Origin: an uncultured Leptospirales bacterium
GTDB taxonomy: Bacteria > Spirochaetota > UBA4802 > UBA5550
Reading direction: 5' to 3'
Length of the DNA: 64,000 nucleotides
NCBI GenBank assembly: GCA_964529415.1
Contig: CAZGWD010000001.1
Coordinates: forward strand, 186,611-250,610
The translations under genes were made by a program, and so were the position numbers. Shown piece after piece: positions 1 to 64,000 of the stretch. Below the pieces are notes generated by a model. The model did no database searches. It was not told where the DNA came from and saw only the letters and a list, made by a program, of their open reading frames with translations. Within the stretch, counting starts at the first letter, position 1. Each line of letters opens with the position of its first letter.

Positions 1-1
1 T

Positions 2-1219
2 GCAGCTGCAGGATTTTTTATTCTCAGATGGATTTTCAGAAAAATTTTCGGTTTCGGGAAATCTGATAAAGATGACGGAAAACCCCCGGTATATACAATT
101 TCAGATACTGTACTTGCAGATATAAGAGCTGAAGATCCGAATTTCTCACCTGAGCATTTTTACGAATTAGCTAAAACAATTGCAGTGAAAGTACAGGATG
201 CCTGGTCTGCAGGAGATATGATAACAGCAAGGAATTATATTTCACAGGGTATTTATAACAGATTCAAAGTTCAGCTTGAAATGATGAAGGATGATGAGGG
301 ATTGATGAATGTTGTGGAGAATTACAGGATCAAGGTTTTAAATGTTATGGCCCTGGATCTGTCTCACAGCTATCAGACACTGCATGTTAGATTAACATCA
401 AGGGCAAAAGATGCTACTTTGCCTGTTGGCTCTACAGCTGATCAGATTCAGAAAGCTATAAATAAAGCCCAGGATACTTCTTTCACTGAAATTTTTTCAT
501 ATACAAGAAAAAGAAGCGCGAAAACTGATTCATCTAAAAATTATCTGAAAGGCCAGTGCCCTTCATGCGGGTATGTGCCGGATAATTTCAGTGAAGTAAA
601 TAAATGTCCAAGCTGCGGATCAATTTACAACTCAGGGGAATTTGACTGGGTTCTTTCTGAAATTACACAGGATACAGAATGGCAGGAAAGTTCATACGAA
701 TCTATAGATGGTCTTAAAGATCTTGAAACAAAAAATCTGTCAATTAATAGAGAAGTTATTGAAGACAGGGCATCATTTCTATTCTGGAAATGGATGCAGT
801 CACAAACAAAAGGTGATAAAAATCAACTGGCAAGAGATGCAAGCTCGGGATTTATGGCAAATTTTAATCCAGTAAAAACATACATGGCTGAAGTTGTTGT
901 AGGAGCATCGGATTTGAAAAGGGTGTGGCAGGATAAGGACAAAGCATATGCTTCAGTTCTGATTTTATGGAGCGCTTCCCTTATGAAGAAAGACGAACCT
1001 GTTCACAGGGAAAGTACATTTACTTTAAGCATGCCTCTTGCATTGAAAAATCCTTATGGCCTGGCAAATCACAGCTGCAATTCATGCGGAGGACCGTTAC
1101 CTGATTCAAATGCAACTGTGTGCACATATTGCGGAGCTGCTTTACCTGTAACAGTATCAGACTGGATTCTCGAAAATGTTGATGAAGTAAATCTGGAATC
1201 GGATAATATTGAAGATTAA
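2..1219 (+). CDS. Tim44-like domain protein with two C-terminal zinc-ribbon motifs (5' end outside window)
   Basis: ORF is open from the window start in frame 2. Tim44-like segment (AEDPNFSPEHFYELAKTIAVKVQDAWSAGDM...). Two CxxC-N-CxxC zinc ribbons (CPSCG...CPSCG; CNSCGG...CTYCG). Confidence 0.5.
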   Translation, partial: AAAGFFILRWIFRKIFGFGKSDKDDGKPPVYTISDTVLADIRAEDPNFSPEHFYELAKTIAVKVQDAWSAGDMITARNYISQGIYNRFKVQLEMMKDDEGLMNVVENYRIKVLNVMALDLSHSYQTLHVRLTSRAKDATLPVGSTADQIQKAINKAQDTSFTEIFSYTRKRSAKTDSSKNYLKGQCPSCGYVPDNFSEVNKCPSCGSIYNSGEFDWVLSEITQDTEWQESSYESIDGLKDLETKNLSINREVIEDRASFLFWKWMQSQTKGDKNQLARDASSGFMANFNPVKTYMAEVVVGASDLKRVWQDKDKAYASVLILWSASLMKKDEPVHRESTFTLSMPLALKNPYGLANHSCNSCGGPLPDSNATVCTYCGAALPVTVSDWILENVDEVNLESDNIED

Positions 1220-1276
1220 GAAGAATTTTTTATTTACAGATGCTTTTTTATTCAGTATATTATATTGTAATAAGAG

Positions 1277-1483
1277 GTGTATATGGAAGATGAAAAAGTA
1301 ATTTATAAATGTTCAGCTTGTAAAAAAGAAGCTGGAGTTAAAAAAGGCGAAAAAGTACCTATTTGCTGTGAAAAAGAAATGGCTATTATTGATCCGCTTC
1401 CTTACTGTACATCAGTCCCTCATTCTGAAATGTCAAGAAACAACACATCAGATGAACCTTGTGATGACGGAAGGGCAAATTAA
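1277..1483 (+). CDS. desulforedoxin-like small metal-binding protein
   Basis: 68 aa. YKCSACKKEAGVKKGEKVPICCEKEM matches the desulforedoxin/Dfx N-terminal CxxC...CC Fe-binding pattern. SD AGAGGTG upstream. GTG start. Confidence 0.45.
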   Translation: MYMEDEKVIYKCSACKKEAGVKKGEKVPICCEKEMAIIDPLPYCTSVPHSEMSRNNTSDEPCDDGRAN

Positions 1484-1506
1484 CAGAGATCAAGCAAGAG
1501 GGAAGT

Positions 1507-1968
1507 ATGTCTAAAATTTCAATGAAAGCAACAGCACCGGATTTTGAATTGGCTGACTTTAATGGAAAGAATATCAGACTTTCGAATTATAAAGGTATAA
1601 GCAATGTTTTACTGATTTTTAATAGAGGGTTTTTCTGACCTTTTTGCCAAAAGCATATGGCGCAGTTGCGTCACGATATTCAGGAATTCAAAACCCGTAA
1701 TACAGAGATCCTTGTAGTTGGTCCGGAAAAAGATGAATCCTTTGCAAAATACTGGGCAAAAAATAATTTAAATTTTATTGGAATTCCTGATCCAGGACAT
1801 AGCGTTCTTAAACTTTATGGGCAGCAGATTAAAATATTCAAATTCGGACGAATGCCTGCCCAGCTTCTAATTGATATAAATGGAATAGTGCGTTTTGTTC
1901 ATTATGGTCATGATATGACAGATATACCATCAAATTCAGAAATGCTGGAATTGATTGATTCTTTATAG
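1507..1968 (+). CDS. peroxiredoxin-like (AhpC/TSA, Prx-like2) thiol:disulfide oxidoreductase with in-frame TGA (1636-1638) in a UxxC motif; candidate selenoprotein
   Basis: ATG 1507 has a strong SD (AGAGGGA). Residues 1-43 (APDFELADFNGKNIRLSNYKGISNVLLIFNRGFF) and 45-153 form one continuous AhpC/TSA alignment. The TGA falls exactly where the first Cys of the conserved RGxWCPFC motif sits (NRGFF-TGA-PFCQKHMAQL). The ORF track only calls the C-terminal part (1657-1968). Confidence 0.55.
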
Positions 1969-1992
1969 ATTAAAAGATATCATCAGATATTA

Positions 1993-2625
1993 TTATACCC
2001 ATTGAAGCCAAACAGCAAAAATTATATGCAGTATGATAAAAACTCCAAGCATTAAAAACATTAGAGCTTTTTTCTGATTTAATGTCAGATAATCATGAGC
2101 AGCTGTAAGAAGAAACCATGTAAATGAATATCCTATCCATATTGGCCAAATATGAGGATTGCCCCAGAAATACCACGACCAGGAAATTAGACCACCGCTA
2201 TTTAAAAAATATTCTACGATAACTGCAGTTAATCCCATGAACGATGGAATAATTATTCTAAATGGAATTTTAAAAAATTTTAATTTTGGGTTGTCCGGTA
2301 GAATTTTAATTATTACAGGTCCCATAATAGCAACAAAAAAGCATACTTCTAAATTCATTCCAATATAAATAAGATATGAACCATTTCCTTTTTCAGCTGT
2401 CCAGAGAGGTGCGAATCCGGAAATTTTATAGACCAAACTATTTGCTATTTCCCATGTCATTGCCCAGGACCAGAATGCTAAACCGAGAAAAACCGCACTC
2501 CAGTTTTTTCTTTCTATTTCAACAATATAAATATAAATTACTATTACAAAAAAAGGGATTAGATACCATTGCAGATTTGCAGGATCCCTTAAAACCTGGG
2601 AAAAAATATAAGTCTTGATATTCAT
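1993..2625 (-). CDS. polytopic integral membrane protein, function unknown
   Basis: 210 aa with about 6 hydrophobic helices, Trp-rich. No recognisable catalytic motif. Confidence 0.45.
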   Translation of the reverse strand: MNIKTYIFSQVLRDPANLQWYLIPFFVIVIYIYIVEIERKNWSAVFLGLAFWSWAMTWEIANSLVYKISGFAPLWTAEKGNGSYLIYIGMNLEVCFFVAIMGPVIIKILPDNPKLKFFKIPFRIIIPSFMGLTAVIVEYFLNSGGLISWSWYFWGNPHIWPIWIGYSFTWFLLTAAHDYLTLNQKKALMFLMLGVFIILHIIFAVWLQWV

Positions 2626-2810
2626 AATTAAAATATTTAATTATTATATTATTTAGAGTCAAATTAATTTTATATTTTAATATATTCTATAATATTTTAA
2701 ATAATTTATTGAAATAATTCTTTTAAATAAGTACTATTGTATTAAATTCTTTCAATAATTAAATTAAATGGAAAATTTCCATATAAATCATAAAATTAAT
2801 TGGAGTTAAT

Positions 2811-3236
2811 ATGGTAATCTGGAAGAACATACCAACGATAGATGAATTAAATCGTATGTCGGCAAAAAGTCTTGTTGAACATCTTGATATAAAATTTATT
2901 GATATGACAGATGATTCTCTAACAGCAACAATGCCTGTAGATCATCGGACAATGCAGCCTTTTGGAATACTTCATGGAGGAGCTTCTGCAGCACTTGCAG
3001 AAACTTTAAGCAGTGTAGCAACTCATCTTATTATAGATATTAATAAAAATATTGGCGTTGGTCTTGAAATTAATGCGAACCATATAAAAACAGCTCACAG
3101 CGGAATAGTTGCAGGAACAGTAAGGCCTATTCATATAGGAAGAAGCACTCATGTATGGGACATTCAGATAAAAAATGATGTAGGCGGGCTTGTATGCATA
3201 TCACGCTGTACAATTGCGATAATTGATAAGAGATAA
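2811..3236 (+). CDS. PaaI/YbgC-type hotdog-fold thioesterase
   Basis: 141 aa. Motifs PFGILHGGASAALAET and HIGRSTHVWDIQI are typical of PaaI-family thioesterases. Confidence 0.7.
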   Translation: MVIWKNIPTIDELNRMSAKSLVEHLDIKFIDMTDDSLTATMPVDHRTMQPFGILHGGASAALAETLSSVATHLIIDINKNIGVGLEINANHIKTAHSGIVAGTVRPIHIGRSTHVWDIQIKNDVGGLVCISRCTIAIIDKR

Positions 3237-3263
3237 ATTTTATGTTAGTACTAAAATAATAAA

Positions 3264-3297
3264 AAAACCCCGCTCAAATTAGCGGGATTTTTTTATT
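3264..3297. terminator. bidirectional rho-independent terminator between convergent genes
   Basis: aaaaaaaCCCCGCTcaaattAGCGGGatttttttatt: GC stem flanked by an A-run and a T-run. Confidence 0.6.
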
Positions 3298-3320
3298 ATA
3301 AATTTGCCTTATATATTTTT

Positions 3321-4493
3321 TTAAATAATTCGAGCCATAATAATGCCTGGAATTGTTTTCAATTTATTGATAATTCCTTCATCCAGTTTTTTTCCAACCA
3401 GATCAAGATCAAATATATTGTAGGCATAATCACCTTTACTTTTATTAATCATATCAGCAATGTTTAATTTTTCTTCAGCAAGAATGTGAGTTATCTGTCC
3501 GATTATATTCGGAACATTTTTATTTGCTACTATCAGACGGGTTTTTCCGGCAAGAGGCATTTCACAATCAGGGAAATTAACTGAATTTTTTATATTCCCT
3601 TTTTCAAGAAATTCCATTAATTGAGAAACTGCCATAAAAGCACAATTTTCTTCAGATTCAGGCGTTGAAGCACCAAGATGAGGAATTGCAATAACATTAT
3701 CGAGTTTCAGCATTTCTTCATCAGGAAAATCAGTTACATATATTGCAACAGTACCATTTGATAATGCTTCTTTAATATCACGGGCATTTACAAGTTCTCC
3801 TCTGGAGAAATTTAAAATCCTTACGCCTTTTTTCATTAAAGAAAATTTATCTTTATTTATTGATTCTTTTGTTTTATCGTTTAAAGGAATGTGCAGGGAA
3901 ATAAAATCTGATTCAGAAATCAAACTGTCAAGACTTGAGGCTTTTTTAATTGCGCTTGAAAGACCCCATGCTGCATCAATAGAAATAAAAGGATCAAAAC
4001 CTGAAACTTCCATGCCCATTGAAAGCGCATCATTGGCAACCATTACGCCAATAGCACCAAGCCCTATAATTCCAAGTTTTTTTCCTTTAATTTCAGGACC
4101 TTCGAAATCAGATTTTCCGGATTCAATAAGTTTTGGAACTTCTGCTCCTTTACCAATTAAAGATTTAGCCCAGAGAATTCCAGGAACAACTTTTCTTGAA
4201 GCAAGTAAAAGAGACATTATTGTAAGTTCTTTCACAGCATTTGCATTTGCACCCGGAGTGTTGAAAACTATTATCCCTTTTTCAGAACAATTTTCTATAG
4301 GGATATTGTTAACTCCTGCACCTGCTCTTGCTATTGCTTTTATTGTTTGAGGAAGCTCGAGATCGTGCATTTTCTGGCTTCTGACAAGGATTGCATCAGG
4401 ATGCCCTATCTCTGAAGCATATTCATACTGATCAAGAGGGAAAACGCTTAATCCTTTTGATGAAATTTTATTCAGCGTTTGTATTTTAAACAT
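3321..4493 (-). CDS. serA: D-3-phosphoglycerate dehydrogenase
   Basis: 390 aa D-isomer 2-hydroxyacid dehydrogenase fold with Rossmann motif GIIGLGAIG and a C-terminal ACT-like domain. Sits immediately downstream of serC. Confidence 0.8.
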   Translation of the reverse strand: MFKIQTLNKISSKGLSVFPLDQYEYASEIGHPDAILVRSQKMHDLELPQTIKAIARAGAGVNNIPIENCSEKGIIVFNTPGANANAVKELTIMSLLLASRKVVPGILWAKSLIGKGAEVPKLIESGKSDFEGPEIKGKKLGIIGLGAIGVMVANDALSMGMEVSGFDPFISIDAAWGLSSAIKKASSLDSLISESDFISLHIPLNDKTKESINKDKFSLMKKGVRILNFSRGELVNARDIKEALSNGTVAIYVTDFPDEEMLKLDNVIAIPHLGASTPESEENCAFMAVSQLMEFLEKGNIKNSVNFPDCEMPLAGKTRLIVANKNVPNIIGQITHILAEEKLNIADMINKSKGDYAYNIFDLDLVGKKLDEGIINKLKTIPGIIMARII

Positions 4494-4504
4494 ATTCAGT
4501 TCCT

Positions 4505-5587
4505 TTATTTATTATCTGATTCAAATTTTTTCATAAAGTCAACTAAAGTCTGAACACCCTGAGCAGGCATTGCATTATAAATACTGGCTCTCATTCCTCC
4601 AACAAGTCTGTGTCCTTTAAGCTGAACAAGTCCGCTTTTTGATGCTTCTTTTAAAAATTTTGAATCAAGATCGTCATTACCTGTTTTAAAAGGTATATTC
4701 ATCATGGAACGGAATTTTTTTTCAACAGGCGATTTGAATAATTTGGAGTTATCAATAAAATCATAAAGAATTGCTGCTTTATTTTCATTGATTTTCTGCA
4801 TAGCTGAAATTCCGCCTAATTCTTTCAGCCATTCAAAAACAAGCATGGCCATATATACAGAATAAGTTGGAGGAGTGTTGAACATAGATCCGTTTTCAGA
4901 ATGCGTTTTATAATTCATCATTGTAGGAGTAATATCCATTGCGTTTCCAATCAGATCTTCTCTTATTATTACAACTGTCACTCCAGCTGGTCCTATATTT
5001 TTCTGTGCACCTGCAAAAATAACACCGAATTTTGATATATCCATAACTTCAGAAAGAATGTGAGATGACATATCTGCTACGAGCGGAACATTGCCTGTGT
5101 CTGGAATAGATGCGAATCTTGTACCTTCTATGGTATTGTTTGAGCAGATATAGAAGAAATCTGCATCTTTATCAAATTTGCTTTTATCAATTTCCGGGAT
5201 ATATGAAAAATTCTTATCTTCAGCAGATCCTAAAATGTTAACTGTTCCGTATCTTTTTGATTCAGGAATTGCTTTTTTTGTCCATTCTCCTGTATGGATG
5301 AAGTCTGCTTTTTTGCTTTTTTTAAATAGATTAAGAGGTACCATTGAAAATTGAAGAGATGCTCCTCCTTGCAAAAATAGTACTTTGTAATTTGAAGGTA
5401 TATTCATCAGTTCTCTTAATAAAGATTCAGCATTGTTGATAATTGCTTCATATTCCGGTGATCTGTGACTCATTTCCATAACGGACATGCCGGAATTTTT
5501 ATACTCAACAAGTTCGGAAGCAGCCTTTTTTAACACTGGTTCAGGCAAAACCGCCGGTCCTGCAGAAAAATTATAAACTCTTGCCAT
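4505..5587 (-). CDS. serC: phosphoserine aminotransferase
   Basis: N-terminus MARVYNFSAGPAVLPEPVLKKAASEL is canonical SerC. 360 aa, class V aminotransferase. Confidence 0.85.
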   Translation of the reverse strand: MARVYNFSAGPAVLPEPVLKKAASELVEYKNSGMSVMEMSHRSPEYEAIINNAESLLRELMNIPSNYKVLFLQGGASLQFSMVPLNLFKKSKKADFIHTGEWTKKAIPESKRYGTVNILGSAEDKNFSYIPEIDKSKFDKDADFFYICSNNTIEGTRFASIPDTGNVPLVADMSSHILSEVMDISKFGVIFAGAQKNIGPAGVTVVIIREDLIGNAMDITPTMMNYKTHSENGSMFNTPPTYSVYMAMLVFEWLKELGGISAMQKINENKAAILYDFIDNSKLFKSPVEKKFRSMMNIPFKTGNDDLDSKFLKEASKSGLVQLKGHRLVGGMRASIYNAMPAQGVQTLVDFMKKFESDNK

Positions 5588-5750
5588 TTGATTCTCCTTT
5601 TTTATTCAAAATAAATTCATGTTATTGAAAACTAAAAAAAGGAATACTCAATGTCAAGATTATTTTATATTGACATAACTGCCGGATAATTGATTTTGGA
5701 TTCTGTAAATATTAATAGTAATTTCAAATATATAGAGTGGCAGGTATTTT

Positions 5751-6848
5751 TTGCATTTAACAAAAAAACATATCAATACTATATTCGTTGCTGTAATAAT
5801 TGCAATTACCGGAATTTCAACCACCGCTGCAACCCATGTAAATTCATTTGCTGAATACATGCAGCCTATAAAACCTGTGAGCATAAAAAGTATTAATGGA
5901 AAATTTTATGCTCATATCGTTCTATTATTTAATGAAAATCCCCACTTTGTCAATCTTATACAAAAAGACAGCATACCTTTGAAAAGAATCGGTCATGATG
6001 GATTTAATATAAAAGAATATAAAAATTATCTGAAAACAATTTCTGAAGATTCACAAAAGAAAATAGCATCTACTCTGCTCCAGATGTATCTTGAACCAAC
6101 AAATTATAATGATGCGTTTTTAAGATCCATGGAAAAGCAGCTGCACGATAGAAATATTATACTCAGATTTTCCAGAGATAGAAATACAGGTGTTGAAAAA
6201 ATCGCGCTCGATTACTGCATTTACGGAAAGAAAATGGATATTCCTGTCAAGCACCCGTTTATCGAAATAAAAGATCCTATTTATAATATTCAGCCTTTTA
6301 TATATTATGATGAATTTTCAACAAGCAACTCCACTTTTTATTTTGATATGATCTATATTAATTATGATGAAGTGGAGAACGATTACATTATAGCAAAGAA
6401 AATTCTTAATGGAGAAAATGTTAAGACTATGTTTTTCGTAGGTTCGAAAGTAACTGACGAAATAAGATATTGTCTTGCAAAAGCATTTTCAGAAAATCCC
6501 AATATTAAAGAAGAAATTTGGAAAATGTTCATGATACATGAACTGACACATAAAATTCTAAATAATAATTATAATTTTTTTGATCAGGTAGCAGGCGAGG
6601 AACTTTCTCTATGCACAACATTGTACACAAATCCATATCTCGGGCTTTCAATTTTATATAGTTATCTTAATTATAATGCCATTAATCCGCACAGAATCGC
6701 AGCAGGAAATATTATCAGTTATATTTCATCAAAATTAAACAGGCCGGAATACAATAATAAGCCAGAGCTGATGAAAAACTTGAGTTCAAAAGAAATACAG
6801 CAATTAGGAAAAGATTATTTTGATATGACTATAAAGAAGTTAAAATAA
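5751..6848 (+). CDS. hypothetical exported protein with a single HExxH motif (putative Zn-metallopeptidase-like)
   Basis: 365 aa with an N-terminal hydrophobic signal/anchor. MFMIHELTHKIL contains HExxH. TTG start is uncertain. Confidence 0.35.
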   Translation: MHLTKKHINTIFVAVIIAITGISTTAATHVNSFAEYMQPIKPVSIKSINGKFYAHIVLLFNENPHFVNLIQKDSIPLKRIGHDGFNIKEYKNYLKTISEDSQKKIASTLLQMYLEPTNYNDAFLRSMEKQLHDRNIILRFSRDRNTGVEKIALDYCIYGKKMDIPVKHPFIEIKDPIYNIQPFIYYDEFSTSNSTFYFDMIYINYDEVENDYIIAKKILNGENVKTMFFVGSKVTDEIRYCLAKAFSENPNIKEEIWKMFMIHELTHKILNNNYNFFDQVAGEELSLCTTLYTNPYLGLSILYSYLNYNAINPHRIAAGNIISYISSKLNRPEYNNKPELMKNLSSKEIQQLGKDYFDMTIKKLK

Positions 6849-7931
6849 TTTTAATTTTACAGGATTTTTGTGAAGCATTTTAAAGTAATCAACTCCCTTT
6901 TCGCCGGTATATAAATTCAAGCTGAGATCAGAAAGATTTTTTTCGTTGATTTTATCAAACATCCCTTCTTCGAGAGCAATCCAAATATCTGCTGTTTTTT
7001 CTACAGCAATATTCATCAGATTATCTATTGATTCATAGCGGGCTCCAATTTGACCTGCAGGGTATTGCCAGCGTTCCCTGTGATGATTCAATATATGGCT
7101 ATTGAATTTTTTTGGATCAGGGTAACGAACAATGAAATCTGTATAAAAATGATATCTGTCCCTTAATTTAAAAAATATGTTTCTGAGTTTTTCATTTCCA
7201 GTATGTTTAATTTTATAAGTAAATGGCATCAGATATGGAATTAAATCAAGGCGTGTATTTTTTTCATTTTCCAATGAAGTTTTGTTTCTTTTCAGCAATT
7301 TCAATTCTATAGACTGGCTGGGTAATGTATCATGAATCGTTTTTAAAATAAGGTTTCTTACAGGTGGTATAATTTTTTTTATTTTTGATTTTAATACAAG
7401 CGGAATCATGTCATTGATATTTAAATTATACTCATGTTTATTTCCAGAAGAAAAAAGATTATAATTGTCAATATTATATGATATAAATAAATTCTGCTCG
7501 CGATAGAAAGCAATTTCATTTTTAGAAAAATTATTTGGAAATCCTGACCAGTAAAATATGTAAGGATGGATAACTGCATCAGCTACTGCATGAGAAATAA
7601 ATCCATACAAATACGCTCTTTGAATTGCTGTCCATTCATTGTTTCTGTCGCTGGATGAATAAATATCTGAGATCATTTTTCTGATAAATTTCTCTGAAGA
7701 ACCGTTATGCAGAGCAAATGAAATTTCATGACCGTAAGGATTGGTTTTATTTCTGACAGGGATATAATCAAAAATATTAGGACCGATTGAGCCAAATAAA
7801 CCAGATTTAAATCTGGTCCAGTCGGTGAATAATGACTCAACTGATCTTAAAAGATAATTTTTCTTTTTTCTTTTAGATAGAGAAAGTATTGTTTCTCTAA
7901 AAATTTTATTATGGGTATATATTCCAGGCAT
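6840..7931 (-). CDS. zinc-dependent phospholipase C-like family protein (hypothetical)
   Basis: 363 aa. His-rich motifs (GHEISFALHNG, YLYGFISHAVADAVIHPY) resemble the Zn-dependent PLC / S1-P1 nuclease-like fold. Weak assignment. Confidence 0.35.
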   Translation of the reverse strand: MPGIYTHNKIFRETILSLSKRKKKNYLLRSVESLFTDWTRFKSGLFGSIGPNIFDYIPVRNKTNPYGHEISFALHNGSSEKFIRKMISDIYSSSDRNNEWTAIQRAYLYGFISHAVADAVIHPYIFYWSGFPNNFSKNEIAFYREQNLFISYNIDNYNLFSSGNKHEYNLNINDMIPLVLKSKIKKIIPPVRNLILKTIHDTLPSQSIELKLLKRNKTSLENEKNTRLDLIPYLMPFTYKIKHTGNEKLRNIFFKLRDRYHFYTDFIVRYPDPKKFNSHILNHHRERWQYPAGQIGARYESIDNLMNIAVEKTADIWIALEEGMFDKINEKNLSDLSLNLYTGEKGVDYFKMLHKNPVKLKLF

Positions 7932-8222
7932 AAATTTCTTACAGGATTTAGTCCTTTTTTTTAGTATCTTTACTATCTGAAATAATTTTGTCCAGAATAA
8001 AAAGAAATTAAAGGGTTAAAATTATTTCTTTTATTTATTTAATTATATATGGTATAAAAACTAATTAATCAATTTGACATTTAATTAAACAAAATATATT
8101 ATATGATATTTGTAAAAAATCAGAATTTATGAACCGGATATTTTTTAATAAAAATGGCGATTATCCAGCCTGATATTTAATCAATTTATGATTTAAGAAT
8201 CTTTTATCGAGAGGATCAGATT

Positions 8223-10070
8223 ATGTATTATAAAAAGCTATTACTTGTTTTGGGTATATTAATATGCTTTTCTTTTTCAGGATTTGTAATCGCAGATGAA
8301 AAGATTTATCAGAGTAAAATCATTGAAGTTAAATTATTCCAGAATCAGGCAGAGATTGTCAGATCAGTTATTATTCCTTTAAAAAAAGGTTCAAACAATA
8401 TAGTCCTCGGCGGGCTTCCAAATCTTCTTTATGACTGGTCAATTAAAGGCGGACTTCCAAAAGAATTTAAAGGTAAAATTGTTTCCCTTGAAGTGGAAAA
8501 GAAAGCCCTTGTTCAGAAAAGACAAAAGAATATTCTTGCTATAGAAGATAAACTTTCATCTCTCAGGGAGCTTGATCTTGCTATGGCTGATGATCTGAAA
8601 AATATTTCAGCTCAGGAAAAACTGCTGAATTCAATCGGTGATTTTACAGGACAGACAATTCCAAGAGAGATCGCTACAAAAATTCCTAAAATCAGCACCT
8701 GGGATGAAACTATAAATTATATTTTTGATAAAAAGAAGGACTTATTCAATAAAAGAAGAAAAACTGAGAAGGAAAGGGAAAAGCTTGGTAAGGAAATCCA
8801 GAAATGGGAATTTGAACTATCGCAAATTGCAGGATATACCTATTATTCAAATTATCAGACTTTAAGTAATGCGTATGTGAATAAAAGACAGAATGAAGCT
8901 GTACAGCAGTATTATGATTTCAATGACAAATTTGCTGAAAGAACCAGAATGCTCAAAGAACCAACTGAAAATGTTGATTATGAAAAACGGGTTAACATGA
9001 TTATATACTCCTCTTCTGAAAGTGAAATTGAGTTTACACTTACTTATGTAATTCCAAAAACCTACTGGCAGATGGTTTATGATTTAAGAGCCTCACTTGA
9101 GAAAAATGCAGTTAATCTTTCGGTATTCGGGAATATATTTCAAAACAGCGGTGAGGATTGGGATGATGTAAATCTGGCTTTATCCACCGGTGCTCCTGTA
9201 AATTCTATGACACAACCTTCTATAATTTCCTGGATTGTTGATGTGTATGAAAGATCAGAATATAAATCTGATTCTTATGATGAACGTAAAGATAAATCAG
9301 CATCGCCGTCTTTGAAGAAAAGATCCAAAAAAAATGGCGGAGCCAGCGGATATGCATCAATGGATTCATCTAAAGATGAGGAATCTCCACCGCCTTCTGC
9401 TGTAATCAGCGAAAAGGGAATATACTTTGGAATAACTTTGCCTCTGAAACAATCGATTTCCTCTTCTATAAAATACCAGAAAAAATTTATTCAGGATTAT
9501 GAAGTTACTGACAAGGCTAATGTAAAATTTTATTATGAGATTGTACCTCATTATGGAAACAAGGCTTATTTAAAGGTTAAGCTTTTTAATACTACTGGAA
9601 TTCCTTTAATGGCAGGAGAATCTCAGGTTTTTCTTGAAAATGAATATATGGGTAAAATCAGAATTCCATATATGCCGATAGGTAAAAGCGAGAATCTTGT
9701 AATAGGCAATGAAACCAGAATTAGCGGATTTAAGGAACTCGTAAAAAAATTTGAAGATACTTCAGGAATTTTCGGCGGCAAGAGGAAAATATCGTATAAA
9801 TATAAACTTACTGTTGAAAATCAGATGCAGAAAAAAGGGGAAATTACACTTCTCGATATAATTCCTGTATCAAGAAATAAAAAAATCGATGTAGATATTA
9901 AGGATTTATCTTTACCAGTAACACCTGATAAAGAATTTGAAGCTTCAACTGAATATTCACAGGGAATTCGAAAGTGGAATATTACACTTGCACCAAAAGA
10001 AAAAAAAGAAATAACATATGAGATTATAATTTCTTTTGATAAAGATTTATCAATTGAGGGGTTAAGGTAG
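8223..10070 (+). CDS. DUF4140/DUF4139 family protein (TIGR02231-like, MuiA-like)
   Basis: 615 aa with a signal peptide. The N-terminal stretch KIIEVKLFQNQAEIVRSVIIPLKKGSNNIVLGGLP resembles DUF4140, and the C-terminal part resembles DUF4139. Its TAG stop abuts the pyk ATG. Confidence 0.55.
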   Translation: MYYKKLLLVLGILICFSFSGFVIADEKIYQSKIIEVKLFQNQAEIVRSVIIPLKKGSNNIVLGGLPNLLYDWSIKGGLPKEFKGKIVSLEVEKKALVQKRQKNILAIEDKLSSLRELDLAMADDLKNISAQEKLLNSIGDFTGQTIPREIATKIPKISTWDETINYIFDKKKDLFNKRRKTEKEREKLGKEIQKWEFELSQIAGYTYYSNYQTLSNAYVNKRQNEAVQQYYDFNDKFAERTRMLKEPTENVDYEKRVNMIIYSSSESEIEFTLTYVIPKTYWQMVYDLRASLEKNAVNLSVFGNIFQNSGEDWDDVNLALSTGAPVNSMTQPSIISWIVDVYERSEYKSDSYDERKDKSASPSLKKRSKKNGGASGYASMDSSKDEESPPPSAVISEKGIYFGITLPLKQSISSSIKYQKKFIQDYEVTDKANVKFYYEIVPHYGNKAYLKVKLFNTTGIPLMAGESQVFLENEYMGKIRIPYMPIGKSENLVIGNETRISGFKELVKKFEDTSGIFGGKRKISYKYKLTVENQMQKKGEITLLDIIPVSRNKKIDVDIKDLSLPVTPDKEFEASTEYSQGIRKWNITLAPKEKKEITYEIIISFDKDLSIEGLR

Positions 10071-11816
10071 ATGATTAAGACTAAAATAGTTTGCACACTC
10101 GGCCCTGCAACTGATAATATCGAAATTTTAAAAGAGTTAATTATTTCAGGAATGTCTGTTGCAAGGCTTAATTTTTCTCACGGTACTCATGAGGAGCATA
10201 AAAGCAGAATTAATCTTTTCAGGCAGGCAGTAAAAGAACTTGGAGTTCCAGTAGGTCTGCTGCTTGATATTAAAGGCCCTAAAATAAGGCTTAAAAAATT
10301 TGAAAAAGGTGAAGTAGAACTTAAAACAGGCAGCACTTTCAGCCTTACTATTGATGATGTTGTTGGAACGGAAAAAATAGCATCTGTTTCATATCTGGGT
10401 TTGCCTGCAGATGTTGAAAAAGGATCAAGAATATTAATTGCAGACGGGCTCGTTGAGTTAAAAGTAACATCGAAAACTGATAAAATTATTGAATGCATTG
10501 TTATAACAGGCGGCCCGATTGGTAATAATAAAGGAATAAATGTTCCAGGAGTTACAATCACGATTCCGTTTATCAGCGAAAGGGACAAACTGGATTTGAA
10601 GTTTGCTGTTGATAATGATATTGATTTTATTGCAGCATCTTTTGTCAGAAATCAGAACGATGTAAAAGATATTAAGAAATTTCTTGATGATTCCGGCGGA
10701 AGTTTTATTAAAGTAATCTCCAAGATAGAAAACAGAGATGGGGTTCGAAATATTGATGATATAGTTCATCTCAGCGATGGGATAATGGTTGCAAGAGGTG
10801 ATATGGGAGTGGAAATCCCTTTTGAGGAACTTCCTTCTATTCAAAAAAATATTATAAAAAAATGCGGTATAGCGGGTATACCTGCTATTACTGCAACTCA
10901 AATGCTAGATTCAATGATACGCAATCCAAGTCCTACCAGAGCGGAAATCACGGATGTGGCAAATGCAATATATGATGGAACAAGCGCACTCATGCTTTCA
11001 GGCGAAACTTCAGTCGGAAAATACCCGGTTGAAACTGTTAAGGTTATGGCAAAAATTGCCGCAAAAACAGAATCTGACATTGACTATGTGAAAAGATTCA
11101 GTAATTCACATATTACTGTTTCAAGAAATATTACTAATGCAATAAGCCAGGCAACTTGCGAAACAGCGCACACTCTTGGAGCAGCAGCGATTCTTTCTCT
11201 TACAAAATCAGGCCATACTGCCCGGATGGTATCAAAATACAGACCAGCCTGCCCTATAATTGCAATGACTGTTCTTCCGAAAGTATACAATCAGCTTTCA
11301 CTATCATGGGGAGTTTTTCCGGTTCTTACTGAAGAAAAATATACAACTGAAGAAATATTTGAGCAATCAATAATTAAAGCCGAAGAAACTGATCTGATTA
11401 AAAACGGTGATCTTGTTGTTATAACAGGCGGATTTCCTGCAGGAATAAGCGGAGCAACAAATACACTCAGAGTGCACATTGTAGGTGATGTATTGCTCGA
11501 AGGTAAAGGCTTAAATAAATTAACTTCATCCGGAACTATTTGCGTTATTCCGGAAGGCGACAATGATATATTGGATTTTAAAGCAGGGGATATTCTTGTT
11601 TTTTCAAAAACTACTGATATAATTCTTCACGCAATTAAAAATTCATCAGCTATTGTTACTGAGGAAGACAGTGAAAATTCCAAAGCAGTGATAGTGGGAC
11701 TTGCTCTTGATATACCTGTTATTTCCAACGCAATGAACGCTACAGGTATTTTAAAAGGGGGAACTGTTGTAACTGTAGATGCTTCAAAGGGGATAATTTC
11801 AACCGTGTTGAAATAA
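10071..11816 (+). CDS. pyk: pyruvate kinase with C-terminal PEP-utilising domain
   Basis: KIVCTLGPA...MSVARLNFSHG, MVARGDMGVEIP and the long-form (Bacillus-type) C-terminal extension. 581 aa. Confidence 0.9.
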   Translation: MIKTKIVCTLGPATDNIEILKELIISGMSVARLNFSHGTHEEHKSRINLFRQAVKELGVPVGLLLDIKGPKIRLKKFEKGEVELKTGSTFSLTIDDVVGTEKIASVSYLGLPADVEKGSRILIADGLVELKVTSKTDKIIECIVITGGPIGNNKGINVPGVTITIPFISERDKLDLKFAVDNDIDFIAASFVRNQNDVKDIKKFLDDSGGSFIKVISKIENRDGVRNIDDIVHLSDGIMVARGDMGVEIPFEELPSIQKNIIKKCGIAGIPAITATQMLDSMIRNPSPTRAEITDVANAIYDGTSALMLSGETSVGKYPVETVKVMAKIAAKTESDIDYVKRFSNSHITVSRNITNAISQATCETAHTLGAAAILSLTKSGHTARMVSKYRPACPIIAMTVLPKVYNQLSLSWGVFPVLTEEKYTTEEIFEQSIIKAEETDLIKNGDLVVITGGFPAGISGATNTLRVHIVGDVLLEGKGLNKLTSSGTICVIPEGDNDILDFKAGDILVFSKTTDIILHAIKNSSAIVTEEDSENSKAVIVGLALDIPVISNAMNATGILKGGTVVTVDASKGIISTVLK

Positions 11817-11823
11817 AAATAAT

Positions 11824-12483
11824 ATGAAATCAATTACTATCAGTATAATTACTGAAAGCGGTGAAGTTCTTCAGGACGTTAAGGCAAATATACCTGAAGC
11901 GGAAGTGCTGAGCTATAAATCATTTGAATCTGCAAAGAGCGATGATTCGCTATGTCTAATGGTTGACACAGATCTTTTTACTACTCCGGATTCAGCGCAA
12001 TTTTTCCTTTCAAAGTTAAGAAAGAAGATCCACGATGTACCGGTTCTCTTGATAATTAAAGTAAACAAGATCGAAGAAATAAAATTCGACTGGTTTTTTA
12101 ATGATTTTGTTGTTTATCCTTTCAGGAAGGGTGAACTTCAAGCCAGATTAAAAAAACTGGCAGGAAACAGGCAATCAGATAATGATGCAATTTCAATAGG
12201 AAATTTAAAAATAAATCTTAAAGAATACACTGTATATTTTAATGAAGAAAAACTTGAACTGACATATAAGGAATTTGAATTGTTAAGACTTTTTTTTGAA
12301 AACAGGGGTGTTGTATTTTCAAGAAAGGATCTGCTCAGCAGAATATGGGGTCTTGAGTATATTGGAGGAACAAGGACGGTTGATGTTCATATCAGGCGGC
12401 TCCGGGGTAAGCTCGGGGATGAATTCAATTCGGTTATTGAAACAGTCCGTAATGTAGGATATAGATGCAAAGATGATATATAG
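11824..12483 (+). CDS. OmpR/PhoB-family winged-helix transcriptional regulator with atypical (degenerate) receiver domain
   Basis: The C-terminal LTYKEFELLRLFFENRGVVFSRKDLLSRIWG...TRTVDVHIRRLRGKL is a trans_reg_C domain. The N-terminal receiver lacks the acidic pair and has Y in place of the conserved K. Confidence 0.6.
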   Translation: MKSITISIITESGEVLQDVKANIPEAEVLSYKSFESAKSDDSLCLMVDTDLFTTPDSAQFFLSKLRKKIHDVPVLLIIKVNKIEEIKFDWFFNDFVVYPFRKGELQARLKKLAGNRQSDNDAISIGNLKINLKEYTVYFNEEKLELTYKEFELLRLFFENRGVVFSRKDLLSRIWGLEYIGGTRTVDVHIRRLRGKLGDEFNSVIETVRNVGYRCKDDI

Positions 12484-12568
12484 AAAAATACTTGCCATAT
12501 ATTTAATCCGTTGTTAGGTTTGCACTGTCAATTTAAATATAGGAAAATTGTTTCACAGAGGATTTCAA

Positions 12569-13051
12569 ATGAGTCAGGGAAAAAAAGTAGAGAAAATTAT
12601 TCAGATTGCGCAAACAGAATATTTAGGCGATTACGAAAAACTTCTTAAGGAAATGAGAAAGCAACTTCCATTATTTGGCGGAACAAAAAGACTCGCAGCA
12701 GCCTTGCTGAAAGAATACGTGGGTGATATTTCAAAACTTAACCTGGAAAAAGTATTTGAGAAAAAAGTATCAGGTAAGATTGTTTTTGAAGATATTAAAG
12801 ATGGAAGAGCCAGACTTTTTATCAATGTAGGAAAAAATCACAGAATTTCAACCGGGGATTTAATCAGAGAAATTGTAAAAAAATCCGGAATAGACGGAAA
12901 ACAGATAGGTAAAATAGATATTCATGCAACTTATTCTTTTTTTGAAGTTTCAGAGCAATATGCTGAAATTGTTTACCATTCATTCGATGGAGCAAAATTA
13001 AAGGGTTTAAATGTGGTAGTGGAACCAGCAAAAAAGAAAAAAGTGGAATGA
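12569..13051 (+). CDS. stand-alone DbpA/YxiN-type RNA-binding domain protein
   Basis: RLFINVGKNHRISTGDLIREIVKKSGIDGKQIGKIDIHATYSFFEV matches the C-terminal RNA-binding domain of DEAD-box helicase DbpA. SD AGAGGA precedes the ATG at 12569, whereas the track starts at 12548. Confidence 0.5.
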   Translation: MSQGKKVEKIIQIAQTEYLGDYEKLLKEMRKQLPLFGGTKRLAAALLKEYVGDISKLNLEKVFEKKVSGKIVFEDIKDGRARLFINVGKNHRISTGDLIREIVKKSGIDGKQIGKIDIHATYSFFEVSEQYAEIVYHSFDGAKLKGLNVVVEPAKKKKVE

Positions 13052-13055
13052 TAAA

Positions 13056-13865
13056 ATGACAAGTAATCTCTGCCCGCTTTGCGGATCGGAGAGAAAAATT
13101 CTCTTAAGCAGCGGTTTATACAAATGTAGAAATTGCGGTTGCGGATTTAATACAAAACACAAACTCCTCGACTACACAGATTCATACTTTACTTCTGATT
13201 ATAAAAATCAATATGGCAAAACCTACGAAGAGGATTTTGATAATATATATTCAATATCAAAAAATCGCATTGAGCAGATAAAAAAAATCTCAACCGGTGA
13301 AAATAATTCTATTCTTGATATTGGTTCTGCATTAGGATTTTTTTTAAAATGTGCGTCTGATGAAGGCTATAAAAGAACTCTTGGAATTGAAATCTCACCT
13401 TTTGCCTCTAAATATTGTATTACAAAATTCGGAATAGAAACAATATCAAATTCTTTCAGTAATATTGAAATTTCAGAAAAGTTTGATGTAGTAACCTCAT
13501 GGTATTTTATAGAACACAATTATGACACTGTGCAAACACTGCATAAAATATTTTCTTTTCTTGAAAATGGTGGAATATTTGCAATAACTGTGCCATCTAT
13601 TTTCGGCCCATTATATTATTTTAACCGGAATGAGTGGATTAAAACACATCCTGAAGATCACAGAGTTGATTTTTCACCAGCATCAGTAAAGAAGATTCTT
13701 AAAAGAATTGGATTTAAAAAGATTAAAATTAAATCTGCCGGATTTCACCCTGAAAGAGTTTTTAACAGTAAATCATTTTTATTTCCGATTATGAAAAATA
13801 TTTATATTGCATTTTCAAAAATACTTAATTTTTCTGATACAATTGAAGTATATGCTATTAAATAG
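13056..13865 (+). CDS. class I SAM-dependent methyltransferase with N-terminal zinc ribbon
   Basis: CPLCGS...CRNCGC ribbon followed by the LDIGSALGFF SAM-binding motif I. Confidence 0.65.
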   Translation: MTSNLCPLCGSERKILLSSGLYKCRNCGCGFNTKHKLLDYTDSYFTSDYKNQYGKTYEEDFDNIYSISKNRIEQIKKISTGENNSILDIGSALGFFLKCASDEGYKRTLGIEISPFASKYCITKFGIETISNSFSNIEISEKFDVVTSWYFIEHNYDTVQTLHKIFSFLENGGIFAITVPSIFGPLYYFNRNEWIKTHPEDHRVDFSPASVKKILKRIGFKKIKIKSAGFHPERVFNSKSFLFPIMKNIYIAFSKILNFSDTIEVYAIK

Positions 13866-13955
13866 CCTGATTATATTAAATTTTTATTTATTCTTTACAT
13901 TTTTATAATAGTAATTATTATGTCTCTTTGATATTTTTAAAATATGGAGAATTCT

Positions 13956-14117
13956 ATGAACGTTATGACCGTAGATCAGTGTAAAAAATGTGAATTTCAT
14001 ATTGACCACAGAGCAGATTCGGTTTTATGCAAATACAATTATGAAATTGAGCATAGAGTTTTAAACGGCGATAATATTGTCGGATGTCCGCTTATGGATA
14101 AAAAGAAGAAAAGGTAA
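13956..14117 (+). CDS. small Cys-rich hypothetical protein (53 aa), not in ORF track
   Basis: SD-like GGAGA precedes the ATG. Translation is MNVMTVDQCKKCEFHIDHRADSVLCKYNYEIEHRVLNGDNIVGCPLMDKKKKR, a 4-Cys (CxxC...C...C) arrangement. The stop lies 3 nt before dsbD. Confidence 0.25.
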   Translation: MNVMTVDQCKKCEFHIDHRADSVLCKYNYEIEHRVLNGDNIVGCPLMDKKKKR

Positions 14118-14120
14118 TTG

Positions 14121-15962
14121 ATGTTCAGAGCTGTAAGTATTTTTTTTCTATTATTGTCAATTTCATTTGTTTCCGGTTGCACCGGGAAAAAATATAATGA
14201 ATATAAAGTATATCCAATTCCACAATTAATGGAAATTGAACCTGGAAAAGAATCATTCCTGACTTTACAAATAGAAATTCCTTCAGGAAGCCATATCTAT
14301 GGAAATCCCAAAGGCCCCGGTATCGGCAAAGCTACAGAAGTTCTTACCAATTCAACAGAAGAAATAATTTTCAGTAATGCAAGATATCTGAAGCCGGTGA
14401 AATTTTATACTCCTGGGAAAAAGGAATTTACCTGGGGATATTCAAATGAAACAAAAATATTTATTCCGATAAAAGCCGATATAAAAGCTTCATCCGGTGA
14501 TTTTAAAAAGCATAGTTTGAAATTAGATGCACTTCTTTGTACCGATTCTTCATGTATTCCTAAAATTATTAAATTGGATTATTTAATAAAAATTAATAAA
14601 CAGGGTGAAAAAGGAACTGTTATTTCGGATGATTTAAAGAAGCTTTATGAAAAATCCTCAGAGCCCTCAATAAAAACAAATACAACTGATAATCAATCAA
14701 CTGAAAATAGTGATATTTCAAAAAAATTTTATGGAGATAATTTTAAACCAGAATTTACAAGTTCAAATGTAACAGGACTTATGCAGGCAATACTATTTGG
14801 ATTATTAGCAGGGCTTATTTTGAATTTTATGCCATGCGTTCTTCCGGTAGTCAGTCTAAAGATACTGGGCTTTGTTCAAAGTGCTGGAAAAAGCAGAAAA
14901 GATTTAATTTTACTTGGGCTGCTTTTTTCTGGAGGCATTATTACCAGTTTTACAGTTCTTGCTGCACTTGCAGCTTTTTTCGGTTATAACTGGGGAGGAC
15001 TGTTTCAGCACAAAATGTTTCTTATAGTAATGACTTTAATAGTTTTTGCTATGGCTCTTTCGATGTTCGGAGTTTTTACAATAAATACACCGAATTTTGC
15101 AGGTAATCTTTCAAAAAAACAAAGCAATCAGTTTATTGATGCATATGTAAAAGGACTTTTTGCAACGCTTCTTGCAACGCCCTGCAGCGGCCCTTTTCTT
15201 GGAGGAACTCTTTCATGGGCTTTTTCTCAACCCCCGGTAATTATATTTATTATTTTTATAAGCGTTGGTATTGGAATGTCAATTCCTTATCTTGCTCTTA
15301 CAATGAATCCTAAGCTTATCAAATTTATACCTAAACCAGGAAATTGGCTTATAGTTTTTGAAATTTCAATGGGTTTTCTTTTGATATTCACTGTGGTTTA
15401 TCTTCTATCGATTTTTGATAATGAGTCTGTTTTGCCGATGATTTTGTTTATGGCAGTGTCAGCATTGGGTTTATGGCAATATGGAAAATTCGGTTCTGTG
15501 ATTAATATCAGGAAAAAAAGAATTGTTTCTCTATTTCTTTTAATTTTAATTATTTCTGGCGGATATTTACTTTCGTTCGAATATATTTTTAAGATAGAAA
15601 ATGTTGAAATCAAAAAAAATGAATTTTCAGTTGAAAAATTATACAGCAATAAAAATAAAAAAATAACTGTTGTGAAATGGACAGCGGACTGGTGTCCTAA
15701 CTGTTCACTTGTAGAGAAATTATCTCTAAATACAAACAGTGTCAGCAAAATTTTATATGATAATAATATTGAAATTTTAACTGCAGATATAACCCGGAAA
15801 AGTCCTGAAGCGGAAAAACTTCTGGAGCTGCTTGGAAACAGATCTATTCCATTTCTTGCTGTATTTCCGAAAGGAAATGCTTTTTATTCCCCAATTTGTC
15901 TGAGAGATGTGTACAGCGAAAAAGATGTTATAAATGCAATCAATAAAGCTCTTAAACGCTGA
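14121..15962 (+). CDS. dsbD: thiol:disulfide interchange protein DsbD (three-domain)
   Basis: N-terminal domain with CTDSSC. DsbD/CcdA membrane core (NFMPCVLPV, ATPCSGP). C-terminal thioredoxin WCPNC. Confidence 0.8.
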   Translation: MFRAVSIFFLLLSISFVSGCTGKKYNEYKVYPIPQLMEIEPGKESFLTLQIEIPSGSHIYGNPKGPGIGKATEVLTNSTEEIIFSNARYLKPVKFYTPGKKEFTWGYSNETKIFIPIKADIKASSGDFKKHSLKLDALLCTDSSCIPKIIKLDYLIKINKQGEKGTVISDDLKKLYEKSSEPSIKTNTTDNQSTENSDISKKFYGDNFKPEFTSSNVTGLMQAILFGLLAGLILNFMPCVLPVVSLKILGFVQSAGKSRKDLILLGLLFSGGIITSFTVLAALAAFFGYNWGGLFQHKMFLIVMTLIVFAMALSMFGVFTINTPNFAGNLSKKQSNQFIDAYVKGLFATLLATPCSGPFLGGTLSWAFSQPPVIIFIIFISVGIGMSIPYLALTMNPKLIKFIPKPGNWLIVFEISMGFLLIFTVVYLLSIFDNESVLPMILFMAVSALGLWQYGKFGSVINIRKKRIVSLFLLILIISGGYLLSFEYIFKIENVEIKKNEFSVEKLYSNKNKKITVVKWTADWCPNCSLVEKLSLNTNSVSKILYDNNIEILTADITRKSPEAEKLLELLGNRSIPFLAVFPKGNAFYSPICLRDVYSEKDVINAINKALKR

Positions 15963-15974
15963 TTAAAAATTTTA

Positions 15975-16541
15975 TTATAATTTACTGAATATCCGGTCTA
16001 CACAGACTTTCGCTGCTGTTGAATAATTGTTTCTTCCGAGAATATTTCCATGGCTTAAAACAATCTCTTCAAAAATTTCATTATTTTTATAAGCAGTCAG
16101 TTTTACATCAGTACGATTCATTCTTCCGCATAATCCGGTTTTCCCAATACGGCAGTTTGAAATAATTATTTTGATATTTTTTTCATTGGTATTTGTTTCA
16201 GTTAATCTTTCTTTTGATTTATTTATCAGTGATGCAAAAAATTTTTTTATATATCCGTCATTTTTATAAAATGATAATGGCATATCTGACATTGCCCCTG
16301 AATAAAGAACTTCCAGTTCTGTATTTCTGATCTTAATTTTTTTTATTTCATCCGGAATAATCTCACCTTCAGGCGTTTTCCCGTCCATATTGATAATGGT
16401 TTTATTTCCCTTTGAATCGGTTTGTGTTATTGAACCGTCTTTGTTATATGATATAGATGAAGCGTAAATAATATACGCAGAAGATAGCATTGCACACAGG
16501 ATAATTAAAATAAGCTTTTTTTTCATATTTACCGTTATCAT
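15975..16541 (-). CDS. hypothetical exported/lipoprotein
   Basis: 188 aa with a signal peptide. No conserved motifs recognised. Confidence 0.4.
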   Translation of the reverse strand: MITVNMKKKLILIILCAMLSSAYIIYASSISYNKDGSITQTDSKGNKTIINMDGKTPEGEIIPDEIKKIKIRNTELEVLYSGAMSDMPLSFYKNDGYIKKFFASLINKSKERLTETNTNEKNIKIIISNCRIGKTGLCGRMNRTDVKLTAYKNNEIFEEIVLSHGNILGRNNYSTAAKVCVDRIFSKL

Positions 16542-16586
16542 TGTTTTTCTTTAATTATCGATTAAATGATTGATTTAAATTAGAAA

Positions 16587-17831
16587 TTATTCAAAAGCTC
16601 TATGCCCGATATCTCTTCTATAAAACGCTTTATCAAATTTTATTTTTTCTATCTGCGAGTAAACCTTGTCTTTTGCAATTTCGAGTGTATTGCCAACAGC
16701 AGTTAGATTCAGCACCCTGCCTCCAGCAGTAACAATTTTTCCATTATTTTTTTCAGTTCCTGCATGGAAAACAATTACATCTCTGGAAACATCCTCAAGA
16801 CCTCTAATTTCAATATTTTTTTTATATTCACCGGGATATCCGCCTGATGACATTACAACAGATATTGCATGCTCTTTTTTAAAGGCAATTTTCTGTTTGG
16901 AGAGTCCGCCGGAAATTGATGCATTTATCAGATCGCCAAGTTTGACATCAAGAAGCGGCAGAATTACCTGGGTTTCCGGATCGCCGAAACGGGCATTAAA
17001 TTCAAGAACCCAGAGTCTGTTTTTCGATATCATAAGACCGGCATAAAGAATTCCCTTGAATGGAATTCCTTCATTTTTCATACCGTCAATTGCAGGCTGA
17101 AGAACATTTTTTTTAATCTGTTTAAGCATCTCATCTGTTACAATTTGCGCTGGAGCATAAGCGCCCATTCCGCCAGTATTCGGGCCTTTATCGCCTTCGT
17201 ATATCCGTTTATGGTCCTGGGCTGGTATAAACGGCAGAATATCATTTCCATCAGATATGCCAAGAATTGAAGCTTCCACGCCATCTATAAATTCCTCTAC
17301 AAAAATTTTCATATCTTCAACAACATTCTGATTTATAAATTCAACTGCTTCAGCTTTTGTTTCCGGAATAGAAACACCTTTTCCTGCTGCAAGGCCGTCA
17401 AGCTTGATTACAATCGGATATTCTTTAACTGATTCAATATATTTTAGGATTGATTCCTTACCAATAAAATCACGGTGAGAAGCTGTTGGAATATTATATT
17501 TCTCCATTATATGTTTTGCAAAAAGTTTGCTTCCTTCAATCATTGATGCTGATGCGCTTGGTCCGAAGGCTGGAATTTTTTTTGAATCTAAAAAATCAAC
17601 AATTCCTGCAGCCAGAGGAATTTCAGGTCCAACAACTACACAATCTATTTTTTTTAATAAGCAGGCTTCTTCAACAGCTTTAAAATCATCCACTTTAATA
17701 TTTATTCTGAATTTATCATCTATGCCGCCATTTCCCGGTGCTACATAAACTTCATGTGCGCTTCCGTCATTCATAAGCCTCCAGGCAATTGCGTGCTCTC
17801 TTCCGCCAGAACCTATTACAAGATATTTCAT
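16587..17831 (-). CDS. purD: phosphoribosylamine--glycine ligase
   Basis: MKYLVIGSGGREHAIAWRL N-terminus, ATP-grasp core. 414 aa. Confidence 0.9.
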   Translation of the reverse strand: MKYLVIGSGGREHAIAWRLMNDGSAHEVYVAPGNGGIDDKFRINIKVDDFKAVEEACLLKKIDCVVVGPEIPLAAGIVDFLDSKKIPAFGPSASASMIEGSKLFAKHIMEKYNIPTASHRDFIGKESILKYIESVKEYPIVIKLDGLAAGKGVSIPETKAEAVEFINQNVVEDMKIFVEEFIDGVEASILGISDGNDILPFIPAQDHKRIYEGDKGPNTGGMGAYAPAQIVTDEMLKQIKKNVLQPAIDGMKNEGIPFKGILYAGLMISKNRLWVLEFNARFGDPETQVILPLLDVKLGDLINASISGGLSKQKIAFKKEHAISVVMSSGGYPGEYKKNIEIRGLEDVSRDVIVFHAGTEKNNGKIVTAGGRVLNLTAVGNTLEIAKDKVYSQIEKIKFDKAFYRRDIGHRAFE

Positions 17832-18044
17832 TTGGCCTCCAGAATTTTTTTAAGTATTATAGCTGGTATATTTGATTAAAAGGAAAAGAATAAGGCAATG
17901 ATAAATTTTTTGCATGAGTATCAATTGGTCAATAATTTTATTATCAATAAAAAGAGATAATAATTCATTGATTAGTATTGATATATATGTTATATTTAAT
18001 AATTACAATAATGTTTTATTATTATTGTATTAAAGGAGAATATC

Positions 18045-18584
18045 ATGAAAAAAATATCAATTATTATAATTTTAGTTTTGTTAGGATTCGTAGCCTGTTC
18101 TGTTCCTGCCATTATTGAAAATAAAGGTAAAAATTATGAAATAATTAAATGGGAAGGCGGGAATTTTTATTATATAACATATCATTGGAAAGGTGGAAAA
18201 TTTGATGATGCTGTTGATTTAATCAAAAAATGGATAGATTTGTCTAAAAATCGTAACATCGGGGAATATTCAATAGGAAGATTTCCGACAAATAATGAAT
18301 GGCAGCTTGGAATTATTTCTGCTAAAGGGCTGGAAATATCTGAATTTGAAGGTTTAAAAATAGAAAAAATCACTGTTTCAACCGGTGATTATGCTTCATT
18401 GAAAGCAAAAGGATATCCTGAAAATATTTTTTATCACTGGGAAAGTTTTAAAAAATTACTGATAAAAGATAGATATGAAGTAATGAGTCCGGTTTTTGAA
18501 ATATATAAAACAGCTTTTGATATGAAAATTCCAGTTAAAGAAAGAATCGGTGAATTAAGATATCAGATAAAACCAGTTAAATAA
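18045..18584 (+). CDS. hypothetical lipoprotein (possible GyrI-like fold)
   Basis: Strong SD AAGGAG. Signal peptide plus Cys (LGFVACS). 179 aa. Confidence 0.4.
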   Translation: MKKISIIIILVLLGFVACSVPAIIENKGKNYEIIKWEGGNFYYITYHWKGGKFDDAVDLIKKWIDLSKNRNIGEYSIGRFPTNNEWQLGIISAKGLEISEFEGLKIEKITVSTGDYASLKAKGYPENIFYHWESFKKLLIKDRYEVMSPVFEIYKTAFDMKIPVKERIGELRYQIKPVK

Positions 18585-18619
18585 TTGACATTAATCCAGT
18601 TCATGTTTAATATAATTAT

Positions 18620-19405
18620 ATGAGTGCATATAAAAAAATAATTACCGGATTATCTGCAATAGTATTTTTATTAACAATTTCCGCAAGTGCAGTAGCTCAA
18701 TCAAAATTTACTGATCTGGACAAAGATCCTATAGGCGCTCATAAAGGCCAGATGCTGCTCGGTGCATTTTTTTCAATGGGCGGCATCATCGGGGATACAA
18801 TAACTGCTGAGAACCAGTTTATTGACAATTCGGTCTATACTTTCAGCTCATCCGGAATTTCAAAACTGGTTTGGCTCTCGGATATTGCTTTTTCAGCAGG
18901 TGTTATTTTTGAATATATGCCGATTGATCATCTTGGAATAAAAGCAAAATTAAAAGGCACACTAAATATTCAACGGACACTATTCGGTCCTAATTATCAA
19001 AACTGGAGCCAGATTGCATACAGGGATATTTCAATTTATGCCGGGTTATCTGCTCATGTAACAAATAGAAAATCCTGGGATATAACTTTTACACCATATT
19101 TCGGGTATTCATTTGGAGGATTAACGCCTGCAACTGTTGCTTATGCATTAAATAAAACTTCATATTCAACTGAAGTTTATGCAGGCGGTTATTCAATGGG
19201 AGGGGAAGCTAATTTTACAGCATATTTTGCAGGAGGACTTTTTGTCACTGTTGGATTTGACTGGACAATGAATGTTATCTCTCTTGCTGCACCTTTAAGT
19301 TTTACCAATTCACAAACCGGTGCTGCATTTGCACCTGAAAAAAAAGATTTTATAAATCACTCCTTAAGTTTCATTCTTTCTGCAGGCTATGCTTTTTCAA
19401 ATTAA
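18620..19405 (+). CDS. putative outer-membrane beta-barrel protein
   Basis: Signal peptide, alternating amphipathic beta-strands rich in G/Y/S/T/F, C-terminal aromatic-rich strand. Confidence 0.4.
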   Translation: MSAYKKIITGLSAIVFLLTISASAVAQSKFTDLDKDPIGAHKGQMLLGAFFSMGGIIGDTITAENQFIDNSVYTFSSSGISKLVWLSDIAFSAGVIFEYMPIDHLGIKAKLKGTLNIQRTLFGPNYQNWSQIAYRDISIYAGLSAHVTNRKSWDITFTPYFGYSFGGLTPATVAYALNKTSYSTEVYAGGYSMGGEANFTAYFAGGLFVTVGFDWTMNVISLAAPLSFTNSQTGAAFAPEKKDFINHSLSFILSAGYAFSN

Positions 19406-19415
19406 ATGAACTCGC

Positions 19416-19436
19416 TGTCAAATTTTATGGTTGACA
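19416..19436. promoter_or_regulatory. inverted repeat TGTCAA-N9-TTGACA upstream of the helicase gene; candidate operator or promoter element
   Basis: Perfect 6-bp arms (ctgTGTCAAattttatggTTGACAaa) 55 nt upstream of the start at 19491. The right arm equals the sigma70 -35 consensus. Confidence 0.35.
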
Positions 19437-19490
19437 AAAGAATCATTATTATTACTTTTTGCCAACAAATCCAACCGGCGGGCTTAATTA

Positions 19491-21176
19491 ATGACAAAAC
19501 CTTTAATTGTTCAGAGTGATAATACACTTTTACTTGAAGTGGATAATCCTGAATTTGAAACAGCAAGAGATTCAATAGCACCATTTGCAGAGCTTGAAAA
19601 AAGCCCTGAACATATTCATTCCTATAGAATAAGTCCATTATCATTATGGAATGCTGCATCTTCAGGTCTGAAATTTCAGCAGATTATCGACGTATTGCTG
19701 AAATTTTCACGATATGAGATTCCTGAAATAGTAAGGACAACAATCAAGGAACAGATGCAGAGATACGGGCTATTAAAGCTTGTAATGGTCAATGGTGAAA
19801 TAATTCTTACATCAAAAGATTCGATTCTTCTGAATGAAATTGTAAATGATAAAAAAGTTAATATTTATATTGATACAAGAATCGATGACAACAATATCAA
19901 AATAAAGGCAAATTATAGAGGCCATATAAAACAGGCTCTGATTAAAATCGGATTTCCTGTTGAGGATCTTGCAGGCTACGAAAAAGGCGATCCATGTGAA
20001 ATAAACCTCCGGGAAAAATTAGCGCATGAAGAAAATTTTGTAATTAGAGATTACCAGCAGAGTTCCATGAATGCATTTTACAGAGGCGGAGGCCCTGATG
20101 GCGGCAGCGGAATTGTTGTACTTCCCTGCGGTGCAGGCAAGACAATCATTGGTATAGGCATAATGGCTATGCTGAAAACTGAAACTCTTATTTTAGTTAC
20201 AAATACAGTAGCTCTCAGGCAATGGAAAGAAGAGATTAAAAATAAAACGGATATTGATCCTGATTTGCTTGGAGAATTTTCAGGTGAGATAAAAGAAATA
20301 AAATCTATAACAATTGCAACATATAATATCCTCACTTATAGAAAAGACAAGAATGGCCCTTTTCTGCATTTTGATATTTTCGGTAAAAAAAACTGGGGAC
20401 TGATTATTTACGATGAAGTGCATCTTCTTCCTGCTCCGGTATTCAGAATGACTTCTGAAATTCAGTCAAAAAGACGGCTTGGCCTCACAGCAACACTTAT
20501 CAGGGAAGATGGAATGGAGTCAGATGTATTCAGTTTAATCGGTCCGAAGAAATATGATATGCCCTGGAAAGTGCTGGAAAAATCACAGTGGATTGCGCAG
20601 GCGCTCTGTACAGAAGTCCGTGTTGATCTTCCTGATGAATTGCGAATGCATTATTCAATATCAAAAGACCGTGATAAATTTAGAATAGCATCTGAAAACG
20701 AAAGAAAAATGGATGCAGTAAAAAAAATTATTACAAATCACGAAGGTGCAAATATACTTATAATTGGCCAGTATATAACTCAGCTGAAGGAATACGCTAA
20801 AAGGTTTAATTATCCTCTGATTACTGGAGCGACTCCTGTTGCAGAGAGGGAAACACTCTATCAGAAATTCCGTTTAAGTGAAATAAAAACATTGATTGTA
20901 TCAAAGGTTGCAAATTTTTCAATAGATCTTCCGGATGCGAACGTTGCTATTCAGATTTCAGGCACATTTGGTTCAAGACAGGAGGAAGCACAAAGACTCG
21001 GCAGGATACTCCGGCCGAAAAAAGAAGACAATAGAGCATACTTTTACACTGTAGTTACTTCAAATTCTGTGGAAGAAAAGTTTTCCCATAACAGGCAGCT
21101 ATTTCTAACAGAGCAGGGATATTCCTATATTATTTTAAATGAGGAAATGTTTGAAAAGAAGTTTAATCTTATATAA
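19491..21176 (+). CDS. XPB/RAD25(Ssl2)-family SF2 DNA helicase
   Basis: Walker A LPCGAGKT, motif II IIYDEVHLL, motif III LGLTATLIRED (XPB signature) and a helicase C domain (QEEAQRLGRILR). 561 aa. Confidence 0.7.
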   Translation: MTKPLIVQSDNTLLLEVDNPEFETARDSIAPFAELEKSPEHIHSYRISPLSLWNAASSGLKFQQIIDVLLKFSRYEIPEIVRTTIKEQMQRYGLLKLVMVNGEIILTSKDSILLNEIVNDKKVNIYIDTRIDDNNIKIKANYRGHIKQALIKIGFPVEDLAGYEKGDPCEINLREKLAHEENFVIRDYQQSSMNAFYRGGGPDGGSGIVVLPCGAGKTIIGIGIMAMLKTETLILVTNTVALRQWKEEIKNKTDIDPDLLGEFSGEIKEIKSITIATYNILTYRKDKNGPFLHFDIFGKKNWGLIIYDEVHLLPAPVFRMTSEIQSKRRLGLTATLIREDGMESDVFSLIGPKKYDMPWKVLEKSQWIAQALCTEVRVDLPDELRMHYSISKDRDKFRIASENERKMDAVKKIITNHEGANILIIGQYITQLKEYAKRFNYPLITGATPVAERETLYQKFRLSEIKTLIVSKVANFSIDLPDANVAIQISGTFGSRQEEAQRLGRILRPKKEDNRAYFYTVVTSNSVEEKFSHNRQLFLTEQGYSYIILNEEMFEKKFNLI

Positions 21177-23091
21177 AAATCTGATTTTTACTGTTGTTTT
21201 ATTATTTTCCGGATGTTCATCAAATTTATATTCATCTGATCCGAAAGTTTTTGCAATTACCGATAGTTCTGTATACATCTCTTCAAATGGCGGATCATAC
21301 TATAGTTCATTTGTGAAAGGCCTTCCGGAAAGCGTTAATCCTCTGAAGCTGTATATAAATTCCGGAGATTATTATCTTACAACTTTCAGATCCGGAATAT
21401 TCAAACTCGACAAAAAAAATGATACCTGGCAGAATATTTCATCTCCGGATTTTAAAAGAAGAACACAGTCCGGCATTGATGCAGGCTACAGAAAAATTTC
21501 CGCACTTGCTTTTGATAAAAATAATCCGCTGAATATTGTTCTGGCAACCAAGCATAGTATTTATGCAAGTAAAGATGGCGGAAACACCTGGAATAAAATA
21601 AATAATGCAGCATTCGGCACAAAGAATTATGTAACAGCTCTTGCTGTAAGCGGTGATGAAATAATAGCTGGGACATCGACTAACGGAGTTTTCAGACTTA
21701 TCAACGGTACTGCAATAAGATTTAATATCGGGCTTCCCCAGGAGCCATATTCGGATGATATTTTTTTTACAGAACAGATTCAGTCTTTAGAATATTCAGC
21801 AGATAAAAAAATTTTATACGCTGGAACAGCTTTTGGCAAGGGAATTTACTTTTATTCAAATGGTTCGTGGAAACAGATTAGTTTACCTCAACAGAAAGAT
21901 TCAATGTACCATGTGAATAATATTTCTTCAATAAAAAATCGGTTACTGATCAGCGCCGGACCATCTGCATATCTCATTGAAGGGAATAATATTATTACTG
22001 AATTTAATCCTGAAAAATATCTAAAAAATTTAAAGTATGAATTTAAATCAGTTATAGTTTCTGAAACAGAAAGCCTGCCGGTTTTATATTTTAATTATCA
22101 TAATGTCCCCAAAAAAAATAAAGAGAAATGGTCCGATATTAAGGCATTATACGCGAGCGTTCCAGCTGTAAAAAGAAACTTAAACGCAATTATTGATTCT
22201 ATTAAGACAGCTAATTTAAACGCAATTGTAATAGATATGAAAGATGATTTCGGGAATATATATTTTCCGGTAAAAAACAGCATCGCAAAAGAAATAGGTG
22301 CTGTTAGAAAACCACTTGATGTTGAAGAAGTAATTAAAAAATTAAAATCCAATGGAATTTATACAATTGCCCGAATTGTTACTTTTAAAGATGAAAAAAT
22401 TTATTCAGCTTATAACACAAGGTATGCGATAAAAAACATAACAACTGGAACAGCCTGGAAAGGAACACCTGGCGAATACTGGGTTGATCCGCATTCAGAT
22501 TTTGTTCAGCAATACAATATAGACCTCGCGAAGGAACTCGAGGAGCTTGGATTTGATGAAATCCAATATGATTATATAAGATTTCCTTCTGATGGCCCAA
22601 CTTTTCTTTGTCAGTTTTCTTATAAAAAAGATCCGGAAATGTATAAATCAGAAATTCTTTCAGATTTTCTGATAAAAGCCAGGAAGTCTTTAAAAATCCC
22701 GGTATCAGTAGATTTATATGGTTTTAATTCTTGGTATCATTTCGGAAATCTTATTGGCCAGGATATTGAGGAATTTTCTCATATTGTAAATGCAATTTCT
22801 CCAATGGTATATCCGTCACATTTTGGAAATAAATTTTTAAGAGCTGTAGGCAGAGAAGCGCATCCATACAGGATTGTTCTTGATGGAGGTAAACGGGCTG
22901 TAATTCTTGTTAATAACAGAGTTGATCTAAGGCCGTATCTTCAGGCATTTAAGATGATGTCACCAACCTGGGGCCCTGATTACATAAATGCGCAGGTTAA
23001 GGGAGCATTGGAATCAGGGCAAAGCGGATATATTTTCTGGAACGCGAAAACTGAATATCAGACTGTTGAAAAAGCTTTATCAGGAAAATAG
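21139..23091 (+). CDS. lipoprotein with N-terminal BNR/beta-propeller-like repeats and C-terminal GH-like TIM-barrel domain (DUF4015-like putative glycoside hydrolase)
   Basis: Lipobox LFSGCSS. Repeated SxDGGxTW-type motifs (SKDGGNTWNKI). C-terminal IVIDMKDDFGNIYFP...WVDP region typical of the DUF4015/GHL family. Overlaps the helicase stop by 38 nt. Confidence 0.45.
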   Translation: MRKCLKRSLILYKNLIFTVVLLFSGCSSNLYSSDPKVFAITDSSVYISSNGGSYYSSFVKGLPESVNPLKLYINSGDYYLTTFRSGIFKLDKKNDTWQNISSPDFKRRTQSGIDAGYRKISALAFDKNNPLNIVLATKHSIYASKDGGNTWNKINNAAFGTKNYVTALAVSGDEIIAGTSTNGVFRLINGTAIRFNIGLPQEPYSDDIFFTEQIQSLEYSADKKILYAGTAFGKGIYFYSNGSWKQISLPQQKDSMYHVNNISSIKNRLLISAGPSAYLIEGNNIITEFNPEKYLKNLKYEFKSVIVSETESLPVLYFNYHNVPKKNKEKWSDIKALYASVPAVKRNLNAIIDSIKTANLNAIVIDMKDDFGNIYFPVKNSIAKEIGAVRKPLDVEEVIKKLKSNGIYTIARIVTFKDEKIYSAYNTRYAIKNITTGTAWKGTPGEYWVDPHSDFVQQYNIDLAKELEELGFDEIQYDYIRFPSDGPTFLCQFSYKKDPEMYKSEILSDFLIKARKSLKIPVSVDLYGFNSWYHFGNLIGQDIEEFSHIVNAISPMVYPSHFGNKFLRAVGREAHPYRIVLDGGKRAVILVNNRVDLRPYLQAFKMMSPTWGPDYINAQVKGALESGQSGYIFWNAKTEYQTVEKALSGK

Positions 23092-23094
23092 AAA

Positions 23095-23802
23095 TTATCT
23101 TCTCCAGCCTTTTAATTCATAAAGCTGCCTGAAAACCAGTTTTCCGTCTTTATCAAATATCAGAAGAGTGAAATTATTAAAATAAGTATAGTTATTTCTG
23201 TATTTACTAAGATGCTTAGTTGTTACCAATAGTTTATCTTTGAGAAGATAAGGTTTTCCTGTGTCCGGATTTACTCCGTCTTTAGGTTCTTTTGGATACT
23301 TAATGTATGAAACTTTCCCTTTTGTAAGGTTTTCAGTTCCCTTGCTTTTTTCAGTATATTCAAATGATTTAAGATTATCCGGAAACGGGCAGAAATTTGA
23401 TAATCTGTCTTTTTCTTCTACCGGAGATTCGTGGCTCGATCTTGTTTTTTCAATCTTTTCACACGTTGCTATTGTCCAGATATATAACTCCTGAGGATCG
23501 TCTAAATTATTTTTAATTACAAATTCGAATTCAATAATCTCGCCTCTTCCTGCAAGATCTATTCTTTTATTAAAAGCTATATAACCAATTTTAAAATTAT
23601 TACTGTATTTTGATTGTACTGGAATAGTTGTGTTTGCTTCAGCTGATTGTGAATCAAGATTTTTTGTATCAGCCGGCTTCTCGATTTTTTCCTGTTGTGA
23701 AAAAGCAGCAGTTGCTAAAAAAATCAGGAGAAGTGTTTTAGTAAGTTTGATTTGCATAATAACCTCTGAAAATTTTTCGAATATGTTTTGATATAAGCTC
23801 AT
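23095..23802 (-). CDS. hypothetical secreted protein
   Basis: 235 aa with a signal peptide. No recognisable domain. Confidence 0.4.
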   Translation of the reverse strand: MSLYQNIFEKFSEVIMQIKLTKTLLLIFLATAAFSQQEKIEKPADTKNLDSQSAEANTTIPVQSKYSNNFKIGYIAFNKRIDLAGRGEIIEFEFVIKNNLDDPQELYIWTIATCEKIEKTRSSHESPVEEKDRLSNFCPFPDNLKSFEYTEKSKGTENLTKGKVSYIKYPKEPKDGVNPDTGKPYLLKDKLLVTTKHLSKYRNNYTYFNNFTLLIFDKDGKLVFRQLYELKGWRR

Positions 23803-23973
23803 TAAAATATAGCTTATTGATATTTTCGGTATATCAGTTAAAAAGAATTAAATCTAAAATATGCATAGAAATGAAATAAATATAATAAGCTTATTTAAAA
23901 ACATAATGATTGACAGGAATATGGATGCAGTAACCGCTATTATTGAATAGTTACCAGAGCTATTAAAAATAAT

Positions 23974-24585
23974 ATGATAGATATAAAAAATAAAAAATTA
24001 ATAATATTCGACTGTGATGGAGTGCTTTTTGAATCAGCAGCAGCAAATAGAGCATATTTCAATAAATGTCTTGATTTGGCCGGTATTGAAAGAGTTCCGG
24101 AAAAGATGATTCATGAGGTTGAATATATGTCTGTAAAACAGCTTATAGATATGTTTATTAAAGATAAAGACCAGGCAGAAAAGATATCAGCTTTAACATT
24201 GACTGTTCCATATGAACCATTTATTTCAGAAATTCAACCCAATTTCAATTTTGATGAAATACTGTTGCAGCTGAAAGAAAAGTTTTTTCTGGCTGTTGCT
24301 ACAAATCGAGGCCGCTCAATAGACACACTTTTTCAATATTTTGATTTATACAGATATTTTCATTTCAAAGTTTCAACTCTGAACGCCAGGTCAAAACCTG
24401 ATCCTGAAATGATTAATAAATGCCTTGATTATTTTTATCTTAAAAAAGACGAAGCTTTTTTTATTGGAGATTCTGAATCAGATTATAATTGCGCTAAAAA
24501 TGCCGGTATTGATTTTTTCTGGTTTGGAAATGATAAACCGACACCAGCAATTAAGACTGGAAAAGAACTTCTTAATTTTTTATAG
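23974..24585 (+). CDS. HAD-IA family hydrolase (phosphatase)
   Basis: IIFDCDGVLFES motif I (DxD) and C-terminal FIGDSESD motif. Confidence 0.7.
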   Translation: MIDIKNKKLIIFDCDGVLFESAAANRAYFNKCLDLAGIERVPEKMIHEVEYMSVKQLIDMFIKDKDQAEKISALTLTVPYEPFISEIQPNFNFDEILLQLKEKFFLAVATNRGRSIDTLFQYFDLYRYFHFKVSTLNARSKPDPEMINKCLDYFYLKKDEAFFIGDSESDYNCAKNAGIDFFWFGNDKPTPAIKTGKELLNFL

Positions 24586-24660
24586 TAAAAATTTTTTTCT
24601 TGAATTTATTCAGCAAATAGATATATAATTTTTCTATAATTTAATAGAATCTACTCATAT

Positions 24661-24692
24661 AATAACATAATAACATAATAACATAATAACAA
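24661..24692. repeat. tandem 8-mer repeat (ATAACATA x3 plus one degenerate copy)
   Basis: ataacata ataacata ataacata ataacaat seen directly, about 30 nt upstream of the GTG start of the 7TM-phosphatase gene. Confidence 0.6.
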
Positions 24693-24721
24693 TATTATAA
24701 ATTAGGATGCGGTGATATCAA

Positions 24722-26875
24722 GTGGTTCAGACAGAAATTGTAATTTCAGCTATTGCATTTTTTATAGCTCAGGGTTTGGCCGTTTCCAGCTTAATCAGAA
24801 GAGGCCGGTCTACAATAAACCGCATCTTTGCTGCGTTATCATTTTTTTCATCATTTTTATTTTTAATTCAATTTTTATTACTATTAAATTTAGACTTTAT
24901 ACCAATAACTATAAGCGCAAGAGTTTATTTTGCACTTATACTCTTTCTATCTGAAATATTTTTTCATTTCTTTCAACTATTCCCGGATGATAAAATAAAG
25001 CCAATAATTAAGAGTATAATTATTGCTGCAATCCCGGGTATTATGTTTTCAATTCTTACAGTTTCAACAGATTTGATTATATATAATGTATCTTTTAAAG
25101 GGTTTCTTGATTTTCAGTTTGGATATCTTTTCCCAATTTATATTTGTTTCTTTGCGTCATATATGTTAGGAACACTTATATTAATAATATATAAAATAAA
25201 ATTTAAAATTGAATCAAAAGTATTAAAGATGGAGTTTAAACTTATTTTTTATGATCTTATTATTCTGATTTTACTTCTTGTTTTATTTGTATTTATTTTA
25301 CCTGATATTTTTAAAATTGATGCCTTTAGAAACATAGCAATAACTCTTCCTGGCGTATTTATATTAATTATAATTAACTACTCCACTTATGATATCCGCG
25401 AAATAGACTTTAAAATTTTCAATATTAAATTATCATTCTGGATTTCAATTTTTATTATGTTGTTTGTTCCTGCGTTTTTGAGCATATATTACAGCAATGT
25501 TTTATTTACAAATCCAAATACAGTATTAACTAATATAACAATTATTTCTTTTATTTATATGGTGCTTTTTTATAGATTTGTTAAACCAAAAATTGAGAAT
25601 TTTTTTAAAAGGGATTACATAAAACTAGAAAAAAACTTTGAAATGTTTTTCAATTCTATAAGTCAGCTTACTGTAGCTGATAAACATGGACCTCTTTGGG
25701 AAGAATTTTACACAAAATCAATTGATGATTTCAGGAACATGTTTGAAATTAGCGGCGCTTATTTATTCCTTTCAAATCCAAATGACGGCAAATTCAGATA
25801 TGTGCACGGCATCGGACCGGAAATTGATAAAACTCCAATTGAAATGAAAAGTGTTATTGTTGAAAATTTAAATGTTAATTCACGTGTTCTTGATAAATTT
25901 ATGATTTATACAGACATTGTCTATTCTTTAGATAAAGAAGAATTATTAAAATTTTATCAAAAATATAATATTGAAATTGCAATGCCGTTTTTTCATAAAA
26001 TATCGGGTCTTATTGGATTTCTGATTTTTGGATCTTTACCTGATGACAAACTTTATTCCAAAACATTTATTTCAACTTTAGAGATTTATAGAATTCAGTT
26101 CCAGCGATTGCTGGAAAATGGCCTTTTACTTGAAGAGTTAAGGCTTAACCAGGTTGTGGAGCACGACAAAATGGTTGTTGGAGGAATAAAGAAAAAAATT
26201 CTTCCAAGAGAATTGAACAGCATTGAAGGAATAAAAATCAGTTCTTTTTATATGAATAATTCATCTTATGGCGGTGATTATTACGACAGTATAAAAATTG
26301 GTCTTGATAAAATAGCAATTATTATTTCTGATTCCGCGTATTATGGAGTTGAATCAGCGATTATATCTCTTGAGTTGTTTTCTGCATTTCATTCAAGGCC
26401 CAGAAAAGTTGAGACTCCGGATAAAATATTAAGTGTATTAAACTGGGTACTGACAACATCACGGCTTACAAAAAAATATGCACCGACTTTTCTTATGACA
26501 TACTCTGCAAATGGAGAAATAAATTATTCAAATGCCGGATTTAATCCTCTAATTATTTTTGATGCAGCTGCAAATGAATTTAATTCCTATACAACAAAAG
26601 GCATTCCAATTGGAGTTGATAAAGATTTTAAATATGAGTCTCATGTGGTTAAGGTTGCTCAGGGAAGCATTGGACTTCTGTTCTCAAATGGTTTTTTAAG
26701 CGCTATTAATCCGAATGGGGAAAGCTATTCTATCGAAAAAGTTAAAAGTATTATTAAAAATAACAAGGGTGAAAATGCTTCAATAATTTCCCGGAGAATT
26801 TATCAGGATTTAAGTGACTTTATAAAAGATAAAAAACAGACGAACGATGTGAGCCTGATAATTTTTAAAATATAA
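24722..26875 (+). CDS. 7TM-receptor (7TMR-DISM-like) - PP2C/SpoIIE-family protein-serine phosphatase
   Basis: About 8 N-terminal TM helices, a central GAF-like region, and a C-terminal SYGGDYYDS...IIISDSAYYGVESAI PP2C/SpoIIE signature. GTG start. Confidence 0.6.
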   Translation: MVQTEIVISAIAFFIAQGLAVSSLIRRGRSTINRIFAALSFFSSFLFLIQFLLLLNLDFIPITISARVYFALILFLSEIFFHFFQLFPDDKIKPIIKSIIIAAIPGIMFSILTVSTDLIIYNVSFKGFLDFQFGYLFPIYICFFASYMLGTLILIIYKIKFKIESKVLKMEFKLIFYDLIILILLLVLFVFILPDIFKIDAFRNIAITLPGVFILIIINYSTYDIREIDFKIFNIKLSFWISIFIMLFVPAFLSIYYSNVLFTNPNTVLTNITIISFIYMVLFYRFVKPKIENFFKRDYIKLEKNFEMFFNSISQLTVADKHGPLWEEFYTKSIDDFRNMFEISGAYLFLSNPNDGKFRYVHGIGPEIDKTPIEMKSVIVENLNVNSRVLDKFMIYTDIVYSLDKEELLKFYQKYNIEIAMPFFHKISGLIGFLIFGSLPDDKLYSKTFISTLEIYRIQFQRLLENGLLLEELRLNQVVEHDKMVVGGIKKKILPRELNSIEGIKISSFYMNNSSYGGDYYDSIKIGLDKIAIIISDSAYYGVESAIISLELFSAFHSRPRKVETPDKILSVLNWVLTTSRLTKKYAPTFLMTYSANGEINYSNAGFNPLIIFDAAANEFNSYTTKGIPIGVDKDFKYESHVVKVAQGSIGLLFSNGFLSAINPNGESYSIEKVKSIIKNNKGENASIISRRIYQDLSDFIKDKKQTNDVSLIIFKI

Positions 26876-26884
26876 GGTTGTATT

Positions 26885-27973
26885 TTGGTTCAGATAGAAC
26901 ATTTTATTTCTGCCATAAATAAATATAGAAACATACTTATATATTTAAAGGGTTCACCTGATCCGGATTCTTTAGCTTCAGCATTAATTCTGAAAACTAT
27001 ATTATCTTCATTCGGGAAAAGCAGTGATATTTTCACTGAAAAGAAAGTTTCACTGCAGCAGAATATTGAATTTGTCAAATTATTCAGAATCCCTCTTAAT
27101 ATTAATAAAATTCCGCATATCGAGAAATATGATGCATATGCTGTTATTGATTTTCAGGATGCATATGTTGATATTTTATCCAAAAAAATTCCATGCGCAA
27201 TTCACATAGATCATCATGAAAAGCTAAAAGATAATTTCCATGCTGATTTCAGGTTGATTGATGAGGATTCAGGATCAACAAGCACGATTTTTGCTGAATT
27301 GATAGAGATGCTTGATTTAAAAATTGAATCAGGTAAAATGAAAAATATTACAAGCGCACTCGTTTCCGGAATACAGTCGGATACTGATATATATCAGTAT
27401 GCAACAGTTAAAGATTTTAAAGCGCTTGATTATTTGTCAAAATATTCGGATCCGGATCTTGTAAGCAAAATATCCGGTGTACCATTGAGCAAAGAAGCTG
27501 TAATAAATATACAACTTGCCGGGAAAAATAAAATATTATATAAAGACTGGGCAATTTCAGGAATTGGATTTATTGATGAATCAGTACGTGATACAATCGC
27601 AATAGCAGCTGATTTTCTTTTGAAAGAAGGTATGTATACTGCTGCAGTTGTTTTTGCGGCAATTGAAGGGAAAAACGGACTCTCTATAGATGCATCATTC
27701 AGAGCAAGAAGCAATAAAATAAACCTGAATGATATTATTAAAGAAATTACAACACAGGGCGGCGCCAGAAAATATAAAGGCGCATATCAGGTTAATATAG
27801 ATTATTTCAAATACTGTCCGGACAGGGATCTTCTCTGGAAAGTTATTTATTCAACCACACTTGAAGTAATTAAAAATAGAAGAGACGGCATAGCAATGAC
27901 AGATATTAAAAAAATGTATAGAAGTTTTAAAACCAGTTTAATTAATTTTTTCAGCGGTGATTCAAAAGATTAA
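26885..27973 (+). CDS. DHH-family phosphoesterase (NrnA-like nanoRNase/pAp phosphatase)
   Basis: Motifs GSPDPDS (DxD), VIDFQD, HIDHHE (DHH), and a C-terminal DHHA1-like GGARKYKGA. TTG start with AAGG SD. Confidence 0.6.
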   Translation: MVQIEHFISAINKYRNILIYLKGSPDPDSLASALILKTILSSFGKSSDIFTEKKVSLQQNIEFVKLFRIPLNINKIPHIEKYDAYAVIDFQDAYVDILSKKIPCAIHIDHHEKLKDNFHADFRLIDEDSGSTSTIFAELIEMLDLKIESGKMKNITSALVSGIQSDTDIYQYATVKDFKALDYLSKYSDPDLVSKISGVPLSKEAVINIQLAGKNKILYKDWAISGIGFIDESVRDTIAIAADFLLKEGMYTAAVVFAAIEGKNGLSIDASFRARSNKINLNDIIKEITTQGGARKYKGAYQVNIDYFKYCPDRDLLWKVIYSTTLEVIKNRRDGIAMTDIKKMYRSFKTSLINFFSGDSKD

Positions 27974-27979
27974 TTTTTT

Positions 27980-30900
27980 TTAAAAAAGCAGTGTAAAATT
28001 CAATGCTATTTCATAAGAAAAAACTTCTCTGCTTATTCCGGCTGTAAGCCAGCTTCTGTATTGTTCAAGTGCAAATCTGCTTTGAAGACCGCCCTGAATA
28101 TTCTTATGAAGATCCAGAGTCAGTTTCATATTAAATAAATAGGAGTCGTAAGGCTGGGGTGACACGCTCATGCTGTAATCATACCTGTTTATTGCCATGA
28201 TATATTCAAAAGTAAAAATAGGCGAAGCTGTAAGTTTATAAAAATTTGCAAAGAAATTATACAGCCAGTTTACATCCGTTTCAAAAATAAAAGATAATTT
28301 AAAACCCATATCTGTATTTTTAAATAGTGTATTTCCAGGAATATTTTTTGCATAAATAGAGTCCGGCCCTCCATCATCAATTATGAACTCCTTGGAAAAT
28401 CTTTCCTTGTAATCAACTCCTGTTTTTATTCCGATATTGGCTCTTCCCAATTTTATAGAAAAGCCGATCAATGGTGAATGAACTATTTCTTCTATATTTG
28501 TAGTTATAAGCATATTATCTGAGATGGAATAGCCGATATCGAAAACAAGTCCGTGATATGGTTTTCCTATCTGATTCGGCCTGAAAAATGCTCCGGTTGT
28601 GAAAAGTTTCATGAAATCAAAAGTGAAATTAATTCCGTATCTGAATGTTATAACCTGCTGGGAAACACCGAATATATTCAGTCTTTCTGCAACCTGATTT
28701 AATGAAAGCTGTGATACGACTGCTATTTTATCAAAATCGAGAGTGAAATTAAATGAAAAATTATCTATAAGCCTGAGGTTATTATTGTATCCGGTATATT
28801 GAGTTCCGGAAGTATGATTATTAATTGTTCCTGTGATATAATCTCTTCCTGCTGCAGAATTATTTCTGCCAGTGAAAAAATAACCAGGCCAGTATTGGAA
28901 TATATTGAGCGCAGCACCTGCTATAGAATTCAAAGCTCTTGCAATGCCGTATTGTTCATTTCCCTGGGCTGTTTTTTCTCCTTCATAAGGGATATCAGTT
29001 TCATATAGATAAACAGAACGCAGATAGTTGAATGAGAAATTTTTAATGAATTTTGTTTCCGGAATTTTATATAAATTAATTGGTAAAGCAATCTGCGTTG
29101 ACATGTAGCTTCTTGCGTCCTTAACTCTTTTAAATTCCGGTTCAGGCGATGTTGCAAAATTGAAATCCCTGAATCTGTTTTCAAGGTAATTAATATCCAT
29201 TTTATACTGCGGAGAAACGTAATGTGACTGATTAATTCCAATTACAAATCCTGTAAGCATGCTTTTTTCAACGAATCTAAAATCATTTCCTTCATAAGCA
29301 AATGGGAAATGAAAATTACCGTTAACATTTCCTGTTATTTCTGTATTGTTCAGGGACTGCAATGAAACACCATTTACAATTTCTTCGGAAGCAGTAGAAA
29401 AATTAGGCTGTATATAAAATATTTTATTCTGGTAATCAAGATTAATTACTGCAGCAGATTTCTGGCGTTTCTCTGAAACATTTGATGGAAGAAATGTTGT
29501 ATCGCGGGTAATTGTATCTTCTTTGAAAAGCATATTCATATTAAAAACTGCATTAAGTTTACCCCATAAAAAGTTATCAATTTTTTCTATTATAGTAATT
29601 AGTGGGGTATGAATTGAGCTTGTAGCTGTTTTATTTACAAGTGTGCTGTTGATCCGTTCATTTACACTCTGGTTATAGTTATCATTTTTATATGATACTT
29701 TTACTGTTGGAACAGCATTTGTATTAGAGACATAATCAGAAGCAACGAAAATGCTGTTGTATTTTCTTGCTCCTCTTTTCGAATCAATTACTTTTTCATT
29801 AAGGCTGTCTGTTGCAGAATCTTCAATATACATGGCAAACTGTGTGTTCCAATTAGGCAGTATTTTTACAGATGATGTGAGCTCATGATATAGTTCTGAA
29901 ATATCGGAATCTTTTTTACCAATAGTATTGAAATTTGCTCCATAACCTTTGGTTGTATATTTTATTGCAAAATCTGAAAATAAAGGAGTACCGTCTTTTG
30001 TTATAAAGAGAGGTTTGGTTATTTTTAGTTCAGTTTCAACCCAGTGCGCTCCATCTTCAAGTACGTCGGGCTCTGAAGCATAGATGTTATCTATCCAGAG
30101 TTTTCCACTGTGGCCTGCTGCTGAATTATATACAACTGCTTTTATAAATATTATGCGTTTCATATCAGGAAAACCTGTTACTGTTCCTGCAACAGATCCG
30201 GATGATCCGTTTTTCAGTTTCATTTTAATTTCACGCCATGCTCCGTCATTATTCATATTGAATTTATATTCAATAAAATCGCTGTCAGATGAACCTATAA
30301 TGATTCCAATCTGATCACCTGGGGAGGATGTCGGGCGGATATTCAGCCATAAATTGAGAGTATTATAAAATCGCAAATCCATTGTGTTTTGAAATCTTTG
30401 AGTAACTGAAACACTCGTTTGTACAGGGATTGGATTGCTGTTAATAGTGTAAACAAGCTGCAGGGAGCTTTCTGTCTGTTTGGCGAGATCCTGCGAATTT
30501 TTTTCCCCATAAAGCTGCTTGTAAACTTCCGGGTTGGACAAAATAAATGAATTAGCACTGTATTCAACGTCAGAAATATTATTCACAATAGAAACATTTA
30601 ACGTGTCAGCTAGTGCTTTTTGAATATTACTCCATTTCAAAGCAACAAATTTAATGTTGTCTATGTAAAGTTTTCCTGTTGATCCTGCACCGCCTGTTCT
30701 TTTAATATATAGCCTTAGGGACTCAACCTGTTTCATAATTGATTTATCAACTTCATTAGTCAAATCCACAGGTATTACAATTGTTTTCCATTGTGTTGAT
30801 GATGTGATTGTTGAACTTGGAATTGTATAAACACTTTCAAGAGTATCAAGAATCCCGTTTCCGTTCAAGTCCTCGCTGTTTAAAACGCCGTCTCCCATGG

Positions 30901-33664
30901 TTGATGTTGAAAGTCTTGGCCCAGAACCGACTCTTGCTGTAGCATTACTATTGAATCTATATCCGAAGAAATCGTAGCCAACATCTTCGTAATAATTCAA
31001 TGAAGGATCAGAATCGAGCAATCCGTTTCGATTTAGATCTTCAGTACCGAGAATTCCATTCGCATCGGAATCCTCATTTATTTTTCCAAGATCGAAATTG
31101 ATAGTAATATCCGCTGTTCCCTGGTACATGTAAGATACTTCAACATATTGGAGTCCTGAAAAATCAACAGCTGTAGTTGAAAGTTTTCGTGAAGCAACTG
31201 AAACAATAGTTTCCGTACCGCCTTCGTATGAAAAATTCATATCAAAAACAAGAGATCTCTGGGATGCTTCAGGAGTTATATTAAAAGGTACATGTCCTGT
31301 TGCTACATTATACGGTCCGGATTTTATTCTGTAATCCACAGGAATTGCAGAATATCCCGGCCCGAATAAAGTTCCGGGATTAAGTGGATCTCTGTAGAAA
31401 TAATAATTCAGCATTGCTCTGTCCAGATATGAAGAAAGTAATGGCATTGATGCGAGCTGCCATTCTTTTTCTGAAGTTGAAATAGCAATAATTTCATTTG
31501 CTGATTCGAGGTTATCGATCAGCGCTTTTCCGAAAGTATTGAATGTGTTGTAGCTTCGTGCGTATTCGCCGTATGCTTTAAATTCTACTGGAACAGTTCT
31601 GTAATTCGTGCCTGCTATTGCATTTACAACACCTGCCATTTTTCTTTCGTTCAGATCCAGAGAAACATCACCTTCGAATAAAAAAAGCTGATTCGGTGTA
31701 TTTCCTATCATTGGAATGCTTGTTGTTCCGGAAGAATTTGAATACAGAATGCTTCCACCAAAATTAATAGCATCCAGGACTTTATAATCAACACGCACAC
31801 CTCCTATAAAAGACTGGCTCTGGGATAAAAACGGCATGTATTCATATTTAATTTCTATTTTAGTTTCAGGCCCAATTACAGGATTATTCGGATCAAGAAA
31901 CATTAAAAAACCTGAAACATGATCAACCATGTATAAACCCTGGGCGATCTCAATATCATTGACCTTTACCCGTACGCTGTTCGGCAGAAGATTAAAATGT
32001 TTCAGCTGGAAGCTTCGGGCTTCCTTGTAGTAGTCTATTTTAATATTATATCTGGAATACTGATATGCTGATGTTGTCTGATTTTCAGTATATATATACT
32101 GAAAAAAATTTGACGGAAGAACTGTTTTAAAAGGCTCTCTGAGAGTAAACTGTATTAAACCTTTTGAATAATCAATTGTAAACTTGCCCAGTTTCTTTTG
32201 CGCTGTCTGGTCCATGTTCTGGTTTTCATTATAGAATTTAAGGCTGAAGTTGTCTGTTAAAAGCTGTCTGTCTCCAATCTGATAAAAAGACCGTATTTCA
32301 TAAACGTCAAGGTGAACTTTGTGGTCATCGATTACAGATAAACCTTTTGAAGTTGGATTTATATAAATATATGGACTTGTAGCTGTTTTCTCAGTAATTG
32401 AATAATTATATTTTATGAAAACAAATATTTTACCTGAAAACTGTCCACCAGGGTGATCAATATCTCCAGGCGGATATGCTGATGAATCTGTTGTTACTGT
32501 TGAACCGCCGCTTAAAGTATATACAGCAAAGATTTTTGCATTTGCAGGAATATCTCTGATAAATGTTATTACTCCTGTTGTAAAGTTTATTGTATATTCA
32601 GCTCCCTGCATTAATTTTGTATAATGACCCTGGGTATCAACTTTGGATAGCTGAATGGAATTAAGATTCAAATTTGGATTTTGCGGGTCCATATAAAGCT
32701 CAAAACTGTTCGGATCTATGTTCACCTGTGTTAAAGAATATGTATCAGGATTTGATGGATTGGATGTTATAGTAACCGATGTAGCAAATTCACCTTCTAA
32801 TGGAGGAGTTGTTCGAGCATCATACCTTTTAAAAGGCTCAAGCTGATAAAACATTTTTTTAATGTAATTATATTCTGCAAGCTTGTTGCTTCCTGGCGAG
32901 GAATTTCCTCTGAAATATTCAATTTCTGTCTGGCCTTTTGAGACACTTCCAAATGCCTTGATCTGAAGATTGTTTTTCTTTAGTGTTACATCAATACCCA
33001 TTCCCTTTGATGTAGTGTTATCGTAAACTGCATATTTGGAATGATTGAATTTAATGTCAATTTCACCTGCATTTATTTCTCGAATAAGTTCATCATCGCG
33101 AATTGCTTTATATTGAATTAAATATTTATTATCTCTCTTGTTGCTGTCATGATCAATAAATACTGTAAGTCTTTTGCCGATTTTCCCTTCCATGTGAACC
33201 TGCATCTGCTGTTCAGGAAGAAAACCCGGCTGTATCAGTCTTGATACAGGAGCGTCCGTATCATATTGCTTGTATTTCTCGTTTGTAAAAACAGATCCTC
33301 CGTATTTCAGATTCAGTTTCATATTTCCGTAAGATAACAGCTGGAACTCCTCATCTGAATCAATTAGAATAGTTTTTTTTTGTTCATCGGAAAGCTTGCC
33401 GTATTCTGGATAATTAATATATTTCTGCCAGTCTCCGGTTTTATATCCGAATGATTGAGCTGAGTTTTTGAATGCAAGTGTTCCTGTTGAAATTTCGGAG
33501 GATTTTTCAGGGTCTATTATTTTTGTTTCTTCTGTGAGCTTGTGCGCGTTTATATAATCAAGAACTTTATCCCGATAAGGTTTTTCATCAGGTGCGCTCA
33601 ATGCAATTATTGCCGCTGCTGATAGCGGTAATGTCAGGAAATATATCCAGGAGTATTTAAGCAT
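27980..33664 (-). CDS. giant outer-membrane beta-barrel protein, SprA-like (candidate T9SS translocon)
   Basis: 1894 aa with a signal peptide and a beta-rich, N/T/S/Y-rich composition. The C-terminal strand ends in ...NFTLLF. Size and architecture match the SprA/Sov family; no alignment was possible here. Confidence 0.4.
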   Translation of the reverse strand: MLKYSWIYFLTLPLSAAAIIALSAPDEKPYRDKVLDYINAHKLTEETKIIDPEKSSEISTGTLAFKNSAQSFGYKTGDWQKYINYPEYGKLSDEQKKTILIDSDEEFQLLSYGNMKLNLKYGGSVFTNEKYKQYDTDAPVSRLIQPGFLPEQQMQVHMEGKIGKRLTVFIDHDSNKRDNKYLIQYKAIRDDELIREINAGEIDIKFNHSKYAVYDNTTSKGMGIDVTLKKNNLQIKAFGSVSKGQTEIEYFRGNSSPGSNKLAEYNYIKKMFYQLEPFKRYDARTTPPLEGEFATSVTITSNPSNPDTYSLTQVNIDPNSFELYMDPQNPNLNLNSIQLSKVDTQGHYTKLMQGAEYTINFTTGVITFIRDIPANAKIFAVYTLSGGSTVTTDSSAYPPGDIDHPGGQFSGKIFVFIKYNYSITEKTATSPYIYINPTSKGLSVIDDHKVHLDVYEIRSFYQIGDRQLLTDNFSLKFYNENQNMDQTAQKKLGKFTIDYSKGLIQFTLREPFKTVLPSNFFQYIYTENQTTSAYQYSRYNIKIDYYKEARSFQLKHFNLLPNSVRVKVNDIEIAQGLYMVDHVSGFLMFLDPNNPVIGPETKIEIKYEYMPFLSQSQSFIGGVRVDYKVLDAINFGGSILYSNSSGTTSIPMIGNTPNQLFLFEGDVSLDLNERKMAGVVNAIAGTNYRTVPVEFKAYGEYARSYNTFNTFGKALIDNLESANEIIAISTSEKEWQLASMPLLSSYLDRAMLNYYFYRDPLNPGTLFGPGYSAIPVDYRIKSGPYNVATGHVPFNITPEASQRSLVFDMNFSYEGGTETIVSVASRKLSTTAVDFSGLQYVEVSYMYQGTADITINFDLGKINEDSDANGILGTEDLNRNGLLDSDPSLNYYEDVGYDFFGYRFNSNATARVGSGPRLSTSTMGDGVLNSEDLNGNGILDTLESVYTIPSSTITSSTQWKTIVIPVDLTNEVDKSIMKQVESLRLYIKRTGGAGSTGKLYIDNIKFVALKWSNIQKALADTLNVSIVNNISDVEYSANSFILSNPEVYKQLYGEKNSQDLAKQTESSLQLVYTINSNPIPVQTSVSVTQRFQNTMDLRFYNTLNLWLNIRPTSSPGDQIGIIIGSSDSDFIEYKFNMNNDGAWREIKMKLKNGSSGSVAGTVTGFPDMKRIIFIKAVVYNSAAGHSGKLWIDNIYASEPDVLEDGAHWVETELKITKPLFITKDGTPLFSDFAIKYTTKGYGANFNTIGKKDSDISELYHELTSSVKILPNWNTQFAMYIEDSATDSLNEKVIDSKRGARKYNSIFVASDYVSNTNAVPTVKVSYKNDNYNQSVNERINSTLVNKTATSSIHTPLITIIEKIDNFLWGKLNAVFNMNMLFKEDTITRDTTFLPSNVSEKRQKSAAVINLDYQNKIFYIQPNFSTASEEIVNGVSLQSLNNTEITGNVNGNFHFPFAYEGNDFRFVEKSMLTGFVIGINQSHYVSPQYKMDINYLENRFRDFNFATSPEPEFKRVKDARSYMSTQIALPINLYKIPETKFIKNFSFNYLRSVYLYETDIPYEGEKTAQGNEQYGIARALNSIAGAALNIFQYWPGYFFTGRNNSAAGRDYITGTINNHTSGTQYTGYNNNLRLIDNFSFNFTLDFDKIAVVSQLSLNQVAERLNIFGVSQQVITFRYGINFTFDFMKLFTTGAFFRPNQIGKPYHGLVFDIGYSISDNMLITTNIEEIVHSPLIGFSIKLGRANIGIKTGVDYKERFSKEFIIDDGGPDSIYAKNIPGNTLFKNTDMGFKLSFIFETDVNWLYNFFANFYKLTASPIFTFEYIMAINRYDYSMSVSPQPYDSYLFNMKLTLDLHKNIQGGLQSRFALEQYRSWLTAGISREVFSYEIALNFTLLF

Positions 33665-33869
33665 AATTTTTTATTTTGAATTTGTTTTAGCAAATAAGAT
33701 TGGAAGGTACATACATATAATACAATCAAAAAAAAGAGTAATAAAATTAATATTACAGTATTTTTTAATAAGAATTAATAAAGATCGGAATGCAGAGAAT
33801 TCGAAAAAAATATTTTGTTTTTAGAATAGAATCAATCCTAAACTCGAAGCAAATATTTTTTTTGTGGAA

Positions 33870-34865
33870 TTACCAGATTCTGCTCATATATGGATAAGGA
33901 TTTATTGGTAAATTACCAAGCCGGATTTCATAATGGCAGTGATTTCCGGTTGCATTACCCGTTTGTCCGACATATCCTACAACCTGGCCTTTTTGAATAT
34001 TTGCGCCATTTTCAACTGCTGTTTTGCTGCAATGAGCATATATTGTTTCAAAGCCGTATTTATGTTTTATTCTTACAGTGAATCCGTATCCGCCAGTCCA
34101 ACCTACTGATGCAACAACACCTGGAGCGGTTGCCCGTATTGGCGTTCCGTTTGATGCAGCGATATCTATACCTGTATGAAAATCACGTCCATATCCGAAA
34201 GGAGAACGTCTCCAGCCGAATAATGAAGTAATGTGTCCGTCATTTGGAATGATAGATGGAGTATCTTTTACTACTTTGCTTCTTACATCGATAAAATTTT
34301 TGACTGTTTTAACGGTATTTGTAGTGCAGATAATATCTTTCTGAATATCCTTAATCATGAAAATTTCATCCGGCAGTAGATTTTTAATTTTCCTGAGTTC
34401 TTCAAGTGTTTCCTTGTCATAATCCTGTAAAGCCCAGATTTTTTCTTTTTCCTTGCTGCCTGCAGTGTATTCGTAAATGTCTTCAATTTCAGGTTTAATA
34501 TCGCTGATCTGATCTTTTATGCTTACTGTAAGATTCTCAAAAATAAGCAGCTGCGCTCTTATGTCATGATATGTCAGGAGAAGTCTTTTTTCCTCTCTTT
34601 TTATAGCATTATTTCTGATAAGAGCATATGAAGACGTAACGAGAACTATCATGAATAGCAATACAAAAAATGAGATTGTAAATTTTGATATCTGAAAGTT
34701 GAATATTTTTTTTTCGTTATGAGGAATGAACATTATAGTCATTCTTTCATGGCCTTTCTGTAAAAAGTAGTCCCATTTTTTGCCGAATTTTTTCTTAAAA
34801 ATCTGCAGTTTTTCATTTGCTTTGCCGTTAAAGCGGCTCTGAAATTTCTTTATTTTATATTTCAT
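33870..34865 (-). CDS. M23 family metallopeptidase (EnvC/NlpD-like) with N-terminal TM and coiled coil
   Basis: FHTGIDIAASNGTPIRATAPGVV...GNHCHYEI is the M23 LytM signature (HxxxD...HxH). Confidence 0.8.
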   Translation of the reverse strand: MKYKIKKFQSRFNGKANEKLQIFKKKFGKKWDYFLQKGHERMTIMFIPHNEKKIFNFQISKFTISFFVLLFMIVLVTSSYALIRNNAIKREEKRLLLTYHDIRAQLLIFENLTVSIKDQISDIKPEIEDIYEYTAGSKEKEKIWALQDYDKETLEELRKIKNLLPDEIFMIKDIQKDIICTTNTVKTVKNFIDVRSKVVKDTPSIIPNDGHITSLFGWRRSPFGYGRDFHTGIDIAASNGTPIRATAPGVVASVGWTGGYGFTVRIKHKYGFETIYAHCSKTAVENGANIQKGQVVGYVGQTGNATGNHCHYEIRLGNLPINPYPYMSRIW

Positions 34866-34955
34866 TATATTTTATTTTCCGGATTATATTATTTCAATTG
34901 CTTATATTCAATATCGATTATTTGTATAGAAGATGCAAGAATTTTTTTTGAATTT

Positions 34956-37139
34956 TTATGCTTTGAATCTTTTTAGAGCAAGTGAGTTTGATACAACAGA
35001 AACAGAACTTAAAGCCATTGCAGCTCCTGCAAACACGGGATTCAGCAAACCAAGCGCAGCAACAGGAATTCCTATGACATTATAAAAAAATGCCCAAAAC
35101 AGATTCTGCTTAATTTTAGTCATGGTTTTTCTTGAAAGCATTATTGCGGTAACAACTGAAAGCAGATCGCCTTTTATTAGTGTGATATCAGATGATTCAA
35201 TTGCAATATCTGTACCAGTGCCGATTGCAATGCCTATATCCGCTGATACAAGAGCTGGAGAATCATTTATTCCATCTCCGGCCATTGCAACAATCCTTCC
35301 TTCATTTTTTAACTTGATAATCTCCTCTGATTTCCCGTCAGGTAAAACTTCAGCAATGACTTTTTTAATTCCTGCAAGATTGGCTATATACTGCGCTGTT
35401 CTTAGATTATCACCTGTAATCATAATCACTTCAAGGCCTAATTTTTTCAGCTGTTTTACTGCTTCAGAAGAGGTTTTTTTAAGTGTATCAGCAACAGCTA
35501 TCAGGCCTGCAGTTTCATTATTTACTGCAGCTATCATTACAGTCTTACCGGTTTTTTCAAGGGAATCTATCTTATCAATAAATGATGAGTATGATATTTT
35601 TTTATCATTCATGAATTTGGCATTACCTATTGAAATTTTTTTGCCTGATATAACCGCATCTACACCCTTACCGGGAACTGCCTGAAATTCCTGAACAGGC
35701 AGAAGTTCTCCGTAATTCAAAAACGCATAATCTGAAATTGCAGCTGCTACAGGATGCTCTGAATTTTTTTCTGCAGATCCTGCAAGAATTGCAAGTTCGC
35801 TGTCTGTAAAATTTTCTGCAGAAATTATATCTGTTACCACAGGCTTGCCTTGTGTAAGAGTTCCTGTTTTATCAAGTACTATTGTATTTATTTTATGCGC
35901 AAGTTCAAGGCTGTCCGGATTTTTAATAAGGATGCCGTTTTCTGCTCCTTTGCCTGTGCCAACCATAATTGCTGTTGGAGTTGCAAGGCCTAAAGCGCAT
36001 GGGCAGGCAATAACAAGAACAGCAACAGCTGCCATTAATCCGCCTGTGAAATTTCCAAAACCGAAATACCAGACAGAAAATGTAACTGCTGCAATTGCAA
36101 GGACTGATGGCACAAAAATACCTGCAATCTTATCTGCAAGTTTTTGAATCGAAGGTTTAAGTCCCTGGGCTTTTTCAACAGATTCTATAATATGCGAGAG
36201 AAAGGTATTTTTTCCTATTTTTTCAGCAGTAAATTTAAATGTTCCGTAAAGATTGATTGTACCTGCTGAAACAGGATTTCCGTATAATTTGTCCACAGGC
36301 ATACTTTCGCCTGTTATCATGCTTTCATCAACTGAAGATTCTCCTTCAAGAATTGTGCCGTCAGCAGGAATTCTTTCTCCTGGCTTAATCAGAACTATAT
36401 CACCAGGCAGAACATTATCTATCGAAGTTAATGTTTCCACGTCATTTTTAATAATTACTGCTTTATCCGGCTGAAGATTCATAAGCTTTTTTATAGCCTC
36501 AGATGTCCGTCCTTTTGCTGATTCTTCAAGATATTTGCCGAGCAGTACTAAAGTTATAATTACTGTAGAGGCTTCAAAATACAGATTCATTTTGTCTGTA
36601 GAAACTGGAGAAAAAAAACCGTTATATACGCTGAATGAAAAAGCGGATAATGTTCCTATCGAAACAAGAACATCCATTCCGGGGCTCAATGATTTTAAAC
36701 TGTGATATGAATTTTTATAGAACCGCCAGCCAACAACAAATTGAACCGGAGCTGAGAGGAAAAGCTGAAATAACGGATCATGAAGTAAATGAATATTAAT
36801 ATTAACAAGCTGAAGTAACATACCAAGTACAAGCGGAAAAGATAAAATTGATGATATGAAAATAAGGATTTTCAGCTTTTTTATTTCATCCAGTTTCTTC
36901 TCATTAACTTCATTTTGAGCAATTGCTTCGTAACCAAGATTATGTACTGTTTCTATTAACTTTTCAATATTTACACTTTCCGGATTAATATCAATATAAG
37001 CTTTTTCTGCAGCAAAATTTACATTAGCTGAATTAACTCCAATAGTTTTATTGAGTCCTTTTTCAATTCTAAGTGCGCATGCTGCACACGACATTCCTGA
37101 AAGCTGCAGTTCTATTTTTTTAGTCATAATTTTTCTCAT
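34956..37139 (-). CDS. copA: copper-translocating P1B-type ATPase
   Basis: HMA domain GMSCAACALRIE, CPC motif IACPCALGLATP, DKTGTLT, GDGINDSPAL. Confidence 0.9.
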   Translation of the reverse strand: MRKIMTKKIELQLSGMSCAACALRIEKGLNKTIGVNSANVNFAAEKAYIDINPESVNIEKLIETVHNLGYEAIAQNEVNEKKLDEIKKLKILIFISSILSFPLVLGMLLQLVNINIHLLHDPLFQLFLSAPVQFVVGWRFYKNSYHSLKSLSPGMDVLVSIGTLSAFSFSVYNGFFSPVSTDKMNLYFEASTVIITLVLLGKYLEESAKGRTSEAIKKLMNLQPDKAVIIKNDVETLTSIDNVLPGDIVLIKPGERIPADGTILEGESSVDESMITGESMPVDKLYGNPVSAGTINLYGTFKFTAEKIGKNTFLSHIIESVEKAQGLKPSIQKLADKIAGIFVPSVLAIAAVTFSVWYFGFGNFTGGLMAAVAVLVIACPCALGLATPTAIMVGTGKGAENGILIKNPDSLELAHKINTIVLDKTGTLTQGKPVVTDIISAENFTDSELAILAGSAEKNSEHPVAAAISDYAFLNYGELLPVQEFQAVPGKGVDAVISGKKISIGNAKFMNDKKISYSSFIDKIDSLEKTGKTVMIAAVNNETAGLIAVADTLKKTSSEAVKQLKKLGLEVIMITGDNLRTAQYIANLAGIKKVIAEVLPDGKSEEIIKLKNEGRIVAMAGDGINDSPALVSADIGIAIGTGTDIAIESSDITLIKGDLLSVVTAIMLSRKTMTKIKQNLFWAFFYNVIGIPVAALGLLNPVFAGAAMALSSVSVVSNSLALKRFKA

Positions 37140-37291
37140 TTTCGCATTATTTAATCAATCCTAAGAATATAATAAGAAAATTTAAAACAAACAAGCAAAA
37201 TTAAATATATATTGAGGATTTATGTTTTCGTACAATAAAACCGCTTTTATACCGATAATAAATATTATAATTTCCCTGGAACGAATAAGAA

Positions 37292-37999
37292 ATGAAACAT
37301 ACTGATAATAATATACTGCAGAAAATAACTATATTACTGATGCTTCTTATTTTACCTGTATTGATTTCTGCTGAGGATTATCAGTATCAGTATTTTAATA
37401 ATGAAAAGGATGAAAGCCAGTACCTTCCATTCTCAGATTATATTGCTCGAAACAGGCTTCATAATGATACAGTTCCTCACTTTCTTGAAGATTTTTATGT
37501 TCTGTACGGTCTTAAACAATATTATAATGAGAATACGTTAAGGAAAAATATATCATATTTGCAGGCTGCTCTGAAAAGCAATTTCAGATTCCCTTCGAAA
37601 GCACTTGTTAAAATTAACTCAGATAAAGAATATCACAAATATAGAAATCTTATGTATATGCATATAAATCTTTTGATAATGAGAAGCCATATGACAATAG
37701 CTTCGAAATATGACAGGATAGAAGTAAAATTTTATGATCCTGTTTTTTCAAAACAAATAAATGAAAGCATGGACATTGCTGAAAAATATTATAAGGAAGC
37801 TCTGCCTTTCTGGAAAGAAGCTCAGAAATATTCCAAAGAAGCAGGCAAAATTAAAATTACAACGGATCTAAGTTTTATGGAATCTGAAAGATTTTCAATT
37901 AATAACGGTTCTCTCGATTTTGAAAAAATAATTAACACTCACCTTAAAAAGATTGAAAAGAAACGCAGAAAGCTTTCATCGTCAACTGCAGCTAAATAA
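37292..37999 (+). CDS. hypothetical secreted protein
   Basis: 235 aa with a signal peptide and a Lys-rich C-terminus. Confidence 0.4.
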   Translation: MKHTDNNILQKITILLMLLILPVLISAEDYQYQYFNNEKDESQYLPFSDYIARNRLHNDTVPHFLEDFYVLYGLKQYYNENTLRKNISYLQAALKSNFRFPSKALVKINSDKEYHKYRNLMYMHINLLIMRSHMTIASKYDRIEVKFYDPVFSKQINESMDIAEKYYKEALPFWKEAQKYSKEAGKIKITTDLSFMESERFSINNGSLDFEKIINTHLKKIEKKRRKLSSSTAAK

Positions 38000-38082
38000 A
38001 ATAATAAAAAGTAATTGCAATAACCCTGCATATAATCTATATTTAAAATAAATTAAGTATAATTTAGAATGGTAAGCTATTG

Positions 38083-38271
38083 ATGGAAAATTTGAAGTTA
38101 GGCGAATATCTTGTAAAAGGCGGTTCTATTTCTGAATGGCAGCTTGATTTAGCATTAAAAAAGCAGGCAAAAGACGGCGGTCTTCTTGGTGAAATTTTAA
38201 TTAGCCTTGGATATATTCATGACGAGCAATTAATTAAAGCTCTCAGGAGTCAGGCTGAAGATAGATTATAA
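38083..38271 (+). CDS. minimal stand-alone MshEN (T2SSE_N) motif protein; putative cyclic-di-GMP binding mini-protein
   Basis: 62 aa. KLGEYLVKGGSISEWQLDLALKKQ, then the 5-aa spacer AKDGG, then LLGEILISLGYIHDEQLIKALRSQ. This is two exact-length 24-residue MshEN motifs with the canonical 5-residue spacer. Confidence 0.5.
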   Translation: MENLKLGEYLVKGGSISEWQLDLALKKQAKDGGLLGEILISLGYIHDEQLIKALRSQAEDRL

Positions 38272-38284
38272 AATAGAGGTTTAC

Positions 38285-38863
38285 ATGAATAAAAAATTTG
38301 CAATTATAATAATTTTTTTAATGTTTATTCCAGTTGTTCTTTCTGCTCAGGAGTTTAAACCTGTATCAATAGGAATAAATGTAACAGCAGGCGGAAGATA
38401 CGATAATGTGAGAATGTGCGTGGCTACAGGCGGAGTATCTGGAGGCCCGGTAGCTGATATCATGCTTAATACAAGATTCAGCCCATCAAATGATTTTTCT
38501 TTTGTTCTTAATTTTCCGATTTTTCGCCCTATTCTTTTCGCATCTGCATTCAGCATGCTTCAGTTTGAACCTCAATTAACATTTGAATTCAGAACAAAAA
38601 TTTCTGAAAAATTATTTTTTGTCGGAGGACCGGGTCTTGGAGTAAGTTTAAACTACGGGCCAGACTATCATTCGAGCTTTAATTCAAGAGGCATGCCGTT
38701 TTTTTCTGCAGGGCCTATAATCAGTTCACTTTTTGGTTTGGGATTTTATGCAGGAAAAACTTATATGGTAACAGGATTAAGAATTTTTGCAATTCCACTT
38801 TTTTCCGATACTCTATCAGGGGTAGTTCTCGGCGGAGCTATTGATGTAAGTTTTTATTTTTAA
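38285..38863 (+). CDS. putative small outer-membrane beta-barrel/exported protein
   Basis: Signal peptide, Gly/Phe-rich beta-strand pattern, terminal SFYF. Confidence 0.4.
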   Translation: MNKKFAIIIIFLMFIPVVLSAQEFKPVSIGINVTAGGRYDNVRMCVATGGVSGGPVADIMLNTRFSPSNDFSFVLNFPIFRPILFASAFSMLQFEPQLTFEFRTKISEKLFFVGGPGLGVSLNYGPDYHSSFNSRGMPFFSAGPIISSLFGLGFYAGKTYMVTGLRIFAIPLFSDTLSGVVLGGAIDVSFYF

Positions 38864-38906
38864 ATAAAGATGTTTTAGTATTAAAGCAGGATTAGTTTTG
38901 AGTTGA

Positions 38907-39818
38907 TTATTTAGTTCCTGTAATATTTAATAAGTAACTATAAAATTCATTTTCAGAATTTATTATTCTGTTCAATACCTCAGATGGATAAACCGTTTCA
39001 ATTTTAATATCCGCAAGAGTTTTTTTTATTATTTCTGAAGCTTTGTTTTTATCAAAAGTATTGAGTAATCCCAAATCAATTATTCCCATTTCCTTTTGTA
39101 CTATTTTTGTAAGAATCCCGTGATATTCTGTTGGATTAATTGTCATTGGAACAGTTCTGCAGGCAAATCCCTCATAAATGGTCAGCCCGAAATGAGAAAC
39201 TATAATTTTCGATCTTAGAATTGCTTCTGAATATTCCAGGTTGAATTTTTTCTTTTCTCCATTTTGAAATAGGAATGATTCATTTCCTGAAAGAACAGCG
39301 TAAGTTGAATTAGCAGGGAAAAGATTTGTAATCAATGAGACATAATTCGAATCGGGTTTATAGCCTGTATAAAATGCAATATCAATATCTTTATTATAAA
39401 TGTGATTGGGCTGCAGTGATTTTATAGATTCAGAAAAGTTATAACCGAATATAAATTTATTTATATCATGAGTATTTGTTTGCGGATCCGGAAGGATGCT
39501 GATTTTAAAATCAGCATATACTGCACCTTCTCCAAGATCATCAATTACAAGAACAGGAGCTGTTTTTTTTAATTCTTCAATCTGATCCTGAGAAGAATCA
39601 CGCATATCTCTTATTAAAAATTTTGTGTCTGGATGAATATCATTTATGATGATATCATCAAATTCTCTGTAACCTTCGATGAATGTTTTCTGATTAATAA
39701 TGTATGCTTTAAAATCTTTTTTTGAATTGATTAAACTGGCGAGTGCCATCATTCTTTGAATATGCCCAGAGCCGATAGAAGCGCTCCAATGCGTGATAAT
39801 TGATATTACTTTACACAT
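38907..39818 (-). CDS. PseG/SpsG-like UDP-sugar hydrolase/glycosyltransferase (GT28 C-terminal fold)
   Basis: N-terminal SIGSGHIQRMMALASLI matches the PseG GxGHxxR motif. 303 aa. Overlaps the upstream cytidylyltransferase gene by 8 nt. Confidence 0.5.
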   Translation of the reverse strand: MCKVISIITHWSASIGSGHIQRMMALASLINSKKDFKAYIINQKTFIEGYREFDDIIINDIHPDTKFLIRDMRDSSQDQIEELKKTAPVLVIDDLGEGAVYADFKISILPDPQTNTHDINKFIFGYNFSESIKSLQPNHIYNKDIDIAFYTGYKPDSNYVSLITNLFPANSTYAVLSGNESFLFQNGEKKKFNLEYSEAILRSKIIVSHFGLTIYEGFACRTVPMTINPTEYHGILTKIVQKEMGIIDLGLLNTFDKNKASEIIKKTLADIKIETVYPSEVLNRIINSENEFYSYLLNITGTK

Positions 39819-40554
39819 ATGTTGAGTGTGTCATTCCACGTTGTTTTATTCCGGTGTTAATTTTTATAAGTTCAGGATTTTTCTCGAGGAAGCTGATAAC
39901 TGTTTCAAGGGAAAAGTTTTTGCCTTTATATAAGGCTTCATAAATTTTTGAAGCAAGGGAGTAGTCTTCTTTCGTATCAACAGTTAAGCGAAGATTTTCA
40001 AACGGATTTTCAAACGTAGCCGGGTGTCTTTCAATATTAAAAAGTTCAGGATGCTCTTTAATGTATGGAGTTACGTGTTCAAAATGGTATCCTTCGTGGC
40101 TCATGGCAAAAGCATCATCCAGAGCTGATTTTTTAATAATTTCTACTGCAGTACCTATTGGAATTTTTACTAAAGATGAAAGATCCGCACCTGATTCAAC
40201 TGCAATTTCAAGAGCCATTGATGCATATGTTGGATCTGTGAAAGGGTTGTCGCCTGTAATTCGTACAATATAATCTGACCCGTGTTTATCTGAAGCAAGT
40301 TTATATCTTTCAAGAACATTGTTTTCAGAGCCTCTGAATACAGAAATTCCGCATTCAGCAGCAATCAATTCCAGCGGATCATTTATTTTAGATTCTCCGG
40401 TTGCAAGAACTACAGCAGAAATATTTTCAATTTCCTTTGCTCTTTCAATGATATGCCATATTAAAGGTTTGCCTGCAAGAGGAAGTAAAGACTTGCCAGG
40501 AAGTCTTTCAGAGCTCATTCTTGCCTGGATTATAGCTGTTGCTTTTATTTTCAT
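39811..40554 (-). CDS. acylneuraminate cytidylyltransferase-family protein (SpsF/PseF-like, CTP_transf_3)
   Basis: AIIQARMSSERLPGKSLLPLAGKPLIWHIIERAK is the canonical SpsF/CMP-sugar synthetase N-terminus. Confidence 0.7.
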   Translation of the reverse strand: MKIKATAIIQARMSSERLPGKSLLPLAGKPLIWHIIERAKEIENISAVVLATGESKINDPLELIAAECGISVFRGSENNVLERYKLASDKHGSDYIVRITGDNPFTDPTYASMALEIAVESGADLSSLVKIPIGTAVEIIKKSALDDAFAMSHEGYHFEHVTPYIKEHPELFNIERHPATFENPFENLRLTVDTKEDYSLASKIYEALYKGKNFSLETVISFLEKNPELIKINTGIKQRGMTHSTYV

Positions 40555-40570
40555 TTTTCTTATTTAAAAA

Positions 40571-42073
40571 TCAGTAATTAAAGGTGTACCATTCATCACA
40601 AGATTTGCAATCAGGTTTTACTGAAAATTTCCCTGAATAATCGGAAATAAACGCATTTTTTCCTTTTTCCCATAAATCAGAAACAGATTCTGAATTAATA
40701 TTTCCTCTTGCTGATTTTCCGTCAACATCCTGTTTGCAGAAACAAACTGATCCGTCTGATATAATATACATGTCTCTTTGAAGATGCCAGCAGGGAACTC
40801 TATCTACAGGAGAAAGATCAGAATATCTTCTGTCATCAATTGAACCGGAATATATATTTTGTTTCTGAAGAATTATTTTTACTTTATTTTTTTCAAGCAA
40901 GTCATAATACTTATCTATAATTGGTTTAGTTTCATTGATTTTCATGATTTGAGTATATAGATTCGGGGATATTTTTTCAGAATTATTTAATTCTATAATA
41001 TTTTTAAATACTACTTCGAAAAAGTCGTTGCTGTGTATTTTTGAATAGCTGTCTTTATCAAGACCGTTGAAATTTATTATAGTAGTGATTTTTCCTGCTC
41101 CTTTTTCCTCAAGAAAAGAGAGGTAATTTGAATCAGCTTTTATTCCATTTGTCTCAACAATTATTCTTTCAACAGAAGAATTTTCCAATGCAGTTTGTGC
41201 AATTTTATAAAAATCCGGATTATATAAAGGCTCGCCTGATCCGCCAAAACAGATTGTGTATGGCAGTTTAAATTTTTCCATTTCTGAAATTATTTTTTTA
41301 AATGTTGATAAAGGCATATCAGCATGATTTTTTTCCAGTGTATTCCTGTAGCAGAAAATGCAGTCAAGATCACAGTTTCCAGTTATTTCTATTTCAAGAT
41401 ATGATGGTCCTATGTATAAAATATCTGGATGTTTTTCAATAATAGGTTTAATTTCAGAATAAGCAGGAATTGATTCTGTAAGAGAAATAATATTCTCCAT
41501 AATTTTTTTATCACGCGGATTTGAACAGCGGAATGAAATTCTTTTATCTCTTATATCCGGCTCTTTATAATAAAGTTCAACATCGAACTGGTTTATGTTT
41601 GATTTAATAATTTTTCCAAGCTGAAGTGTTTTTTCATTTGTATGAGGCAGCAGCTTGATTAAATCGGCTGAAAAAATTTCACATGCCAGACCTTCAGGAA
41701 GATTATCGGAGTAGGTGAATTCAGCAAGATATTCCAGGTGAATAGAAATCATTTCTTCAATAATTGAAATATCAAAAAAAGGAGAATCTGCATATAATTT
41801 TACAATATTTCCGGATTTGGTTTTAGAAAATATATTCTTCCAGAAATCCACTCCGTCATTACCTTCTCTGATTATAACATTTTCAAATTGAGAGAACTTC
41901 TCAGATACAGAAGGCGGAACAGAGAAAAAAATTTTATTAATCAGTTTTGAATCTTTAAGTTTATTGAAAAGCAAATCGGGAATAAAATTTTTATTAATAT
42001 ATAAATGATCAATATCTGATCCGGCTGAATGCGCATCAGCAAATATCAGAATATCTGTATTTATTTCACTCAA
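40571..42073 (-). CDS. radical SAM/SPASM-domain enzyme with about 210-aa uncharacterised N-terminal domain
   Basis: CDLDCIFC radical SAM cluster motif. C-terminal 7-Cys SPASM region (CWHLQ...CFCKQD...CKSCDEW). Confidence 0.75.
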   Translation of the reverse strand: MSEINTDILIFADAHSAGSDIDHLYINKNFIPDLLFNKLKDSKLINKIFFSVPPSVSEKFSQFENVIIREGNDGVDFWKNIFSKTKSGNIVKLYADSPFFDISIIEEMISIHLEYLAEFTYSDNLPEGLACEIFSADLIKLLPHTNEKTLQLGKIIKSNINQFDVELYYKEPDIRDKRISFRCSNPRDKKIMENIISLTESIPAYSEIKPIIEKHPDILYIGPSYLEIEITGNCDLDCIFCYRNTLEKNHADMPLSTFKKIISEMEKFKLPYTICFGGSGEPLYNPDFYKIAQTALENSSVERIIVETNGIKADSNYLSFLEEKGAGKITTIINFNGLDKDSYSKIHSNDFFEVVFKNIIELNNSEKISPNLYTQIMKINETKPIIDKYYDLLEKNKVKIILQKQNIYSGSIDDRRYSDLSPVDRVPCWHLQRDMYIISDGSVCFCKQDVDGKSARGNINSESVSDLWEKGKNAFISDYSGKFSVKPDCKSCDEWYTFNY

Positions 42074-42080
42074 TCTGAAG

Positions 42081-43154
42081 TTATCCTTTTACGTACTTCG
42101 GCATAAATATTTTAACATCGGATTCAGTTCTTCTTTTATTTACCCATTTATGAAACTGCTCAAGCATGCTTTCATTATATAATTTAAACATTATCAGCTT
42201 TTCAACTTTTTCATATGAAACAGGTTTTCTATCAACCAGTTTAATCAAATGATATCCGAAAGAAGATGATACTACATTTGAGAGTTCTCCTTTTCTATAA
42301 AGCTGATTTGCATAAGTTGCAAAATACGGATCAAGGTCCTGAAGCAGAACTGTGCCGAGGTCCCCGCCTTTCTGTGCGCTCACAGGATCCTGCGAATACT
42401 GAGAAGCGAGTTTTTCAAATGATTCACCAGCCATAATTCTTGCCCTGATATCAGCAAGTTTTTTATTTGTGCTTTTCTGTTCTGCAAGTGAGCCATCCAT
42501 TGGTCTGATAAGTATGTGCTTTAAAGTAAATTCATCTCCAAGTTTATCGCTGTTATTTATGAACCATCTTTTTGTTTCCTCTTTTGATGGAGGCGTTACT
42601 CCAATGGCAATTGACATAACCTGCTCTCTTTTCATCTGAGTGCGGATATCCTCAAAAAATTCCCCAAAACTTATTTTTTTCTGATCTTCAATAAACATGA
42701 TAAAATCTGATGTCAGCTTATCAAGTTTTTCATTTTTACTTACAGGTTCTTCATCTATCTTTTTTTCTATTCTATCGCTGATTTCACGAACTGTATTTTC
42801 AAGTTCCTTTTTATCAGTTATATTTTTGCTGTAAAAATCTTTCATGAGTCTCTGAACATAATCGAGAACTTTTTTATTTGTAACGATAATAGACTGCGTG
42901 TTTGCGACTTCCGATACAAAGGCATTTTCAATGAATTGATCAATCATTTTGCTTTTTGTTGCATCATTTATTAAGCCATTATTAAGCTTGGCATTCTGAT
43001 TCAGCTTGTTCATAATTTCACTTTCAACAATTGCTGTTTCATTAACTACAGCAATAACCATATCGTAGTGTTCCCACTTGTTATTCTGAGCTGAAGCGCA
43101 AATTGTTAATATTATGATGAATAAGGATACTTTCAGTATTTTTTTCATAATCAA
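42081..43154 (-). CDS. SurA-like periplasmic chaperone / parvulin-type peptidyl-prolyl isomerase
   Basis: Signal peptide. C-terminal PpiC/parvulin domain (FTLKHILIRP...SQDPVSAQKGGDLG...GYHLIKL). Confidence 0.65.
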   Translation of the reverse strand: MIMKKILKVSLFIIILTICASAQNNKWEHYDMVIAVVNETAIVESEIMNKLNQNAKLNNGLINDATKSKMIDQFIENAFVSEVANTQSIIVTNKKVLDYVQRLMKDFYSKNITDKKELENTVREISDRIEKKIDEEPVSKNEKLDKLTSDFIMFIEDQKKISFGEFFEDIRTQMKREQVMSIAIGVTPPSKEETKRWFINNSDKLGDEFTLKHILIRPMDGSLAEQKSTNKKLADIRARIMAGESFEKLASQYSQDPVSAQKGGDLGTVLLQDLDPYFATYANQLYRKGELSNVVSSSFGYHLIKLVDRKPVSYEKVEKLIMFKLYNESMLEQFHKWVNKRRTESDVKIFMPKYVKG

Positions 43155-43966
43155 CCGTTTATTATAAATTTATTGAAACCAAATCCATGATTTCCGAAGA
43201 AAACTTCTTTCAGTCTTTGAAGCGTTTCAGTTAAATCAGAAGCAAATAGTTCAATATTTCCTTTATGTCCTATGCCTTTAGTATTTTCAAGATTTTTTTC
43301 TTTAAGTATAGTCTGGACTTCATAGGCTATTTCTATTCCTGTGTCAACAAGTTCAATATCAGGAAAAACCTCGCATATTGATTTTTTCAGCAACGGAAAA
43401 TGAGTGCATCCCAAAATAAGTGTTCTGACTCCTGAATTATACATGTCCTGAATGTATTCCCTGGCTGTCAGCTTTGCTATTTCAGTATCTGTCAATCCTT
43501 CTTCTGTTATTGAAACGAAAAGTGTAGCCTGCTGCTGTAAGATCTTTATATCCGGCATAATTTTTTTTATTGCTCTGACATATGAACCGCTCTGAACAGT
43601 TGCTCTTGTTCCTATAACTCCGATTATATCGCCTTTCAGCTTCTGAACAGCCGCTTTTGCTCCTGCGTCAATTACTCCGATTATCGGTATATCATATGAA
43701 TTCCTCAGATGCTCAAGTGCTGCTGCTGAGGATGTATTGCACGCGATTACAATCATCTTTACGCCTCTTGAAATAAGATACTCGGCAATTTCAGTTGAGT
43801 ATTTTATGATTGTTTCGCTTGAGCGTGTTCCATACGGGAAACGCGCTGTATCTCCAAAATAAATAATGTTTTCTGATGGCAGAAGATCGTGTACTGCTTT
43901 ACAAACAGTTAATCCTCCGACACCGGAATCAAAAATTCCAATTGAACTCTCCGGATTTATTTCCAT
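43151..43966 (-). CDS. murI: glutamate racemase
   Basis: IGIFDSGVGGLTV, ACNTSS, GCTHFP motifs. Confidence 0.85.
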   Translation of the reverse strand: MEINPESSIGIFDSGVGGLTVCKAVHDLLPSENIIYFGDTARFPYGTRSSETIIKYSTEIAEYLISRGVKMIVIACNTSSAAALEHLRNSYDIPIIGVIDAGAKAAVQKLKGDIIGVIGTRATVQSGSYVRAIKKIMPDIKILQQQATLFVSITEEGLTDTEIAKLTAREYIQDMYNSGVRTLILGCTHFPLLKKSICEVFPDIELVDTGIEIAYEVQTILKEKNLENTKGIGHKGNIELFASDLTETLQRLKEVFFGNHGFGFNKFIING

Positions 43967-45537
43967 TCGGTTTTTTTCTTAAACAGCATATATTCAATAC
44001 CATCAACAAGAGCGTGCCATGAAGCTTCAATTATGTTTTTAGAAACACCGACAGTGCCCCAGTGTTTTCCATCCATTTTCTGTTCAATAAGAACTCTAAC
44101 AGAAGAACCGGTTCCTTCTTTTTCATCAAGAACACGGACTTTGTAATCAGTAAGCTGAATATTCCTGATCTCAGGGAAAAATTTTATCAGAGCTTTGCGC
44201 AATGCATTATCAAGGGCTTCCACAGGTCCTGCGCCGTCAGCAGCAGTATGTTCTTCAATTCCGGCAACTTCAACCTTGATTGTAGCTTCGCAGAACAGCT
44301 GCTTGGTTTCATCCATATCAGTAATTACTCTGAAACCTTTGAGTTTGAAAAAAGGAATATATTCCCCTGAAGCCTGCCTGAGTATAAGTTCAAAAGAGCC
44401 TTCTGCAGCTTCAAACTGAAAACCCTGGTCCTCGAGAGTCTTTATCTTATGTAAAACTTCCTTTGAAAGTGTTACTGTATTTTTTATATCTATTCCCAAT
44501 TCTCTGGCTTTAAATTCGATATTACTTTTGCCGGAAAGTTCAGATATTAATACTTTTCTTTTATTTCCAACAGATTCAGGATCTACATGCTCGTAAGTTC
44601 TTGTATCTTTTTGAAGTGCAGAAACATGAATTCCGCCTTTATGAGCGAAAGAGTTATCACCAACATAAGGAGCGTGTTCATTATGCGCCATGTTTGCTGT
44701 TTCACTAACAAATCTGCTTGTTTCAGTAAGTTTTTCAATTACCTCTGCTGAGCTGAATCTGTATCCCATTTTCAGAGCAAGGTTTGGAATAACAGCCGAA
44801 ATATCGCAATTGCCGCATCTTTCCCCAAGACCATTCATTGTTCCCTGAACGGAAACTGCACCTGCACGAACAGCTGCAAGCGAATTTGCCACTGCCACAC
44901 CTGTATCATTATGAAAATGCACGCCTATTGGTATATTTATTTCTGAAAGAATTTTTGAAGTAATTTCCTCAGATTCATGAGGAAGTGTTCCGCCGTTTGT
45001 GTCGCAAAGTACAACCATGTCAGCACCTGCATTTTTTGCTGAAACAAGAGCATGTAATGCATAATCCCTATTTGCCTTGTAACCGTCAAAAAAATGTTCT
45101 GCATCCAGAAAAACTTCGTATCCTTTATCTTTTAAATAAGCTACAGTTTCAGATATCAGCGCTAGGTTTTCATCAAGAGTTATACCCAGAGCTTTTGTAA
45201 CGTGGAAATCCCATGATTTTGCAACTATAGTAATTACATCTGCCTTGGATGAAACAAGGGCCTGGAGTAATTCATCTTCGTCAAATTTTGTTTTATGCCT
45301 TTTTGTTGATCCGAATGCTGCAATTTTTGAATGTGTAATATTTTCTTTGCGGATATCTGAAAAGAATAAATCATCTTTGGGATTTGAACCAGGCCAGCCG
45401 CCTTCGATGAAATCTATTTTAAGTTTGTCGAGAGCCGATGCGATGCGCAGTTTGTCATGCAGTGAAAAGGATATACCGACAGTTTGGGCGCCGTCTCTTA
45501 AAGTTGTATCGTAAATTGTTATTTTTTTATTATTCAT
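43957..45537 (-). CDS. 2-isopropylmalate synthase / (R)-citramalate synthase family (LeuA/CimA long form)
   Basis: ITIYDTTLRDGAQ, a HMGL-like TIM barrel, and a C-terminal LeuA-dimer regulatory domain. 526 aa. Confidence 0.8.
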   Translation of the reverse strand: MNNKKITIYDTTLRDGAQTVGISFSLHDKLRIASALDKLKIDFIEGGWPGSNPKDDLFFSDIRKENITHSKIAAFGSTKRHKTKFDEDELLQALVSSKADVITIVAKSWDFHVTKALGITLDENLALISETVAYLKDKGYEVFLDAEHFFDGYKANRDYALHALVSAKNAGADMVVLCDTNGGTLPHESEEITSKILSEINIPIGVHFHNDTGVAVANSLAAVRAGAVSVQGTMNGLGERCGNCDISAVIPNLALKMGYRFSSAEVIEKLTETSRFVSETANMAHNEHAPYVGDNSFAHKGGIHVSALQKDTRTYEHVDPESVGNKRKVLISELSGKSNIEFKARELGIDIKNTVTLSKEVLHKIKTLEDQGFQFEAAEGSFELILRQASGEYIPFFKLKGFRVITDMDETKQLFCEATIKVEVAGIEEHTAADGAGPVEALDNALRKALIKFFPEIRNIQLTDYKVRVLDEKEGTGSSVRVLIEQKMDGKHWGTVGVSKNIIEASWHALVDGIEYMLFKKKTEWK

Positions 45538-45552
45538 AGCTATAATAAACAG

Positions 45553-45574
45553 GGCGCTGAATTCACAGCGCCCA
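45553..45574 (-). terminator. rho-independent terminator hairpin after the lipoprotein gene (minus strand)
   Basis: GGGCGCTGaattcaCAGCGCCC is a perfect 8-bp GC stem. On the minus strand it is followed by a T-rich tgtttattat. Confidence 0.55.
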
Positions 45575-45622
45575 TATACGGCATAGTCTTCAAAAGACTG
45601 CTATATTTCAAGTAATTTTTAG

Positions 45623-47116
45623 TTACTTGAACTGGCTCTTCAGAACAAGAGCTTCTTCTGCTGCAGGAGTATCTCCATACTTTTCAAGAAGATAGTTTAA
45701 AGCTTCCTGAGATTTCTCTCTGTTACCCATTGCAAGCTGGGTTCTCGCAATACCGAAATATCCCTCAGCTCTTACCATTGCTTCAGGATATCTGTTTACA
45801 AGAGCAGTAAAAGTATTTAATGCGCCAGAGTAATTTTTTAACTGAACTAATTCAAGATGGCCTTTTCTGTAATAAATATTATTTACTTCTTCATTGTTCC
45901 CGTATTTTTCTATAAATTTTTCATATGCTGCAAGAGCCCCTGCCCAATTCTGGGCGCTCTCAAGATTAAATGCCTGCTTGATAAGCTCCATGCTCAATAT
46001 ATCCATTTTTATTTTATGTTTGATTATTTCCATGGGCTTTATTTCAATATCTGCCATATAGTTTTCATGTCCGCGGAGTTTGGCTGTAATTTTACGTGTG
46101 CCTTTATTCGCGGAAACGACAAGAGGAGTTTTTCCGGCATAATTATTATCAATAAAAATTTCAGCGTCTGCAGGTTCGCTTTCAATCTGAAGAGTTCCTA
46201 TTCTGTTATTTAAAGCATCCTCTATCATGTTGGCTATGCTGTTTGCAGCAGGCCTTAGTCCTCTTGGTGAAGCTATCTCTTTTATTCCCATAAAAACAAG
46301 TCTGCTGTCTGCTGTATTATATAACTTGTAGTTGATGCAGATTACATCTTTAAAAACTTTTATGCTTCCAGTGAGATTATATGATATCCCCTTAATGCTG
46401 AATTCGCTGTCGCCTTTTTCATTTTCAACAACTCCAACCATTTCGAGTGTTTTTTCATCAAGCAATGCTGAGGAATATTTTCTTTCAACAGTTGATATCA
46501 GAGTGAAAGATCCGAGAAGGCTGTTTAGGATTTCTGCAAATGCAGAACTATATCCTGCCTTTTGAGCTTCAATATTATCATTTACAAAATTTGAAACTGA
46601 AACAGTAGGCTTTTCCTCTGATGTTTTTTCTCTTTCAGATATATATTTTCTGTTAAATTTTTCGGATATAGTCCAGCTGATATCCTTCACTGCCAAGTCA
46701 ACATTTTTGGATGTGGTGCCGAAAGAATGAACTATTGTCCAGTCGTCAATTTTAACTGTGCGGGCATCCACTTCGTAAACGTCTCCGAATTTTGAAACAG
46801 TGCCTACAGTAAGATAATCTACTTTTAGTTTTTCTGAATCGCCTTTCATAGCATTTTCATCAAGCAGCCCTACCTGAGCTTTTTCCATTAAAGTAAGATA
46901 ATCTCTTATGGCGTTAGCTTCCCTTGTTTGAAATCTGTCAATTCCAAGGTATGTTGTTTCAATCAATCCTGCTGCTGTAGCACCGGCTTTTTCTGATTCA
47001 GAAAGTGCTGTAACTGAATCGTCAAATGGTGAAACAGCAATTCTGATTTTGGCATCCTGTGTATATATAACAGTTCCGGTTATAATTATGAGTAAAAGTG
47101 CATATAGTTTTTTCAT
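45623..47116 (-). CDS. lipoprotein with PEGA domain and C-terminal TPR-like repeats
   Basis: Signal peptide. PEGA-like EPADAEIFIDNNYAGKTPL. C-terminal TPR helices. Confidence 0.45.
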   Translation of the reverse strand: MKKLYALLLIIITGTVIYTQDAKIRIAVSPFDDSVTALSESEKAGATAAGLIETTYLGIDRFQTREANAIRDYLTLMEKAQVGLLDENAMKGDSEKLKVDYLTVGTVSKFGDVYEVDARTVKIDDWTIVHSFGTTSKNVDLAVKDISWTISEKFNRKYISEREKTSEEKPTVSVSNFVNDNIEAQKAGYSSAFAEILNSLLGSFTLISTVERKYSSALLDEKTLEMVGVVENEKGDSEFSIKGISYNLTGSIKVFKDVICINYKLYNTADSRLVFMGIKEIASPRGLRPAANSIANMIEDALNNRIGTLQIESEPADAEIFIDNNYAGKTPLVVSANKGTRKITAKLRGHENYMADIEIKPMEIIKHKIKMDILSMELIKQAFNLESAQNWAGALAAYEKFIEKYGNNEEVNNIYYRKGHLELVQLKNYSGALNTFTALVNRYPEAMVRAEGYFGIARTQLAMGNREKSQEALNYLLEKYGDTPAAEEALVLKSQFK

Positions 47117-47117
47117 A

Positions 47118-47858
47118 TCAACCGCCTATTACTGAAATCCAGGTTTTTACATATTTTCTATCCGGAGCATTCGGCATCATTTCGAGATATTTTTTGTAAT
47201 TTGCTGCTGCTTCCTGTTTCCTGCCAAGCTTTGTATCATAAAGAATACCGAGATTTTTATATGCAGTAGCAAAATCCGGTTTCAGGATAATTACTGTTTT
47301 TAGTTCCATTTCCGCCTCAGCTGCTCTTCCCATAAAACTATAAATAACCCCGAGATTATTATGAGCCATGAAAAGATTATTATCAAGTGAAATCGCGAGA
47401 CTGTATTCTGCTGCAGCCTGGGCATTTTGTTTCTTTTTATAATATGCGTTTCCAAGTTCGAAATGCGACTGAGCATGTTTTGCGTTTAGTTCGATCGCAG
47501 TCTGAAGTTCTGTTATGGCATCGTTTATTCTGGCGGATTCTATATAGGCTTTTCCGAGAAGATAGTGGGACATATAATCATTCGGTTTGAACTTAATAGC
47601 CTCCTGAGATGATTTAATTGATGATAAAGAATCACCTTTCTCCGATTCAATAGCAGCTATATTTGTGTGTATTTTTGCTCTTTCAGAATCGTCTTTAGCA
47701 TTTTGAAGGGATTCTTTTAAATTTTTAATTTCAGTATTAACTGCAGCGTTCTGCGCAAGCTTGAATTCTTCATTCAGAATTTCATCGTTTGTTTTCTTTT
47801 TGCAGGAAACAGATGCAGCAGCAATAATAACAAGATATAGAATCAGAAATTTTTTCAT
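47118..47858 (-). CDS. TPR-repeat lipoprotein
   Basis: Lipobox ASVSC followed by about 5 TPR units (AxxxxGxAYxxxG pattern). Confidence 0.6.
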   Translation of the reverse strand: MKKFLILYLVIIAAASVSCKKKTNDEILNEEFKLAQNAAVNTEIKNLKESLQNAKDDSERAKIHTNIAAIESEKGDSLSSIKSSQEAIKFKPNDYMSHYLLGKAYIESARINDAITELQTAIELNAKHAQSHFELGNAYYKKKQNAQAAAEYSLAISLDNNLFMAHNNLGVIYSFMGRAAEAEMELKTVIILKPDFATAYKNLGILYDTKLGRKQEAAANYKKYLEMMPNAPDRKYVKTWISVIGG

Positions 47859-47886
47859 TTTGGAATTTACCGTCCTTATAAATTTA

Positions 47887-49611
47887 TCAGAAACTCAAAC
47901 CGATTGAAATATAAGTACCGCCAAGAGATGACATGCCGGAGCTGCTTGATGAATATGAATCTGAAGAGGTATCCCCAAGGAAATACCAGGCGAAATTTCT
48001 TCTGAATCCTAAATTTATGCCTACATTCTCTGTTATCATAAATCCAAGCTGTCCCTTGTATTCAACTCCGAATCCCATATCAAGAGGAGCAAAAGCAATA
48101 TTGTAGCTTACGCCAATTCCAACAAAAAGATAAAATCTCCATATCCGCGGAAGAAAACCTATTCCGAAAGAGAAATCAAAAATAAATTGATTTACGCTGT
48201 AACTGGAAATTCCTTTTGCAGGAGATCCGGCCAGAGAAATTCCCATGTAATATCCAAGCCATTTGCCGTAGATAAAATTTAATTCAGCGCCATAGAAATT
48301 ATTATCAGCATAGGTAAACATTTTGTTAAAATAATCTTTCGGAACTCCAAACCCGGCAGTTCTGTCAAAATAACCCATTGTATAATCCAGTGTAATGGTA
48401 GTGTTTTTCTGGTTAAAACCTGAACCTGAAGAATAATCTGAAGTCTGTGCATAAGGAAGATTAAAACTGATTCTTTTTGTTTCATTGTTTCCCGCGGAAA
48501 TATACTGGGTCCTTGCCTGATATCCGTCTTTTCTGACAGAGACAGCAATACTTGCATTAGGATTCACCTTAAGAGTAATTGGTGATGTTCCCATATATTT
48601 TTCATTTGCATATACATAGGCACCGCTCGGATATGATGTAACATTGATATAGGCATTTGCAGCCATAACAAGGTTAAAATTAAATTTCTGATCAGGGTTG
48701 TCCTGAAGTGAAACAAACTGGCTGTTGTCATAATATCCGTCATGCTTAACGCTCAGTTTAAAACTTTTTTTATTCGATGGTATAGGTACTCTGGATGGTG
48801 TGGTCAGATTCTGGGGAACGTCATCAATATATATCTGTGAACCCTGCGGATTTGATTCAACCATTATGCTTTTGCTGTTTAAATCAAAATGAACTTTTTC
48901 AGTCTGATTTTTTTTCAATGTTACAACCTGATTGGCAACAATATTATTTCCTACAACCCACACATAATAATCACCGTCAGAAAGTTTATCTATGGAGCTT
49001 GGGGAAGCAATATTGGCATTACCGATTGCATATGCGATGTCAGAAAGAGATATCTGAAATCCTCCTGGATTATGGTTCATGATAGCTTTGCGGGTTTCGT
49101 CTTTTACAACGCTTGATTCGGGCATCTGTTTTCCGAATGATTCCATGAATGTTTTCAATATTTTTTCCCAGTCACCCTGGTGCAGATAATATATTTTCGC
49201 AGGGTGGCTTGCTGTGATCTGGAGAGATGATGTACCCTCGGCTTCTTTTTTACTGTCTTTATCTGAAAGTAGTTTATTTTCTATTCCCTGCTGGTATTTA
49301 TAAACCATCAATCCTTTGTAAAGTCTGCCGTAATAAGCTTCATATCCGGGTTCGAGCCTGCATTTGGCTACTGTCATCATAGGGAAAGTAATTTTCATTA
49401 TTACCGGCCTGTTATCAACAATAATAAAAACCTTATCCCCCATATTCATCATTTGAGCAGCGTTTGGCGATGTTATGATAATTTCACCTGATGGACTTAT
49501 TTTATGGAGCTTGGCAAGTTTTTTATACTCATCCTGGGATATTGCATTCTGGTATAAAAAAATAAAAAGTGCTGTTGAAAGTAATAGCGATATTGAATAT
49601 TTCTTTTTCAT
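47887..49611 (-). CDS. exported protein with two PEGA domains and C-terminal beta-barrel-like region
   Basis: VESNPQGSQIYIDDVPQNLTTPSRV and VTSYPSGAYVYANEKYMGTSPITL are PEGA motifs. The Gly/aromatic-rich C-terminus ends in GLSF. Confidence 0.45.
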   Translation of the reverse strand: MKKKYSISLLLSTALFIFLYQNAISQDEYKKLAKLHKISPSGEIIITSPNAAQMMNMGDKVFIIVDNRPVIMKITFPMMTVAKCRLEPGYEAYYGRLYKGLMVYKYQQGIENKLLSDKDSKKEAEGTSSLQITASHPAKIYYLHQGDWEKILKTFMESFGKQMPESSVVKDETRKAIMNHNPGGFQISLSDIAYAIGNANIASPSSIDKLSDGDYYVWVVGNNIVANQVVTLKKNQTEKVHFDLNSKSIMVESNPQGSQIYIDDVPQNLTTPSRVPIPSNKKSFKLSVKHDGYYDNSQFVSLQDNPDQKFNFNLVMAANAYINVTSYPSGAYVYANEKYMGTSPITLKVNPNASIAVSVRKDGYQARTQYISAGNNETKRISFNLPYAQTSDYSSGSGFNQKNTTITLDYTMGYFDRTAGFGVPKDYFNKMFTYADNNFYGAELNFIYGKWLGYYMGISLAGSPAKGISSYSVNQFIFDFSFGIGFLPRIWRFYLFVGIGVSYNIAFAPLDMGFGVEYKGQLGFMITENVGINLGFRRNFAWYFLGDTSSDSYSSSSSGMSSLGGTYISIGLSF

Positions 49612-49883
49612 TATATAAGCCTTTTTTTATATTATATGGGAAACTCTAAAAATCAGTTTTTGAGATAAAAATTATAAAAAAAATGATTTTACTAATGCTG
49701 TGATTCAAAGGGAATGTCATTAAAATGATTTTTTAATAATTCCCTATATATTTAATTTTTAGCACTTCTTTTTATATATTGTCAAGTAAAACAAAACCTA
49801 TTGAAAAATTAATATGAATAGGCTTTAATTTTAAAAAAGCTTGAATAAATAAACAAAATATTATTATTTAACTTCTTTATTGA

Positions 49884-49916
49884 AAAAAGACTCTTTTTTC
49901 AATAAAGAGTCTTTTT
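49884..49916. terminator. orphan bidirectional intrinsic-terminator-like hairpin in divergent intergenic region
   Basis: aaaagactctt / ttttcaata / aagagtctttt: a 12-bp stem with a 9-nt loop, A-run upstream and T-run downstream. Confidence 0.45.
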
Positions 49917-49920
49917 ATTA

Positions 49921-49949
49921 TTGACAGAAAAGATATTTTTATTTATATT
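49921..49949 (+). promoter_or_regulatory. sigma70-like promoter (TTGACA-17 nt-TATATT) for the XRE regulator gene
   Basis: Perfect -35 TTGACA and near-consensus -10 TATATT with 17-nt spacing, about 45 nt upstream of the ATG at 49994. Confidence 0.45.
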
Positions 49950-49993
49950 ATTACTACAATTAGCATTAGAGAACTTTAATGAAAAGAGGCAAA

Positions 49994-50422
49994 ATGAATA
50001 CAGAACCCCAAATAAGAAAATATACTGAAAGGTATAAAAGTCATCCTGTGCTTTCACATGATATATTAGATGAAGAATCTGAAAAGGATTTCTTTAAAAA
50101 TATACGTTTGAAAATGCGTGAAGTTCGTAAAGAACTTAAAATGACACAAAGAGAATTTGGTGAAACTGCTGGCATCGACAGGAGATATGTAGCAAAAGTT
50201 GAATGCGGCTCACAAAATCCTTCTTTTAAATTTATTAGAAGCATTTCTATAAAGCATAAAATATCTATGGATTGGCTTTTGTATGGTATTGGTCAGAAAT
50301 ATGTTGAAACTGATTCCCAGAGCTATGGTCCGGAACTTTTTGCTTTCAAAAAGCTTCTCGATAATGGCACAGAAGAAGATATTGAAGTAATGATGAAAAT
50401 GATTAAGAAGATATTGAAGTAA
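49994..50422 (+). CDS. XRE-family helix-turn-helix transcriptional regulator
   Basis: LKMTQREFGETAGIDRRYVAKVECGSQNPS is an HTH_3 motif. SD AAGAGG precedes the ATG at 49994, whereas the track starts at 49979. Confidence 0.7.
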   Translation: MNTEPQIRKYTERYKSHPVLSHDILDEESEKDFFKNIRLKMREVRKELKMTQREFGETAGIDRRYVAKVECGSQNPSFKFIRSISIKHKISMDWLLYGIGQKYVETDSQSYGPELFAFKKLLDNGTEEDIEVMMKMIKKILK

Positions 50423-50450
50423 TAAAACATATTAACCTCCAAAAAAAATT

Positions 50451-50487
50451 AAGGATTGCTTTTTTAAAGCAATCCTTTTGTTTTTAT
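50451..50487. terminator. bidirectional rho-independent terminator between convergent XRE and STAS genes
   Basis: AAGGATTGCTTT ttt AAAGCAATCCTT is a 12-bp perfect stem followed by ttgtttttat. Confidence 0.65.
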
Positions 50488-50532
50488 AGGCTTTATATTT
50501 ATATATTCACTTCATTAAGGGAAACGGCTGCA

Positions 50533-50883
50533 TCAATGCATTTCAAAAAATTCTATTTCGAGATTTGAATCTAATTCTTTAAAATCCTCCAAGCTGAAAA
50601 CCTGCCAGTGTATATGTTTAGATGCATGTATTATTAGCTTTTTGCTGATATCTCTCATTTTAATGATAAATAGACCGAATGAAGCTATACCTGAACTGTT
50701 TAAAATTGTAAGATTCCTGATGTCAAGAATCACAGGGTCTTTAAGTGTAATGCATGAATCCAGCAGAATTTCAATAATTTCATTGTATTTAGCTACAGTT
50801 TGTAATTTCAATTCACCGCTTATTACAATTTTATTTTCTTCAGGTATGCTATTTATTGTGTATAGAGAATCAGAAGTGTTCAT
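50533..50883 (-). CDS. STAS-domain anti-sigma factor antagonist (SpoIIAA/RsbV-like)
   Basis: 116 aa. ILNSSGIASF contains the conserved phosphorylatable Ser context of STAS domains. Confidence 0.65.
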   Translation of the reverse strand: MNTSDSLYTINSIPEENKIVISGELKLQTVAKYNEIIEILLDSCITLKDPVILDIRNLTILNSSGIASFGLFIIKMRDISKKLIIHASKHIHWQVFSLEDFKELDSNLEIEFFEMH

Positions 50884-50977
50884 AAAATATATCCTTTAAA
50901 ATTAGTATGGACTCTAAAAGTTATAACTAACTAAGTTGCATACTCTAATATAGTTCAATATAATTAGATATTTAAAA

Positions 50978-51181
50978 TCAGTCAAGGTTATTTCGCTTTA
51001 ATTTATTGCTTTCTTCAATTGCTATTTTCCACATTTTGTTTATATAATCGAGTCCTTTATCGCCTTCTTCCAGATAAAAATGCAGAATATGATTATATAA
51101 AGATAATGCAGTTAGACTTTCACTTTTCAGGATTTCAATTTCAGAAATATCTTCCTGAAGACTGGTTTTTTTCTCATTCAT
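50978..51181 (-). CDS. small hypothetical protein (67 aa) between kinase and STAS genes
   Basis: ORF only. Acidic and helical. Position in the operon suggests it is co-transcribed. Confidence 0.3.
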   Translation of the reverse strand: MNEKKTSLQEDISEIEILKSESLTALSLYNHILHFYLEEGDKGLDYINKMWKIAIEESNKLKRNNLD

Positions 51182-51238
51182 ATTATTAGTTTCCTATTGA
51201 TTAAGTGATATTAAATATAACTAAATGACAAAAAAAAA

Positions 51239-52852
51239 TTATATATTTTTAATAATTCTTTTTAAATCGTTTAATGTGTATGGTTTGGCTATTACTTCTT
51301 TAAAACCGTATTCTTTGAAATTAGCCATAACCGGATCATTTGAATATCCGCTGCTGACTATTACTTTAATATCAGGATAAATTTTAACTACATCTTTTAA
51401 AACTTCTTTACCGCCAATTCCTCCCGGTATTGTTAAATCAAAAATTGCAAAATCAAAGCACTGGTTTGCTTCTTTATTCTTTTGGCAAATTGTAATTGCT
51501 TCCATGCCATTTTTTGCTGTAACAACAGAAAATCCGATCTTTTCAAGCATGCGGGATGTTACTGATAAAATGCTTTCTTCATCATCCATTAAAAGAACAA
51601 TTCCCTTCTGGTCGTCATCAATAGAAATTAGATCTACATCATCAAGCTCATCATAAGTGTCTGATGCTGGAAGAAAAATTGAAAATATTGTTCCCTTTCC
51701 CTGGATTGATTCAGCAGTAATATGACCTTCGTGCTTTTTTATTATTGAATAAACGCTTGTTAAACCAAGACCCTGCCCAACGGATTTTGTTGTAAAATAC
51801 GGATCAAAAATTTTATTCATTATTTCATCTGGAATGCCAAGTCCATTGTCGCGGATAGAAATTTTAACATATTTTCCTTTCTTTAAAAACGGCAGATTGG
51901 CAACACGTTCCATGGAAATATTGTCTGCAATTAATTCAATATTACCGCCGTATGGCATTGCCTGTTTTGCATTTAGAACTATATTGCTTATAACCTGGTG
52001 AAGCTGCCCTTCATCGACTTCAACCGGCCAGAGTTCATTATCTATGATGTATATGCATTTAAGATTTGAACCTGAAAGAGCAAGATTTACAGCTTCGTGC
52101 AAAAGATTTTCAATTTTCATTGATTTTTTTATCGGAGCTCCGCCTTTGGAAAAGGTGAGCAGCTGATTGGTCAGATTTTTTGCGCGGATTGATGCTTTTT
52201 CTGCTCCTTCAAGCAGTATGAACAATTCTTTTTTATCTTCAAAACTTAATTTTGCGAGAGAAATGTTTCCGAGAATTGCATTTAGTATATTATTAAAATC
52301 GTGAGCTATGCCTCCTGCGAAAAGGCCTACGGACTCGAGCTTTTTGATTTTAAGAAATTCCTCCTCAAGGTTTTCTTTTTCTGTTACATCCAGCATCTGC
52401 CCTATTATCAGAATATTTCCCTGGGCATTTTTTATCAGTGATGAATTCAGTTTGATATTTCTAAGCTCGCCTTCTTTTCTGACGATTTTAAATATGAGAT
52501 GAACAGGCTGATCATTTATTAAAAGTTCTTTAAGCGAATCCATAACGGTTTCTGAATCTTTTTTATCAATAAAATCTGTAAATTTGCGGCTGATAATTTT
52601 ATTATGAGGATATTGCAGTATTCCGCAGAGCTCTTTATTCGCATAAACAACCTGAAAAGAGCTGTTTGCAAGAAAAATTCCATCGTGAGAGTTATCCACG
52701 ACAGATTTGAAAAGGTTTTCCGATTCTATGAGAAGCGCGTCATAACTGCCGGAGAATTTTTTCTCCTCTTCAATATCTTTTATTCTGTTTTCGAGGAATA
52801 AAATTTTATCCTGCAGCTTTTTTAAATCATCATTCATTCTTTTCCATTCCAT
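51239..52852 (-). CDS. hybrid sensor histidine kinase / response regulator (PAS-HisKA-HATPase-REC)
   Basis: N-terminal coiled coil and PAS region. H-box FAGGIAHDFNNIL. HATPase_c G-boxes. C-terminal receiver (VLLMDDEE...FDLTIPGG...K). Confidence 0.8.
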   Translation of the reverse strand: MEWKRMNDDLKKLQDKILFLENRIKDIEEEKKFSGSYDALLIESENLFKSVVDNSHDGIFLANSSFQVVYANKELCGILQYPHNKIISRKFTDFIDKKDSETVMDSLKELLINDQPVHLIFKIVRKEGELRNIKLNSSLIKNAQGNILIIGQMLDVTEKENLEEEFLKIKKLESVGLFAGGIAHDFNNILNAILGNISLAKLSFEDKKELFILLEGAEKASIRAKNLTNQLLTFSKGGAPIKKSMKIENLLHEAVNLALSGSNLKCIYIIDNELWPVEVDEGQLHQVISNIVLNAKQAMPYGGNIELIADNISMERVANLPFLKKGKYVKISIRDNGLGIPDEIMNKIFDPYFTTKSVGQGLGLTSVYSIIKKHEGHITAESIQGKGTIFSIFLPASDTYDELDDVDLISIDDDQKGIVLLMDDEESILSVTSRMLEKIGFSVVTAKNGMEAITICQKNKEANQCFDFAIFDLTIPGGIGGKEVLKDVVKIYPDIKVIVSSGYSNDPVMANFKEYGFKEVIAKPYTLNDLKRIIKNI

Positions 52853-52969
52853 CTTATAAATGAAATATTATATTCAATGCTTATGAAAAATAGTAATTCA
52901 CGAATGAATTAGAAAAAGTCATTACAGCATAAAAGACTTAAACTGAATATTGCCACAGTACAGTATATA

Positions 52970-53010
52970 TTTCCCGTTTGCCCGGGAAATTAACGTATTT
53001 TAAATACGTT
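52970..53010. promoter_or_regulatory. paired hairpin and 19-nt perfect palindrome in the kinase upstream region
   Basis: TTTCCCGtttgcCCGGGAAA followed by AACGTATTTtAAATACGTT, about 120-160 nt upstream of the kinase start at 52852. Confidence 0.35.
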
Positions 53011-53318
53011 ATTAGTTATATATTTTTGCTCAATATAAAACATAGCAACAATTAAATTATTTTAAATTAAAAAATCATATTCAAAAAATAAATCAACTAA
53101 ATTATAAAATAATCAGTTAAATCAATTTTATAGCAATTTATAAAAAAAGTCTTTACGATTATTTATTATACAAATCTTTATGTAACATAGTATCAATTGT
53201 AATAATCAGATAATAGTTATTGTTAAAAATAATGAATAAAAAGAATTATTTCTTTTTTTTAATGAAAAGACTCTAAGATATAGATATTAATTTTGTAATA
53301 TAAAAAAGTACGGTATAT

Positions 53319-54281
53319 ATGAACGGTTTCGAGACAGGTACTAAAAGCTGGGTAATAAGAATAATTATTATAAATGCAGCTATATATTTACTGCAGATAA
53401 TGACTGAAGGAAATCAGCTCCAATATTTCTTAACCGGATCTGAAGGCACATTTTCAAACCAGACAGCCATTATGACTTTTTATTTAGGTCTTATACCTGC
53501 AGTAGTTGTAGAAAAACTTTATATCTGGCAGTTTGTATCATACATGTTTCTTCATGGGAACTTTATGCATTTATTTTTAAATATGTATGCACTTCTTATT
53601 TTTGGAATACCGATTGAACAAACCTGGGGCAGTAGAAAATTTCTATTTTATTATTTTTTTACTGGAATCGGAGCCGGGTTAACAGTGTTTCTTATAAATA
53701 CGTTTATCCTGACAAATTCATACGCAATACCTACAATAGGAGCATCTGGAGCAGTATTCGGAATGCTTCTGGCTTTTGGAATGCTTTTTCCTGAAGCTGA
53801 AATTCTGCTGTTTTTCTTTATTCCGATTAAAGCAAAATATCTGGTGGTTCTTTATGGAGCTCTGGAATTATATTCTCTTTTTTCATCAGGCGGTGCAGGC
53901 GGAGTTTCCCATGTGGGCCATTTAGGCGGATTGCTATTCGGTATTTTCTATTTTATTTATATCCGATGGCATGGTATTGAATTTAAAACAAAAAAATTCA
54001 GGGCGAAATTCCAGAAAGCTGTAACATCCAAGGAAACTAATTTTTTTTCTGACAATACAGATTCAAGAGATGCGCTGATAAGCATACTGAATAAAATAAA
54101 AACTACAGGGTATGATTCGCTTAATGATGCTGAAATTCAGAAAATAAAATATTTGCAGATAATGAATGAAAGCAAAGATGGACTGTGCGTAGAAAAAGAT
54201 TTTGATCTTGGTGATGCTTACTGCAAAAAATGCGAGACATTTGAATCATGTTTTCTAAGGGAAATAAAAAAATATATTTGA
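53319..54281 (+). CDS. rhomboid-family intramembrane serine protease with C-terminal extension
   Basis: GASGAVFGML (catalytic GxSG) and a downstream His in a TM helix (SHVGHLGG). Confidence 0.75.
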   Translation: MNGFETGTKSWVIRIIIINAAIYLLQIMTEGNQLQYFLTGSEGTFSNQTAIMTFYLGLIPAVVVEKLYIWQFVSYMFLHGNFMHLFLNMYALLIFGIPIEQTWGSRKFLFYYFFTGIGAGLTVFLINTFILTNSYAIPTIGASGAVFGMLLAFGMLFPEAEILLFFFIPIKAKYLVVLYGALELYSLFSSGGAGGVSHVGHLGGLLFGIFYFIYIRWHGIEFKTKKFRAKFQKAVTSKETNFFSDNTDSRDALISILNKIKTTGYDSLNDAEIQKIKYLQIMNESKDGLCVEKDFDLGDAYCKKCETFESCFLREIKKYI

Positions 54282-54488
54282 TTGATGTGACATATTCCTG
54301 CCGATTTTTTATTCTAAATCTTTATAAAAATATCTTTACAATATTAAAATAGCCTAAAAGCATTTACATATAATCAAATAAAGCAGTAAACACCCGCTGC
54401 GGTGAGTATTTTATTTTTTGGTTACAAAAATATTTTATCATCATTTAAGCAGAAACTGAAATTAAATTACACTTTATGGAGAACTATT

Positions 54489-57200
54489 ATGGCAAATCTT
54501 AAAAGAGTCTATTCTTTCGGAGCAGGAAAATCAGATGGCAAAGCTGATATGAAAAACCTCCTGGGGGGAAAAGGCGCAAATCTTGCTGAAATGTCAAATC
54601 TTGGTATACCGGTTCCGGCGGGTTTCACTATAACCACAGAAGTTTGTACGGAATTTTACGAAAACGGAAGAAAATTTCCAGATGCACTTGAAGCGGAAGT
54701 AAACAAGGCAATGAAGCAGGTTGAAGAAACTATGGGCGCAAAATTCGGCGATCCGTCAAATCCTCTTCTTCTTTCAGTTCGATCAGGCGCGAGAGCATCA
54801 ATGCCCGGAATGATGGACACAATTTTAAATCTTGGCCTTAATGATGATACTATCAAAGGAATAATTGCAAAATCCGGAAATGAAAGATTCGGATGGGATT
54901 CATACAGACGTTTTGTACAGATGTACGGAGATGTTGTTCTTGGGCTTAAACCTGAAGATAAAAATGAAATAGATCCGTTTGAAAAAATAATGGAAGAACT
55001 GAAACATGAGAAAGGGGTTAAGCTGGATCTTGAACTTACAGTTGAAGATTTAAAAGAACTTGTAAAAAGATTCAAGGCGATAATTAAAAAAACCCTCAAT
55101 ATAGATTTTCCATCAGATCCCAAGCAGCAGCTCTGGGGCGCTGTGGGAGCCGTATTCGGATCATGGCAGAATGACAGGGCAATACTCTACAGAAAAATGA
55201 ACCAGGTTGATGACAGCTGGGGAACAGCAGTTAATGTACAGGCAATGGTTTTCGGCAATATGGGAGATGATTGCGCAACAGGTGTTGCATTTACAAGGGA
55301 CCCTGCCACAGGAGAAAATGCATTTTACGGTGAGTATCTGGTTAATGCTCAGGGTGAGGATGTTGTAGCAGGAATCAGGACTCCTCAGCAGGTCACTATT
55401 GCCGGTTCAAAAAAATGGGCTGTAAGCAATTCAGTTTCAGAAGATGACAGGAAAACCAAGTTCCAGTCTCTTGAAGAATATATGCCTGGAGCTTATGGCG
55501 ATCTTGTTAAAATTTACAAAAATCTTGAAAAGCATTATACAGACATGCAGGATATAGAATTTACAATTCAGAATAAAAAACTCTGGATGCTTCAGACAAG
55601 AAACGGGAAAAGAACTGCTGCAGCTGCAGTCAGAATTGCTGTTGAAATGGTTAAAGAAGGATTGATCGATAAAAAGAAAGCTATTCTCAGAGTTGATCCG
55701 AATGCTCTTGATCAGCTTCTCCATCCTACTTTCGATCCATCAGCAGAAAAGAAAGTTATAGCAAAGGGCCTTCCTGCTTCTCCTGGAGCAGCAACAGGTA
55801 AAATTGTTTTTAATGCAGATGATGCAGATGAGTGGACAAACAGAGGCGAGAAAGTAATTCTTGTGCGTATTGAAACATCTCCTGAAGATTTGAAAGGAAT
55901 GTCTGCTGCTCAGGGAATTCTTACTCAAAGAGGCGGAATGACTTCTCACGCAGCTGTTGTTGCAAGAGGCATGGGAAAATGCTGCGTTTCCGGATGCGGC
56001 GAGCTTGAAATATCATACTCAAAACGGGAAATAAAAGTTAAAGATATAGTTTTAAAAGAAGGCGATTACATTTCACTGAACGGTTCTACAGGTGAGGTGA
56101 TGATGGGTCAGGTTAAAACCATGGAAGCTGTGCTTTCAGGCGATTTTGAAACATTAATGAAATGGTCTGATGAAGTTAAAAAGCTTGTTGTGCGGACAAA
56201 CGCAGACACTCCGAAAGACGCTCAGATTGCAAGAAACTTCGGCGCTCAGGGAATTGGTCTTTGCAGAACAGAGCATATGTTTTTCGAGGGAGATAGAATC
56301 AAGGCTATGAGAGAAATGATTCTTGCTGATACTCTTGAAGAAAGACAGAAAGCGCTGAAAAAGCTTCTTCCGATTCAAAGAGACGATTTCTACGGCATAC
56401 TCAAGGCAATGGAAGGCTACGGAGTTACTATCAGGCTGCTCGATCCTCCGCTGCATGAATTCCTTCCTCATGAGGAAGCCAACCAGAAAGAGATGTCCCA
56501 GGAACTTGGAATTTCAGTTGAAAGAATTAAATCTAAAGTTGAAGCACTTCATGAATTCAATCCGATGCTCGGTCACAGGGGATGCAGGCTTGGAATAACT
56601 TTTCCTGAAATAACTGAAATGCAGGCAAGAGCAATTTTTGAAGCAGCATGCCAGCTTAAGAAAGAAGGCGTTGATGCCAAGCCTGAGGTAATGGTTCCTC
56701 TTGTCGGTACAGTTAAAGAACTTTCAATGCAGAAAGAAATAATAGTAAGAACAGCAGATCTTGTAATGAAGGAAACTGGAATTAAAATTGAATACCATGT
56801 TGGTACAATGATAGAAGTTCCAAGAGCAGCAGTTACAGCAGATGAGATTGCAAAGGAAGCGGAATTTTTCTCTTTCGGAACAAATGACCTGACTCAGATG
56901 ACTTTCGGCTACAGCAGGGACGATTCAGGTTCATTCCTTCCATTTTATGTAGATAAAAAAATTCTTCCAAACGATCCTTTCAGGGTTCTTGACAGAGAAG
57001 GCGTTGGCCAGCTGATTAAGATGGCTGTTGAAAAAGGACGCTCTGTTAAAAAAGATCTGAAAATAGGAATCTGCGGCGAGCATGGAGGAGAACCAAGCTC
57101 AGTTGAATTCTGTCATATGTGCGGTCTTAATTATGTCAGCTGTTCTCCATTCAGAGTTCCAATTGCAAGACTTGCTGCAGCTCAGGCTGCGTGCAGATAA
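54489..57200 (+). CDS. ppdK: pyruvate, phosphate dikinase
   Basis: [35 protein letters not shown] is the canonical PPDK N-terminus. Phospho-His region [13 protein letters not shown]. 903 aa from the ATG at 54489; the track's 54402 start is an upstream in-frame extension. Confidence 0.9.
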
Positions 57201-57202
57201 CG

Positions 57203-57297
57203 ACCCCCCTTCCGTCCCCCCTTGTAAAGAGGGGAGACTGAGGTTCTTTCTCCCCCTTAACAAGGGGGAGATGCCGGCAGGCAGAGGGGGTTATTTT
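57203..57297 (+). other. GC-rich structured element with alternative hairpins (terminator/attenuator or small structured RNA)
   Basis: Five G/C-rich blocks (TCCCCCC / AGGGGAGA / TCTCCCCCTT / AAGGGGGAGA / GAGGGGG) followed by a T-tract. Includes the perfect 10-bp hairpin tctccccctt-aac-aagggggaga. Confidence 0.45.
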
Positions 57298-57313
57298 TAA
57301 TTAGGATATCGTC

Positions 57314-58030
57314 ATGAAAAAATTGATCACAATTTTAATAATTTTTATTTCTTCAGCGTTATTTGCTTCATATGATGAAGCATTAAAACTATATCAGGAT
57401 AAAAAATATGCTGATTCGCTTGCAATAGTTGCAAATGATCTTGTCGGAGCTGATGATTTTAAGCCGGGTTCGCCAAATTATAACATGCGTTTGCTTGCAG
57501 CACATAATTACTGGAAAATGGGTAATGAAAAAAACGCATCCGCGCATTTTAGAAAATGCATGGAAATTGATAAAAAAAATCCAACAGCTTATATTGATCA
57601 GTCGCTTATGCTAATTGAATTTAAAAAATTCGGCGATGCTGAAGCAACAGCAAACAGGGGGCTTGCTTCTGTAAAAGACGGGATGCTGTACTATGTTCTC
57701 GGCATGGCAAGCCTGAGTTCGAAAAATTACACTAAAGCAAAAGAATTTCTTGAAAAGGCGAATTCAATCAATCCTGAATTATATATTTCCTATAATGCTC
57801 TTGGAATTGCACTTATGAATCTTCAGAAATACGGGGAGGCAAATACTGCATTTTCTGTTGCTATGGCCATTAACAGCGATTCGCCTGAAATAATAAATAA
57901 TATTGGTTTGAGTTATGAGAAACTCGGGAAAAAAAGTGAAGCTATTGAATATTATAAAAAGGCCATTTCACTGGATTCAGCAAATGAAACCATAAAAGCG
58001 AATCTGAAAAGAATCGAGTCAGCTAAGTAA
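57314..58030 (+). CDS. TPR-repeat protein with signal peptide
   Basis: Multiple TPR units (AxxYxxLG.., NAxAxxNxG). Confidence 0.6.
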   Translation: MKKLITILIIFISSALFASYDEALKLYQDKKYADSLAIVANDLVGADDFKPGSPNYNMRLLAAHNYWKMGNEKNASAHFRKCMEIDKKNPTAYIDQSLMLIEFKKFGDAEATANRGLASVKDGMLYYVLGMASLSSKNYTKAKEFLEKANSINPELYISYNALGIALMNLQKYGEANTAFSVAMAINSDSPEIINNIGLSYEKLGKKSEAIEYYKKAISLDSANETIKANLKRIESAK

Positions 58031-58390
58031 AATTTTTTTAAAACACTTATTGCATCCTGAAACACTCAGATTTTTTTTCCCGCTGTCTTTAGTTGTCATT
58101 CGCCCGATTAAATAATCTTTTAAAAGCATTTCGTGTCTGCAAATCGGGCAAATTCTTTTCTTTGATGCCTGATCTCCATAGCATGCATAGCATCCCATTA
58201 TATGAATAATGCTTTCTGTATCGCCTTTAAATTCCTTGGATTTAAGTTTTTCGCCTTTACGAAGCAGGGTTCCGCAAATTACACATGGTGTTTTTTTATA
58301 ATCAGGAAATTTATCATAATCCGGAAAAGGATTTTTTATTATTTCAGGATTATTTTTTTTCACCTGAGCTGAATGCAGATACAGAAACAA
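58019..58390 (-). CDS. Cys-rich hypothetical protein (zinc-ribbon-like)
   Basis: CVICG...CYACYG...CPICRH...CNKC. TTG start is uncertain. An in-frame hydrophobic stretch upstream has no canonical start codon. Confidence 0.3.
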   Translation of the reverse strand: MFLYLHSAQVKKNNPEIIKNPFPDYDKFPDYKKTPCVICGTLLRKGEKLKSKEFKGDTESIIHIMGCYACYGDQASKKRICPICRHEMLLKDYLIGRMTTKDSGKKNLSVSGCNKCFKKILLS

Positions 58391-58458
58391 AAATACTGCT
58401 GAAAGAAGAATTACTGATGCTGTAATTATTAATATATCTATAATATTACCTTTTATTT

Positions 58459-59034
58459 TTATGCATGAAGTTTTTTTATAAGCCAGGCCATATTTTTACC
58501 GAGATTCTGCATTGTGAGTATGCCTTCCTCATCTTTGAGAACATCTCCCGGATCCTTCCCTATACCAATGTTCCAGTAATTCGTTCCAGGGACGATCATA
58601 TGATTTGCAAGAAAATAATGATTTATTGAATCGTATGTATGAATAGCACCACCGCGCCTTACTGCAACAACAGCAGCAGCTGCTTTGTATTTAAACATAT
58701 CATTATTGGCACGGGCAACAAGACCTGATCTGTTAATCAGTGAACTCATTTCGGAAGTGACATTCGTGAAATATGTTGGAGAACCGAAAATAATTCCATC
58801 GGATTCCTCTATTTTTACAATCCAGTCATTGAGCTCATCATTTTTCACAGCGCATCTTCTATCAAGATTTGTTTTGCATTTATAGCAGGCAGTACATCCG
58901 CGGATTTTTGTGCCAGCCAGTTGAATGAGCTCAGTTTCAATACCTACTTTTTTAATTTCATCAAGAGCGATATTAATTAGAATTGCAGTGTTTCCGTCTT
59001 TTCTGGCGCTGCCATTGAATGCTGTTACTTTCAT
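58459..59034 (-). CDS. iron-sulfur flavoprotein (Isf)-like NADPH-dependent FMN reductase
   Basis: Flavodoxin-like fold (MKVTAFNGSARKDGNT) plus the compact Cys cluster CTACYKCKTNLDRRC (CxxCxxCx7C) characteristic of Isf. Confidence 0.6.
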   Translation of the reverse strand: MKVTAFNGSARKDGNTAILINIALDEIKKVGIETELIQLAGTKIRGCTACYKCKTNLDRRCAVKNDELNDWIVKIEESDGIIFGSPTYFTNVTSEMSSLINRSGLVARANNDMFKYKAAAAVVAVRRGGAIHTYDSINHYFLANHMIVPGTNYWNIGIGKDPGDVLKDEEGILTMQNLGKNMAWLIKKLHA

Positions 59035-59187
59035 AATTTCACCTGTTCATTAGTATTTATTATTATAAATAGAATTTTTTTAATTTCCGTGTAAAGAGAA
59101 ATATTTTTTAATCAATGATAAATTATTTTATATTTTTAAAATTTATGTGTTTTACAAAATTTATTAATAAATTAAGTTTTATAAACT

Positions 59188-59574
59188 ATGAAGATATTCA
59201 GCAGCATAAAACAAAAAGCAGATGTTTTAAAAAAAGAAATTCTGATGCTTTATTATGCTTACCAGCATCCAGATCTGCAATATCTCCCGAAGATTATTAT
59301 ACTTTTTGCTTTAACCTATGCATTGAGTCCAATTGACCTGATTCCAGATTTTATTCCAGTAATAGGCTATCTGGATGACCTGATAATTGTTCCTCTGCTT
59401 ATTGCTTTATCAATAAAATTAATTCCTGAAGAAATAATAAATCAGTCAAGAATTAGGGCTGACAAGGAGCCTGTTGAATTAAATAAGAAATGGTTTTTTG
59501 CAGTTTTTATTATTATATTTTGGGCTGCTGTTTTATTCTATATTATTTATTCTTTTTACGCTTTGTTAAAATAA
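59188..59574 (+). CDS. DUF1232 (YkvA-like) membrane protein
   Basis: SPIDLIPDFIPVIGYLDD is the DUF1232 signature. Confidence 0.6.
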   Translation: MKIFSSIKQKADVLKKEILMLYYAYQHPDLQYLPKIIILFALTYALSPIDLIPDFIPVIGYLDDLIIVPLLIALSIKLIPEEIINQSRIRADKEPVELNKKWFFAVFIIIFWAAVLFYIIYSFYALLK

Positions 59575-59848
59575 CAGCAGGAGATTTTTTTACTTCTTTG
59601 TCAATACCTCGCAGGGGTGAATAACATTGTTTCAAAATTAAAAAGCTTGATTTATTTTTATATGAATATGCGTAATATCAAACTCTTTCATAAATATTTT
59701 ATATAAATTATATTTTATAGAATTTCACAAAATGAATAGTGCATTGTCATACCGGCGTTCGCGGGTCTTGCACCCTCGTGTGAATGACAGATGATGTACT
59801 ATTTCAATTGTTAACTGCTAAAGCAAATTTAAAAAAATCGAGGTTGGT

Positions 59849-60964
59849 ATGCTTACGAAATATGATGAATTCACCTGCCATCAGGCTGTACAGTCATTTG
59901 ATTCTCCAGTAACAACAGACAGGGCATGGACAGAAAAGCTCTGGATGAATATTCATGACACAAAGGGTGAAATAGTTCTTGCTACGGGTTTTGGCGTTTA
60001 TCCGAACAGAAATGTTATGGATGGTTTTGCTTGTGTGAATATTAAAAATACAGATCAGTACAATATGAGGATGTCCAGAGAACTTCGCCCGAAGATTGAT
60101 GAAATTGCAGTAGGTCCTCTTTCATATAATATAATCGAACCATTTAAAAAAATACACGTGAAACTTGAAGAAAATAAATACGGAATTTCGTTTGAACTCG
60201 ATTTTCTGGGAAAATTTCAGCCTGGTGAAGAAAATCCCCAATACGGTAAAAACAAGGGGCACGTTTATATGCATACATGCAGGTACGCGCAGCTCGGTAA
60301 AGCCACTGGATGGATAAAAGCAGACGGGAAAAAATATGAAGTAGATGAGAAAAATTTTTGCGCACAGAGAGACCATTCCTGGGGAATCAGGATGGGCGTA
60401 GGTGCATCTGAAACCGGTGTACAGGCACCTGACATTGCGCTTTTTACTGCAATGATGATAAACTGGCTTGTTATTCAGTTTGATGAATGGGCATTGAACT
60501 GCTATTTGATAGAAAGAGCCGATGGCTCTATACAGCTTCTCACAGGAGAAATTGTCCGCAAGCTCGGTGATACAAATGATACAATAAAGATAATAAAAGT
60601 TGATCATAATTTTGTATATTTTGAAAACAGCCAGAGAATGAAATCAGGCACAATGAAATTTTATCTCAGCGACGGTACAACTAAAGAAATAGTAATGAAA
60701 GAAATTATCACAATGTATCTCAGGGGCGGAGCTTACGTAGGGTATAAGGGTTTCAGGCATGGGACATGGATGGGACCGTACTGGGAAGACGGCGAAAAAT
60801 GGGACATTAAAAATCCCGATGTGGCAAACGATGTTCACGGGCTTGATGATACAGTATGTGAAGTAAAATGCGGAAATGAAACAGGATATGGCATTATTGA
60901 AAATATGCTGTTCGCGCCATTCCCAAAGTACAATATTACTCAATGGGGATTTAAACCGGCTTAA
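59849..60964 (+). CDS. hypothetical protein
   Basis: 371 aa, soluble, no recognised motifs. SD GAGG precedes the ATG. Confidence 0.4.
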   Translation: MLTKYDEFTCHQAVQSFDSPVTTDRAWTEKLWMNIHDTKGEIVLATGFGVYPNRNVMDGFACVNIKNTDQYNMRMSRELRPKIDEIAVGPLSYNIIEPFKKIHVKLEENKYGISFELDFLGKFQPGEENPQYGKNKGHVYMHTCRYAQLGKATGWIKADGKKYEVDEKNFCAQRDHSWGIRMGVGASETGVQAPDIALFTAMMINWLVIQFDEWALNCYLIERADGSIQLLTGEIVRKLGDTNDTIKIIKVDHNFVYFENSQRMKSGTMKFYLSDGTTKEIVMKEIITMYLRGGAYVGYKGFRHGTWMGPYWEDGEKWDIKNPDVANDVHGLDDTVCEVKCGNETGYGIIENMLFAPFPKYNITQWGFKPA

Positions 60965-60974
60965 TTGCCGGTTC

Positions 60975-61778
60975 CTACCAGCTTGCGGCTTTTCCTAAAA
61001 TATATTTTATAAAAGTTCCGAGAATGGGAGATTCAAGTATTGAGACAAAAAGCCTGTTCATTCTTCCTGGAATAAAAATGGGCTTATTTTTCTTTAAATT
61101 TTTCAGGGAGTCATCAACAACCTGTTCAGCTGTCATCCATGCGAACTCAGGAATCTGCTGGTAATTAAAATCTTTATATTCCTGAGTTGAAAGAAATTCT
61201 GTTTTAGTAAGCCCTGGACATAGTGCCTGCACAATTACACTGGTATTCTTAATTTCCGCATCAAGACCAAGAACGAACATATTCAGAAAAGCTTTTGTGG
61301 CAGAATACATAACATATTCTTTAGTAGTGAAAAAAGCTCCCAGTGATGAAACAAAAACAAGAAATCCTTTATTCCTTTTTATCATTGATGGAAGAACTTC
61401 TCTTGCAAGAGTGATTGCAGCAAGATTATGAAGTACAGCCATTCCCCTGATTTTCGCTTCAACAATATCTGCAAAATCACCTCTTGTTCCGAATCCGGCA
61501 GAGTGAACAAAAAATTCAATATTTTTTATTAATTTAATATTTTTTAAAACAGTATCAATTCCTTTTTCTGAAGATAAATCAGCCTGTATTATAATAGTTT
61601 CAGTTTTGTATTTCTTTTTTAGATCAGCAGCAGTTTTGTTTAAACGGTCTTTTCTTCGAGCTGTTAATATCAGACTGTAGCCTTTTTCTGCAAGCTTGTA
61701 TGCATACCCTTCTCCAATTCCGCTTGATGCTCCGGTAATTAATGCGAATGATTTTTCAACTCGACTTTTATCAGTCAT
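60975..61778 (-). CDS. SDR-family short-chain dehydrogenase/reductase
   Basis: TGASSGIG cofactor motif and a YxxxK-type catalytic region. Confidence 0.8.
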   Translation of the reverse strand: MTDKSRVEKSFALITGASSGIGEGYAYKLAEKGYSLILTARRKDRLNKTAADLKKKYKTETIIIQADLSSEKGIDTVLKNIKLIKNIEFFVHSAGFGTRGDFADIVEAKIRGMAVLHNLAAITLAREVLPSMIKRNKGFLVFVSSLGAFFTTKEYVMYSATKAFLNMFVLGLDAEIKNTSVIVQALCPGLTKTEFLSTQEYKDFNYQQIPEFAWMTAEQVVDDSLKNLKKNKPIFIPGRMNRLFVSILESPILGTFIKYILGKAASW

Positions 61779-61875
61779 TATTTTATTTTCTCCTTGAAAT
61801 TAGTATTTATTTTTTTAGCTTAGTATTTTTCAGTCAAGATATTTCTATAATTCGTCAATAAATGGAGATGCAACA

Positions 61876-62808
61876 ATGAAATTCTTATTACCTTTGTTTC
61901 TTATTTTATTTACCTCCTGCGCAAGTTTGAAAAACTTTGACAGGCCTGTAAAACCCGAGAATGAAGAAGGAAAATTTCACAGTGTCAGAGACAGTTTGAA
62001 AATATTTATTTATGAGAAAACTCCGCAATTTAAGGCAAATACATCAATTTATATTATCACAGGTATAACCGGAATAAACCATAAAAATGAAAAAGACATT
62101 ATTGATTTATTAAGCGCAGAAAAAAACAGGGTAGTTGTAATTCATCCGCGCGGAACCGGTTATTCAGAAGGGACTCGCGGGGATATTGATAAATTCACAG
62201 ATTTTATCGATGATTACATTGAAATAATTTCCAATGATTTAAAAAAATATCCAAAAGATCATAAAGTTATTTTATATGGGCACAGCATGTCATGTGCTAT
62301 TGCGCTTAATATTGCAGAAACTGTCCCTGAAATTACAGGAATAATTCTTGTGAATCCTCCGTATAAGATGAAAGCATCAAAGGGCATGACCCCGAAGTTT
62401 TCAGAATACATCAATTATGCGGGATATATGATGTTTGCGCCGCATAATCAAATTGTGAATATGGCAGGCGATCCGAAAACAATCGAAAACCCGGATGACA
62501 GGAAAGAAGCTGAGGCGAGGGGCGAGGACCGTTTACTTGTAAAATATTTCAGCATGTATATGATGTTTAAATCAAAAGCAACAATGGATAGAATGCCGGA
62601 ATTTGCAAAAAAAGCAAATTATCCGCTTTTATTGATCTACGGCATGGAGGATGCCCTTGTTGATAAAACCGGTTGTGATGAAATTTTCTCTTTCTGGATG
62701 TCGAAAAATAAAAAATATGAAATAATTAAAAATGGTTCACATGGGAAAAAAACTGTAATTCTATCAAAAAATATTATTCTTAATTGGGTTGATGAATTAA
62801 AAAAATAG
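61876..62808 (+). CDS. alpha/beta-hydrolase-fold lipoprotein (esterase/lipase-like)
   Basis: Lipobox FTSCAS. Nucleophile elbow GHSMS. C-terminal His. Confidence 0.6.
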   Translation: MKFLLPLFLILFTSCASLKNFDRPVKPENEEGKFHSVRDSLKIFIYEKTPQFKANTSIYIITGITGINHKNEKDIIDLLSAEKNRVVVIHPRGTGYSEGTRGDIDKFTDFIDDYIEIISNDLKKYPKDHKVILYGHSMSCAIALNIAETVPEITGIILVNPPYKMKASKGMTPKFSEYINYAGYMMFAPHNQIVNMAGDPKTIENPDDRKEAEARGEDRLLVKYFSMYMMFKSKATMDRMPEFAKKANYPLLLIYGMEDALVDKTGCDEIFSFWMSKNKKYEIIKNGSHGKKTVILSKNIILNWVDELKK

Positions 62809-62844
62809 GGAAAGATATTAAATTTTAAATACAGGAGAATTATT

Positions 62845-63327
62845 ATGGCTGGTATTGAGCATATGGGACCAGGTCTTGCAGCTAAGCAGTTTGCACCGCT
62901 GGTTCCACTTTGGATTTTGATGATATCTGCAGAAGCAATAGATATAATCTTTGGAATTTTTTATTTTACAGGCATAGAAAATATGAAATTCGCTCCTTGG
63001 TCTCACGGACTTTTTATGGCAGTTATCTGGTCTATTCTCTTTGGAATAATAGGATTTTTATTTTATAAGGATAAAAGATCAGGGATTGTAATTGGTCTGC
63101 TTGTTTTCAGTCACTGGGTTGTAGATTTTATAACTCATCCAATGGGATTTGTTATGGGACCGGATGCAAAACCTGATATGCCGCTTTTTTTCAGTGAAAC
63201 TCCAAGATATGGTCTTGGTTTATATAACACATTGCCTGGAGTTATTATTGGAATGACAGTGTTAATTATTCCCGGTCTTGTGATGTATATTATTTACAGG
63301 AAGAAGAAAAAGAGTAATTTGAATTAA
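62845..63327 (+). CDS. small polytopic membrane protein (possibly YdjM/DUF457-like)
   Basis: 160 aa with 4 TM helices. SD AGGAGA precedes the ATG. Confidence 0.4.
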   Translation: MAGIEHMGPGLAAKQFAPLVPLWILMISAEAIDIIFGIFYFTGIENMKFAPWSHGLFMAVIWSILFGIIGFLFYKDKRSGIVIGLLVFSHWVVDFITHPMGFVMGPDAKPDMPLFFSETPRYGLGLYNTLPGVIIGMTVLIIPGLVMYIIYRKKKKSNLN

Positions 63328-63359
63328 TTAAAAAATTCAGAATTAAAATGATGTGATAT

Positions 63360-64000
63360 TTATTTATTCAGCGGAAGAGCAGTGCTGATCAATCTGTATG
63401 AGGACCATTCCCCAAGAGAAAATATTTCCCAGAGATCTTTTTTAGGGAACAGGCGTTTGTTTATTTCTTTTAATGGAATGCCTTTTTTATATAGATCTTC
63501 AACCTGTGAGCGGATTGATTCAAAATAATCAAGCTTAATCCTCATTTTTTCTTTTCCGCCGGTTTTAATGCCTGCGTGCGCACAGAATATAGTATCCCAG
63601 TCTAATTTAAGCAGATGATTTAAAGTGTTAATTGTATCAAGAGTATTTTCTGTTGATAAAGAAACATTTTGTTTCGGGCCTATATATAAATCTCCTGTGA
63701 AAATCCATCCTTTGTTTTTTTCAAGAAAAACCACATGATTCGGATAATGGCCTGGAGCTGCAATAATTTCAAGTTTGTAGTTTTTTGTTTCAAGATATGC
63801 AGGGAAATTATCTGCCTGAAATGCTTTTCTTGCTCCCCATGCAATTCGTCTGTAAAAAGGCAGATATAATGGAGATGCCGCTTCCATATGATCTTTTTCA
63901 TGAAGATAAACAGGTATATTGAATTTTTGTTTGGCCCATGATGCCAAGCCTGCGTGATCTTCATGAATATGAGTTAATGCAGCCAGACGTATGGGCTGTT
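63360..64000 (-). CDS. MBL-fold metallo-hydrolase (N-terminus outside window)
   Basis: The frame stays open to the window edge. THIHEDHAG (HxHxDH) is visible upstream of the tracked Met. Confidence 0.65.
   Translation of the reverse strand, partial: QPIRLAALTHIHEDHAGLASWAKQKFNIPVYLHEKDHMEAASPLYLPFYRRIAWGARKAFQADNFPAYLETKNYKLEIIAAPGHYPNHVVFLEKNKGWIFTGDLYIGPKQNVSLSTENTLDTINTLNHLLKLDWDTIFCAHAGIKTGGKEKMRIKLDYFESIRSQVEDLYKKGIPLKEINKRLFPKKDLWEIFSLGEWSSYRLISTALPLNK

Follow-up and report, generated by a model that had tools for sequence, protein, structure and literature searches.

A natural 62-residue MshEN_N protein of the Leptospirales as a likely free-standing c-di-GMP receptor

Introduction

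The closest described counterparts of the small protein considered here are N-subdomains of MshEN domains that belong to large ATPases. In Vibrio cholerae MshE, this subdomain (VcMshEN_N, residues 1-62; PDB 5HTL) naturally constitutes the first 62 residues of a pilus ATPase of >500 aa, where it is followed by a second subdomain, MshEN_C. It is a four-helix bundle with two 24-residue half-motifs separated by five residues (24+5+24), has Arg at the first position of each half-motif and displays a basic surface; as a laboratory truncation comprising the same residues, it binds c-di-GMP with a KD of 0.35 uM (PMC5013675). The N-subdomain of GSPII-B in T. thermophilus PilF (PilF159-221; PDB 8PDK, 8PKZ) belongs to an ATPase of 900 aa with three GSPII domains in tandem, and its half-motif II is shortened by a one-residue deletion. 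In isolation, this 63-residue subdomain binds c-di-GMP with a KD of 54 nM (PMC11731258), and its position-1 residues, K167 and L196, bind better than an R/R pair, which led to the extended consensus (R/K/L)LG... (Neissner et al. 2024; PMC11731258). Binding by PilF is abolished by the combined exchanges Q190E+Q218E; its C-subdomain touches the ligand and reorients upon binding, and loss of this contact (D266/R268) cuts the affinity ~9-fold (PMC11731258). In PilF the ligand also induces a change in the first turn of helix 1. VcMshEN also binds cGAMP weakly, and in degenerate MshEN domains, such as that of XpsE, several of the motif residues G3, L17/L21 and Q24 are substituted (PMC5013675).

MshEN-type modules also occur outside of such enzymes. 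The non-enzymatic proteins tabulated by Wang et al. 2016 are made up only of these modules, without an ATPase or a glycosyltransferase, and include (MshEN_N)2 of Cyanothece (cce_1044) and MshEN-xT2SSE_N1 of P. aeruginosa (PA3740, swarming motility), the latter being counted among the experimentally supported c-di-GMP binders (Wang et al. 2016). They have two modules, or one module with a divergent second subdomain, and extend over ~120-150+ aa; a lone single-copy N-subdomain is not in that table. A characterised natural protein with MshEN_N as its single domain did not turn up in our search of the literature. In terms of role only, an analogy is offered by the single-domain PilZ adaptors; these c-di-GMP receptors are small and free-standing, have no output domain and provide a precedent for action in trans (PMC11250160). 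Here, we describe a 62-residue protein (hereafter the mini-protein) from an uncultured Leptospirales bacterium, which consists essentially of the MshEN_N subdomain. The entire 64-kb stretch of DNA that was analysed is referred to as the window.

Results

The coding sequence of the mini-protein, defined from the ORF list and the sequence, lies on the forward strand at 38083..38271, stop codon included. As the initial annotation had it, the ORF runs from an ATG at 38083 to a TAA at 38269-38271 and encodes 62 aa. If used, an in-frame TTG at 38080 would lengthen the product by a single residue; the relatives are all 62 aa and start with ME or MD, this length being seen in at least 10 of them. An identical 62-aa product is already called as a gene in the source assembly, on an NCBI contig of 330,587 bp. 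Rather than being absent or disrupted in relatives, which had been named as grounds for refutation, the ORF is intact in them, with a constant length and signs of purifying selection: the dN/dS is 0.094 between the copy in the window and its L001 ortholog, and 0.035 between the mini-proteins of L002 and L004. The wider family spans lengths of 56-71 aa in >35 clusters, drawn from different lineages and contexts, and many of the relatives sit on contigs 100-760 kb long, so that truncation does not account for these ORFs. The mini-protein is encoded by a real gene under purifying selection. An AT-rich intergenic region of 83 nt (38000..38082, forward strand) precedes the gene and may hold its promoter and ribosome-binding region. 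There are sigma-70-like matches in it at 38015-38043 and 38042-38070, and it is not enriched for such matches (11 versus 9.2 +/- 3.2 in shuffled sequence). A scan of the locus for promoters and terminators likewise did no better than on shuffled sequence; no strong promoter was seen and the ribosome-binding region is weak.

The product can be divided into four segments, all encoded on the forward strand. Half-motif I (residues 5-28, KLGEYLVKGGSISEWQLDLALKKQ; 38095..38166), comprising helices 1-2, aligns residue by residue with VcMshE 9-32 and PilF 167-190. A spacer of 5 aa (residues 29-33, AKDGG; 38167..38181) joins it to half-motif II (residues 34-57, LLGEILISLGYIHDEQLIKALRSQ; 38182..38253), which comprises helices 3-4 and aligns with VcMshE 38-61 and PilF 196-218. 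The remainder is an acidic C-terminal tail (residues 58-62, AEDRL; 38254..38268), defined by a column-wise comparison of 59 mini-proteins with 68 full-length relatives. The peptides originally quoted for this ORF match the sequence exactly (24 + 5 + 24 = 53 residues).

The NCBIfam model NF053729 ('c-di-GMP_motif, MshE-related') matches the mini-protein with 62.4 bits (E = 2.4e-17), against a curated cutoff of 38, and is aligned gap-free over positions 1-53 of 53; given these values, the motif match is far beyond chance. The Pfam model PF05157 (T2SSE_N/MshEN), on the other hand, has no match to it at E <= 1 and recovers 0/59 of the mini-proteins at E <= 0.01, as it describes the N- and C-subdomains together and the mini-protein has only the former. 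The HMM comparison that the initial annotation had suggested thus came out in its favor with the one model, well above the cutoff, and empty with the other. We rejected the PF05157 miss as a refutation in view of the two-subdomain coverage of that model and the strong match of the motif-specific one. Judged by its sequence, the mini-protein is a member of the N-subdomain/motif family only and not a complete MshEN domain. It also does not match the architecture of the GspE/PilB/MshE ATPases: the 62-aa product has no T2SSE ATPase domain, and the next ORF codes for a signal-peptide protein without an ATPase match.

A phmmer search against the PDB recovered T. thermophilus PilF (9.7e-13), the best match with 46% identity, and V. 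cholerae MshE (5HTL; 3.1e-7), with the key residues all aligned. Half-motif I keeps L6, G7, G14, L21, L25 and Q28, and half-motif II keeps L35, G36, G43, L50, L54 and Q57, such that the key positions L2, G3, L17, L21 and Q24 of the motif, together with the turn Gly at position 10, are present in both halves. In the alignment to MshE and PilF, from which the roles of the residues are taken (PMC5013675, PMC11731258), all ligand-contacting residues are retained. Position 1 is occupied by K5 and L34, which fits the extended R/K/L consensus and not the strict 'R' of 2016; these residues are identical to K167/L196 of PilF, with which the mini-protein also shares a Glu at position 4. It differs in this from VcMshEN_N with its two arginines and basic surface, being itself mildly acidic by residue count (10 D/E versus 8 K/R). 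The hydrophobic core is kept at motif positions 6, 7 and 12 of both halves (L10, V11, I16; L39, I40, I45). Motif position 11 is S15 in half-motif I, where the consensus is L/V/I/F, and Y44 in half-motif II; the pLDDT of the predicted structure is 98-99 there, and column 15 is variable across the 59 mini-proteins.

In the first half of this 59-protein alignment G7, L25 and Q28 are invariant and L10, G14 and L21 are conserved in >=90%; in the second half G36 and L39 are invariant, G43 and L54 reach >=90% and Q57 stands at 93%. These most conserved columns coincide exactly with the ligand and turn positions. G32 and G33 are found in >=90% of the mini-proteins and in 97% of the full-length relatives. 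Within the Leptospirales clade, no variation is seen at the non-ligand positions Y9, W19, D22, D47, A58 and E59. The tail takes the place of the 'YGFPYLPL' linker that leads into MshEN_C in full-length domains; this tail excepted, the comparison of the 59 mini-proteins with full-length proteins yielded no convincing mini-specific conserved surface patch beyond the ligand site.

The AlphaFold (AF2) model of the mini-protein is a four-helix bundle (helices at residues 6-12, 18-31, 35-41 and 47-61) with a pLDDT of 95.1 and a pTM of 0.80. In Foldseek, it aligns with 5htl_B at a TMq of 0.85 and an rmsd of 0.9 Å over 56 columns (43% identity), and with the PilF GSPII-B complexes at a TMq of 0.82-0.85 and an rmsd of 0.7 Å; the E-values are ~4e-3 because the query is short. 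The model accordingly superposes on c-di-GMP-bound MshE and PilF GSPII-B at 0.7-0.9 Å, and the structure prediction proposed at the outset returned a bundle like that of the ligand-bound forms. While PilZ is an unrelated beta-barrel of ~100+ residues with RxxxR and D/NxSxxG motifs, the mini-protein is predicted to be all-helical and has no PilZ match. In BFVD, one 90-aa unnamed viral protein has a similar fold; no relatives of the mini-protein were found on viral contigs.

The crystal and NMR work on MshE and PilF suggests that one extended c-di-GMP would lie across the bundle, with its guanines sandwiched between leucine clusters and the position-1 residues. K5 is predicted to stack on guanine 1 and L34 on guanine 2; the first cluster would be made up of L21 and L25, completed by L35, and the second of L6, L50 and L54. 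The Hoogsteen edges would be read by the backbone NH groups of G7/E8 and G36/E37, along with hydrogen bonds from Q28 and Q57. The aspartate contact of MshEN_C, and with it the ~9-fold gain in affinity seen in PilF, is absent from the mini-protein. Since N-subdomains cut down to 62-63 residues have KD values of 54-350 nM, the mini-protein is expected by analogy to bind c-di-GMP 1:1 with a KD of tens to hundreds of nM, and a high affinity is predicted because its position-1 pair K/L is arginine-free, as in PilF GSPII-B.

Both flanking ORFs open with signal-peptide-like hydrophobic segments, consistent with the original description of neighboring genes for exported proteins. Upstream, a clade-specific neighbor (37292..37999, forward strand) codes for a protein of 235 aa that has a hydrophobic segment at its N-terminus and matches no family. 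Downstream, a gene starting 13 nt past the stop codon of the mini-protein (38285..38863, forward strand) codes for a 192-aa exported protein of unknown function which ends in ...VSFYF; no terminator was found between the two, and they are probably co-transcribed, in the clade of the window only. The same pairing is seen in L001 and L096; the 235-aa ortholog is 82% identical in L096, present in L001 and absent from the other contexts of the mini-protein. The conservation of this three-gene neighborhood, which we had been led to look for, is thus confined to very close relatives, with neighbors 82-92% identical in L001/L096, and does not extend to other genomes: at 64-67% identity of the mini-protein its gene lies between purA and methionine aminopeptidase, and other clades present four further contexts, making at least six unrelated gene contexts overall. 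Three distant members of the 192-aa family are without an upstream mini-protein, and a 52-aa ORF upstream of the L094 member is unrelated to it. Clustering by blastp of 93 neighbor ORFs from 14 mini-protein loci revealed no conserved partner gene, sharing being seen within close lineages only, and ARAGORN found no tRNA in an RNA-like sequence upstream of the L002 mini-protein. Because of the at least six unrelated contexts, the neighborhood has to be regarded as clade-specific and no partner can be inferred from it; and because the trio is conserved only in very close relatives, it provides no functional link to the exported neighbors, which are not part of the receptor.

The window was said to hold no GGDEF or EAL gene, and a Pfam scan of its 36 ORFs bears this out, with HD-GYP and PilZ also absent. 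A motif regex over all window ORFs of >=90 aa found none of these domains either, and Rfam at gathering thresholds was empty across the 64-kb window, with no c-di-GMP riboswitch. As the window has no diguanylate cyclase, phosphodiesterase or c-di-GMP riboswitch, c-di-GMP signaling in the source organism is an assumption from its Leptospira relatives (PMC12943098).

The family of the mini-protein is unnamed and consists of ~60-aa 'hypothetical proteins', mostly from Spirochaetota MAGs; NF053729 matches 59/59 of the aligned members at E <= 1e-5. Among full-length proteins, its nearest relatives are MshEN N+C proteins and PilB/GspE-like ATPases. Complete, free-standing MshEN proteins of ~149 aa (146-150) are common in metagenomes and many other fusions are known; hence, the earlier view of the motif as normally part of secretion ATPases of >=500 aa is too narrow. 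These uncharacterised ~146-150-aa proteins are 45-55% identical to the mini-protein over the motif and share with it a GG(L/K)(L/I)GEIL signature, but they keep MshEN_C (…QYGFPYLPL…VARQY), whereas the mini-protein stops five residues past Q57 with its acidic tail. It probably arose from such a free-standing ~149-aa protein through loss of the C-subdomain. The mini-protein most likely represents a new architecture of a known domain, namely a natural stand-alone N-subdomain, a form so far known as a laboratory construct.

Discussion

We consider it likely that the mini-protein is a natural free-standing single-domain c-di-GMP receptor acting in trans. A free-standing receptor of this size had been proposed in the initial annotation, and the in silico checks are favorable to it, by way of the NF053729 match, the AF2 fold and the conservation under selection; laboratory fragments of the same size do bind the nucleotide (PMC5013675, PMC11731258). 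Action in trans would be required of it because it is without an output domain. The mode that we prefer, and to which we would assign a little less than half of the total probability, is that of a ligand-dependent adaptor like the single-domain PilZ proteins. A composite site for a partner protein would be formed jointly by the surface of the bundle and the face of the nucleotide that stays exposed after binding; the partner would not be encoded beside the mini-protein. More tentatively, and conceding that the balance is somewhat against so broad a claim, we posit that the ~60-aa MshEN_N-only proteins form a natural class of their own among c-di-GMP receptors, one that acts in trans and is the MshEN counterpart of the single-domain PilZ adaptors. 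They would be among the smallest protein receptors for c-di-GMP, concentrated in Spirochaetota and missed by Pfam-based censuses, and might use nanomolar, arginine-free binding either to recruit lineage-specific partners via a composite protein-nucleotide surface or to set a threshold of free c-di-GMP.

The main alternative, which we regard as rather unlikely but of some weight, is a c-di-GMP buffer or sponge: a partnerless mini-protein which binds tightly and lowers the free pool, so that other receptors respond above a threshold or with a delay. With no conserved partner gene and no mini-specific surface patch, a buffer fits as well as an adaptor, and the missing output domain, the want of a conserved neighbor across at least six contexts, the lack of conserved surface outside the ligand site and the high affinity predicted from the K/L pair are all in keeping with it, as is a remark by the PilF authors that free c-di-GMP could be lowered by tight binders if these are abundant (PMC11731258). 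However, a sponge would have to approach the nucleotide pool in abundance, and the weak ribosome-binding region and absence of a strong promoter give no sign of high expression. Purifying selection in the Leptospirales clade moreover acts also at the non-ligand positions Y9, W19, D22, D47, A58 and E59, and bacteria normally adjust the pool via cyclases and phosphodiesterases. A special case of the adaptor, which we think improbable, is a split MshEN domain, with the mini-protein supplying the N-subdomain in trans to a MshEN_C-only protein or an N-terminally truncated GspE/PilB-type ATPase. The kinship of the mini-protein with MshEN N+C proteins and PilB/GspE-like ATPases, its nearest full-length relatives, and the ligand contact and reorientation of the C-subdomain in PilF (PMC11731258) would be consistent with such an arrangement; against it, no such partner lies near the mini-protein in any context, and the GspE of L. 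interrogans has its own MshEN domain (PMC12943098).

Very improbable, and largely refuted, is a three-gene module with the exported 235-aa and 192-aa neighbors, for instance one coupling c-di-GMP to envelope or outer-membrane functions. The 13-nt gap without a terminator before the downstream gene and the retention of the trio in L001 and L096 would agree with it, but these genomes are so close that the synteny is little informative. The placement at purA/methionine aminopeptidase, the four further contexts and the three distant 192-aa family members without an upstream mini-protein all argue to the contrary, and contact between a cytoplasmic protein and a signal-peptide protein is itself unlikely. 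It is similarly doubtful in the extreme that the fold serves another ligand, such as 3'3'-cGAMP, or none: despite the weak cGAMP binding by VcMshEN (PMC5013675) and the off-consensus S15, the guanine-specific elements are all kept in both half-sites, including Q28 and Q57, and XpsE-type substitutions (G3, L17/L21, Q24) are absent. Least credible of all is a gene remnant or spurious ORF, the leftover N-terminus of a decayed GspE/PilB/MshEN gene. Its length does equal that of the N-subdomain, and it does end where the linker to MshEN_C would start; but we rejected this reading on the selection and distribution data, with dN/dS values of 0.03-0.09 and a length of 56-71 aa in >35 clusters, the more so as no MshEN_C or ATPase-like sequence follows the mini-protein and its family-specific acidic tail is conserved.

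In c-di-GMP networks, synthases and hydrolases usually far outnumber the recognised receptors, and receptor censuses depend on PilZ and Pfam MshEN models. A single MshEN protein has been reported in L. interrogans (PMC12943098). As the mini-protein family is invisible to Pfam (0/59) and annotated as 'hypothetical' everywhere, spirochaete receptor inventories may be undercounted in related lineages. If our reading is true, the MshEN receptor class would have its minimal unit in this natural 62-residue binder, whose affinity is probably high. It would be a clean system in which to study how signals are passed on by a receptor that lacks an output domain, and small, genetically encoded sensors or sponges for c-di-GMP could be built directly on it. 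Fold and motif are already established, as is binding by the isolated subdomain; what is gained is an architectural and ecological extension, with no new principle and nothing overturned.

Searches of PHROGs and PADLOC with the mini-protein and both of its neighbors returned no matches, and there is accordingly no sign of a phage or defense origin. The mini-protein is probably distantly related to Pfam DUF2949, a family of small cyanobacterial proteins of unknown function whose profile, at 56 positions, is of a similar size. The match covers profile positions 3-50 with 23.5 bits (E = 7.9e-5), below the gathering threshold of 24.2, and weak matches to the same model occur in 19/59 of the mini-proteins.

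A real gene for a free-standing MshEN_N protein

The plus-strand ORF at 38083-38271 is intact (62 codons and TAA) and encodes MENLKLGEYLVKGGSISEWQLDLALKKQAKDGGLLGEILISLGYIHDEQLIKALRSQAEDRL, the window's representative of what we term minis, free-standing MshEN_N-only proteins of about 60 residues. Its two 24-residue repeats (residues 5-28 and 34-57) with the five-residue spacer AKDGG are exactly as initially described. The NCBIfam model NF053729 ('c-di-GMP_motif', MshE-related, 53 positions) matches it end-to-end at 62.4 bits (E = 2.4e-17; curated cutoff 38 bits), and phmmer against all PDB chains recovers Thermus thermophilus PilF (E = 9.7e-13; best stretch GSPII-B residues 164-218) and Vibrio cholerae MshE (5HTL; E = 3.1e-7). 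Judged from sequence, its likeness to the MshE-type c-di-GMP motif is beyond chance. The HMM check proposed in the initial annotation was borne out in part: NF053729 scores above its cutoff, but the Pfam T2SSE_N/MshEN model gives no match to the mini, because it spans the whole two-subdomain domain, of which the mini is the first subdomain only. DUF2949 (Pfam PF11165), a small-protein family of unknown function that may be a diverged MshEN_N-like module, reaches 23.5 bits (gathering threshold 24.2), with sub-threshold or weak matches in 19 of 59 minis.

The proposed structure prediction, performed on the mini alone, gave a four-helix AlphaFold2 model (with the alignment of minis; mean pLDDT 95.1, pTM 0.80; helices 6-12, 18-31, 35-41 and 47-61). 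In a Foldseek comparison with the PDB, the top ranks went to MshE (5htl_B; TMq 0.85, rmsd 0.9 Å, 56 columns, 43% identity) and PilF GSPII-B (TMq 0.82-0.85, rmsd 0.7 Å, 46% identity), both in complex with c-di-GMP; below them the sole credible matches were ligand-free PilB N-termini. The motif HMM, key residues and predicted fold together place the window's mini in the MshEN_N motif family, and support its earlier interpretation as a free-standing mini-receptor; it is neither a complete MshEN/T2SSE_N domain nor a secretion ATPase.

The locus is a genuine gene. On a 330,587-bp NCBI contig the identical protein is called as a gene without a name; a word-based search found five 62-aa relatives (67-95% identity), and more of that length (62-79%) came from a genome scan and a second search. 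Those relatives that carry names are from uncultured Leptospirales MAGs. Absence or disruption in close relatives had been named as refuting evidence; the 62-aa length is instead kept, and codon comparisons give dN/dS of 0.094 between the window's mini and that of the close relative L001 (8.5 synonymous, 3.5 non-synonymous differences) and 0.035 between those of two other relatives, L002 and L004. The window has a G+C content of 33.6%.

An unannotated family and its longer relatives

Searched exhaustively with a profile, 1.84 billion cluster representatives yielded 5,242 proteins with the motif, the majority multi-domain or multi-repeat, with several of 57-71 aa among the best 150. Searching again with aligned minis as query gave more than 35 clusters of single-copy proteins of 56-71 aa at E < 1e-20, many on contigs of 100-760 kb and every labelled one a 'hypothetical protein'; named sources are predominantly Spirochaetota MAGs, and the few others are Omnitrophica, a Bacteroidales-labelled MAG and unclassified bacteria. 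Minis define an unannotated family centred on Spirochaetota. Across 59 aligned minis there is no variation at G7, L25, Q28, G36 and L39, and conservation is at least 90% at L10, G14, L21, A24, G32, G43 and L54; in the motif as published, these are the columns that contact the ligand or form turns; NF053729 matches 59/59 and Pfam PF05157 0/59.

A metagenome scan, from which 80 loci were kept, returned 5 clear minis, 2 more with an ORF extendable upstream, 45/80 loci encoding free-standing proteins of ~146-150 aa with a complete N+C MshEN domain and intact c-di-GMP motif (including L018, L020, L022-L026 and L029), and 30 proteins of greater length, among them PilB/GspE-like ATPases of ~570 aa and a class of ~250 aa. 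The latter is recurrent and starts MAQIKLGELLIKANVLQESQLK. In a literature search aimed at single-domain MshEN_N proteins, neither this class nor the ~146-150-aa one was met with a characterised member. Column by column, minis and full-length relatives conserve the same positions as far as Q57 and differ only beyond it, minis carrying an acidic tail and the full-length proteins a YGFPYLPL linker; this sequence pattern suggests that minis arose when the C-subdomain was lost. In BFVD, the fold of an unnamed viral protein of 90 aa (A0A516LYM6) is MshEN_N-like (TMq 0.80, 31% identity, Foldseek probability 1.00); a sequence-pattern search of a viral contig collection found no relatives.

The predicted c-di-GMP site

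The phmmer PDB alignment pairs mini residues K5, L6, G7, E8, G14, L21, L25 and Q28 with R9, L10, G11, D12, G18, L25, L29 and Q32 of V. cholerae MshE, and L34, L35, G36, G43, L50, L54 and Q57 with R38, L39, G40, G47, L54, L58 and Q61. In MshE, leucine and glycine mutations lower affinity more than 10-fold or abolish binding, whereas charged-residue changes shift it at most ~5-fold; the non-binding homologue XpsE differs at G11, L29, R38, G40, L54, L58 and Q61 (Wang et al., 2016; PMC5013675). Among these seven positions the mini is changed solely at R38 (L34). This substitution and K5 for R9 are those of PilF GSPII-B (K167, L196), where the K/L pair gives a KD of 6 nM and binding falls 25-fold and 4-fold when Arg is restored; the consensus has accordingly been widened to (R/K/L)LG…, with a non-Arg first position proposed to predict very high affinity (PMC11731258). 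The remaining deviation is S15 at motif position 11, a core position whose column is variable across minis. Isolated N-subdomains of the mini's size bind c-di-GMP, namely VcMshEN_N 1-62 at 0.35 uM (PMC5013675) and PilF159-221 at 54 nM (PMC11731258). From the residue mapping and these analogues, we consider c-di-GMP binding by the mini likely.

The motif, fold and N-subdomain autonomy were already established (PMC5013675, PMC11731258). The architecture table of Wang et al. includes the non-enzyme forms '(MshEN_N)2' and 'MshEN-xT2SSE_N1' (PA3740) and no single-copy N-subdomain protein (PMC5013675); reviews and a 2026 Leptospira census (PMC12943098) mention no single-domain MshEN_N protein, and our literature search found no characterised natural one. 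The mini is a new architecture of a known receptor domain, the natural form of the laboratory truncations. It holds no conceptual surprise and is readily testable, and minis should help receptor censuses and serve as a minimal scaffold.

Genomic context and proposed mode of action

The mini gene lies 83 nt downstream of a gene for a 235-aa protein and 13 nt, with no terminator, upstream of one for a 192-aa protein (38285-38863, +). Each neighbour has a signal-like N-terminus and matches no family in Pfam, NCBIfam or PHROG/PADLOC profiles. The expected conservation of this trio holds in L001 (mini 95% identical) and in L096, another close relative (mini 75%, neighbours 82-92%), but outside close relatives other genes flank the mini: at 64-67% identity it lies between purA and methionine aminopeptidase, and in other clades it adjoins a ceramidase-like gene, follows a radical-SAM cluster before a HAMP-cyclase gene, or has an IclR regulator on one side and arginine decarboxylase on the other. 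When the 93 neighbour ORFs of 14 mini loci were clustered, the sole family common to different clades was an M23 peptidase, found 2-3 kb upstream of the mini in each of the two Leptospirales clades; its presence supports orthology of these loci with local rearrangement.

The 192-aa neighbour's family is large and uncharacterised, with 557 matches at E <= 1e-3; three distant members have no mini nearby. Its members (relatives P0265-P0384, loci L093-L095) are exported 'hypothetical proteins' of ~190-205 aa from several phyla, Aminicenantes, Chitinivibrionales, Fibrobacterota and others; from the conserved stretch GGRYDNxRMCV…GGPxADxM and the terminal ...VSFYF of the window's copy, this neighbour may be a small outer-membrane beta-barrel. 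Upstream of the L002 mini gene, the contig begins (1-110) with sequence reminiscent of a structured RNA's 3' end (…GGTTCGAATCCCC…), after which come a GC-rich hairpin and a T-run; ARAGORN reports no tRNA or tmRNA there, the gene probably being cut by the contig end.

The mini is a conserved, selected 62-aa protein, predicted to fold as four helices, and has nothing beyond a complete c-di-GMP site of the high-affinity type. It would bind one c-di-GMP in the MshE/PilF manner and signal in trans. We favour a ligand-dependent adaptor role, by analogy with single-domain PilZ proteins and with the proposal in the PilF study that c-di-GMP, once bound, may be part of a composite interaction surface (PMC11731258). 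The main alternative, a buffer or sponge for c-di-GMP, is retained because minis have neither a conserved neighbour nor an extra conserved surface. Beside the low dN/dS values, we disfavour a gene remnant; a module with its exported neighbours, which the recurring trio might evoke and the changing flanks do not, and a fold serving another ligand, with the ligand-contacting columns conserved, are likewise disfavoured.

Other genes in the window

As initially stated, the 64-kb window has no GGDEF or EAL gene, and we found in it no HD-GYP or PilZ protein, no MshEN protein besides the mini, and no Rfam element. Its signalling genes, at 24722-26875 (+), 50533-50883 (-) and 51239-52852 (-), are not c-di-GMP-related; the products include a 717-aa membrane SpoIIE-type phosphatase and a PAS-HisKA-HATPase-REC hybrid kinase, the latter adjoined by a 116-aa ORF without family match. 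A 1,894-aa ORF with a hydrophobic N-terminal segment (27980-33664, -) matches nothing in Pfam at E <= 0.001, and the L001 ortholog of this ORF (1,892 aa) is likewise unannotated. A three-gene sugar-nucleotide cluster (38907-42073, -) resembles those for nonulosonic-acid (pseudaminic/legionaminic-type) synthesis and encodes a CTP_transf_3 cytidylyltransferase, a protein of 303 aa whose N-terminus is weakly PseG-like (24 bits), and a radical-SAM/SPASM protein of 500 aa whose N-terminal region is weakly cytidylyltransferase-like. The pyruvate kinase at 10071-11816 (+) has an additional PEP-utiliser mobile domain at its C-terminus (PF00391, residues 503-574), and a separate pyruvate phosphate dikinase is encoded at 54402-57200.
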